Source: Formosa sp. Hel1_33_131 (GTDB lineage: Bacteria; Bacteroidota; Bacteroidia; Flavobacteriales; Flavobacteriaceae). From it: a stretch of DNA of 32,000 nt. A program made the translations under genes and the position numbers. Numbering within the stretch: the stretch's first letter is position 1; each line of letters starts with the position of its first letter. This document shows positions 1 through 32,000 of this stretch, piece by piece. A model generated the notes under the pieces. It was not told the origin of the DNA. It saw only the letters and a program-made list of their open reading frames with translations, and did not search any database. The stretch is from contig NZ_CP017260.1 of the NCBI RefSeq assembly GCF_001735745.1, forward strand, positions 870,001 through 902,000. The letters are read 5' to 3'.

Positions 1-219
1 CATTGAACTTTGCAATTCATAGGCAGGCTTAATAATCCCAGGCGTATCCGAAAGAATCACCTGAAAATCATCGCCATTCACAATCCCTAAAATTCGGTGG
101 CGCGTTGTTTGCGCCTTCGATGTAATAATGGATAATTTTTCGCCTACAAAGGCATTCATCAAGGTTGATTTTCCGACGTTGGGATTTCCGATGATATTAA
201 CAAAACCTGCTTTGTGCAT
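1..219 (-). CDS. era: GTPase Era, N-terminal fragment (the gene runs off the left window edge)
   Basis: The reverse complement from ATG (217-219) reads [62 protein letters not shown]... It shows the P-loop GNPNVGKS, a TTR switch and DTPG. It is truncated, so it is absent from the ORF track. Confidence 0.85.
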
Positions 220-279
220 TTACTTTTAAATTTCCACAAAGTTACAACCTTCCTTTTAGACTATCTAAGAATTAAATAC

Positions 280-1293
280 TTAAGAACTTTGGGAGTCGCG
301 CATAAAATCTTCGGCTTTGTCCACCATGGCACTGCTGCCACAAATGAACGGCACCCGTTGATGCAACTCTGTTGGAGTGATGTCCATAATTCTTGAAAAT
401 CCATCACTGGCTTTACCATTGGCTTGCTCGGCGATGAACGCCATTGGATTACACTCATAAAGCAAGCGTAATTTTCCATTGGGGTTTTTGGAACTTGTGG
501 GGTATAAGTAAATCCCACCTTTGATCATATTTCGATGAAAATCGGACACCAACGATCCTATATACCGCGAGGTATAAGGACGGTCTCCCTCTTCCATTTG
601 ACAATATTTAAGATAATTTTTAATGCCCTGTGGAAAGTGAATATAATTCCCTTCATTAACCGAGTAAATTGTGCCATGCTCCGGAAACTGCATTCGCGGA
701 TGCGACAAATAAAACGTCCCAATTGCGGGGTTAAGAGTAAACCCATTGACCCCATCGCCCGTGGTGTACACCAACATTGTAGAAGTACCATAAATAATAT
801 AACCTGCCGCTACTTGTTCGCTTCCTTTTTGTAAAAAATCCTCTTCTTGAACAGGGGTTCCTACAGGCGTCACACGTCGGTAAATAGAGAAAATTGTTCC
901 CACAGATACATTTACATCAATATTGGACGACCCATCTAAAGGGTCCATCAATACGATGTATTTATTTTGATGATTTTGATCGTTGCTGTTAATCGCAATA
1001 AAACTGTCTTCCTCTTCACTTGCAATGCCACACACGATGTTTCGATTGACAAGGGTTTGAATAAATTTCTCATTGGCATATACATCCAATTTTTGTTGGT
1101 CCTCTCCTTGCACATTGGTATCGCCAGCAGTGCCTAAAATATCGACTAATCCAGCTTTATTTACCTCGTAATTGACCACCTTAGCAGCCAGTCGGATGGA
1201 GTTGATCAGTCGTGATAATTCGCCAGAAGTGTATTTGAAAGAGGATTGGTGTTCTATTATAAATTCGCCTAGAGTTTGGTGTTTTTGGGACAT
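280..1293 (-). CDS. fbp: Fructose-1,6-bisphosphatase class 1
   Basis: 337-aa ORF with the typical FBPase I N-terminus ([10 protein letters not shown]...[10 protein letters not shown]) and the metal/AMP-site blocks ([32 protein letters not shown]). Confidence 0.95.
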
Positions 1294-1411
1294 TCGAGTC
1301 TAATGTTTTTACAAATATCTGAATTTTTAGACAACTACAACGTTTTCGTTGCTATTTTATTAGATAATTTTAAAACGCTTTTGAGTATCTTTGAATTTGC
1401 AAATACAAACA

Positions 1412-1894
1412 ATGAACTATCACATTAGAAAAGCAGTAACAAGCGATATGAAACAAGTTTTAGACTTGATTACAGAACTCGCCATTTTTGAAAAAGAACC
1501 CGATGCCGTTGAAGTCACAGAAGCGGACTTAATCGCCAAAGGATTTGGAGACAGTCCCGAGTTTGATTGTTTTGTGGCAGAATCCGATCAAAAAGTAATT
1601 GGGATTGCGTTGGTTTATACCCGGTTTTCAACATGGAAAGGCACCGTGTTGCACTTAGAAGATTTGATTGTTTCGGAAAGCGTACGGGGTCACGGCGTTG
1701 GATCGGCTCTCTTAGATCAAGTGATTATTTATGGAAATGAAAAAGGCGTCAAGCGCGTCTGTTGGGAAGTCATTGATTGGAATACCCCAGCCATTGATTT
1801 TTATGAGCACAAGGGCGCCCGTGTGATGCGCGACTGGAATGTTGTGCAGTTAGACGCTCAAGGAATTAAAAATTATATCTCAAACATAAACTGA
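1412..1894 (+). CDS. GNAT family N-acetyltransferase, SSAT/diamine acetyltransferase-like
   Basis: GNAT motif A (VRGHGVGSALL) and the SSAT-like tail DWNTPAIDFYEHKGA. ATG at 1412 is preferred over the track's TTG at 1391. The stop overlaps the next start (cTGATGc at 1892-1896). Confidence 0.85.
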   Translation: MNYHIRKAVTSDMKQVLDLITELAIFEKEPDAVEVTEADLIAKGFGDSPEFDCFVAESDQKVIGIALVYTRFSTWKGTVLHLEDLIVSESVRGHGVGSALLDQVIIYGNEKGVKRVCWEVIDWNTPAIDFYEHKGARVMRDWNVVQLDAQGIKNYISNIN

Positions 1895-3144
1895 TGCAGT
1901 TATTTAAATTTGGTGGTGCTTCCGTAAAGGATGCAGAAGGAGTCAAAAATTTAGCCCATGTCTTATCGACTGTTGGCTACAGCAATACACTGATTGTGGT
2001 TTCGGCCATGGGAAAAACGACCAATGCCATGGAAACGGTGATTGCAAATTATTTTGATGCCAAACACCAATTGCAAAGCTCCTTACAAGACATTAAAAAA
2101 TTCCACAACAATATTCTCCTCGATTTATTTGAGAATGAACAACACCCCGTATTTGAAACGGTTGACAACTTATTTCAAGAAATTGTGCTATTTTTTGACC
2201 ACAACAAATCGCCCAACTACAACTTCGTATATGACCAAGTTATTGGGTTTGGAGAGTTGATTTCTACCACAATTATCAGTCATTATTTAAACAAAATTGG
2301 CATCACAAATACTTGGTTGGATGTAAGGACGTTTATAAAAACCGACAATTATTATCGAAATGCCAAAGTGCATTGGAACCAAACACAAGAGTTAATTTCA
2401 ACCCATGTGGACACTTCAAAATTAAACATCACTCAAGGATTTCTGGGAAGTGATTCTAACAACTTTACAACCACTCTTGGGCGTGAGGGGAGCGATTATA
2501 CCGCCGCAGTGTTTGCTTATTGTTTAAATGCGAATACAGTGACCATTTGGAAAGATGTCCCAGGGGTTCTCAATGCCGATCCTCGTTATTTTGAGAATGC
2601 AGAGTTATTGCATCAGATTTCCTATACTGAAGCTATTGAGCTTTCTTATTATGGCGCGTCTGTAATTCACCCCAAAACGCTGCAACCCCTACAGCGCAAA
2701 GAGATTCCTTTGCATGTCAAGTCCTTTTTAAACCCAGAGAATGAAGGTACTACCGTTGGAAAAGATTTGACTCTGAACCCAAAAGTGCCTTGTTATATTT
2801 TAAAAAATAATCAAGTTTTAATTTCACTTTCATCACTTGATTTCTCATACATCGTCGAAGATAATATTAGCCATATCTTTAGTTTACTACACGATTACAA
2901 GATGAAAGTCAGCATGATTCAAAATTCAGCGATTAGCTTTTCAGTGTGTATAGAAAATAACTATGACAATCTGGAACGCTTGTTATTACATTTAAAGGCA
3001 AAGTATAAAGTGTCGTCGCACAAAGCGGTTAATCTCTATACTATTAGACATTACAACCAACAAGCAATCCACGACATGGAAGCCGAAAAAGAAATTCTTT
3101 TAAAGCAAATCACTCCCGAGATCGTACAGATTATAACCAAGTAA
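1894..3144 (+). CDS. lysC: Aspartate kinase
   Basis: 416 aa. N-terminal kinase motif KFGGASV...VVSAMGKTTN, a TTLGREGSDYTA block and C-terminal ACT-like region. Confidence 0.9.
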   Translation: MQLFKFGGASVKDAEGVKNLAHVLSTVGYSNTLIVVSAMGKTTNAMETVIANYFDAKHQLQSSLQDIKKFHNNILLDLFENEQHPVFETVDNLFQEIVLFFDHNKSPNYNFVYDQVIGFGELISTTIISHYLNKIGITNTWLDVRTFIKTDNYYRNAKVHWNQTQELISTHVDTSKLNITQGFLGSDSNNFTTTLGREGSDYTAAVFAYCLNANTVTIWKDVPGVLNADPRYFENAELLHQISYTEAIELSYYGASVIHPKTLQPLQRKEIPLHVKSFLNPENEGTTVGKDLTLNPKVPCYILKNNQVLISLSSLDFSYIVEDNISHIFSLLHDYKMKVSMIQNSAISFSVCIENNYDNLERLLLHLKAKYKVSSHKAVNLYTIRHYNQQAIHDMEAEKEILLKQITPEIVQIITK

Positions 3145-3164
3145 GTAACTATTTAATCCTAAAA

Positions 3165-5003
3165 ATGATTAAATTTGTATCAGACCCCCAAAATATGAGT
3201 ATCGTAACCCCCAAAGAAATTGCGAAGGCCATTAAAGTTGATACCTATGGATTTATCGGTACTTTTTTAGGCTGGATCTTGATGAAGGTATTGAAGATTT
3301 CTACGATTAACAGAATCTACAATCAGAACAAGCACAAAAGCGATCTTGAATTTTTAAACGGCCTTTTATCCGATTTTCAAATTCGATTTGAAATTCCCGA
3401 AGAAGATTTAAAACGACTCCCAAAAGACGGCGCATACATCACGGTTTCCAACCATCCCTTGGGTGGAATAGATGGCATTTTATTGTTAAAATTAATGCTT
3501 GAACAACGCAGCGATTTTAAAATCATCGCAAATTTTTTATTGCACCGCATTGAACCTTTAGTCCCGTACATCATGCCGGTAAATCCATTTGAGGATCACA
3601 AAGATGTCAAATCGAGCATCGCTGGATTTAAGAATTCCTTGTTACATTTACAAAACGGTCACCCCTTAGGAATATTTCCAGCGGGTGAAGTCTCTACCTA
3701 TAAAGATGGAAAATTAGTGGTTGATAAACCTTGGGAACCTGCCGCCATGAAACTGATTCAACGTGCCGAAGTGCCTATTGTACCCATTTATTTTCATGCA
3801 AAAAACAGTCCTTTGTTTTACCGCCTCTCAAGACTGAGTGCCTCACTGAGAACTGCCAAACTTCCCTCTGAATTGTTAACCCAAAAGAAGCGTGTGATTC
3901 GAGTGAGAATCGGAAAACCGATTAGTGTCAAAGATCAAAAAGAGCACGGGACTTTAGATGCCTTTTCGGACTTTGTCAGACGAAAAACCTATATGCTTTC
4001 AAACTCTTTTGAAAAGGCTAAAATCTTAACAAATATTTCCTCGAGTTTAAAAGTGACCAAGTCTCCAAAAAAAATTGTGACGCCTGTTCCAACAGATGTT
4101 ATGTGTGCTGAAGTCGCGACCTTAAAAGCCGAAGACCACCGCCTTTTAACGAGTAAAAACTACGAAGTGTATTTGGCACCTGCGGCTAAACTCCCAAACA
4201 TCTTACACGAAATTGGACGCTTGCGTGAAATCACGTTTAGAGAAATTGGAGAGGGCACCAACAAGGCGATTGACTTGGACACTTTTGACAGTTATTACCA
4301 CCACATGTTTTTGTGGGATGCAGAAGCAAAGTGCCTTGCAGGTGCATACCGAATGGGCTTAGGAAGTGAAATTTTTGAAGCTAAAGGCATTGATGGATTT
4401 TATCTACAAGACTTGTTCCGTTTTGAACCGGAACTCCACAGCATGATGAGCCAGTCTATTGAATTGGGTCGTGCCTTTATTATTAAAAGCTACCAACAAA
4501 AACCAATGCCGTTGTTCTTACTTTGGAAAGGAATTGTGCACAGTACACTGCGCTTTCCAGAACATAAATATTTAATTGGCGGCGTAAGTATCAGTAATCA
4601 ATTTTCAAATTTCTCAAAATCCTTGATGATTGAGTTTATGAAATCGCATTACTACGATCCGTATTTGGCGCAGTACATCCACCCAAAGAAAGAGTTTAAA
4701 GTGAAGCTGAAAGATGCTGACAAAGATTTTGTATTTGATGCCACGGCAGCTGATTTGAATAAGTTTGATAAAATTATTGATGAAATTGAGCCAGGAGCGT
4801 TGCGAATGCCCGTGCTCCTCAAAAAATACATCAAACAGAATGCCCATCTGATCGCTTTTAATGAAGACCCCCTTTTTAACAATGCCGTCGATGGACTGAT
4901 GTACATTCGTATTGCAGACCTTCCCGATAGTACCGTGCGTCCTGTGATGGAAGAATTTCAAGCAGAACTGGAACGCAAGTATGGACCTTCGGAAGATGAA
5001 TAA
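3165..5003 (+). CDS. Fused PlsC-type O-acyltransferase / GNAT-like N-acyltransferase (OlsF-like aminolipid synthase)
   Basis: 612 aa. The N-terminal half has the HX4D acyltransferase motif (NHPLGGIDG) and FPAGEVS. The C-terminal half resembles the OlsB/hemolysin-like N-acyltransferase domain (LREITFREIGEGT). This architecture matches the bifunctional OlsF described in Flavobacterium and Serratia. Confidence 0.6.
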   Translation: MIKFVSDPQNMSIVTPKEIAKAIKVDTYGFIGTFLGWILMKVLKISTINRIYNQNKHKSDLEFLNGLLSDFQIRFEIPEEDLKRLPKDGAYITVSNHPLGGIDGILLLKLMLEQRSDFKIIANFLLHRIEPLVPYIMPVNPFEDHKDVKSSIAGFKNSLLHLQNGHPLGIFPAGEVSTYKDGKLVVDKPWEPAAMKLIQRAEVPIVPIYFHAKNSPLFYRLSRLSASLRTAKLPSELLTQKKRVIRVRIGKPISVKDQKEHGTLDAFSDFVRRKTYMLSNSFEKAKILTNISSSLKVTKSPKKIVTPVPTDVMCAEVATLKAEDHRLLTSKNYEVYLAPAAKLPNILHEIGRLREITFREIGEGTNKAIDLDTFDSYYHHMFLWDAEAKCLAGAYRMGLGSEIFEAKGIDGFYLQDLFRFEPELHSMMSQSIELGRAFIIKSYQQKPMPLFLLWKGIVHSTLRFPEHKYLIGGVSISNQFSNFSKSLMIEFMKSHYYDPYLAQYIHPKKEFKVKLKDADKDFVFDATAADLNKFDKIIDEIEPGALRMPVLLKKYIKQNAHLIAFNEDPLFNNAVDGLMYIRIADLPDSTVRPVMEEFQAELERKYGPSEDE

Positions 5004-5074
5004 ATTTTCTTGTTTTTAGATTTTTATCAATTCTTTTTGTAGTTTTAGACTGCCTTAATACTTAACCTAAAATT

Positions 5075-6238
5075 ATGAAACAAGTTTTCCCCAAGGAAAT
5101 CATTGAAAGCACTGTTGAAACTCACATGTTTCGACATAGCACTAAAAGTAAAGTTATATACCTTATTATTTTACTTTCTGTTATGACTGCTTTAGCCCTA
5201 CTCCCCTTTACCAATATTGATATTTATTCAACCTCCCGCGGGATTATCAAACCTGATAAAGAACGTATTACGATCACGGCACCCATTTCTGGAAAAATTA
5301 ATACCTCGTATTTAAACAATAATATGTTTGTGAAAAAAGGAGATACTTTAGTGTCTTTTGATGCCTCTATAATTGTTGAAAAATTGAGTTTATCAAAGCG
5401 TCAAATTGAAGAAACGACCCTATTTATTCAAGATTTATCTTATATGGTAGGGGCTAAAAAAATAGACCTCAAACAGCTAAAATCTCCTAAATTCCAAAAT
5501 GAGGCTCTTCTTTTTAAACAAAAAGAATACGAACTTCAAACGAAGTTTAAAAAATTAAAACGGGACTTTAATCGTTCTAAAAAACTATTCGACAAAGGCG
5601 TCATTGCAAAGGTGGAGCACGAAAACAAAACACTTGAGTACGACCTTATAAAAAGCAACATTCACCAATTGCACGAGCAGCAATACAATGCATGGCAAGC
5701 GGCACTTACGGACTATAAAACCAAATTAGTAGAGCTTGAAAGTAACGCCTACCAAACCCAACAAAACAGAAACTTATATACCGTGACAGCCCCTATTTCG
5801 GGGACTTTGGTAAGCAGTGTGAGTACGGGACAAAACAGCTATTTGGCTGCTGGGCAAACCATTGCCGAGCTATCTCCTGACACGGAATTGCGAATAGAAT
5901 GTTATGTAAGCCCCTATGACATTGGTTTATTAAAAGTCCATTCCGATGTAAATTTCCAGATAGATGCCTATAATTACAACCAATGGGGCATGTCCAGTGG
6001 ACGTATCACAGACATTGCAAAAGATATTGAATTCGTTGATAACAAAGCGGTTTTTAAAGTGTATTGCAGCATCAACGACGCCCAACTAGCTCTCAAAAAT
6101 GGCTATGTAGGCCCTTTGAAAAAAGGGATGACACTGACCGCAAAATTCAAATTAGCCAACCGAAGTTTATTTGACTTATTATACGACAAAGTGGACGATT
6201 GGATCAACCCAGGACAAAATCAAACCGCTAAGCTCTAA
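5075..6238 (+). CDS. HlyD-family secretion adaptor (bacteriocin/T1SS accessory protein)
   Basis: 387 aa. It has an N-terminal membrane anchor (VIYLIILLSVMTALALL), a lipoyl-like hairpin (APISGKI...GDTL / APISGTL), a long coiled-coil middle and a beta-barrel C-terminus. Confidence 0.85.
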   Translation: MKQVFPKEIIESTVETHMFRHSTKSKVIYLIILLSVMTALALLPFTNIDIYSTSRGIIKPDKERITITAPISGKINTSYLNNNMFVKKGDTLVSFDASIIVEKLSLSKRQIEETTLFIQDLSYMVGAKKIDLKQLKSPKFQNEALLFKQKEYELQTKFKKLKRDFNRSKKLFDKGVIAKVEHENKTLEYDLIKSNIHQLHEQQYNAWQAALTDYKTKLVELESNAYQTQQNRNLYTVTAPISGTLVSSVSTGQNSYLAAGQTIAELSPDTELRIECYVSPYDIGLLKVHSDVNFQIDAYNYNQWGMSSGRITDIAKDIEFVDNKAVFKVYCSINDAQLALKNGYVGPLKKGMTLTAKFKLANRSLFDLLYDKVDDWINPGQNQTAKL

Positions 6239-6250
6239 ACCCTGAAAATT

Positions 6251-6568
6251 ATGAAAAACCTAAAAACACTGGAACGCTTACAGCAATTGCATTTAAGAAT
6301 TAAAAACGAAAATACAGGGGCACCAAAACAATTAGCAGACTTAATGCAAATTAGTCAGCGCTCTGTGTATATACTAATGAATAAGCTAAAGGATTACAAT
6401 GCAGAAATTAGCTACAGTAGGAATAAAGAAACCTATTACTACACGAACGCCTTTGATTTACAAGTGGCTATTTCTGTAACCGTACTAAACGGAGATGAGG
6501 TTACCGAAATTTTTGGTGGCAGTTATTTTTTAGGAGAAAATTTGCACCTTGCAAGGAAGTTGCAGTGA
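6251..6568 (+). CDS. Small HTH-domain protein (putative locus regulator)
   Basis: 105 aa. A helix-turn-helix-like stretch (PKQLADLMQISQRSVYILMNKLKD) sits directly between the HlyD gene and the peptide genes. Confidence 0.5.
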   Translation: MKNLKTLERLQQLHLRIKNENTGAPKQLADLMQISQRSVYILMNKLKDYNAEISYSRNKETYYYTNAFDLQVAISVTVLNGDEVTEIFGGSYFLGENLHLARKLQ

Positions 6569-6586
6569 ACACGTTTATATTTGGAA

Positions 6587-6626
6587 TATCAAAACAATAT
6601 TAGATGCATATGGTAGCGTTTTGATA
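6587..6626. promoter_or_regulatory. 9-bp inverted repeat (TATCAAAAC / GTTTTGATA, 22-nt spacer) between the HTH gene and peptide gene 1
   Basis: Arms at 6587-6595 and 6618-6626 are perfect reverse complements. A perfect Bacteroidota -7 box, TATATTTG, lies at 6576-6583 just upstream. No U-run follows, so it is more likely an operator or leader structure than a terminator. Confidence 0.3.
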
Positions 6627-6683
6627 CGGATTGTAAAAAGTTTACAACCAAAAAAATTAATATAAACTCAAATTTTAAAAATT

Positions 6684-6869
6684 ATGAAACAATTAGAAAA
6701 TTATGGTGTTCAAGCGTTGAACACTGAAGAACTCAAATCTACTGAGGGTGGGTTTTGGCAGTATGTAGTCGCAGGGGCTTTGTATGTCATGTCAGAATGG
6801 GATGACATTTCTGCTGGATTTAATGATGGAATTAATGGTAACGACTACGATTATAATCCCTGTCCTTAA
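6684..6869 (+). CDS. Double-glycine-leader peptide precursor 1 (bacteriocin-type signal sequence)
   Basis: MKQLENYGVQALNTEELKSTEGG|FWQYVV... The leader fits the GG-leader / Bacteroidota bacteriocin-type signal pattern (L-7, E-8, L-12, V-15, GG at -2/-1). A C39-ABC transporter and a HlyD gene are in the same locus. Confidence 0.8.
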   Translation: MKQLENYGVQALNTEELKSTEGGFWQYVVAGALYVMSEWDDISAGFNDGINGNDYDYNPCP

Positions 6870-6875
6870 AACTTT

Positions 6876-7001
6876 ATGAAAGTTAGAAGAAAAAATATAT
6901 TATATATTTTAATTTTAATTTTTCTTTTTGGTTTTTTATCCAATTATGACAAATTAAAAGAGTCATTTATTAAAATTTTAAATTATTTATCATGGAACTA
7001 A
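6876..7001 (+). CDS. 41-aa single-pass mini membrane protein (module family KKNI..FLF..YDxxKE)
   Basis: Hand-translated: MKVRRKNILYILILIFLFGFLSNYDKLKESFIKILNYLSWN*. It starts 7 nt after the peptide 1 stop and overlaps the peptide 2 start. It aligns without gaps to the C-terminus of the 100-aa protein at 7812..8114. Confidence 0.5.
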   Translation: MKVRRKNILYILILIFLFGFLSNYDKLKESFIKILNYLSWN

Positions 7002-7156
7002 TAGAATTAAATAAGAATGAATTACTAAACATTAACGGAGGTGATGAACCAGCATATGGGATAGGATATTATATTGGAGCTGGTCTAAATGCAATTGACG
7101 AGGCTTTAGGAGAGTTTTTCTTTGGAGATCATCCTTGGTGGACTACACATCCCTAA
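6992..7156 (+). CDS. Double-glycine-leader peptide precursor 2 (54 aa, below the ORF-track cutoff)
   Basis: Hand-translated: MELIELNKNELLNINGG|DEPAYGIGYYIGAGLNAIDEALGEFFFGDHPWWTTHP*. The leader has I-4, L-7, E-8, L-12, L-15 and GG. Confidence 0.7.
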   Translation: MELIELNKNELLNINGGDEPAYGIGYYIGAGLNAIDEALGEFFFGDHPWWTTHP

Positions 7157-7174
7157 TTAAAAAAACATAAAGCG

Positions 7175-7683
7175 ATGGCTAGAATTATCTTGTTGTCGCT
7201 TTATATTAAAAAATTAATTAAATTGAGATTACTAATTAACTTCATTTCAGTAATTGTTCTTTTACTAATATTTGAATTTGGCTTTAATCCCCTTTGGGAT
7301 TACTTATATGAAATATTTGATATAAAAAAAACTTCGTTTTATGGAAACGAAAAAACTGCTTTTTTTTATTTTCTATAATAATTATAGCTCCTATCGTTGA
7401 AACACTTGTCTTTCAAGTTTTAATTAAATATTTACTAGACTTCACATCTTTACGAAGCATCCAAAATAAAATTATTTATTACTCTATTATTTCTGGAGTG
7501 TTATTTGGCTTAACTCATAACTATTCGATTGTTCACATTATAAAAGCAACAATAATGGGGGTGATTTTCATGCTTTTTTATCTTAAAACATTGAACAAAA
7601 AAAAACTTATGATAACCATTATTTATATTTCAACAACACATGCTTTTTGGAATTTGTTTGTTTGGTTTTGCAGAAATATTTAA
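7175..7683 (+). pseudogene. CPBP/Abi-family intramembrane protease-like (bacteriocin-immunity-type) gene, interrupted by a frameshift at a T8 run
   Basis: ORF 7175..7378 supplies the N-terminal TM helices and ends ...EKTAFFYFL*. The frame 2 nt ahead (equivalent to -1) continues from 7360 as FFLFSIIIIAPIVETLVFQ...FGLTH...HAFWN, which gives CPBP motifs 1-3. One extra T in the run at 7360-7367 would fuse the two parts. Confidence 0.65.
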
Positions 7684-7686
7684 AAC

Positions 7687-7794
7687 ATGAAAAATAAAAA
7701 AACTCTTATCATTCTAGCTGGTATTGTACTTTTAGTCATTGGATTTACTTTAGGACGGGCATTCGTTTCCTATATGTTGGATGCATTAGGGTAA
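7687..7794 (+). CDS. 35-aa single-pass mini membrane protein
   Basis: Hand-translated: MKNKKTLIILAGIVLLVIGFTLGRAFVSYMLDALG*. It starts 4 nt after the CPBP stop and has the same basic-N-terminus plus TM layout as its neighbours. Confidence 0.4.
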   Translation: MKNKKTLIILAGIVLLVIGFTLGRAFVSYMLDALG

Positions 7795-7811
7795 ACACGA
7801 AACAACAAATC

Positions 7812-8114
7812 ATGAAGAAAAAAATATTCTCAAGTTTTTTTATTGCTTTAGGTCTAATTTACATAAAAAGTGCCTTAACACCCTTGATTTGTATTGATGA
7901 ACCCAAAGACTATGAACTTTTTTTTGGTTGGAAAACCACAAAAAATATATTTATTCTTGTAAAATTAGTCATAGGAGTACCGCTCGTCATCTTCAATGTA
8001 AAAGAATTATTGAAACATAAAAACACCAAAAAAAACATCATTTATCTAGTTCTATCCCTATTCCTTTTTGGATTACTCGGGTACTATGACCGCATAAAAG
8101 AATTATTATTTTAA
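7812..8114 (+). CDS. 100-aa membrane protein built from about three mini-TM modules
   Basis: Three basic-patch + TM + KE-tail units: MKKKIF..., KTTKNIFILVKLVIGVPLVIFNVKELL and KKNIIYLVLSLFLFGLLGYYDRIKELLF. Confidence 0.6.
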   Translation: MKKKIFSSFFIALGLIYIKSALTPLICIDEPKDYELFFGWKTTKNIFILVKLVIGVPLVIFNVKELLKHKNTKKNIIYLVLSLFLFGLLGYYDRIKELLF

Positions 8115-8123
8115 AAAAATATT

Positions 8124-8231
8124 ATGAAAAAACCATACAAAAAAAACATCTTCATTATTGCATTAACGTTTCTGTTCTTTAGCTATTTATTTTCTCATTG
8201 GGACTGTTTCAAAGAAGGATTAGGAATTTAG
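8124..8231 (+). CDS. 35-aa single-pass mini membrane protein (same module family)
   Basis: Hand-translated: MKKPYKKNIFIIALTFLFFSYLFSHWDCFKEGLGI*. Its last 10 codons form the left copy of the 32-bp direct repeat. Confidence 0.5.
   Translation: MKKPYKKNIFIIALTFLFFSYLFSHWDCFKEGLGI
8199..8230. repeat. Left copy of a perfect 32-bp direct repeat (TGGGACTGTTTCAAAGAAGGATTAGGAATTTA)
   Basis: The identical 32-mer recurs at 9997..10028. Confidence 0.9.
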
Positions 8232-8465
8232 AAATTACGCATTCTCTAGCACTGTCTTTATTTACACATTAATTACATAAACTCGTTGTGCATTTTAATG
8301 AAATTCGTCAGTTCGAGTGGATTTTACGATTGAAAATACAAGGGATAGTAGTCCCCCGTCTTTTTTAGGGGCTTTATCTATTTTTTTGAGTATGCCAACC
8401 TTAAATTTTGTACAGTTTCAATATGTAGTTTTAGACAACCCAATTATTATTGGTTTCTCTTTTTA

Positions 8466-8519
8466 TCGGATATTATATCCGACATTTATCCGACATTTAG
8501 TATCGATATCCGACATTTA
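8466..8519. repeat. 17-bp palindrome (TCGGATAT-T-ATATCCGA) followed by three copies of ATCCGACATTTA
   Basis: Palindrome at 8466-8482. The 12-mer copies lie at 8477-8488, 8488-8499 and 8508-8519, and the last contains the stop codon of the minus-strand gene. Confidence 0.85.
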
Positions 8520-9851
8520 AATCAATAAATACTTTGTTCCTTTTTTCTCGCCAACCTTCTTTATAACTCTATATTCAATCAATTCATTTAAATCTCTCAA
8601 AGCGGTTCTATCTGTTATTTCAAATAGGTTTTGATATACTCCAGTTGTAATTTGGTTATTCTCTTTTAAATATTCAATTGCTTTTAATTGTCTTTCATTC
8701 AAAAATAAAGATGATAAGAACTCTGGACTGGTTCTGTTTTTATATAAAGTAATAGCAACACCACCTGTCAACTCTTCAATTTTAGGTTCAAGTAATCCTG
8801 CTTTTTCACATTCTTCAATAATTTTAATTGTTCCACGCCCCCAAGATTCTACAAAGCCTGCTCTAAAAAATGTTCTTGCAATAATTGGGTTTCTAGTCAT
8901 AGATTTATGGTCTACTTTTAATTTTTCAGGAGTTAATGGATTTAATAGCTCTCCCTGATTCCAAAACATAATTCGGTCAGGATAAACACTAATTTGTATT
9001 GGAGAATTTTCATAAGTTCTATGGGTAAACGCATTTAGTAATATTTCTCGAACTGCTTCGTATGGATATTCATAGGTTTCAATTCTTTGAATTCCCTTGT
9101 AACTAATAGAGCTGTCTATAAATCTTGTAAATAGAATTTTAAGTGTTTCATCAAGTTGTTCAAAGAGATTTCCTTCTTCCACAACTTCTTGAGAAAGTAA
9201 TTCTGAACTTGATTTTCCAAATTTTCCAATCTTAAGAAAGGAACTCACATAAAACCTCAAAGGTTGTATCCCAAATAGCAAGATTGCTGACCTAGTTAAT
9301 TTCCCTTCATTCATTATCAATAAATTCTGAAAAATAGTTTTTGAATCAAGGTTCACTGTTTCAAGCGGTAGCCTTTTGGAAGCAATACCAGACTTAACAA
9401 ATCGTTTTACCGTAGCTTCATTAATATCGTCAAAAGATGCATTTTCTTCTTCAATACTATCCCAAGTCCTCCCCGTTTTTCTTAACAAAAATTCAGTCAG
9501 TTCATTTCCTCGAAGTTCTTGATTGGTACTGCCAGAACGGTAATAATATTTTCCGTTATATGAAATACCATTATTATAGGGTTTGGTAATAATCTCTATA
9601 TAGTATAAGTCGTTTTCCTCATGTAAATTAACATCACAAAGCACGCCAAGTTTACTAGAAATTTTATTCGGCAACTCGTCCATGAGTTTTGTATACTTAT
9701 CGACCCCCACTACATTTCCAATATCATCTTTTCCAATATACAAGACACCTCCGTTGGAATTGGCAAATCCACTAATCCATTGCAGATATTCATCTCGCCA
9801 AGATTGTTTCCATTCTATGTTTTGTTGTTCGGGCATATTATTATATAACAA
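8517..9851 (-). CDS. AlbA_2 (Schlafen-like) / HATPase_c_4 / C-terminal wHTH protein (often mis-annotated as a RecG-like helicase)
   Basis: 444 aa. N-terminal IEWKQSWRDEYLQWISGFANSNGGVLYIGKDD (AlbA_2 signature), central REILLNAFTHRTY...PDRIMFWNQG (HATPase_c_4-like), and a C-terminal winged-helix region (ITTGVYQNLFEITDRTALRDLNELI). Confidence 0.8.
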   Translation of the reverse strand: MLYNNMPEQQNIEWKQSWRDEYLQWISGFANSNGGVLYIGKDDIGNVVGVDKYTKLMDELPNKISSKLGVLCDVNLHEENDLYYIEIITKPYNNGISYNGKYYYRSGSTNQELRGNELTEFLLRKTGRTWDSIEEENASFDDINEATVKRFVKSGIASKRLPLETVNLDSKTIFQNLLIMNEGKLTRSAILLFGIQPLRFYVSSFLKIGKFGKSSSELLSQEVVEEGNLFEQLDETLKILFTRFIDSSISYKGIQRIETYEYPYEAVREILLNAFTHRTYENSPIQISVYPDRIMFWNQGELLNPLTPEKLKVDHKSMTRNPIIARTFFRAGFVESWGRGTIKIIEECEKAGLLEPKIEELTGGVAITLYKNRTSPEFLSSLFLNERQLKAIEYLKENNQITTGVYQNLFEITDRTALRDLNELIEYRVIKKVGEKKGTKYLLI

Positions 9852-9996
9852 ATATCTTAAAATTAAAGGTATGGTAATTAAATAAATGTAGGTTTATTTA
9901 GTTCAATAATTATTTTAATCTTGAGTGTCTTTATTTATTACCAGAGAAAACGTAAATATCATGAAAACTAAAATCTAAAATATATTATCATTCTAG

Positions 9997-10028
9997 TGGG
10001 ACTGTTTCAAAGAAGGATTAGGAATTTA
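9997..10028. repeat. Right copy of the 32-bp direct repeat, attached to a decayed mini-gene remnant (9961..10028)
   Basis: Identical to 8199..8230. It is preceded by ATGAAAACTAAAATCTAA...TAG, a stop-riddled 5' part. Confidence 0.9.
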
Positions 10029-10100
10029 ATCTCTAAAAAAACCTACAGTGCACTTTTTTTGCAGTGAAGTCGATTACTATTGCTTGTAAACGCATTTATC

Positions 10101-12254
10101 ATGGCTTCCATAAAAATAAAACAACACGACATTACCGATTGTGGTGCCGCCTGCCTTGCCTCTATTGCTGCGCACTACCATCTAGAGCTGCCCATTGCGC
10201 GTATTCGTCAATATGCAGGCACTGACAAAAAAGGGACTAACGTTCTTGGACTCATAGAAGCCGCAGAAAAACTAGGGTTTGAGGCCAAAGGGGTCAAAGG
10301 TGTTTTAGACAGTCTTTTTAAAATTCCCAAACCAGCCATCGCTCATATTATTGTAAAAAAGAAACTGCACCATTATGTAGTCATTTATGGTGTTTCCAAA
10401 AGCCACATCACGGTTATGGATCCTGGTACTGGAAAGATAGACAAAAAAACACATGAGGCATTTCTTGAAGAATGGACAGGGGTACTCGTCATTTTACAAC
10501 CTAATGAAACCTTTAAGAAAGGAAATGACAAAATCTCTGTTTACAAGCGATTTTGGTTTTTACTCAAACCTCATAAATTTGTGTTGGCACAAGCCTTTTT
10601 TGGCGCCATCGTATATACCTTATTGGGGTTTTCTACTTCTATATACATTCAAAAAATAACGGATTTTGTGCTCGTCAGTGGAAACACAAAATTACTGAAT
10701 TTATTGGGTGTTATCATGTTAGGGTTACTGCTGCTCCAATTTGTTATTGGCATCTACAAAGATGTTTTTCTCATCAAAACAGGACAACAAATTGACGCCC
10801 GACTCATATTAGGTTACTACAAACACCTTCTCAAATTGCCACAGTCCTTTTTTGATACCATGCGTGTTGGAGAAATCATTTCACGGATCAATGATGCAGT
10901 GAAAATTAGAACTTTTATCAATGGCGTTTCCTTATCCCTGACCGTGAATGTTCTCATTCTCTTATTTTCATTTGGGCTGATGTTTTTCTATTATTGGAAA
11001 CTAGCGCTTATCATGTTGCTCGTCATTCCTGTATATGCAATGATCTATTTTATCATCAACCGCTTAAACAAAAAAGTAGAACGGAAACTAATGGAACAGG
11101 GCGCAGAGTTAGAAAGTCAACTCGTGGAATCGCTTAATGCCGTAAGTACTATCAAGCGTTTTGGATTGGAAGACTTTGCTAATATAAAAACGGAAACCAA
11201 GTTTATCAATTTACTTAAAATTGGGTATAAATCTGCTTTGAACTCTGTGTTTTCAGGCACAAGTTCATCATTTGTAGCGCAACTATTCACTATCATTTTG
11301 TTATGGACAGGATCCTATTTTGTAATAGACAGAGAAATTACAGCTGGAGAGTTATTGTCTTTTTATGCGATAATCGGTTACTTCACAGGGCCCGCAGCAA
11401 GCCTTATTGGAGCCAATAAACAAATTCAAAACGCTCTTATTGCTGCAGATCGACTGTTTGAAATTATGGATTTGGAACGGGAAAGCTCAGAAAACAAAAT
11501 TTCGCTAACGCATGAAAAAATTGGGGATATAAACTTCAACAATGTCAGTTTCAGGTATGGAACGAGAGTACAAGTTTTTGAAAATTTTAATCTCAAAATT
11601 TCAAAGGGTGAAATAACCGCGATTATAGGAGAAAGTGGTTCTGGAAAATCAACTCTTATGGCGTTACTGCAAAACGTTTATAAAATTCAAAAAGGACAAA
11701 TTAGCATCGGAGGTTTAGATATCAATTATATAGACACAAACAGTTTAAGAAACATCATAAGCGTAGTACCTCAAAAAATTGATTTGTTTGCCGGAAATGT
11801 CATTGAGAATATTGCCGTTGGTGACTTTAACCCAAATATGGAACACATCTTAGGAATTTGTAAGTCAATAGGGATTTTAGATTTTGTTGAAAATCTTCCA
11901 AATGGATTTGAAACATATCTAGGCGAGAATGGGGCCTCACTTTCTGGCGGTCAAAAACAACGTATCGCTATCGCAAGAGCATTATATAAAAATCCCGAGA
12001 TTTTAATCTTGGACGAAGCAACATCTTCACTAGATAGCAAATCAGAAAATTATATTCAAAAGACAATTCTATCTATGCGAGAGAAACACAAGACAGTGGT
12101 CATTATTGCGCACCGATTAAGTACAATTGTGAATGCTGACAAAATTATTGTTTTAGATAAAGGAACCGTAGTTGAAAGTGGCACACACACAGACCTGTAC
12201 AAACAAAAAGGGCGGTATTATGAATTGTGGCAGGCGCAAAGCCCATTGCTTTAA
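10101..12254 (+). CDS. Peptidase C39 domain-containing ABC transporter (GG-leader processing exporter)
   Basis: N-terminal C39 domain (QHDITDCGAACLASIA; HHYVVIYG; MDPG), a six-TM ABC membrane domain, Walker A GESGSGKST, signature LSGGQKQR and Walker B ILILDEATS. ATG at 10101 is preferred over TTG at 10080. Confidence 0.95.
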   Translation: MASIKIKQHDITDCGAACLASIAAHYHLELPIARIRQYAGTDKKGTNVLGLIEAAEKLGFEAKGVKGVLDSLFKIPKPAIAHIIVKKKLHHYVVIYGVSKSHITVMDPGTGKIDKKTHEAFLEEWTGVLVILQPNETFKKGNDKISVYKRFWFLLKPHKFVLAQAFFGAIVYTLLGFSTSIYIQKITDFVLVSGNTKLLNLLGVIMLGLLLLQFVIGIYKDVFLIKTGQQIDARLILGYYKHLLKLPQSFFDTMRVGEIISRINDAVKIRTFINGVSLSLTVNVLILLFSFGLMFFYYWKLALIMLLVIPVYAMIYFIINRLNKKVERKLMEQGAELESQLVESLNAVSTIKRFGLEDFANIKTETKFINLLKIGYKSALNSVFSGTSSSFVAQLFTIILLWTGSYFVIDREITAGELLSFYAIIGYFTGPAASLIGANKQIQNALIAADRLFEIMDLERESSENKISLTHEKIGDINFNNVSFRYGTRVQVFENFNLKISKGEITAIIGESGSGKSTLMALLQNVYKIQKGQISIGGLDINYIDTNSLRNIISVVPQKIDLFAGNVIENIAVGDFNPNMEHILGICKSIGILDFVENLPNGFETYLGENGASLSGGQKQRIAIARALYKNPEILILDEATSSLDSKSENYIQKTILSMREKHKTVVIIAHRLSTIVNADKIIVLDKGTVVESGTHTDLYKQKGRYYELWQAQSPLL

Positions 12255-12349
12255 TACCTAATTTTTGATCAGGCTTTTATTCACACTTTAATTACAATTT
12301 ATTTACATTTTAATTACATTTTATCGTACTTTCGTAAAAACACATACGG

Positions 12350-13429
12350 ATGCCTTTTTCACCCAATTACACGATTACAGTTGCTATTGCACAAAATTTA
12401 GTGGCCATTGAAACTGGTAAAAAACAATTTGAATCGATTCCTATGAACGCGATGCTCTTAAGCTCGCTACGTAAATCCGCACGATTGGCCTCGACGCACT
12501 ACTCCACTCAAATAGAAGGAAACCGTTTAACGATGGAGCAAGTTACAGATGTTGTTTCAAAAAAAGCAGAGGGATTTCCTGGACGGGAACGCGATGAAAA
12601 AGAGGTGGTCAATTATTACAAAGCGTTAGAATATCTTGAAACAAAAAATAACAAGCCATTAACCGAAACAACCATTCAAACTATACATGGATGGGTTTTA
12701 AGTGGTAGAAAGAGCGCAAGCGCGTATAGAGAAGGTCAAAACGTAATTAAAGATGGATTGTCGGGCGCTATTGTTTATATGCCCCCCGAAGCTTCAGAAG
12801 TGAGTGGTTTGATGAAAGCACTTGTTTCTTGGATTGACATCTCTTTAAAAAAGGGAAAAATTCCGGTCCCTATTATAGCTGCATTGGCACATTATCAATT
12901 TGCGAGCATACATCCCTACTATGATGGAAACGGAAGAACAGCTCGCTTGATTACCAACTATATTTTACATTATGGGGGCTATGGACTGAAGGGCATCTAT
13001 TCTTTGGAAGCTTATTATGCAAAAAACTTACAGGGCTATTACGATGCTTTGGCTGTTGACGATATTCCCAATTATTATATGGGAAGAGCGGAAGCGGATC
13101 TTACAAATTTTCTGGAATATTTTATGAAAGGAATGGCGATTTCTTTTACGAACATTGTGGCATCATCAAAAGAAAATAGCAGCCCATCACTACAAGACAA
13201 CAGCAAAACATTAAGAGAGTTATCTGCCAAGCAACGCATGGCTTTGGATCTATTTGTAAACCAAAAAGAAATTACGAATACTGATTTAGCACAGCACCTA
13301 GGTATTTCTAAAAGGAGTGCTGCCACTCTGCTAAAAAAATGGTTGGAAAACGAATTCCTTATAATTGGAAATCCTTCCAATAGAGCACGATCGTATCGAC
13401 TCAACCACAAATGGGAACAATTATTTTAA
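12350..13429 (+). CDS. Fic/DOC family protein, class II (N-terminal inhibitory helix), with a C-terminal wHTH
   Basis: Fic motif HPYYDGNGRTARL, inhibitory motif STQIEGN ([S/T]xxxE[G/N]) near residue 52, and a C-terminal HTH (ITNTDLAQHLGISKRSAATLLKKW). Confidence 0.9.
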   Translation: MPFSPNYTITVAIAQNLVAIETGKKQFESIPMNAMLLSSLRKSARLASTHYSTQIEGNRLTMEQVTDVVSKKAEGFPGRERDEKEVVNYYKALEYLETKNNKPLTETTIQTIHGWVLSGRKSASAYREGQNVIKDGLSGAIVYMPPEASEVSGLMKALVSWIDISLKKGKIPVPIIAALAHYQFASIHPYYDGNGRTARLITNYILHYGGYGLKGIYSLEAYYAKNLQGYYDALAVDDIPNYYMGRAEADLTNFLEYFMKGMAISFTNIVASSKENSSPSLQDNSKTLRELSAKQRMALDLFVNQKEITNTDLAQHLGISKRSAATLLKKWLENEFLIIGNPSNRARSYRLNHKWEQLF

Positions 13430-13842
13430 AACCGCTCCGCTACAAATGCTTTCATATAATCCTTAATTTCGGTACGTGCTTTTAAGAATGCAGCGTGCTT
13501 TTCTTGGTCGGCACCAATCAATTTAGAAGGATCATAAAAATTATGATGCAAACGCAGAGCATTGGTGCTTGGAATGAATGGACAGTTTTCATTGGCATGG
13601 TCACAAACGGTGATGATGTAATCAAAATCAACGTCTGCATATTCATCCACATGGTTGGAGGTATGTTGCGAGATGTCTATCCCATCTTCTTTCATAATCG
13701 CCGCAGCACCCGGATTGATACCGTGTGTTTCAATGCCCGCACTGTAAATGGTGGCGCGATTGGCTGCAAATTGATTTAAGTAGCCGTGAGCCATCTGACT
13801 GCGACACGAATTTCCTGTACAAAGGACTAATATATTCTTCAT
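13426..13842 (-). CDS. arsC: Arsenate reductase, thioredoxin-coupled LMW-PTP type
   Basis: CTGNSCRSQMA P-loop plus the Cys pair in TVCDHANENCP, as in Bacillus/Staphylococcus ArsC. No arsR, arsB or acr3 is nearby, so a generic LMW phosphatase role cannot be excluded. Confidence 0.75.
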   Translation of the reverse strand: MKNILVLCTGNSCRSQMAHGYLNQFAANRATIYSAGIETHGINPGAAAIMKEDGIDISQHTSNHVDEYADVDFDYIITVCDHANENCPFIPSTNALRLHHNFYDPSKLIGADQEKHAAFLKARTEIKDYMKAFVAERF

Positions 13843-13860
13843 TTCTTAATTTTATAAGTG

Positions 13861-14244
13861 TTATAGCGCACTGTCAATGGGTTCCCAGAGCTCAATTTTA
13901 TTCCCCTCAGGGTCTAAGATCCAAGCAAATTTCCCATAGTCAAACGTTTGTATATCGCCTACAATAGTAACACCTTCTGATCTAAGAACCGTTATCAAAT
14001 TGTTAAGATTTTCAACTCGAAAATTCACCATAAAGGGTTGTTTACTGGGCTCAAAATAGGTCGTGTCCTCCTTAAATGGGGACCACTGTGTAGATGCTTT
14101 TTTTCCTTCTTCATCCTTCCACCAAAAGGTACATCCATAATCGTCAACGGGCAATCCGAGGTGCTTGCCATACCATGCTTTTGTAGCTTTTGAATCCTTG
14201 GTTTTAAAAAATATTCCACCGAGACCTGTGACACGTTTTTTCAT
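13861..14244 (-). CDS. VOC (glyoxalase/bleomycin-resistance) family protein
   Basis: 127 aa, small beta-alpha-beta-beta-beta-type sequence (GLGGIFFKTKD...GNKIELWEP). Confidence 0.7.
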   Translation of the reverse strand: MKKRVTGLGGIFFKTKDSKATKAWYGKHLGLPVDDYGCTFWWKDEEGKKASTQWSPFKEDTTYFEPSKQPFMVNFRVENLNNLITVLRSEGVTIVGDIQTFDYGKFAWILDPEGNKIELWEPIDSAL

Positions 14245-14246
14245 AT

Positions 14247-14708
14247 CTATTTTTCTTTTTTTATTTGAGATTCATAAATAGCAATCCATTCATCAACGGA
14301 TAGTTTAGTGGCGAGCTGTCCAATAAGTTCATAAGGGATGTCCTCCATTTTTTTAAAGCGAATACAGCTTTTTCCCATGTCTAGTTTTGTCTTGCAATGC
14401 TTCGGATATTCCGCTACAAACCAATCTAAAATCTCTTTTTTAGCGTACATTCCTAAGTGATACACGGCTATAAAATTTTTCTGAGAGGCGAGGTTCATAA
14501 AGGGCAACGGCAACTTGGGATTGCAATGGTAACCATCTGGATATATCGTAAATGGCACCACATATCCTAACATCCCATAGTTGATACATTCCTGAAATTT
14601 TGGGTCTAAGCGCTCCAAAATGGTTTGTCTTAATTTTTGAATCGGTGCTTTCCGATCTTCGGGCAATTGAGCGATGTATTCGGAAGGAATTAATGCTGTA
14701 GATTTCAT
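14247..14708 (-). CDS. DUF1801 (YdhG-like) domain protein
   Basis: 153 aa, family-level resemblance only. Confidence 0.5.
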   Translation of the reverse strand: MKSTALIPSEYIAQLPEDRKAPIQKLRQTILERLDPKFQECINYGMLGYVVPFTIYPDGYHCNPKLPLPFMNLASQKNFIAVYHLGMYAKKEILDWFVAEYPKHCKTKLDMGKSCIRFKKMEDIPYELIGQLATKLSVDEWIAIYESQIKKEK

Positions 14709-14734
14709 AATTTAGAACGTTTAAAGGTCTAAAT

Positions 14735-15670
14735 TTAATGAAAATAGTTGACAATTTTATCAACGATGGTTTGGGCTAATTTTTGGTGACTCTCTACCGT
14801 CCATCCAGCCACATGTGGCGACAACAGTACATTGTCAGCTTTTAGTAGATAATCCAACGCAGGAGGTGGGGTGTTTGAAAACAGATTTTCAAATGATGAT
14901 TTCTCATATTCCAAAACATCCAATCCTGCACCTAATATGGTTTTAGACTCCAACGCAGCTACCAAGTCTTCAGTGACCACACAACTGCCGCGAGCGGAAT
15001 TGAGGAGCCAAAACGGTTGCTTAAATTTGCGGATGAAATTTGCGTCGATCATTTGATATGTCAACTCGGTATGAGGAACATGAAGGCTAATGATTTGGGA
15101 TTTTTCTTGAAGCGTTTCCAATGAAACTTGTTGTGCATTTTCATCACCAACAGTGGGTTTGAGATCGTAACAAAGAACCTCAACCTCAAAACCGCGCAGT
15201 TTTTTAGCAAATGCTTTGCCCATATGTCCATACCCAATAATCCCAACGGTTTTCCCATCGAGTTCAAGACCTCGATTGGCTTCGCGTTGCCATTTGCCAT
15301 CTCGTACATCGCGATCTGCTGTGTGTAGTTTATTAAACAACGCCAACAACATCCCAAGCGCATGCTCTCCAACAGCATTTTGATTGCCTTCAGGGGCGGC
15401 TATTAAATGAATGCCTTTGGTTTCTGCGTAGTCTGTGTCAATATTTTCCAATCCGGCGCCTAACCGACCTATAAATTTAAGGTTGGTGGCTTTGTCTAAA
15501 AAAGGCGCATCAATTCGAAACCGGCTTCTTATAATGAGACCGTCATAGGTGTGTATTTTAGCTTCAATGGCTTCTTTTGAGCTGGAGTAATCTTCGTGAT
15601 TGGTATGTCCTAAAGCGGTTAACTGTTCTATTAATAAGGGATGATTGGAGTCAAGATGTAAGATGTTCAT
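14735..15670 (-). CDS. D-isomer-specific 2-hydroxyacid dehydrogenase (phosphoglycerate dehydrogenase-like)
   Basis: NAD-binding GIIGYGHMG, a catalytic R...E...H pattern (NSARG, LDVLEYE, SPHVAG). Confidence 0.85.
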   Translation of the reverse strand: MNILHLDSNHPLLIEQLTALGHTNHEDYSSSKEAIEAKIHTYDGLIIRSRFRIDAPFLDKATNLKFIGRLGAGLENIDTDYAETKGIHLIAAPEGNQNAVGEHALGMLLALFNKLHTADRDVRDGKWQREANRGLELDGKTVGIIGYGHMGKAFAKKLRGFEVEVLCYDLKPTVGDENAQQVSLETLQEKSQIISLHVPHTELTYQMIDANFIRKFKQPFWLLNSARGSCVVTEDLVAALESKTILGAGLDVLEYEKSSFENLFSNTPPPALDYLLKADNVLLSPHVAGWTVESHQKLAQTIVDKIVNYFH

Positions 15671-15671
15671 C

Positions 15672-17042
15672 TTAAATATTTAGGATGAGTTTAGCGATCG
15701 AAAAGTAAATCAGTATTCCAAAAATATCATTGCTCGTTGTGATAAACGGGCCTGTTGCAATCGCAGGGTCAATTCCTTTTTTGTGAAGAAATAACGGAAT
15801 AAAGGTTCCTATAATTCCAGCGACAATAATGACAACCACTAGGGATGAGGAGATTGCTAAAGCGGTGCGCACATCTTGTTTCCAAACCCATACAAAGAAA
15901 AATAAAAACAGGGCTAAAATGACCCCATTTAGGGCGGCTAAAAACATTTCTTTTATAAGACGGTGATTGACACTTCCTCTCACCTCATCATTCGCCAAAC
16001 CTTGCACAATAATCGCAGACGATTGAACACCTACATTCCCTGCCATGGCGGCAATGAGGGGCGTAAATAATAAAATCAAGGGGAAATCATCAATGATGGT
16101 TTCAAATCCACCCATGATGATGGCGGCTCCAACGCCTCCCAAAAGACCTAAAAACAACCATGGCAAGCGCGCACGGGTGAGATCGAGAATACTATCTTCC
16201 GCATCCACATCTTGTATAATACCTGCAGCAAGCTGGTAATCTTTCTCCGCTTCTTCAATAATAACATCGACAATATCATCAATGGTAATACGCCCTAAAA
16301 GGACATTTTCATCGTTGATGACGGGGACGGCTTCTAAATCGTATTTGGCCATTAATTTGGCAACTTCTTCGGCATCTTCATCCAGGTGAACTGAATCTAC
16401 CTTTGGAATATAAATATCTTTTATTTTGGTTTCGTTATCGGCAATCAAAAGGTCTTTGAGCGATAAGCGCCCCATCAGTTTTTCTTCTTTTGAAACCACA
16501 TAAATAGAATGCACCCGCTTGACTTCTTTGGCTTGAGCTCTGATTTTACGTAAACAGCCTGCGACCGTCCAAGTTTCATAAACCTTCACCAGTTCTTTTG
16601 CCATCAGTCCACCCGCAGTATCCTCATCATAAGTCAATAATTCTTGAAGATTCGCAACCAGCTCCTTGTCGTCCATTTGGGCGATTACTTTTCGCTTACG
16701 TTCAGGAGATAAATCGGCCAATAAATCGGCGGCATCATCAGAATCTAGCTCTTGAATTTCTTCAACAATTTCTTTAATCGAAAGATTTTGAAGTACTTTT
16801 TCACGAACATCATCTTCCAATTCTGCTAAAACATCTGCAGTTGTTTCGCTGTCTAAAAGTTTAATGATATAGGTGGCTTGATCTAAATTTAGATCGTCTA
16901 GAATTTCAGCAATATCCGCATAATGTACATCTTGTAATTGCTCCAAAATGGCTTTATCATCCTTCGAATCAATGAGTCCATTAAGGACATCGATTAAGGC
17001 CTCGGTGATCTCAAAAGGGATATGTTCCTTGTTTTCTTCCAA
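15672..17042 (-). CDS. mgtE: Magnesium transporter MgtE
   Basis: 456 aa. N-terminal MgtE_N acidic domain, tandem CBS domains and a C-terminal 5-TM channel (PFITTSNDIFG). It has a TTG start 2 nt after the rsmA stop. Confidence 0.92.
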   Translation of the reverse strand: MEENKEHIPFEITEALIDVLNGLIDSKDDKAILEQLQDVHYADIAEILDDLNLDQATYIIKLLDSETTADVLAELEDDVREKVLQNLSIKEIVEEIQELDSDDAADLLADLSPERKRKVIAQMDDKELVANLQELLTYDEDTAGGLMAKELVKVYETWTVAGCLRKIRAQAKEVKRVHSIYVVSKEEKLMGRLSLKDLLIADNETKIKDIYIPKVDSVHLDEDAEEVAKLMAKYDLEAVPVINDENVLLGRITIDDIVDVIIEEAEKDYQLAAGIIQDVDAEDSILDLTRARLPWLFLGLLGGVGAAIIMGGFETIIDDFPLILLFTPLIAAMAGNVGVQSSAIIVQGLANDEVRGSVNHRLIKEMFLAALNGVILALFLFFFVWVWKQDVRTALAISSSLVVVIIVAGIIGTFIPLFLHKKGIDPAIATGPFITTSNDIFGILIYFSIAKLILNI

Positions 17043-17044
17043 AA

Positions 17045-17827
17045 TTAAATGGGTTGTTGATCGGTTTCTATTGCTAATGTCAATTCTATAAACGCCTGTA
17101 CACTCAGTTGTTCAGGACGCTTGTCAAAGATAGTATTTGCTTTTAAATTATCCGATAAATTATAGGTTTTTAAACTATTTCTCAAGGTTTTACGACGTTG
17201 TTGAAACGCAGATTTGACCACTCTAAAAAATAATTTCTCGTCACAAGGCAAAGAATAGTCTGCTTTTCTTGTCAATCTTAAAACTCCAGACTCCACTTTT
17301 GGTGGGGGAACAAACACCGATGGCGGCACCGTAAATAAATATTCTGCTTCGTAAAATGCCTGTACCAATACGGATAAGATGCCATATACTTTACTGCCTT
17401 CTTTTTCGCAAATGCGCTGTGCCACTTCTTTTTGAAACATCCCTGCAAATTCAGGAACTTGATCTCTATTCTCTAAAGTTTTGAACACAATTTGTGTCGA
17501 AATATTATAGGGGAAATTTCCAATAATCGCAAAAGGACGCGTTCCAAAAACACTGCTAAAATCGTACTTCAAAACATTTTCTTGAATGATTCGAGGGGCT
17601 AAATTCAAGAAATTTGCTTGTAGGTATTCTACCGATTCTGGATCAATTTCAATCGCATAGGTGGTGATTGGTTTCTTTAAAATATACTTGGTCAAGACGC
17701 CCATTCCAGGCCCTATTTCCAAAACATCTTTATACCCCTCCAACGTTAAAGCATCGGCAATTTGCTGCGCGATCATTTCATCGTTAAGAAAGTGTTGTCC
17801 TAAGTGTTTTTTTGGTTTTACGATCAT
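17045..17827 (-). CDS. rsmA: 16S rRNA (adenine1518/1519-N6)-dimethyltransferase
   Basis: [12 protein letters not shown] motif VLEIGPGMG, and GNFPYNIST. Confidence 0.93.
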
Positions 17828-18151
17828 TTAGTGCGTGCTTACAGTATATTCATCAATCCATTCTAATTCCGTTCTAAAGGCTAACATTTTATCTCCAAAC
17901 TTCTGCAATCCTTCCGCTTGAAAATCAGCTGCATACTGTTCGTGATACGATTCCAAAGCTTCTTTTGAGTGGGCTAAATACTGAATTGAATAGGTCAATC
18001 CCCCCATAGATTCTTCGACCAAAACTTTTGTAAACGTTGCTTTTAAAAAGAATCCAGTCGCCAGTACTTTTGGAATGTGTTCCTTGATCCACAACAACCA
18101 TTCTTCATGAATGCTGTCCTCAATATTGGCGGTTACGTTGTAAATTATCAT
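17828..18151 (-). CDS. DUF4286 family protein
   Basis: 107 aa. It abuts rsmA with zero spacing, a conserved neighbourhood in Flavobacteriia. Confidence 0.55.
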   Translation of the reverse strand: MIIYNVTANIEDSIHEEWLLWIKEHIPKVLATGFFLKATFTKVLVEESMGGLTYSIQYLAHSKEALESYHEQYAADFQAEGLQKFGDKMLAFRTELEWIDEYTVSTH

Positions 18152-18168
18152 TGGTTAATTTGTTGTCA

Positions 18169-19950
18169 TTAATTGAGTGTATCCCCTCTTAGGATGCGGT
18201 ACTGCTTTCGAGCTTCTACAAAATGAATACTATCTTCGTGGTTAAAGATAATGGTTTCATAATTAAGCTTTGCTTTCTCTGTTTGCAGGAGCTTCGTTCT
18301 GTATAATTCCGCAAGGAAAAAATAAGCGTCGTCCACCAGAATATCGTCTTTGTAATCTGTTATAATTCTCAAGTAATTTACCTCTGCTTTGGCAAACTCT
18401 TTTTGCGCCTCGTATAATTGCGCTTGTACTAATAAAGTTTGATCGATAATAGGATCTGTTTTATGATTCTCAAGAATGGACTCTAAAACCTCAAGGGCTT
18501 CAGTTGGTTTCTTTTGAATCCTTAACAATTCTGCTTTGGCATAGAGCTTTAAGGCGGTATGAAGCGAGTCGCTCCCTTTGTGGTCAGAAATCAAAAGTTG
18601 CAGATCCAAAGCATCGTTTGCCGTCAGTTGAGAGGTAGACGATTTTAGTACTTTTAGTTGTGTTTCTGCCCAGTCAAAATCGCCTTTATAATAACTTGTT
18701 TTAGCGGCTTTAAAACGGGCTTCCTGAGACAATATGCTGTTTTTAACCCGCATCTGAATTTGGGTATAATAAATCAGTGCTTGGTTGAATTTGTTTTGCG
18801 TCACTAAAATATCTGCGAGTTTCATTTTTAATTCTGAAGACGCCAGGTCTGTTAAATTTGCTTTTAAAGCTGTTTTTAAAAATGCGATTGCAGCCTCCGA
18901 ATTTTGATCGTAAAAGGCTAAAAACTCTGCGTAAGACAATTGCAATTGGACTGTTTCAACGCCTAATTTATAGGTTTCTAACAAGGCTTCATACCCCTCT
19001 TTGATCGCCTTATAATCACTGGGTTGAGACAATTGCAATTGAAGCTCCAAACGGCTGCAATTGGCTTGAATACGCAAGCGTGTGTCTTTCGCATTTTGAA
19101 TGATAAACTCAAAAATACCCAGTGCGACTTCATTTGACTGTGCTTCTTGTGCTGCAAGTGCCAAATTGATCAATCCTTGTAAAGATTCTGGCGTACGTCT
19201 ATAGACGGCTTTCTCCTGAGTAAATGCTTTTTTAAAATCTTTTTGTTGTACATACAGCCAACTCAACCATTGGTTCCAAAGCGGGTTGGGTTTGGATTGT
19301 AATTTTTTAAGTAATACATTTTTAAACAGTTGATTGTAGGGCTGAGTGGCATCTTCTGAAATGTATTCTGTGAGCAAGCGCATGACTTGGTTGATGTAGG
19401 GCGGGCTTGTTTCGACATAGTCCAGATACCGCTCCATCATTTTTTCAATGTTTTGTTGGGTGGCGTATAAGCCTGCCAATTGGTAATAAAAAGCCGTATT
19501 GGGCACGTTTTTTAATCCGAGTTCATACGCCTGAATTGCATAATCAATCAATGAATGGATTTCAAAACGCTGGGCAACGACATAGACATAATTGGGTTGG
19601 ATTTCAATGCTCTGCACTGCTTTTTCATAATATACTTCCGCCTCTGTCAATTGATTCTGAAGTTGATAATTGTACCCCAACTCCACAAAATACTGTGGGT
19701 TGTTAGAACGTTTTATTTGGATTTCAATCTCTTTTTGAGCGGCTGTGTACTGACTGAGTTGCTGATGGCATTCAATCACTTTAAGGGCATAATAGGAATT
19801 GGTACGTTGATTAACGAGTAGTTTTTGGTACAGCGATACTGCCTTTTCAAAGTCTCCTTTTTCAAAGTAATCTTTGGCCAATCCCGGGTCGACCTGAGCC
19901 GATGCGAGGAAGCAAAACATACTAAAAAAAAGAATTCTTATCGATTTCAT
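18169..19950 (-). CDS. Secreted TPR-repeat protein
   Basis: Signal peptide MKSIRILFFSMFCFLASAQ from the internal ATG at 19950. The track's start at 20004 overlaps serS. Repeated TPR-like helices run throughout. Confidence 0.7.
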   Translation of the reverse strand: MKSIRILFFSMFCFLASAQVDPGLAKDYFEKGDFEKAVSLYQKLLVNQRTNSYYALKVIECHQQLSQYTAAQKEIEIQIKRSNNPQYFVELGYNYQLQNQLTEAEVYYEKAVQSIEIQPNYVYVVAQRFEIHSLIDYAIQAYELGLKNVPNTAFYYQLAGLYATQQNIEKMMERYLDYVETSPPYINQVMRLLTEYISEDATQPYNQLFKNVLLKKLQSKPNPLWNQWLSWLYVQQKDFKKAFTQEKAVYRRTPESLQGLINLALAAQEAQSNEVALGIFEFIIQNAKDTRLRIQANCSRLELQLQLSQPSDYKAIKEGYEALLETYKLGVETVQLQLSYAEFLAFYDQNSEAAIAFLKTALKANLTDLASSELKMKLADILVTQNKFNQALIYYTQIQMRVKNSILSQEARFKAAKTSYYKGDFDWAETQLKVLKSSTSQLTANDALDLQLLISDHKGSDSLHTALKLYAKAELLRIQKKPTEALEVLESILENHKTDPIIDQTLLVQAQLYEAQKEFAKAEVNYLRIITDYKDDILVDDAYFFLAELYRTKLLQTEKAKLNYETIIFNHEDSIHFVEARKQYRILRGDTLN

Positions 19951-20003
19951 CAAGGTGTTTTTGTAACTGTAATTAAATGCCCAGAACTGAATCGAGGCGG
20001 TCA

Positions 20004-21275
20004 CTAATCAATCATCGCAAACCCTGTGTAAGGTATTAAAGCCTCAGGGATTTGAATGCCTGCATCGGTTTGGTAATTTTCCAATATACCCGCCAATACA
20101 CGCGGCAATGCTAACGAACTTCCGTTCAATGTGTGTGCTAATTCCGATTTTCCTTCGCTGTTTTTGAAACGCAATTTCAATCGATTTGCCTGAAAGGTTT
20201 CAAAATTTGAGATGGAAGAAATTTCCAACCAACGGTCTTGAGCGGTTGAAAAGACTTCAAAATCATAGGTCAATGCGGCGGTAAATCCTAAATCGCCTGC
20301 ACAAAGTTTCAAAATACGGTAAGGTAATTTTAATTCTTCTAAAATAGACTTGACATGTTCCACCATTCCATCAAGGGCTTCATAGGATTTAGAAGGGTGT
20401 TCCACACGAAGGATCTCTACTTTATCAAATTGGTGCAAACGATTCAATCCTCGAACGTGGGCGCCATAACTTCCTGCTTCTCTACGAAAACAAGGGGTAT
20501 AGGCGGTCAATGTTTTTGGGAGATCGCTTTCTTGCAATAAAACATCTCTAAAAATATTGGTGGCTGGTACTTCGGCGGTTGGAATCAAATATAAATCATC
20601 GGCGGTCACATGGTACATTTGCCCTTCTTTATCTGGCAATTGACCGGTTCCAAAGCCAGAGGCTTCGTTGACCAAGTGCGGCACTTGAATTTCGTCATAA
20701 CCAGCTGCGGTGTTTTTATCTAAAAAATAATTAATTAAAGCACGTTGTAAACGGGCGCCTTTTCCTTTATAAACAGGAAAGCCAGCCCCCGTGATTTTGT
20801 TTCCCAATTCAAAATCAATAATGTCGTATTTTTTTGCCAGTTCCCAATGGGGCACTGCATTTTCAGAGAGGGTTGGGATGGTACCTGCCTGAAATATTTC
20901 TTCGTTATCCTCCTCAGTAGTTCCCACAGGAACAATCGGATTTGGAAGGTTGGGTATTTTATATAACAGGGTTTGGAGCGCTTCGGCTGTGGTATTCAAC
21001 TCCTCAGAAAGTACAACTTTGGCGTCTTTTAGTTCTGCTGTTTTCTGTTTGGACTCGTTTGCCTTTTGGGCTTGTCCAGATTTAAACAACTCCCCTATTT
21101 CTTTGGAAAGGACGTTCAGCTCCGAAGAAATTGTATCCACTTGTGTTTGAAGCCCTCTACGAGATTCGTCCAATTTGATCACTTCATCGATGAGCGACTT
21201 GGCCTCATTTGTACGTTTGCTTAAACGTTCGATGACTTCCGCTTGGTGCTCTCTTATATAGGATACTTGTAACAT
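20004..21275 (-). CDS. serS: Serine--tRNA ligase
   Basis: 423 aa. N-terminal coiled-coil arm and class II aaRS motifs (FRREAGS, GSSLALPR). Confidence 0.95.
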   Translation of the reverse strand: MLQVSYIREHQAEVIERLSKRTNEAKSLIDEVIKLDESRRGLQTQVDTISSELNVLSKEIGELFKSGQAQKANESKQKTAELKDAKVVLSEELNTTAEALQTLLYKIPNLPNPIVPVGTTEEDNEEIFQAGTIPTLSENAVPHWELAKKYDIIDFELGNKITGAGFPVYKGKGARLQRALINYFLDKNTAAGYDEIQVPHLVNEASGFGTGQLPDKEGQMYHVTADDLYLIPTAEVPATNIFRDVLLQESDLPKTLTAYTPCFRREAGSYGAHVRGLNRLHQFDKVEILRVEHPSKSYEALDGMVEHVKSILEELKLPYRILKLCAGDLGFTAALTYDFEVFSTAQDRWLEISSISNFETFQANRLKLRFKNSEGKSELAHTLNGSSLALPRVLAGILENYQTDAGIQIPEALIPYTGFAMID

Positions 21276-21345
21276 GGCTCATATTTTAAGAAGCAAATTT
21301 AATCATTTAGAATAAAACAAGAATTGGTTTTAGGTCTAAATTGAA

Positions 21346-22284
21346 TTAGTTTTTTGTGAGCAGGGCGATTTTGGCAAAAGCAGCCTGTTGATCTTGTTCC
21401 AATTGTGCTTTTAAAGCCTCCAGTCCAGAGAATTTAATTTCATCTCTAATCCGATCTAGAAACTGAATGTTAAGAGATGTTCCGTAGAGGGTTTGATTGA
21501 AATTAAAAAAGAAGACTTCTACAGAAAGTTCGTTGGCATCACTGACTGTCGGGTTGGTTCCGATGTTGAGCATTCCATAGACCAATTTGGTGTCAATGAT
21601 GGATTGTACGAGATACACTCCTTTTTTGGGAATGAGTTTATAGGATTCTTCTATTTTTAAATTGGCGGTCGGAAACTGAATGGTTTTCCCCAAGCCTTTT
21701 CCTTTAATCACCGTTCCGTTGAGCATGAAGTTATACCCCAAAAATTGATTGGCAACTTTAATCGCACCTTGGTCTAATGCGGTTCTTATTTTGGTGGAGC
21801 TGACTGCCACATCTCCGACTTCTTGTGCACTAATTTCGGTGACTTTGAATCCGTAAAAGGCCCCAAATTCTTTGAGGTCTTTGATATTGGCGGTGCGGTT
21901 TCGACCAAAATGATGGTCGTATCCCACAATAATGTGTTTTACATGCAGCTTATTGACCAACACATCGCGTACATATTCAAGAGAAGTTAATCTTGAAAAA
22001 TCTTTTGTGAAGGCTTTGACGACTAAATGATCGACACCTAAATCTTGAATTAAATCAGCTTTCTCGTCAATCGTATTGATGAGTTTTATGGAGGTATCTT
22101 TTTGAACCACCATTCGAGGGTGCGGAAAAAAGGTCAATACCAACGCTTGCAATTGTTCGGTTTGGGCAATAGCAACGAGGCGTTTGATGATTTTTTGATG
22201 CCCAATGTGCACGCCGTCAAATGTGCCAATAGTGACAACAGAGTCTTTTATTTGATCGTAATCGGCGGCAGATTTAATTTTCAA
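21346..22284 (-). CDS. ribF: Bifunctional riboflavin kinase / FMN adenylyltransferase
   Basis: TIGTFDGVHIGHQ, a PTANL block and a riboflavin kinase C-terminus. Confidence 0.93.
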   Translation of the reverse strand: MKIKSAADYDQIKDSVVTIGTFDGVHIGHQKIIKRLVAIAQTEQLQALVLTFFPHPRMVVQKDTSIKLINTIDEKADLIQDLGVDHLVVKAFTKDFSRLTSLEYVRDVLVNKLHVKHIIVGYDHHFGRNRTANIKDLKEFGAFYGFKVTEISAQEVGDVAVSSTKIRTALDQGAIKVANQFLGYNFMLNGTVIKGKGLGKTIQFPTANLKIEESYKLIPKKGVYLVQSIIDTKLVYGMLNIGTNPTVSDANELSVEVFFFNFNQTLYGTSLNIQFLDRIRDEIKFSGLEALKAQLEQDQQAAFAKIALLTKN

Positions 22285-22428
22285 CAGCTAGTTTTTGAAT
22301 TGGAAAAATAAAGTACGAAGATAAAAAAAGGACGTCATTTTAAGCGCATTCACTTTTGTTTTTTTTAAGTGTGAATTGTTTTCTGGTATTTTTCATATTC
22401 GTTAAATATTGAAAATTACTATTTTGAG

Positions 22429-22449
22429 AAGCTGAAACGAGTTCAGCTT
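22429..22449. repeat. REP-like 8-bp hairpin AAGCTGAA-ACGAG-TTCAGCTT followed by GACA
   Basis: Perfect stem. It resembles the CTGAAAC..GTTCAG..TGACA palindromic intergenic element family common in Bacteroidota genomes. Only a single copy occurs in this window. Confidence 0.4.
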
Positions 22450-22490
22450 GACAAGAAACAGATTTCTCATACCAATATCTATTAAACATA

Positions 22491-22518
22491 AAAAAGGAGC
22501 CAAATGACTCCTTTTTTT
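22491..22518 (-). terminator. Rho-independent terminator downstream of the M43 protease gene
   Basis: AAAAAGGAG / CTCCTTTTT stem with an 8-nt loop, flanked by A/T runs on both sides, so it could act in both directions. Confidence 0.7.
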
Positions 22519-22538
22519 ATGATGTTATTTTAAGTGAT

Positions 22539-24542
22539 TTAGTTCTTAATAAATGGCAAAGAAATGGATGCATTGTCTGTTGCTATTTTAATGAAATACA
22601 TCCCCTTACTTAGGCTAGAAGTATTCACAGCTAAATCGTTGAGTTCTCCAATAGATTGTTGAAGAACAATTTGACCTAACATATTATAAACCTTATACGT
22701 ATCAGGTAAGCTGTTTGAAGCGCCTACTTTGATGTAAAGCACGTTTGTTGCTGGATTTGGATAGAGCGTAATTTTGCGGTCCAATAAATAATTTTCAGTA
22801 CCCAGTGTGTTTACGGTTGTGAAGGAAACACTTTCTTGAGCTCCAAATTCTCCACCGGTCGCAATGACATTTGAATTACTGTCTGTTAGTGTGTAGCTGC
22901 CCGCTCCCCAACCACAACATATACCATCACCCTCAGAATCATAAATTGTAAAAGAGTAACATCCTCCTGTAGGGACATCAAAGGTGTGATTGTAAGTGGT
23001 TTCATTACCATATACATTTATTTCTCCTGAGTATAAAATGGTATCATTACTGTCTTTAAAATCCCACGATGTTTCGTCTCCATATTCATCGGTCAATAAT
23101 GTCAGGTTCACAGTAGCCGTGTCAACAAAGACAGTGAATGCAGTAGAGACCACTGTATTATCAACTGTGTTTTCATCTGTGAATCCATTTGGACTTAATA
23201 ATTCTACTACTAATGTATGACTGCCTCCAGAAACATTCATCGTAGGAAGCGTGACGGTATCACTTTGGTTTTGGAATAGAAATCCACTCCAAGACTGTGT
23301 GGCTGCAGTGTCCTCGTCTATTGCGTAACTGATCACAGCAGAGGTTAAGGTTGTAGTTCCATTATTAGTCACAACCACTGTTGGCGCAAATGTTGTTGCG
23401 CAGTCCACAAGGTTTAAATTGTCTAGTTCTATGGCCCCATCAATCTCATATACAATGGCTGGCGAACAGACTGTTGAAGCGCCGAGTTCCATACGTCTTG
23501 GCGAGTTGGCTAAAACGGCTTGAATCCTTGTTTTTTGGTCTGCCGTAAAGGTGTCCATACAAGCATCATTTGTGTAGTCCATATAGTTTTCAACCATATC
23601 AGCTCCCAAACCATCCGAAGGACAAGAGTCTACCGTTGGACATCCCCCATTAGAAGTTGTAGCATCTGGGGTATCTGCACAAAAATCGTCATTGGAACAG
23701 TTTCCAGAATCGCCCCAAATATGTCTCAAGCCGAACCAGTGCCCTAGTTCGTGTGTCAAGGTTCTTCCTAATCCATAACTACCACCTAGGGGATTTGGAC
23801 TCGCAACAGAACCTACTGAGGAGGACAAAATAACTACTCCATCTGTGTTTGCTGGTTCAGGGGGGAAGTTTAGGCCTGACAACCCTGAGCTAACAGGGAA
23901 TTGAGCATACCCTAAAAGAGGACTTTCTAAGTTAGCCAACCAAATATTCAAATAACGGGTTGGATCCCATTGCGTTGCTGGTTTTATTGTGTTTTCGAAA
24001 TCTGACATTGAGAAAGGTCCGTCATCATAATCTGTAATTCTATTGATTCCTGGTTCAAACATGGTCACTTCGGTCTCGTTTTGTTGTGCTAAGCAAAACC
24101 GTACCTCTGTATCTGTAGCGACTGTGTAAGAACTGCCTGCACCATTGCCAAAATCTAAATTTAATTGATCTATTTGTGCTTGAATGACAGCCTCGGACAG
24201 GTTCTCATTCCCAACTTCATCGGTTAAAATATGAAATACCACTGGTAGTGTCGTTATAATAGAAACACCATTGGATCTTTGCGCTTTAACCGCTTCAACC
24301 TTTGGTGCTAACCAGCTTTCAAATTCTGCGTTTGTAGCCCGTTCTGGATATAATGCTTTAAGGTATTGTTCGTACTCAACGGATGCACATCGAATAACGC
24401 CCGATTCGTCAAGACTTTTAATGTTGGCATCGGTGAGTTCCTGACCAAATAAAGTCTGGGTGTTTGTACTTGTTTGAGCAAAAGAAATAGCGGTTGTAGA
24501 CATTAAAGCCATTAAAATGACTTTTAAAGTGATTTTTTTCAT
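22539..24542 (-). CDS. M43 (pappalysin/cytophagalysin-like) zinc metalloprotease with a T9SS C-terminal sorting domain
   Basis: Signal peptide, zinc motif HELGHWFGLRHIWGD, a Cys-rich region, and C-terminal LYPNPATNVLYIKV...GMYFIKI (T9SS type A CTD). Confidence 0.85.
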   Translation of the reverse strand: MKKITLKVILMALMSTTAISFAQTSTNTQTLFGQELTDANIKSLDESGVIRCASVEYEQYLKALYPERATNAEFESWLAPKVEAVKAQRSNGVSIITTLPVVFHILTDEVGNENLSEAVIQAQIDQLNLDFGNGAGSSYTVATDTEVRFCLAQQNETEVTMFEPGINRITDYDDGPFSMSDFENTIKPATQWDPTRYLNIWLANLESPLLGYAQFPVSSGLSGLNFPPEPANTDGVVILSSSVGSVASPNPLGGSYGLGRTLTHELGHWFGLRHIWGDSGNCSNDDFCADTPDATTSNGGCPTVDSCPSDGLGADMVENYMDYTNDACMDTFTADQKTRIQAVLANSPRRMELGASTVCSPAIVYEIDGAIELDNLNLVDCATTFAPTVVVTNNGTTTLTSAVISYAIDEDTAATQSWSGFLFQNQSDTVTLPTMNVSGGSHTLVVELLSPNGFTDENTVDNTVVSTAFTVFVDTATVNLTLLTDEYGDETSWDFKDSNDTILYSGEINVYGNETTYNHTFDVPTGGCYSFTIYDSEGDGICCGWGAGSYTLTDSNSNVIATGGEFGAQESVSFTTVNTLGTENYLLDRKITLYPNPATNVLYIKVGASNSLPDTYKVYNMLGQIVLQQSIGELNDLAVNTSSLSKGMYFIKIATDNASISLPFIKN

Positions 24543-24689
24543 TATTAATTTTGTTAAATTGGTTCTTGTAAAACTACAAAAAACAATTCAATAAAATGAA
24601 ACAGGCAATAATTAACCACCTTAGTTGCTCTTAGCATCTGATTATGGAGAATTAGAAGTTAATAGCAAGTCATAAAACGGACTTAAAGA

Positions 24690-25316
24690 TTAGGTGCCGT
24701 TAAAGGTATTCATGGCATTTTGTACACCAGCCATCACAAAACTTTTGATAAATTCGCTGCAGTGTTCCAAACGTTCTTTCAGTTTGTCAGCCTCTTCGTC
24801 CGTCCAGTTTCCAAGTACATAATCTACTTGTCTTCCCTTTGCAAATTCATCACTGATCCCAAAACGAAGTCTGTTGTACTGGGAGGTATTCAGCTTGTCT
24901 TGTAAATCTTTGAGCCCATTATGTCCGCCAGCACTGCCTTTCATTTTAAGACGAAGGGTTCCAAACGGTAAGTTTAAATCGTCTGTAATGACCAATAGGT
25001 TTTCGGGTGGAATGGATTCTTTTTCTAACCAATACTTTACGGCTTTGCCGCTTAGGTTCATATAGGTGTTTGGTTTTAGAAGTAAAAAGGTGCGGCCTTT
25101 AAATTTAAAGCTTGCCAAGTCGCCAAGTTTTTTGGTTTCAAAAATAGCGTCATTGAGCTGCGCAAATTTTTCAACAACCTTAAACCCAATGTTGTGACGG
25201 GTGTTGACATAGTCGGCACCAATATTTCCCAATCCAACAATCAAATATTTTTTTGACATCTCTGCAGCAGTGTTTGTATTGGTTTTATTTTTAAAGAACC
25301 ATTTAAATACGTTCAT
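24690..25316 (-). CDS. pth: Peptidyl-tRNA hydrolase
   Basis: LIVGLGNIG...TRHNIGF, GGHNGLK. The track's start at 25340 lies inside the rplY terminator stem, so ATG at 25316 is used. ATG at 25259 (MSKKYLIVGLGN) is an equally plausible start. Confidence 0.88.
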   Translation of the reverse strand: MNVFKWFFKNKTNTNTAAEMSKKYLIVGLGNIGADYVNTRHNIGFKVVEKFAQLNDAIFETKKLGDLASFKFKGRTFLLLKPNTYMNLSGKAVKYWLEKESIPPENLLVITDDLNLPFGTLRLKMKGSAGGHNGLKDLQDKLNTSQYNRLRFGISDEFAKGRQVDYVLGNWTDEEADKLKERLEHCSEFIKSFVMAGVQNAMNTFNGT

Positions 25317-25324
25317 AGTGTGTA

Positions 25325-25361
25325 AAAATAAAAAAAGCATTCTGAATAACAGAATGCTTTT
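25325..25361 (-). terminator. Rho-independent terminator downstream of rplY
   Basis: GCATTCTG (25337-25344) / CAGAATGC (25350-25357) stem with a 5-nt loop, followed on the minus strand by a T-run. Confidence 0.75.
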
Positions 25362-25388
25362 GTAAATAATGATTTAAAAGGAAACGAT

Positions 25389-26024
25389 TTAAGCGTCTGC
25401 TGGTGCAGCACCTTCCGCTGGAGCAGCTGCTTCCGCACCTTCTTCTCCTCCTTCTTCTTCTTCTTCTTCTTCATCGATAGAAACTCTAGAACGTTTCACT
25501 TGACAAACAACAGTGTTGTCTGGGTGTAAAAATTTATAAGCATCGTTTGCTAATTCGGCAACCGTAAGCTTTCCACCAATTTTAAGTGGCGTTATGTCGG
25601 CCTCAATAAAATCTGGCAAGTTTGTTGGCAACGCTTTCACTCTTAGTTTACGTTTGTTTCTTCGTAAAGATCCACCATTGGCAACCCCTAAAGATTTTCC
25701 TAAGATATGTACTGGAATGTCCATAGCGATTTCTTTATCGTCAAATAATTGATAAAAATCGATGTGTAAAATGCGGTCTGTTACAGGGTGAAATTGAATG
25801 TCCTGTAGCACTGCATTTAAAGTCTCACTTCCTAAAGCAATCACAACTGTATGTGCATTTGGTGTGTATACTAGTTTAGAGAATGCCAATTCTTCTGCTG
25901 AGAAGTGTACTGGGTTGTCTCCTCCGTATAATACGCAAGGCACGTGTCCAGCATTACGTAAGGCTTGAGTTGGTTTCTTGCCTACGCTTTCTCTTTTCGA
26001 TCCGTTAATTGTAATTGATTTCAT
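25389..26024 (-). CDS. rplY: 50S ribosomal protein L25 / general stress protein Ctc
   Basis: 211 aa. L25/Ctc N-terminal and beta-barrel domains, plus an acidic low-complexity tail ([21 protein letters not shown]). Confidence 0.92.
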
Positions 26025-26048
26025 TTTATTTATTTGTTATTTAATTGA

Positions 26049-26990
26049 TTACATTATAAATTTTGAGCTAATAGACTCATTTTGATGCACTTTAGTCATC
26101 ACATCGGCAAATAAATCTGCACAGCTCAAGACTCTAATTTTCGGGCTCTCTTGAGACACCGGAATAGAATCTGTAACGATGAGTTCTTCTAGTTTTGAGT
26201 TTTCAAGACGTTCGTAAGCATTCCCAGATAAAATAGGGTGCGTACAAATGGCTCTTACACTCAAAGCCCCACGTTCCATCATCAGGTCGGCAGCTTTTGT
26301 GAGGGTTCCAGCAGTGTCAACCATATCATCGACCAATACTACATTTTTACCGGTCACATCGCCAATGAGTTCCATATGCGAAATGATATTGGCCTTGGCA
26401 CGTTGCTTATAACAGATGACAACATCGCTTCCCAATGCTTTTGAATAGGCATAGGCACGTTTAGAACCGCCCATATCGGGAGATGCTATGGTGAGGTTGT
26501 CTAAGTTTAAATTTCTTAAGTACGGTAAAAATATGGTGGATGCAAACATATGATCGACCGGTTTTTCAAAAAATCCTTGAATTTGATCGGCATGTAGGTC
26601 CATGGTTATAATACGAGTGGCTCCGGCTGTTTCCAGCATTTTAGCGACTAATTTAGCCGCAATGGGCACTCTTGGTTTGTCTTTTCGGTCTTGTCGTGCC
26701 CATCCAAAGTACGGGATGACAGCCGTAATATGTCTGGCAGACGCGCGTTTGGCGGCATCCAGCATCAACAATAACTCCATTAAATTCTCTGGTCCTGGAT
26801 TGGTAGAACCAATCAAGAACACCCGTGTTCCACGGATAGATTCTTCAAAAGAGGGTTGAAATTCACCATCACTATAGGTGGATGTAATGACATTTCCCAG
26901 AGGGATTCCGTAGGAAGCCGCTATTTTTTTACCGAGTACCATGGTATTGGTACAGGCGAATATTTTTGGTTCTGGAATGACGTTAGACAT
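26049..26990 (-). CDS. prs: Ribose-phosphate pyrophosphokinase
   Basis: 313 aa. A DLHA-type block (MDLHADQIQGFF) and the PRPP-binding loop VLVDDMVDTAGT. Confidence 0.95.
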   Translation of the reverse strand: MSNVIPEPKIFACTNTMVLGKKIAASYGIPLGNVITSTYSDGEFQPSFEESIRGTRVFLIGSTNPGPENLMELLLMLDAAKRASARHITAVIPYFGWARQDRKDKPRVPIAAKLVAKMLETAGATRIITMDLHADQIQGFFEKPVDHMFASTIFLPYLRNLNLDNLTIASPDMGGSKRAYAYSKALGSDVVICYKQRAKANIISHMELIGDVTGKNVVLVDDMVDTAGTLTKAADLMMERGALSVRAICTHPILSGNAYERLENSKLEELIVTDSIPVSQESPKIRVLSCADLFADVMTKVHQNESISSKFIM

Positions 26991-27232
26991 GATAGCGTTC
27001 TGTTTTTGAGAGCTTTAAACTGTTTTTTTAAACGAGCTGCAAATTTAGAAATTTATTTGAACTCTTAAAGGATATAAGTAACTATTTTTAATAGGATTAA
27101 AGAAATAATTATATTGTTCTGAAATCCATTAAAAACTAAAAAGGCAGACTAGAAGCAAGAAATAGAGAAAACTATTGGAAATCGGGTATAGGTAAAGAAA
27201 AATTACGATATTTGCGCGACTCCAAATAAATT

Positions 27233-27314
27233 GCTCAAGTGGTGGAATTGGTAGACACGTTGGATTCAAAATCCAATGTCGCAAGACGTGCGGGTTCGAT
27301 TCCCGCCTTGAGTA
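27233..27314 (+). tRNA. tRNA-Leu (anticodon CAA), class II with a long variable arm; no encoded CCA
   Basis: Manual cloverleaf: acceptor GCTCAAG/CTTGAGT, D-arm GTGGAATTGGTAGACAC, anticodon stem-loop TTGGA-TTCAAAA-TCCAA, variable arm GTCGCAAGACGT, T-arm GCGGGTTCGATTCCCGC. Position 1:72 is a G:T wobble. Confidence 0.9.
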
Positions 27315-27322
27315 CAAAATTT

Positions 27323-27362
27323 ATCCGTAATTACTTTATTTATAGAGTGTTACGGATTTTTT
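27323..27362 (+). terminator. Hairpin plus T-run after tRNA-Leu
   Basis: ATCCGTAA (27323-27330) / TTACGGAT (27350-27357), then TTTTT. The 19-nt loop is long for a canonical terminator. Confidence 0.45.
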
Positions 27363-27371
27363 AGTTTAATA

Positions 27372-27393
27372 TTTGTACGAATTTTGTACGAAT
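27372..27393. repeat. Perfect tandem duplication 2 x TTTGTACGAAT
   Basis: Read directly. It is followed by two copies of AATTTACT (27391-27398, 27411-27418). Confidence 0.85.
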
Positions 27394-27470
27394 TTACTAT
27401 TTTATGTATTAATTTACTGTAGTTATTAGCTTATTGTTTCTTTTGATTTCAATCAATATTTAAATCGCTT

Positions 27471-27806
27471 CTATTCACAACCAAAGGCTTTTTTTAAAGT
27501 GAAGTTTTCGTCTAGTAAAGTTGAGTGTATTTCTGAATTACCGTTATCATCTATTACAGTTATTTCAAATTTTCTAGGCTCTTCGATTTGTTCTATTGAT
27601 TTTTCGATTGATAAACGAGGTAAAGAATATTTAAGAGCCAAATCTAAAAGTTTAATTTTCTGTGATGCGTTTAGGCTCTCATAGTTTAAGTCATTTAAAA
27701 TTTTATCCACTAATTCGTGCAGGCTACCACGCAATTCCACGCCAATTGCAGTCCCCCTTTTAGATATCTTGCCAGCCTCTTTACCACTTTTACTATCAAA
27801 TCTCAT
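27471..27806 (-). CDS. Hypothetical protein (111 aa), basic N-terminus
   Basis: ORF only. The N-terminus reads MRFDSKSGKEAGKISKRGTA. No family could be assigned confidently. Confidence 0.45.
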   Translation of the reverse strand: MRFDSKSGKEAGKISKRGTAIGVELRGSLHELVDKILNDLNYESLNASQKIKLLDLALKYSLPRLSIEKSIEQIEEPRKFEITVIDDNGNSEIHSTLLDENFTLKKAFGCE

Positions 27807-27860
27807 CGTTATTTTACGTTATTTTATTATTTTAGATGCTTAACTTTTAAATCAAATATT

Positions 27861-28136
27861 ATGACAACTAAACTAAAAGACATTTTACTCTATTCACTTG
27901 CAATAATTGGAACTGCATCGTTATTTATTTCAGCTTCAAATCAGTCAACTTCACCAAACCCCACTACCCCCGAAAGTCACGTTTGGGAAATGTTTAATGG
28001 CAATGGCACTTATTTATTTAACAAGGTAAGTGGAGAAGTTAGAAAATATGACGGTCAATTCATTGAATTAAATAAAAAAGGAGAAGTTGAAGATATAAAA
28101 GCGAAGAGTTACACAATAATGGTAGAAGTAAAATGA
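27861..28136 (+). CDS. Small secreted or membrane-anchored protein (91 aa)
   Basis: The internal ATG at 27861 gives MTTKLKDILLYSLAIIGTASLFISASNQ (a signal/anchor). The upstream part of the track ORF overlaps the divergent gene and looks non-coding. Confidence 0.5.
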   Translation: MTTKLKDILLYSLAIIGTASLFISASNQSTSPNPTTPESHVWEMFNGNGTYLFNKVSGEVRKYDGQFIELNKKGEVEDIKAKSYTIMVEVK

Positions 28137-28137
28137 C

Positions 28138-28683
28138 TTACCTAAAATATATTGGGTTAATACGCCACTTGTTCAATCGTAAATCATACGCTACTGCATT
28201 AGAGGTTAATCTTGCTACTTCGCCCTTGTAAACGTGGGTGTGCTTTTCTATTTTTTCAAGACTAACGATGAGATACTGAAACGCTTCTAAACGCTTGTTT
28301 TCTTCTTCATTCTTGGTGTATTTAATGAATTGTTCTTTATCTACTTTAGTAAAAGGAGAGCCTTCCTTATCAAATAATAATTGAGTTTTGTTCTCTTCAA
28401 ACTCGACTTGAATATTATATAATTTATTGAGGTCAATCTCAAGTAAATTCAATATTTTATTTGGTGACAAATTCAGCGATTTAAGGCTTTTATTTTTATC
28501 TATTATCTTCTTAGTAGTGTAAGAGATGAAGTCCTCGCTAAACGCTTTTAAATCATCAATAGTGACGTGTTTTTTAGCCTCATCTATTGCTGTTTGTAGT
28601 AAAGTGATTTTAGCCTCTGCGACCTTTTCAGCTTGCTTTAACCCTTCGTTGCTAATCGTTATTACTTTCTTTTTAAATGCCAT
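28138..28683 (-). CDS. Hypothetical protein (181 aa), last gene of the RHH operon
   Basis: ORF with a 1-nt gap to the upstream gene and a 1-nt gap to the convergent gene. Lys/Glu-rich, predicted helical. Confidence 0.5.
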   Translation of the reverse strand: MAFKKKVITISNEGLKQAEKVAEAKITLLQTAIDEAKKHVTIDDLKAFSEDFISYTTKKIIDKNKSLKSLNLSPNKILNLLEIDLNKLYNIQVEFEENKTQLLFDKEGSPFTKVDKEQFIKYTKNEEENKRLEAFQYLIVSLEKIEKHTHVYKGEVARLTSNAVAYDLRLNKWRINPIYFR

Positions 28684-28684
28684 A

Positions 28685-28885
28685 TTATCCTTTTATTACT
28701 TTTACTGTTGACTTCCCAGCTTTCTGATTTATTAAATTTCTAATAATCTGCGCAAATGTGTCCGATGCTCTACTATCAGTTAATTTTCTAAGTGTTATTA
28801 ATTCATCTGGGGTTAGTTTAAGTTTTACCTCAATCATTTCTGGGTGTGAATTAGATAATTGTGTGTAGTAATGTTTTCTACTCAT
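28685..28885 (-). CDS. Small RHH-like protein (66 aa)
   Basis: IEVKLKLTPDELITLRKLTDSRASDTFAQIIRNLI fits a beta-strand/helix/helix ribbon-helix-helix pattern. Confidence 0.4.
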   Translation of the reverse strand: MSRKHYYTQLSNSHPEMIEVKLKLTPDELITLRKLTDSRASDTFAQIIRNLINQKAGKSTVKVIKG

Positions 28886-29009
28886 TTGAAAGATTTTTTG
28901 TTAATTCGTATCGCAAGTAAGAAGATAGTTTTAATCGGTTTTGTTTAGCCTTTTCTTGAAGTTTGGCTTTGTCCTTTGTTGACATTCTAATTGGCACTAT
29001 TTCATTCAT
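28878..29009 (-). CDS. 43-aa ribbon-helix-helix (MobC/CopG-like) protein, not in the ORF track
   Basis: Hand-translated: MNEIVPIRMSTKDKAKLQEKAKQNRLKLSSYLRYELTKNLSNE*. It matches the pattern of relaxosome accessory/RHH proteins (beta strand, SxxxK, ...LSSYLR). It overlaps the next gene's start by 8 nt. Confidence 0.55.
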   Translation of the reverse strand: MNEIVPIRMSTKDKAKLQEKAKQNRLKLSSYLRYELTKNLSNE

Positions 29010-29019
29010 ATATTAAAGT

Positions 29020-29052
29020 TTACATTAGTATATTAATATATAAAGAATGTAA
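29020..29052. promoter_or_regulatory. Nested palindrome in the divergent intergenic region: TTACATT...[TATATTAATATA]...AATGTAA
   Basis: A perfect 12-bp palindrome lies at 29029-29040, inside 7-bp inverted arms at 29020-29026 and 29046-29052. It starts 11 nt upstream of the RHH gene start, so it is a candidate RHH operator. Confidence 0.4.
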
Positions 29053-29062
29053 TATTATTTTG

Positions 29063-29070
29063 TATTTTTG
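29063..29070 (+). promoter_or_regulatory. Bacteroidota -7 promoter box TATTTTTG (TAnnTTTG)
   Basis: Perfect match to the consensus, ending 20 nt upstream of the lipoprotein ATG at 29091. Confidence 0.35.
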
Positions 29071-29090
29071 AAGTATAAACCAATTTAACT

Positions 29091-29846
29091 ATGAAAAACA
29101 TACTTTACTTATTTTTAGCTTTTGCACTATTTTCTTGCAGCGATGACGATAGCTCTGATACAAATGACAATACCTCTACAAACTATGGTTTAATCCCTAA
29201 AACTATAAATCTCTATTCTAACGGTGAGTTAACATCCCAATCTAATTATTTATATAATGAGAATAACTTAATTTCTATAACTGGTTCAGATGATGAATCC
29301 AATTCTGGGGTTAATTACTCCTATAACGAAGAGGGTATGATTAATAAGATAGAGATTGATGAATATTATAATCAAGAACTAGTTGGTACATTTAAATTCG
29401 ATTATATTTATAATAGTTCAAACGTGTTGGTTGAGATTATTTCGTATCAAGAAAATTACAGTGATGAAAGTTCTTCAATAGAAACATTTTCCATAGATTA
29501 TCCTCAAGAAAATGAAATACATATTTTTAGTGATGATGAAAATTGCACTGACATTTTAACTGTTGATAATGGAAACATCACCTCAATAGATGACTGTAGC
29601 TCAAATCAAACTAGGATTATTAATTATGACCAAAAAAATTCAGTTTTTAAAAATATTAAGGGAAATAATATCTTCTCTAATTATTTTGTTAATCCGTTGA
29701 TGAGTACAAAAAACAACAACATAGTAAGTGTTGATGGGTGGGAGCTTACCTACATTTACAATGAGCAGGATTATCCAATCAATATAACATTCAAGCAGTG
29801 TGAAACTTGTTCTATTCAAAGAATTGAAATAACATACACCAACTAA
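29091..29846 (+). CDS. Lipoprotein with degenerate YD-like repeats
   Basis: Lipobox LFSC|SDDD. Four repeats of [FY]xYNxxxxx[IL]xxI: NYLYNENNLISI, NYSYNEEGMINKI, DYIYNSSNVLVEI and TYIYNEQDYPINI. Confidence 0.7.
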   Translation: MKNILYLFLAFALFSCSDDDSSDTNDNTSTNYGLIPKTINLYSNGELTSQSNYLYNENNLISITGSDDESNSGVNYSYNEEGMINKIEIDEYYNQELVGTFKFDYIYNSSNVLVEIISYQENYSDESSSIETFSIDYPQENEIHIFSDDENCTDILTVDNGNITSIDDCSSNQTRIINYDQKNSVFKNIKGNNIFSNYFVNPLMSTKNNNIVSVDGWELTYIYNEQDYPINITFKQCETCSIQRIEITYTN

Positions 29847-30888
29847 ATGAAAAGAATTTTAATACTCACCACCATTCTAATCTTCGCCTGTAGTAGTGAT
29901 AGCGAGGGTAATCCTTGTATTTACGAGCCTACATTAACTACACAAGCTGTTACTGATATAACAGAAACATCAGCTACTTTAAATGGCGTTATAAGTATCG
30001 TATCAGAGAATTGTGACGTTCCTAATAATACTGAACAAGGTTTTGTCTATAGAAGACACTCAAGTCAATGTTAATGGGACTAATATTTCTACAACTATTG
30101 AGGGTTTAACGCCTAACACGACTTATTATGTAAGGGCTTTCTTGACTAACACTTTAGGAGAATTTTACAGTAATGAAGTTAGTTTTTCTACTGAAGAAGA
30201 GATAACAGGAAGTTGTGATGGAGCGCCTTATCCAAGTATTGTTTACGGAACTCAAGAATGGACTGTTGAGAATGCTTGCCACACTACTTATAGAGATGGC
30301 ACGCCTATACCACAAGTTACAGATAATGATGAATGGCGTTATTTAACTACAGGGGCTTGGTGTTATTATGGAAACGACCCTACCAATGAAGTGTTGTATA
30401 ATTGGTATGCGGTAGCAGGTATTCACGATACAGACCCTAACACACCTAACAAAGAATTTGCACCAGAGGGCTGGCACGCACCAAGTAATCTTGAGTGGAC
30501 TACCCTTGAAAACTATCTTATAGCAAATGGTTATAATTATGATGGTACAACCACAGGAAATAAAATAGCTAAGTCAATGGCATCAACAACAGGATGGTTA
30601 AGCTCAACAACACTAGGAACTCCAGGCAACAACCAAAGCACTAACAATAGTAGCGGCTTTAACGCCTTCCACACGGGCACTCGCTCATATTATGGAACAA
30701 TGAGCCCGGGTGATGATTTTGAACCTGAAGAATATGTTGTATTTTGGTCTTCAACTGGTTTTAATAATAATATTGAAAATTATGGTGCTTTTAGTCGCAA
30801 CTTGTACTACGACAGTAGTAGTCTCGAAACAGCTTACATAGACTATAGTGCAGCACACGGCTTCCCTGTTCGTTTAGTCAAAGACTAA
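29847..30888 (+). pseudogene. Lipoprotein with an Fn3-like domain and a Fib_succ_major (TIGR02145-type) domain, split by a +1 frameshift near 30041-30050
   Basis: ORF 29847..30074 (lipobox IFAC|SSD; ...ATLNGVISI...NNTEQGFVY) continues in the +1 frame as SIEDTQVNVNG...LTPNTTYYVRAF, then GTQEWTVEN...YNWYAV...PEGWHAPSNLEWTTL...GFPVRLVKD. Confidence 0.7.
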
Positions 30889-31108
30889 CAACTCTACTAA
30901 TAGGTAAAGGCAAGTTAGTTGCTTCTATCAAATAGCTTCCATTGTCTGTTTTAACCGTATATTTAAGCTTATCTATTCGTTCTATACTGATAATGGTTTT
31001 GGCGTTGTTTTCAGCCAATTTAAAGGCAATATAGCGGCATTGAATGTCGTCTATTTCAGTAGCTTCTAAAAGGTGCTTAAAAAGGCTGTTTTGGTTTGTT
31101 GTTTTCAT
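30878..31108 (-). CDS. Hypothetical protein (76 aa)
   Basis: ORF only. Its 3' end overlaps the convergent gene by 11 nt. Confidence 0.4.
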   Translation of the reverse strand: MKTTNQNSLFKHLLEATEIDDIQCRYIAFKLAENNAKTIISIERIDKLKYTVKTDNGSYLIEATNLPLPISRVVSL

Positions 31109-31150
31109 AGGTTTTTTTGTTGTTTAGACTACACGATATGGTGTAATATA

Positions 31151-31170
31151 TACATACATCATTGTATGTA
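31151..31170. other. Perfect 8-bp hairpin TACATACA-TCAT-TGTATGTA immediately downstream of the Rep-like gene
   Basis: Read directly. It ends 7 nt before the stop codon (31178-31180) of the minus-strand gene. Confidence 0.5.
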
Positions 31171-31177
31171 CATCAAA

Positions 31178-32000
31178 TTATTTAGGTATTAGATTTTTTG
31201 CTTGTATTTCGTCAATAAATTCACGCCACATTTTTCGATTGTGAGTAATAGTTTTTACGCCCACTTCGTTCATATTCACAATGCGTAATAAATCAGCTTT
31301 TAGATTACCTCTTGCTGAATGGTTTTTAATGTCTGGGTGGAACTCACTAACATAATATGGGATTGCTTCTTCAATATTGCATTTGACTAATTCAGCGTGT
31401 TTAAGCATTGCATAGTATTTAAATTTTTGTGACAGTGTCATTCCTTCTTTATGGCTTATTTCTCTGTATCCAGTCATATATTTTGACATTGGTCTATTAA
31501 AGACTTGAAGAAAGGCTCTATTTAATTCCAGCTTCAATAAGTCGTTTAAAGTTTTGACATTATATCCGTAAGTTTTGAAGTGTTGATTGTTTTTAATTGT
31601 TGTTTCTACACGAAGCAATCTATCATCATCAAAGAATTTATTTTGAGGATACCTATTGCCATCTAAATCAACCAGCTCGCCATTTAATTCAGCCTTTAAA
31701 TATGTTTCATAAAATGCAGTACTATTGTGTTTTAGTTCTACTGCTTTTGCATAATATTTAAGAAACTGCTTTGAATAAAAAGCCTTACCAACCTTACTTC
31801 TATTACCCCACCAGATGCCACAATTATTTTCCTCTCTTTTGCTATACACATTTATGTTTTTGCTTGGGATTGTTAGGTCTTTGCAAACCTTAATAACCTT
31901 TTTAATTCTTGTGTCTTTGGTGTCTAAATGATAATCAATACAGAAATCCACATCTACCACTAAAGCGTTTAAAAACTTCTCTTTTGTTATCGTAATTAAT
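31178..32000 (-). CDS. Putative replication-initiation/nicking protein (Rep_trans-like), 5' end outside the window
   Basis: The reading frame stays open upstream of the track's GTG (31960) to the window edge (LITITKEKFLNALVVDVDFCIDY...). Loose resemblance to Rep_trans blocks (DVDFCID; WWGNRS...FYSK; LLRVETTIKN). This is a weak assignment. Confidence 0.35.
   Translation of the reverse strand, partial: LITITKEKFLNALVVDVDFCIDYHLDTKDTRIKKVIKVCKDLTIPSKNINVYSKREENNCGIWWGNRSKVGKAFYSKQFLKYYAKAVELKHNSTAFYETYLKAELNGELVDLDGNRYPQNKFFDDDRLLRVETTIKNNQHFKTYGYNVKTLNDLLKLELNRAFLQVFNRPMSKYMTGYREISHKEGMTLSQKFKYYAMLKHAELVKCNIEEAIPYYVSEFHPDIKNHSARGNLKADLLRIVNMNEVGVKTITHNRKMWREFIDEIQAKNLIPK

Follow-up and report, generated by a model that had tools for sequence, protein, structure and literature searches.

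The marine flavobacterium Formosa sp. Hel1_33_131 encodes two neighbouring small acidic peptides with double-glycine (GG) leaders which, judged from their sequences, are real, conserved and fitted for export. We give somewhat better than even chances to the reading that they are a two-peptide bacteriocin, similar to microcins and accompanied by cognate immunity; the bacteriocin is a familiar type of bacterial weapon, and here it most likely takes a two-part form with its own immunity genes. Both peptides stand as hypothetical proteins in the existing annotation of the strain. Positions below refer to the 32,000-nucleotide stretch that was analysed (the window), and all genes described lie on its forward strand. 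Peptide 1 (alpha-type, FORMB_08010, 6684..6869) has 61 aa, a 23-aa GG leader followed by a 38-aa anionic core (FWQYVVAGALYVMSEWDDISAGFNDGINGNDYDYNPCP), and peptide 2 (beta-type, FORMB_08030, 6992..7156) has 54 aa, a 17-aa GG leader followed by a 37-aa anionic core (DEPAYGIGYYIGAGLNAIDEALGEFFFGDHPWWTTHP). Our translations were identical to those of an earlier note on this DNA, its core lengths were upheld, and a recount returned its composition of six Asp/Glu, no Lys or Arg and eight Phe/Tyr/Trp in each core. Peptide 2, which that note had called invisible, is indeed missing from the ORF track because the track applied a 60-aa cut-off, but it was already present in the GenBank annotation as FORMB_08030.

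Both cores are anionic and in part hydrophobic, each with a net charge of about -6 and a pI of about 4.05, and their sizes are 4.3 kDa for peptide 1 and 4.1 kDa for peptide 2 (monoisotopic, unmodified: 4304.84 and 4125.89 Da). In the AF2 model of peptide 1 a leader helix is broken at the GG; the core follows as helix-kink-helix, and the acidic tail is disordered. The pLDDT is 78-86 across residues 11-50. A GxxxG motif had been ascribed to peptide 2, where it is present (G8xxxG12, GYYIG; GY.IG is invariant in homolog alignment A7), but it is not confined to that peptide: peptide 1 carries G22xxxG26 (GFNDG), with AGF.DG invariant in homolog alignment A1.

Both leaders were found to have the expected hydrophobic residues at -7, -12 and -15, Glu at -8 and a terminal GG, as had been claimed from the sequence. 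Direct reading gives L-7, E-8, L-12 and V-15 with T at -4 for peptide 1, and I-4, L-7, E-8, L-12 and L-15 for peptide 2. We trained leader HMMs on 160 GG leaders (93 long, 67 short) from other Flavobacteriaceae genera and searched every reading-frame segment of 30 aa or more in the window, 467 in all. The scores, well above what chance would give, were 40.0 bits for peptide 1 (E 7.8e-12) and 25.5 bits for peptide 2 (E 2.1e-7), and no third match appeared among the 467 segments, the next best having an E-value of at least 0.19. These matches, together with a C39-ABC exporter in the same locus, bear out the identity of the leaders. The curated TIGR01847 model (bacteriocin_sig) proposed earlier for this purpose did not recover them: peptide 2 stayed at 12.6 bits (E 0.18), short of the 15.7 required, and peptide 1 was unmatched. 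Three columns alone are invariant across 42 diverse relatives of peptide 1, namely both Gly of the cleavage site and a single Gly in the core; Met1 and Glu-8 are nearly so. Both peptides are predicted substrates of a C39-peptidase ABC transporter (PCAT), to be cleaved after the GG and exported. A further candidate leader, at the C-terminal ...EVTxIFGGSYF... of a 105-aa regulator encoded nearby, fits a regular expression but not the leader HMMs; the residues after its GG are themselves invariant and AF2 places a low-confidence beta-hairpin there, so this GG is probably not part of a leader.

Genes for export and regulation flank the peptides, an HlyD adaptor and a small winged-helix regulator on one side and the exporter on the other. 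The HlyD-family membrane-fusion (periplasmic adaptor) protein (FORMB_07990, 5075..6238) matches Pfam HlyD_3 with 56.6 bits (cut-off 22.2) and matches NCBIfam TIGR01843 and TIGR01000 below their cut-offs. The 105-aa winged-helix DNA-binding protein (FORMB_08000, 6251..6568) is modelled confidently by AF2 as a winged helix at residues 1-70, with a weak HTH_11 match, and tblastn places a homolog beside an HlyD or ABC gene at about 55 of the loci examined; it belongs to the core of the system in most related loci and is probably the regulator. The PCAT (FORMB_08090, 10080..12254, with its true start likely at the ATG at 10101), the candidate for peptide cleavage and export, reaches 557.3 bits with TIGR01193 (cut-off 523.85), begins with a Pfam Peptidase_C39 domain (E 3e-36) and shows the catalytic-type DCGAAC (Cys-containing) and HYVV motifs. 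Counting against our preferred reading, the locus holds no gene for an outer-membrane channel.

The negative charge of the cores is normal for this bacterial group. The earlier note had considered an all-anionic pair atypical for C39-ABC cargo, which holds for Gram-positive class II bacteriocins only. Among 195 predicted GG-peptide cores from 72 homologous Flavobacteriaceae loci, 122 (63%) are negative, 33 have a charge of -5 or below and 46 lack Lys and Arg, and a review of microcins describes the majority of them as neutral or anionic (PMC10233263).

Divergent homologs keep both reading frames, with 56-91% amino-acid identity. For both peptide ORFs pS is 0.48-0.82 against a pN of 0.15-0.31, indicating that purifying selection acts on both. 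The two peptides occur together in at least eight independent lineages, and in fact in all homologous contexts whose flanks are long enough (L006, L007, L008-10, L012, L091, L092, L093 and the window species); where flanks could be read, no member of the narrow alpha or beta family was found without its partner. This narrow family is rare, with 4-7 clusters among 5.8 billion proteins, and its rarity counts against our preferred reading. A JGI metagenome scan with the peptide 2 alignment gave three loci, all identical to the window, and a genome-contig scan with the peptide 1 alignment gave no match although one GTDB MAG (L012) has the pair, because the patterns of that scan were too strict. 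The core of peptide 2 is homologous to a wider beta-type family (hhalign 92.9%, E 3.6e-7); in Tenacibaculum, Flagellimonas and elsewhere this family is partnered by different GG peptides. A relation of the peptide 1 family to the alpha-type partners of this wider family was considered as well, but the hhalign value of 44.8% is too low to establish it. The related flavobacterial peptide family counts several hundred members (420 cluster representatives) and has neither a curated model nor a characterised member.

The pair is part of a cassette. Upstream lies a repeated promoter-plus-leader module (6560..6753, forward strand) that precedes every cassette; it holds a Bacteroidetes-type TAnnTTTG motif (TATATTTG, 6576..6583) and an inverted repeat (I8; TATCAAAAC-N22-GTTTTGATA, 6587..6626), and in L003 copies of 92-96% identity lie 5' of A, B and D, three of the cassettes. 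From these features the module would act as a promoter. An Rfam scan of the locus gave zero matches, and the leader region of about 100 nt therefore contains no known RNA element. Between the peptide genes lies a 41-aa single-pass membrane ORF (FORMB_08020, 6876..7001), a candidate immunity or accessory protein whose stop overlaps the start of peptide 2; it is kept in L006, L007, L008, L091, L092 and L093 with pN below pS. Behind peptide 2 follows the gene for a CPBP/Rce1-like intramembrane protein (7175..7683), the candidate for immunity. CPBP/CAAX proteins are described as recurring bacteriocin immunity factors (PMC9298176, citing Kjos 2010). The intact 169-aa CPBP of L003 and L004 matches the Pfam Rce1-like family with 38.2 bits (cut-off 22.4), and the CPBP gene lies downstream of the pair in every contig long enough to show it. 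Three points count against our reading: the CPBP lacks the canonical EExxxR motif and has ETLVFQ instead, its gene is frameshifted in the deposited sequence, and CPBPs may alternatively act in peptide processing or as receptors (PMC9298176). The cassette ends in three small membrane ORFs of 35, 100 and 35 aa (7687..7794, 7812..8114 and 8124..8231) that belong to its end and junction module, near-identical copies of which follow each cassette in L003, and a terminator-like hairpin lies at 8342..8355.

In the window the CPBP gene is split at a run of T, with T8 at 7361..7368 against T9, one nucleotide shorter. Such a frameshift in the deposited genome would suit a decaying locus, which we weighed as one form of some other function, along with Ca2+ or metal binding by acidic Asp/Asn/Gly-rich tails and precursors modified by enzymes encoded elsewhere. 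The D/N/G-rich tail DGINGNDYDY that ends peptide 1 would fit metal binding. The cores hold a single Cys, in peptide 1, and most of its homologs keep a Cys close to the C-terminus. Yet all metagenome copies of the CPBP are intact and the genome was sequenced by 454 (PMC6246565), an assembly in which the frameshift is a difference in homopolymer length, and both peptide ORFs are under the selection described above. The earlier note had seen no modification enzyme in the locus, and none is encoded within the whole 32-kb window, and the cores lack the Cys/Ser/Thr-rich pattern typical of RiPPs. We regard these other functions as very improbable. An apparent peptide 1 pseudogene in L005 (P0006) was also examined and is more likely assembly noise than decay, because this contig has 20-25 indels relative to its sister contigs.

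The order of genes bears on whether the peptides act together. They could be two independent one-peptide bacteriocins without synergy, peptide 1 being matched by the 41-aa protein as immunity and peptide 2 by the CPBP. The order peptide 1, 41-aa membrane ORF, peptide 2, CPBP is kept in seven lineages and the membrane ORF between the peptide genes fits two separate bacteriocin-immunity pairs too, which counts against our preferred reading; moreover the single-peptide cassette B occurs in the same island (L003), and a more distant peptide 1 relative has no beta peptide nearby (L094). In the most divergent pair context (L093), however, nothing separates the alpha gene from the beta gene, and the small membrane ORF is found behind the two. 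Peptide 2 bears a short leader of the "second-gene" type and lacks its own promoter module, the sister cassettes (A and D of L003, L085, L018 and L055) consist of two adjacent GG peptides with one CPBP, and the narrow families were not found apart where flanks were available. Independent action therefore seems to us unlikely.

Contigs of the same species carry one to four cassettes each, with break-points within the repeated modules, and every cassette has its own CPBP and the same promoter and leader module in front. Exported signals (pheromones or inducers) or another regulatory role, with a response by the winged-helix protein or by an unlinked sensor, have several points against them. Besides the CPBP of every cassette, presence/absence polymorphism of cassettes in co-occurring strains is the signature of toxin-immunity modules. 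At 37-38 aa, and with their hydrophobic helices, the cores would be long pheromones, and the 32-kb window has neither a histidine kinase gene nor a gene for another kind of receptor. Streptococci do export pheromones by the GG-leader/PCAT route, as described in PMC6363468, a CAAX protease of S. anginosus is implicated in signal-peptide processing (PMC9298176), and a conserved regulator gene lies immediately upstream of the peptides. We nevertheless consider a signalling role quite improbable.

Several lines of evidence favour the two-peptide bacteriocin, a reading that the earlier note had offered among others and that best fits the context: the leader HMM matches, the PCAT above its curated cut-off and the HlyD adaptor in the locus; the strict co-occurrence of alpha and beta, the CPBP in each cassette, purifying selection and strain-variable cassette arrays; the invariance of the GG in 42 relatives, the AF2 fold, the pairing within the beta-type family and a near-threshold match to TIGR03949. 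Sequence features, their conservation and synteny were observed directly, as were the polymorphism of the cassettes and the identity of the exporter; from these we infer cleavage, export, killing, synergy, immunity and target as follows. A single promoter module would drive an operon of peptide 1, the 41-aa membrane ORF, peptide 2, the CPBP and the small membrane ORFs, giving the unmodified precursors alpha (peptide 1) and beta (peptide 2), similar to those of class II microcins or class IIb bacteriocins. The amphipathic leader helix would be bound by the C39 domain of the ABC transporter and cut after Gly-Gly, and the cores would leave the cell through the transporter, the HlyD adaptor and a putative outer-membrane channel. 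Outside, the helical, GxxxG-bearing cores may jointly attack the envelope of close Flavobacteriaceae relatives; as they are anionic, entry would probably proceed via a specific receptor or divalent-cation bridging and not by electrostatic attraction. The producer would be shielded by the CPBP protein and possibly also by the 41-aa membrane protein. Cassettes may be gained and lost through recombination between repeated promoter and leader modules, so that sets of toxin and immunity would differ among co-occurring strains. In published proteomes of the strain the exporter, adaptor and regulator are found at low abundance and the peptides are never listed, which counts against this scheme; it is weak evidence because cores without Lys or Arg yield no tryptic peptides.

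Among known systems the pair most resembles class IIb bacteriocins (plantaricin EF/JK, lactococcin G) and class II microcins (MccV, MccE492, MccH47). With the former it shares two small GG-leader peptides in one operon, helical cores with a GxxxG in each, a CPBP/Abi-type membrane protein directly downstream and a C39-ABC transporter with an accessory protein for cleavage and export. Mature class IIb peptides are cationic whereas the Formosa cores stand at -6 without Lys or Arg, a 41-aa membrane ORF separates the Formosa peptide genes, and class IIb bacteriocins come from Gram-positives while Formosa belongs to the diderm Bacteroidota and therefore uses an HlyD adaptor, having an outer membrane to cross. 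Neither peptide reaches a curated bacteriocin HMM cut-off, which we count against our reading: TIGR03949 (class IIb, lactobin A/cerein 7B family) gives 20.9 and 20.4 bits, about 1 bit short of its cut-off of 21.5, and NF038035 (lactococcin G-alpha type) gives 19.5 bits against 37, with these matches falling mostly on the leader. Sequence comparison gave no significant similarity to these bacteriocins. A likeness to lactococcin G-alpha (WDDIxxG in peptide 1, GIG in peptide 2) was dropped because BLASTP aligned nothing. PlnK (2keg) is the top PDB match of the peptide 2 profile, via GIGYxIG (E 0.05-0.07), and is a lead at the level of a motif only because unrelated proteins reach equal E-values.

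The class II microcins share with the Formosa pair a Gram-negative producer, a GG leader, export by a PCAT with a membrane-fusion protein, a size below 10 kDa, neutral-to-anionic cores independent of cationic charge (PMC10233263), hydrophobic in the microcins and partly so in Formosa, and adjacent small immunity genes, which in Formosa are candidates. Known microcins, however, are single peptides, and their Gly content averages 23.8% (PMC10233263) against 10.5% and 16% in the two Formosa cores. The Formosa locus further differs in its CPBP as immunity candidate, in having no siderophore-attachment region and in being a chromosomal multi-cassette array of Flavobacteriia, and no microcin family was found among the NCBIfam and Pfam matches at E <= 1. 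Within Bacteroidota the bacteroidetocins (PMC6671954) are the only GG-leader peptide toxins that have been characterised. In common with the Formosa locus they have the phylum, the GG leader, a C39-ABC transporter encoded nearby and a small unmodified peptide, which is a toxin in their case and a predicted one in Formosa. They are single disulfide-bonded class IIa-like peptides, whereas Formosa has two peptides with at most one Cys. Their four-gene locus encodes a 5-TM protein as well as a thiol oxidoreductase and lacks an immunity gene (PMC6671954), while the Formosa locus has CPBP genes and an HlyD adaptor and the 32-kb window has no oxidoreductase. The pneumococcal blp locus is similar in its strain-variable array of GG peptides, among which CPBP/CAAX genes and genes for small membrane proteins of immunity are interspersed, its conserved export genes at the flanks and the recombination that shuffles the array. 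It belongs to another phylum; the Formosa cargo is mostly anionic, and regulation in Formosa apparently relies on the 105-aa winged-helix protein rather than on a pheromone/two-component system.

The clade for which Formosa Hel1_33_131 stands returns in spring blooms of phytoplankton in the North Sea (PMC6246565). The presence of a conserved exporter next to a strain-variable array of peptides and immunity genes points to peptide-mediated antagonism within these small-genome planktonic populations. Diffusible toxins are usually considered ineffective in a planktonic setting. We speculate, tentatively, that the pair stands for the first two-peptide bacteriocins to be described from Gram-negatives. 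With this anionic alpha/beta family marine Flavobacteriaceae would kill their diderm relatives in seawater via a receptor or divalent-cation bridging, a mechanism unlike the charge-driven one of cationic class IIb peptides, and modular exchange of cassettes would drive antagonism between strains in bloom-associated Formosa populations. If the peptides were inactive, the locus would be another uncharacterised GG-peptide export island. If they are active, they would add Gram-negative producers to the two-peptide bacteriocins, offer an experimentally tractable, unmodified and synthesisable model of how anionic peptides attack diderms at the ionic strength of seawater, and open up the uncharacterised flavobacterial peptide family to which they are related.

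Both peptides consist of a double-glycine (GG) leader followed by a short acidic core. The ORF of peptide 1 (FORMB_08010, 6684..6869, + strand) encodes leader MKQLENYGVQALNTEELKSTEGG and core FWQYVVAGALYVMSEWDDISAGFNDGINGNDYDYNPCP, and that of peptide 2 (FORMB_08030, 6992..7156, + strand) leader MELIELNKNELLNINGG and core DEPAYGIGYYIGAGLNAIDEALGEFFFGDHPWWTTHP. Re-reading the sequence gave exactly the two translations of the earlier note, with the leader positions it named and its counts of six Asp/Glu, no Lys/Arg and eight Phe/Tyr/Trp for each core; cleavage at the predicted site would leave cores of 38 aa (peptide 1) and 37 aa (peptide 2), each with a net charge of about -6. Peptide 2 had also been called invisible in the ORF track; at 54 aa it is absent from lists with a 60-aa cut-off, and only from those. 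Two leader HMMs, one trained on 93 long GG leaders and one on 67 short ones, all from loci in other genera and outside the peptide 1 and peptide 2 families, were run against every reading-frame segment of 30 aa or more that the window contains, 467 in number. The long-leader HMM matched peptide 1 (40.0 bits, E 7.8e-12) and the short-leader HMM peptide 2 (25.5 bits, E 2.1e-7), both end to end, and no other segment among the 467 scored better than E 0.19. TIGR01847, which had been proposed as a check, recovered neither peptide (no match for peptide 1; 12.6 bits against a cut-off of 15.7 for peptide 2), and both missed the cut-off of 21.5 of the class IIb bacteriocin model TIGR03949 (lactobin A/cerein 7B), at 20.9 and 20.4 bits respectively. 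The GG-leader observation on both peptides is real and statistically solid, and their assignment as cargo of a C39-ABC system is right in kind. The exporter in the locus is FORMB_08090 (10080..12254, +; TIGR01193 557 bits, cut-off 523.85).

On the + strand, an HlyD adaptor (FORMB_07990, 5075..6238) and a 105-aa winged-helix protein (FORMB_08000, 6251..6568) precede peptide 1, which is followed by a 41-aa single-pass membrane ORF (FORMB_08020, 6876..7001) whose stop overlaps the peptide 2 start, a CPBP/Rce1-like protein (7175..7683) and three small membrane ORFs (7687..8231). A Schlafen/AlbA_2-type protein (FORMB_08080, 8517..9851, -), with Schlafen/AlbA_2, HATPase_c_4 and HTH domains, lies between the cassette array and the exporter gene, and a Fic protein with a C-terminal HTH (12350..13429, +) lies directly 3' of the latter; both genes are conserved across contigs of the species, and upstream there is another Schlafen-like paralog (1045..2496 in contig L004). 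The exporter ORF called mechanically starts at TTG 10080 (724 aa); on identical contigs the gene is called from ATG 10101 (717 aa, MASIKIKQHDITDCG...), the likelier of the two starts. In most of some 80 Flavobacteriaceae loci the 105-aa winged-helix protein is encoded beside HlyD or the ABC transporter; it ends in an invariant ...VLxNNEVTxIFGGSYF... resembling a GG leader. As a leader this motif fails the leader HMMs, and it is modelled as a low-confidence beta-hairpin; could it serve in dimerisation or exporter docking? The earlier note saw no modification enzymes in the locus, and the 32-kb window as a whole encodes none that would modify peptides, its remainder being housekeeping; an M43-family metallopeptidase with a type IX secretion C-terminal sorting domain (22539..24542, -) and a Fib_succ_major-domain protein (30013..30888, +) are unrelated to the peptides.

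The earlier note regarded an all-anionic pair as an oddity. A search with the ABC transporter gave 575 matches, among them relatives at 70-82% identity in Flavivirga, Tenacibaculum, Aquimarina, Polaribacter, Lutibacter, Sinomicrobium, Eudoraea and others, and 80 loci were fetched. A GG-leader regex picked out 213 small ORFs on the strand of the transporter and 3 on the other, a built-in false-positive control. The non-redundant set of 195 GG peptides from 72 loci has a median core charge of -1; 122 cores (63%) have a charge below zero, and in 33 it is -5 or lower. Lys/Arg are absent from 46, and in 27 aromatic residues make up 20% or more. When the family profile of peptide 1 was used in an exhaustive HMMER search, it returned 420 cluster representatives at E <= 1e-3, and in the best 150 of these the median predicted core charge is -2 and at least 27 share a hydrophobic-helix-[S/N/D][E/N]WDD[I/F]xxG motif. 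The pair thus lies in the acidic, aromatic tail of a distribution centred below zero; it stands apart from Gram-positive class II bacteriocins but is in keeping with its own relatives, and the oddity claimed for it does not hold.

Both reading frames are kept in homologs of 56-91% identity, a conservation on which the earlier claim had been made to depend. Against five divergent loci pS was 0.48-0.82, near saturation, and pN 0.15-0.31, so both ORFs code for protein and are under purifying selection. An exact-sequence look-up assigns the window to Formosa sp. Hel1_33_131 (Flavobacteriaceae; genome CP017260), where FORMB_08010, FORMB_08020 and FORMB_08030 are annotated as "hypothetical protein" and FORMB_08000 as "DNA-binding protein". 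In published supplementary proteome tables FORMB_07990, 08000, 08080 and 08090 are present at low abundance, and FORMB_08010, 08020 and 08030 never appear (PMC6246565); the absence of the peptides says little, since cores free of Lys/Arg cannot give tryptic peptides.

Genes of the peptide 1 (alpha) and peptide 2 (beta) types occur together in eight independent lineages: the window species (L001-L004), L006 (GCA_024449685.1), L007, L008-10, L012 (a GTDB Flavobacteriaceae MAG), L091, L092 and L093, the last being more divergent. All eight further encode a Lys-rich single-pass membrane (TM) ORF of about 35-41 aa and, wherever the contig extends far enough, a CPBP of about 155-169 aa. Seven of the eight show the order alpha, TM, beta, CPBP and L093 the order alpha, beta, TM, CPBP; what stays constant is therefore the alpha/beta pair. 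By hhalign (92.9%, E 3.6e-7), the core family of peptide 2 is homologous to a broader beta-type family, GYxIGxxIGxxI, whose charges run from about +1 to -6. Members of this broader family take the second place in GG peptide pairs of Tenacibaculum, Flagellimonas and other loci, as well as of cassette D of the Formosa island; the link of peptide 1 to its alpha-type partners is weak (hhalign 44.8%). In a 42-sequence peptide 1 alignment only the two cut-site Gly and one Gly of the WDDIxxG motif are invariant, and an AF2 model on this alignment (mean pLDDT 75) predicts helices at 14-20 in the leader and at 25-37 and 39-50 in the core, with a break at GG and a disordered tail. Likeness to two-peptide bacteriocins of Gram-positive bacteria that have been solved or characterised is at chance level: PlnK scored E 0.05-0.07, and lactococcin G-alpha gave no BLASTP alignment.

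The CPBP gene of the window is split by a T8 run at 7361..7368, where same-species metagenome copies (L003, L004) have T9 and an intact 169-aa ORF. Since the genome was assembled from 454 reads (PMC6246565), a homopolymer error is likeliest, and the split is probably a sequencing error rather than a pseudogene. CPBPs of bacteriocin loci have been shown to be immunity factors, processing enzymes or receptors (PMC9298176), so immunity is the commonest role to assign but not the only one. The cassette-C type has ETxxxQ instead of EExxxR, and the other CPBPs of the island retain EExxxR. More widely, in short CPBPs (about 150-170 aa) 3' of peptide pairs (L003 7951..8436 and 10492..11001, L006, L007, L008, L085 9063..9545, L093) P-[LIV]-[LIV]-E-T-x-x-x-Q replaces the catalytic EExxxR, FGxxH and HxxxN are still present, and EExxxR is found in longer CPBPs from these islands. 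Tiny Lys-rich membrane ORFs of the single-pass type (KKNI[I/F]Y..L..FLFG.L..YD..KE) form a family that recurs within and at the ends of cassettes, with members at 6876..7001, 7812..8114 (C-terminal third) and 8124..8231, and a second, 35-aa type (MKNKKTLIILAGIVLLVIGF...) lies 3' of each CPBP (7687..7794 in the window); these tiny ORFs matched no family in Pfam or NCBIfam.

Among same-species contigs, all of one metagenome series, L004 has one cassette like the window, L001 and L002 three and L003 four, and in these co-occurring strains the variable cassettes (e.g. L003 7400..14900) sit between the same flanking genes. Every cassette opens with a module of about 160-290 bp, 92-96% identical between copies, in which a Bacteroidetes-type TAnnTTTG motif and inverted repeats are found together with the leader's first ~70 nt (MKQLENYGVQ[A/E]L...GG); beyond GG the cassettes diverge completely. 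Pairwise alignment of L001-L005 with the window placed insertion/deletion break-points within the promoter/leader and small-TM modules. The island thus has the architecture of recombining toxin/immunity cassettes. The GG peptides of its other cassettes are unrelated and mostly acidic, and have the same leader. Module copies (window 6550..6630; L003 7392..7552, 8850..9010 and 11560..11720) share TGCAA-N5-TTGCA, kept in L012 and L091 as CTGCAAG..TTTGCAGTGAAC, then TATATTTG, which fits the Bacteroidetes -7 consensus, and TATCAAAAC-N22-GTTTTGATA; all three are candidate promoter/operator sites for the winged-helix protein. In L011 (192..; MAG HE327_NSB022, the closest GTDB genome) the ABC protein is 96% identical to the window exporter and the adjacent peptide has the same leader and a different, cationic core (VGWLRVLARLAAAAAAVHELGCDGTHRYYNQGGIRVL, +2), so that cargo turns over much faster than the exporter diverges.

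Our literature search found no paper on this peptide system, and the only GG-leader peptide toxins characterised in the phylum, the bacteroidetocins (PMC6671954), are unrelated to it. Peptides 1 and 2 probably form a two-peptide antimicrobial. In the mechanism that we propose, a single module promoter would drive transcription, the C39-peptidase exporter and HlyD would cleave at GG and then export, the two helical GxxxG peptides would act jointly on relatives, and CPBP would protect, alone or together with the small membrane protein. Electrostatics are screened in seawater and diderm targets have an outer membrane to be passed, so receptor-mediated or cation-bridged entry seems more plausible than charge-driven membrane binding. 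Three familiar patterns come together in the Formosa system: it follows Gram-positive class IIb loci in its gene logic (two peptides and a CPBP) and Gram-negative class II microcins in its physico-chemistry and export machinery, and it has a blp-like cassette array.

Follow-up and report, generated by a model that had tools for sequence, protein, structure and literature searches.

A family of membrane-spanning mini-proteins, designated family A, is encoded beside the GG-leader peptide genes of a peptide-export locus in Formosa sp. Hel1_33_131, and the conserved core of this family corresponds to the end of the mature part of the exported GG-leader peptides termed alpha. Homology between the module and the mature part of an exported peptide, as read from sequence comparison, was missed in an initial annotation of the locus, and it replaces the notion of an unspecified immunity family by a hypothesis about a particular mechanism. 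On balance, we lean toward the interpretation that the mini-proteins are immunity proteins that would act as membrane-anchored mimics of the exported alpha peptide.

The window analyzed here is a 32-kb stretch of DNA from Formosa sp. Hel1_33_131. The variable cargo region of the peptide-export locus occupies positions 6684–8231 of the window, and the overall order is HlyD, HTH105, cargo, and C39-ABC (Table 1). In related loci, too, a conserved HlyD gene marks the left border of the variable region. Translation of the ABC exporter likely starts at the ATG at 10101 (MASIKIKQHD).

Table 1. Features of the peptide-export locus, in window coordinates.
Feature	Position	Strand	Evidence
HlyD-type membrane-fusion protein of exporter	5075..6238	+	Pfam HlyD_3 5e-15
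HTH105, 105-aa conserved HTH-like protein	6251..6568	+	weak HTH_11 and WYL matches only
GG-leader peptide 1, alpha slot	6684..6869	+	GG leader; mature part FWQYVVAGALYVMSEWDDISAGFNDG...
p41, family A mini-TM, subfamily A1	6876..7001	+	profile E about 1e-9
GG-leader peptide 2, beta type, PAYGIGYY	6992..7156	+	GG leader; sub-threshold class IIb matches
CPBP/Rce1-like intramembrane protease gene, split	7175..7683	+	Pfam Rce1-like 6e-9, second frame
p35a, family B mini-TM, GFTLGRAFVSYMLDALG	7687..7794	+	conserved family apart from family A
p100 residues 1–68, 2-TM family C moiety, DYELFFGWKT	7812..8015	+	free-standing homologues
p100 residues 69–100, fused family A1 module KKNIIYLVLSLFLFGLLGYYDRIKELLF	8016..8114	+	shuffles and profile
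p35b, family A2 mini-TM, HWDCFKEGLGI	8124..8231	+	profile E=1.8e-15
32-nt direct repeat, left copy = p35b 3′ end	8199..8230	.	sequence identity
1766-nt insertion	8231..9996	.	empty site in L005, L008, L130, L135
32-nt direct repeat, right copy	9997..10028	.	exact repeat of 8199–8230
C39-peptidase ABC exporter	10080..12254	+	Pfam Peptidase_C39, ABC_membrane, ABC_tran

Several small ORFs of the cargo region had been described in the initial annotation as copies of one repeated module. The sequences quoted there were found at the ORFs at 6876–7001 (41 aa), 7812–8114 (100 aa), 8124–8231, and 7687–7794 (35 aa each), and a hand recount bore out the reported ungapped identity of 13 in 26 positions between p41 and the tail of p100. 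In composition-preserving shuffles, p41 scored z=11.3 against the C-terminal module of p100 and z=4.6 against p35b, and the two latter sequences scored z=5.3 against each other. A search of the 32-kb window with the module profile returned matches at exactly three places, all on the plus strand. By shuffles and profile, the repeated module is real for p41, the C-terminal third of p100 (8016–8111), and p35b, which are paralogues, and does not extend to the other copies proposed. Family A was defined by a Lys-rich N-terminus, a single TM helix, and an [SN][DHY][WY]xx[FIL]K core after the helix; p41, p100 residues 69–100, and p35b show this combination (profile E 1e-9 to 1e-15), and p35a, p100 residues 1–68, and the stretch at 9961–9996 do not.

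The copies that were not retained have other relationships. p100, previously read as three fused modules, is supported as one module fused to a distinct two-TM family: its middle segment is marginal (z about 2), and its N-terminal segment was rejected as a module copy (shuffle z<0). Homologues of p100 residues 1–68 are free-standing in L014 (63 and 70 aa) and L091 (73 aa), with a further weak match to a 75-aa protein of L024 whose gene overlaps a module gene. One result favors the earlier reading of p100, namely the resemblance of its middle segment to a free-standing 32-aa gene of L055 (z=3.8, p=0.005). The supposed decayed copy at 9961–10028 resembles the module because a 32-nt repeat flanks the 1766-nt insertion: positions 9997–10028 exactly repeat 8199–8230, the 3′ end of p35b, and the remainder (9961–9996) is unmatched by the module profile. 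The insertion, which carries a Schlafen/AlbA_2, HATPase_c_4, and HTH gene on the minus strand (8517–9851), lies outside the peptide system. Finally, p35a, regarded before as a looser relative (z about 1, profile E about 1), belongs to the separate family B and is conserved in L005–L008, L014, L091, L128, L135, and L136. A candidate relationship in which p35a (GFTLGRAFVSYMLDALG) would mimic GG-leader peptide 2 (GYYIGAGLNAIDEALG) was likewise rejected, as unsupported (shuffle z=1.2, p=0.13), and the family B profile matches no GG-leader peptide.

Among 1.84 billion (1.84e9) proteins, family A comprises 123 clusters at 50% identity (E<=1e-3), and almost all members are 35–60 aa long. Each opens with a Lys-rich N-terminus and continues into a single TM helix of bulky hydrophobic residues, directly followed by a conserved interfacial core that reads [IF]SDWxxFKAGLxG in subfamily A2 and NYDxxKELLF in A1 (NYDxxKExxF in p41). 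p41 and p35b are annotated as FORMB_08020 and FORMB_08070, respectively; p41 is present on 51 contigs, and a p41-like gene occupies the equivalent slot of L009 (z=6.3). The linkage of the mini genes to GG-leader peptides and C39-ABC exporters, as initially claimed, recurs in related loci: in 80 ABC-selected loci (L008–L087), 17 of 17 profile matches share the strand of the ABC gene and are no more than about 2 kb away from it. Reversed-sequence decoys reached best E values of 0.019 and 0.14. Only the annotated frame shows third-position and synonymous bias, and the amino-acid core is preserved while codons differ; the frame of the p100 module, for instance, carries 17 synonymous codon changes relative to L007, compared with 2–3 in control frames. 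That the mini-ORFs are chance AT-rich products or decaying leaderless alpha pseudogenes, as might be suspected in a region of 28–33% G+C, where short hydrophobic ORFs arise easily, and from truncated copies such as L110 7881–7967, is refuted for practical purposes by the conserved clusters, the strand and position bias, the decoy controls, the frame-specific synonymous substitution, and the conserved Lys-rich N-terminus, which would not be expected from a decaying alpha gene.

Expansion and fusion of the module, another element of the initial annotation, were recovered as an in-frame 102-aa chimera in L005/L006, a B::A2 chimera in L127, a tandem fusion (P0090), and, among close relatives, a number of profile-matched leaderless copies that ranges from one to four per locus. 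The mini genes are at times overlooked or wrongly called by gene finders (L007). The impression that they form no described immunity family also holds for the databases searched: when 74 members and the proteins of the window were compared with Pfam and NCBIfam, no curated model scored above its cut-off, with scattered sub-threshold matches to unrelated models, and neither PADLOC (proteins) nor Rfam (DNA) returned anything for the mini genes.

The relationship to exported peptides emerges most clearly from other loci. A profile built from leaderless members only matches the GG-leader peptides L088 (6e-11), L032 (4e-8), and L070 (2e-7) among 249 mature regions, and P0029, P0109, and P0124 are GG-leader versions of the family. 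Beside C39-ABC/HlyD genes, a unit of alpha, beta, and I recurs, in which I is a leaderless family A gene (L130, L118, L110/L120, L103, L114, L113, and L070; in L032 the order is alpha–I–beta). The ABC protein of L130 is 96% identical to that of the window. Tails of alpha and I are more alike within a locus than between loci (P=5e-5 to 1e-4 in an exact permutation over 9 loci that ignores shared ancestry), and this likeness is not the product of recent gene conversion, because 8 of 11 codons for identical residues differ synonymously in L130. The helices are of contrasting composition: Gly, Ala, and Ser make up 29% of alpha helices and 10% of I helices, whereas bulky residues account for 38% and 62%, respectively (P about 2e-8 for each).

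Within the window itself, peptide 1 is only weakly connected to the module, and it is the other loci that provide the strong paralogy. The core of peptide 1, SEWDDISAGF, resembles the module core (z=4.2 against p35b), and comparison of its peptide family with the leaderless family gave an hhalign probability of 83%; the match of peptide 1 to the module profile is not significant alone (E=0.26), and p41 was discarded as its direct match (z=0.7, not significant). A peptide 1 orthologue occupies the matching position of L009, a minimal locus consisting of alpha, a p41-like gene, beta, CPBP, and ABC, which puts p41 in the cognate slot for the peptides of the window. The PAYGIGYY sequence of peptide 2 is related to [SC]FAYD[IV]G, and the peptide 2 motif is found in the beta peptides of L009, L032, L070, L088, L103, L114, L118, and L130.

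An adjacent pair of GG-leader genes together with a C39-ABC exporter, a feature of class IIb systems, is present in the window (6684–6869 and 6992–7156), and alpha/beta pairs also occur in L009, L032, L070, L088, L103, L113, L114, L118, L122, and L130. Against the alpha and beta peptides, the TIGR03949 model scored 20.9 and 20.4 bits, mostly over the leader and below its cut-off of 21.5, and Pfam Bacteriocin_IIc was likewise sub-threshold. In class IIb operons, two adjacent GG-leader genes are followed by a gene for a small membrane protein, and the pneumococcal blp locus contains a hypervariable bacteriocin-immunity region. The Formosa locus resembles the former in its paired GG-leader genes followed by a small membrane-protein gene and in its small-residue-rich peptide helices, and the latter in a cargo region flanked by conserved export genes, variable even among close strains, and with orphan copies at other sites. 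It departs from both in its host, a Gram-negative member of the Bacteroidota, and in its peptides, putative toxins that match class IIb models below threshold. The only characterized GG-leader toxins of Bacteroidota are the bacteroidetocins, which are likewise exported by a C39-ABC transporter (PMC6671954, PMC8546649). Their loci encode no immunity protein, and the producers are self-sensitive (PMC6671954), a precedent that counts against an immunity role for the mini-proteins. In contrast to the window locus, bacteroidetocin loci hold a 5-TM protein and a thiol oxidoreductase, and the peptides are unrelated in sequence. A search of the open-access literature yielded no report of how Flavobacteriia might be immune to GG-leader peptides.

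Immunity genes of microcins have been picked as small, TM-containing genes adjacent to GG-leader genes and a C39-ABC/HlyD exporter, and more than one immunity gene per locus occurs (PMC12219008). The mini-proteins are likewise small, contain a TM segment, and are encoded beside GG-leader and C39-ABC/HlyD genes. Being adjacent to, and co-oriented with, the GG-leader genes and the exporter, their genes occupy the slot of class II bacteriocin and microcin immunity genes, as had been noted from the outset. They are unlike class II immunity proteins in that they are only 33–50 aa long, have a single TM helix, show no relation to curated immunity families, and are homologous to the toxin-like peptide itself; we know of no class II immunity protein that has been described as homologous to its toxin peptide.

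Topology was read from hydropathy and flanking charge, which predict small TM proteins of the kind expected of the immunity class. The hydrophobic stretch spans about 17–25 residues, a TM rather than a signal-peptide length, and the net charge is +3 to +4 in the N-flanks and 0 or −1 in the C-tails (+1 in the tail of p41). In p100, a basic linker (KHKNTKKN) predicted on the cytoplasmic side would allow the fused module to keep its own orientation. These properties also bear on whether the mini-proteins might be a leaderless toxin component, a third peptide of the weapon. They do have a core in common with the exported alpha peptide, and leaderless bacteriocins exist in Gram-positive bacteria; yet a +3/+4 N-terminus and a bulky helix of about 20 residues describe a membrane anchor rather than a secreted peptide of amphipathic character, a lone copy in a core-genome context would poison its own host if no immunity were present, and modules are fused in frame to other TM proteins (p100, P0090). 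We therefore consider a third toxin peptide very improbable.

If the mini-proteins instead confer immunity, the model we propose is one of self-mimicry. After cleavage at the GG site, alpha and beta would leave the cell through the C39-ABC/HlyD exporter and act as a two-peptide, membrane-active toxin against neighboring cells. Leaderless copies would be retained in the inner membrane of the producer in an N-in, C-out orientation, displaying the common interfacial core on the periplasmic face. There they may serve as dominant-negative decoys, which either pair with incoming alpha or beta or fill the docking site, so that the active complex fails to form. Additional and orphan copies would extend protection to alleles of other strains. 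Such a mechanism would be antiholin-like: in the lambda S105/S107 holin/antiholin pair, effector and inhibitor are almost identical membrane peptides, and an added N-terminal positive charge fixes the topology of the antiholin, which is proposed to form dead-end hetero-oligomers. The comparison concerns mechanism only. Alpha and I, unlike holin and antiholin, are separate genes, a GG leader directs export of the effector, and there is no sequence relation.

The cargo region also contains a CPBP gene. The CPBP/Abi (Rce1-like) family is linked to bacteriocin immunity and includes the immunity proteins PlnI and SkkI. As in those systems, a CPBP gene lies within the cargo (7175–7683). It is intact in L001, L002, and L004 (169 aa; T9 in a poly-T run); in the window, a 1-nt deletion in the same run (7360–7367, T8) breaks the frame, and the first catalytic motif is degenerate (VETLVFQ). 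The Rce1-like domain (EExxxR, FxxxH, HxxxN) is matched by this neighbor and by none of the mini-proteins, which, unlike PlnI and SkkI, would form a separate component alongside CPBP. In a separate observation, p41 compared with the first TM helix of CPBP (FGFNPLWDYLYEIF) gave z=3.3 among 21 comparisons, without profile support.

CPBP genes are frequent neighbors of mini-TM genes, and the Lys-rich N-terminus together with the hydrophobic stretch is reminiscent of a signal-anchor. In a few members the core is preceded by an ASA motif, and many have a hydrophilic KPPVE-type tail. It could thus be envisaged that the mini-proteins are pro-peptides, cut after the helix by CPBP or signal peptidase to free an SDW...G signal or toxin. 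This appears improbable given that the putative cleavage motif is not conserved, that many copies have no CPBP neighbor, that the window CPBP is frameshifted and degenerate in its first motif, and that the hydrophobic stretch is of TM and not signal-peptide length.

The pattern of conservation invites a different explanation. The SDWxxFKAGL core is strongly conserved in more than 100 clusters and several genera, and conservation of the A2 core across genera is far above what is usual for immunity proteins, so that it could reflect a conserved cellular partner instead. The mini-proteins would then be accessory or regulatory partners, either a co-receptor or sensor of alpha in signaling or a modulator of the exporter or CPBP. 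The ABC protein itself is 70–96% identical across Flavobacteriaceae, in L008, L130, and L135 a p35b orthologue immediately precedes the ABC gene, and the conserved HTH-like gene within the locus, a possible regulator, follows HlyD in every related locus compared. We nevertheless judge an accessory role unlikely. No more than about 12 of the loci in the ABC-selected set of 80 carry the family, which is therefore not a general exporter subunit. Copies also occur far from any exporter: of 19 long contigs selected by motif, about 7 lack one in the vicinity, some copies sit in core-genome contexts, and orphan cassettes without an exporter are found at the syntenic chromosomal site (L091/L092) and beside rimP-nusA-infB (L106, L116, and L133). 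The orphan cassettes agree with an immunity role, whereas the low share of ABC loci with the family, the contigs lacking an exporter, and the core-genome copies weigh against that role as well. Moreover, the tails co-vary with the alpha peptide and not with the ABC protein, and copy number differs between close strains, as is typical of arms-race genes rather than machinery.

With immunity retained as the preferred interpretation, an origin for the family can be proposed, more tentatively and with slightly less than even confidence. In this widespread, putatively two-peptide system of marine Flavobacteriia, the immunity gene may have been born from the toxin gene by exchange of the GG leader for a Lys-rich anchor and of a small-residue for a bulky helix; the anchored decoy would neutralize the pair, and arrays, fusions, and orphan copies would track circulating toxin alleles.

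Bacteriocin-like warfare of Bacteroidota outside the gut is little known, and family A adds abundant, uncatalogued proteins of about 40 residues from marine bloom-associated Flavobacteriia. If the proposed role is correct, the GG-leader peptides of Bacteroidota would gain their first described immunity family, along with a concrete and testable mechanism, namely protection by a copy of the toxin core that is anchored in the membrane. It would also supply a simple rule for finding immunity genes, which is to seek a leaderless paralogue of the peptide, and would show how a single gene can give rise to both a toxin and its antidote; specificity could then be engineered by way of the co-varying tails.

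Pairwise similarity among the mini-transmembrane (mini-TM) proteins of the window was assessed by composition-preserving shuffles. The peptide sequences quoted in the initial annotation, which had described a repeated module of basic patch, single TM helix and short KE tail, are present in the window. Similarity was found between the 41-aa protein p41 and the tail of the 100-aa protein p100 (z = 11.3), between p41 and the 35-aa protein p35b (z = 4.6), and between the p100 tail and p35b (z = 5.3). The middle segment of p100 was marginal (z about 2), and the same shuffles found no similarity to the module in the N-terminal segment of p100 or in a second 35-aa protein, p35a.

A first profile, built from the window copies and those of L007, a divergent metagenomic relative, was searched against all stop-to-stop ORFs from a six-frame translation of 80 Flavobacteriia loci fetched by their ABC protein (1.4 Mb). 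All significant new matches shared the strand of the ABC gene and were no farther from it than about 0.7 kb on the upstream side or 2 kb on the downstream side (L008, L014, L015, L024, L045, L055 and L078; later L032, L058 and L070), and reversed-sequence decoys reached no better than E = 0.019 to 0.14. Given this clustering and the weak decoys, random AT-rich matches lacking frame or linkage, the outcome named at the outset as speaking against the family, are absent. The coding frame is supported by 17 synonymous codon changes between p100 and L007, compared with 2–3 in shifted frames, and by an amino-acid core that is kept over divergent codons.

A word-indexed search with a 15-sequence profile returned 27 small proteins, and a full HMMER pass with a 21-sequence profile over 1.84 billion representatives returned 123 clusters at E ≤ 1e-3, nearly all of 35–60 aa. 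Members of this family (A) have a single TM helix behind a Lys-rich N-terminus and share the core [IF]SDW[EDSG][HND]FK[AEDQ]GL[FLM]G, many with a KPPVE-like tail. p35b is of the A2 type, and p41 and the p100 module are of the smaller A1 type (NYDxxKELLF), which also occurs in L014, L091 and L130. Neither Pfam nor NCBIfam has a model that covers family A, in agreement with the initial remark, which did not recognize it as a described immunity family. At L007 997–1185 the public gene call is on the minus strand, and the clear p35b/A2 homologue there is the plus-strand ORF 1010–1159; family members can therefore be missed or miscalled by automated gene prediction.

Features of the export island in the window, and positions of a conserved protein in related contigs
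Feature	Contig	Coordinates	Strand	Remark
HlyD-type protein	window	5075-6238	+	
HTH-like protein (HTH105)	window	6251-6568	+	105 aa, conserved
GG-leader peptide 1	window	6684-6869	+	
p41	window	6876-7001	+	
GG-leader peptide 2	window	6992-7156	+	
CPBP/Rce1-like gene	window	7175-7683	+	
p35a	window	7687-7794	+	
p100	window	7812-8114	+	identical to FORMB_08060 of Formosa sp. Hel1_33_131
p35b	window	8124-8231	+	
Insert	window	8231-9996		1.77 kb (1766 nt)
Schlafen/AlbA_2-HATPase_c_4 gene	window	8517-9851	-	inside insert
C39-ABC exporter	window	10080-12254	+	
Fic-domain gene	window	12350-13429		directly 3' of exporter
135-137-aa soluble-looking protein	L007	164-577		
135-137-aa soluble-looking protein	L135	7137-7550		
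135-137-aa soluble-looking protein	L101	1150-1557		

The observation of repeated modules is thus partly confirmed: p41, the p100 tail and p35b stand, and three further assignments are revised. p100 had been read as three fused modules. Its residues 1–68 are instead a two-TM moiety of a family C (motif DYELFFGWKT), which L014 (63 and 70 aa) and L091 (73 aa) encode as separate proteins; in L024, a weakly matching 75-aa gene overlaps a module gene. p100 is therefore C fused to one module and not a triple module. Two points speak for the initial annotation. Hydropathy and charge pattern place the basic linker KHKNTKKN of p100 in the cytoplasm, so that the fused module retains its own N-in/C-out orientation. 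In addition, L055 has a free-standing 32-aa gene in its immunity slot to which the middle segment is similar (z = 3.8), so p100 may hold a third module type. p35a, taken for a looser module relative, belongs to a separate conserved family B (GFT[FL]GRAFVS[YF].LD.LG).

The stretch 9961–10028, proposed as a decayed copy, was rejected as a gene. Positions 9997–10028 form an exact direct repeat with 8199–8230, the last 32 nt of p35b, and the two copies flank the insert. The related contig L005 has a single repeat copy, its ORF stop running directly into the region upstream of ABC; in L006 the left insert junction is present, and L008, L130 and L135 lack the insert. The exact repeat and the single-copy or insert-free relatives identify the stretch as the duplicated target of an insertion. 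The insert gene combines Schlafen/AlbA_2, HATPase_c_4 and HTH domains, with partial PADLOC matches to pAgo-associated models; no recombinase gene or Rfam match was found in the insert.

After profile iteration, the next-best matches were GG-leader peptides. Run against 249 GG-leader mature regions of the loci, a leaderless-only profile matched peptides of L088 (6e-11), L032 (4e-8) and L070 (2e-7); P0029, P0109 and P0124 are further GG-leader versions. A metagenome scan selected on the motif SDWx[NH]FKAG alone gave 44 loci, and among these motif-selected loci of at least 8 kb the ABC/HlyD/HTH105 set was present in the flanks of 12 of 19 and absent in 7 of 19. A three-gene unit recurs in the linked loci, and also in L032 and L070: alpha, a GG-leader peptide (typically ...W.WPI..GA..YE[IV][IV][ST]DW.NFKAGL.G.PP); beta, a GG-leader peptide typically with [SC]FAYD[IV]G; and I, a leaderless family A2 protein. 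In L130, with an ABC protein sharing 96% identity with that of the window, the order is alpha, beta, I, A1, a start-less A1 remnant, a p35b orthologue and ABC.

The tails of alpha and I match within a locus (GHAPIE in both L110 genes; GLNGNCES and GLMGNCVESR in L113; GISGGI in both L032 genes). An exact permutation test over nine loci, which ignores shared ancestry, gave P = 5e-5 to 1e-4, and the same outcome was obtained, likewise ignoring ancestry, when only the variable part behind FKxGL was compared. Between alpha and I of L130, 8 of 11 identical-residue codons differ synonymously, so it is the protein sequence in which the match is maintained. The helices differ in composition, with a G/A/S content of 29% in alpha versus 10% in I, and bulky residues making up 62% of I versus 38% of alpha (P about 2e-8 for each).

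Peptide 2 of the window (PAYGIGYY) is beta-type, and peptide 1 fills the alpha slot with a divergent "WDD" type (SEWDDISAGF) common to L009, L018 and L082. Peptide 1 scores E = 0.26 against the leaderless profile and z = 4.2 against p35b, and hhalign relates the WDD and leaderless families with 83% probability over 17 columns; by these comparisons its link to the module is weaker than that of other loci's alpha peptides. L009 is a minimal version of the locus, ordered alpha(WDD), p41-like gene (z = 6.3 against p41), beta, CPBP and ABC, so that by position p41 is the cognate partner of the two peptides in the window. The Formosa lineage carries p35a, p100 and p35b as additional cargo.

Loss of 1 nt in the poly-T run 7360–7367 splits the CPBP/Rce1-like gene (T8, versus T9 in three near-identical metagenome contigs with an intact 169-aa protein); the cause is a sequencing error, a pseudogene specific to this strain, or a slippage switch. 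The first catalytic motif has degenerated to VETLVFQ from EExxxR. The first TM helix of the protein is followed by a module-like stretch, FGFNPLWDYLYEIF within the CPBP N-terminus of the window (7175–7378) and FGLSPIWDFLNNVLE within the L009 counterpart (2615–3079), which scores z = 3.3 against p41 and receives no support from the module profile; the likeness may have arisen by chance, or may hint at the same interfacial motif in the protease.

L005 and L006 carry an in-frame 102-aa chimera, in which a 99-nt deletion between two AAAAAAAACATC repeats puts the p35b module in place of the p100 module; the split arrangement of the more distant L007 marks the deletion as derived. In another chimera (L127 1393–1539), an A2 tail (…GRAFVSYWDCFKNGLGI) follows a family B N-terminus; P0090 consists of two tandem modules, and P0087 fuses an HlyD N-terminus to an A2 module. 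With 1 to 4 leaderless profile-matched copies per close relative, the initial description of the module as expanding and fusing is fair.

The exporter retains 70–96% protein identity across many Flavobacteriaceae genera and other Bacteroidota (Roseivirga, Nafulsella; loci L008–L087), more conservation than bacteriocin exporters usually show; the cargo that lies between HTH105 and ABC is hypervariable. The Fic-domain gene matches the PADLOC SoFic defence model (5.5e-52) and, together with the Schlafen-like insert, suggests that the island also gathers defence genes.

Family A also occurs away from exporters. Comparison of the window flanks (1391–5003 and 14735–21275) with L091/L092 revealed the same neighbors, with an acyltransferase at one end and a 2-hydroxyacid dehydrogenase and MgtE at the opposite end. 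At L091 5404–6102 and in L092, only four small membrane-protein genes (a 57-aa ORF, C, B and A1) stand in place of the export island, and both exporter and GG-leader peptide are absent from the site, of which L128 shows another variant. The C-B-A1 trio also lies downstream of the ABC gene in L014, and in L106, L116 and L133 a single A2 gene is flanked by the rimP-nusA-infB operon and by a gene for a large membrane protein. A conserved soluble-looking protein (M.[EK][RK]DYL[LM]R...), absent from the window, repeatedly lies just upstream of family B/A genes.

In function, family A comes closest to the small immunity proteins that class II microcins and bacteriocins have in the inner membrane (criteria: PMC12219008), and the only characterized GG-leader toxins of the phylum, the bacteroidetocins, are without immunity proteins (PMC6671954). 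In the best-supported reading, modestly favored by the sequence comparisons, family A would consist of immunity-type proteins mimicking the exported alpha peptide; the early proposal of dedicated immunity genes is thereby supported in part and sharpened into a testable hypothesis. Doubt is cast on it by the sizeable fraction of copies away from exporters, by the weak paralogy for peptide 1, by a permutation test that ignores shared ancestry, and by an unusually strong core conservation that could point to a conserved cellular partner. An accessory or signaling role appears unlikely, and each other reading is very improbable. Holin/antiholin pairs provide the closest known mechanistic analogy. 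As immunity proteins, family A members would be anchored N-in/C-out and would expose the interfacial core they share with alpha to the periplasm, where it could trap incoming alpha or beta, or fill the docking site.
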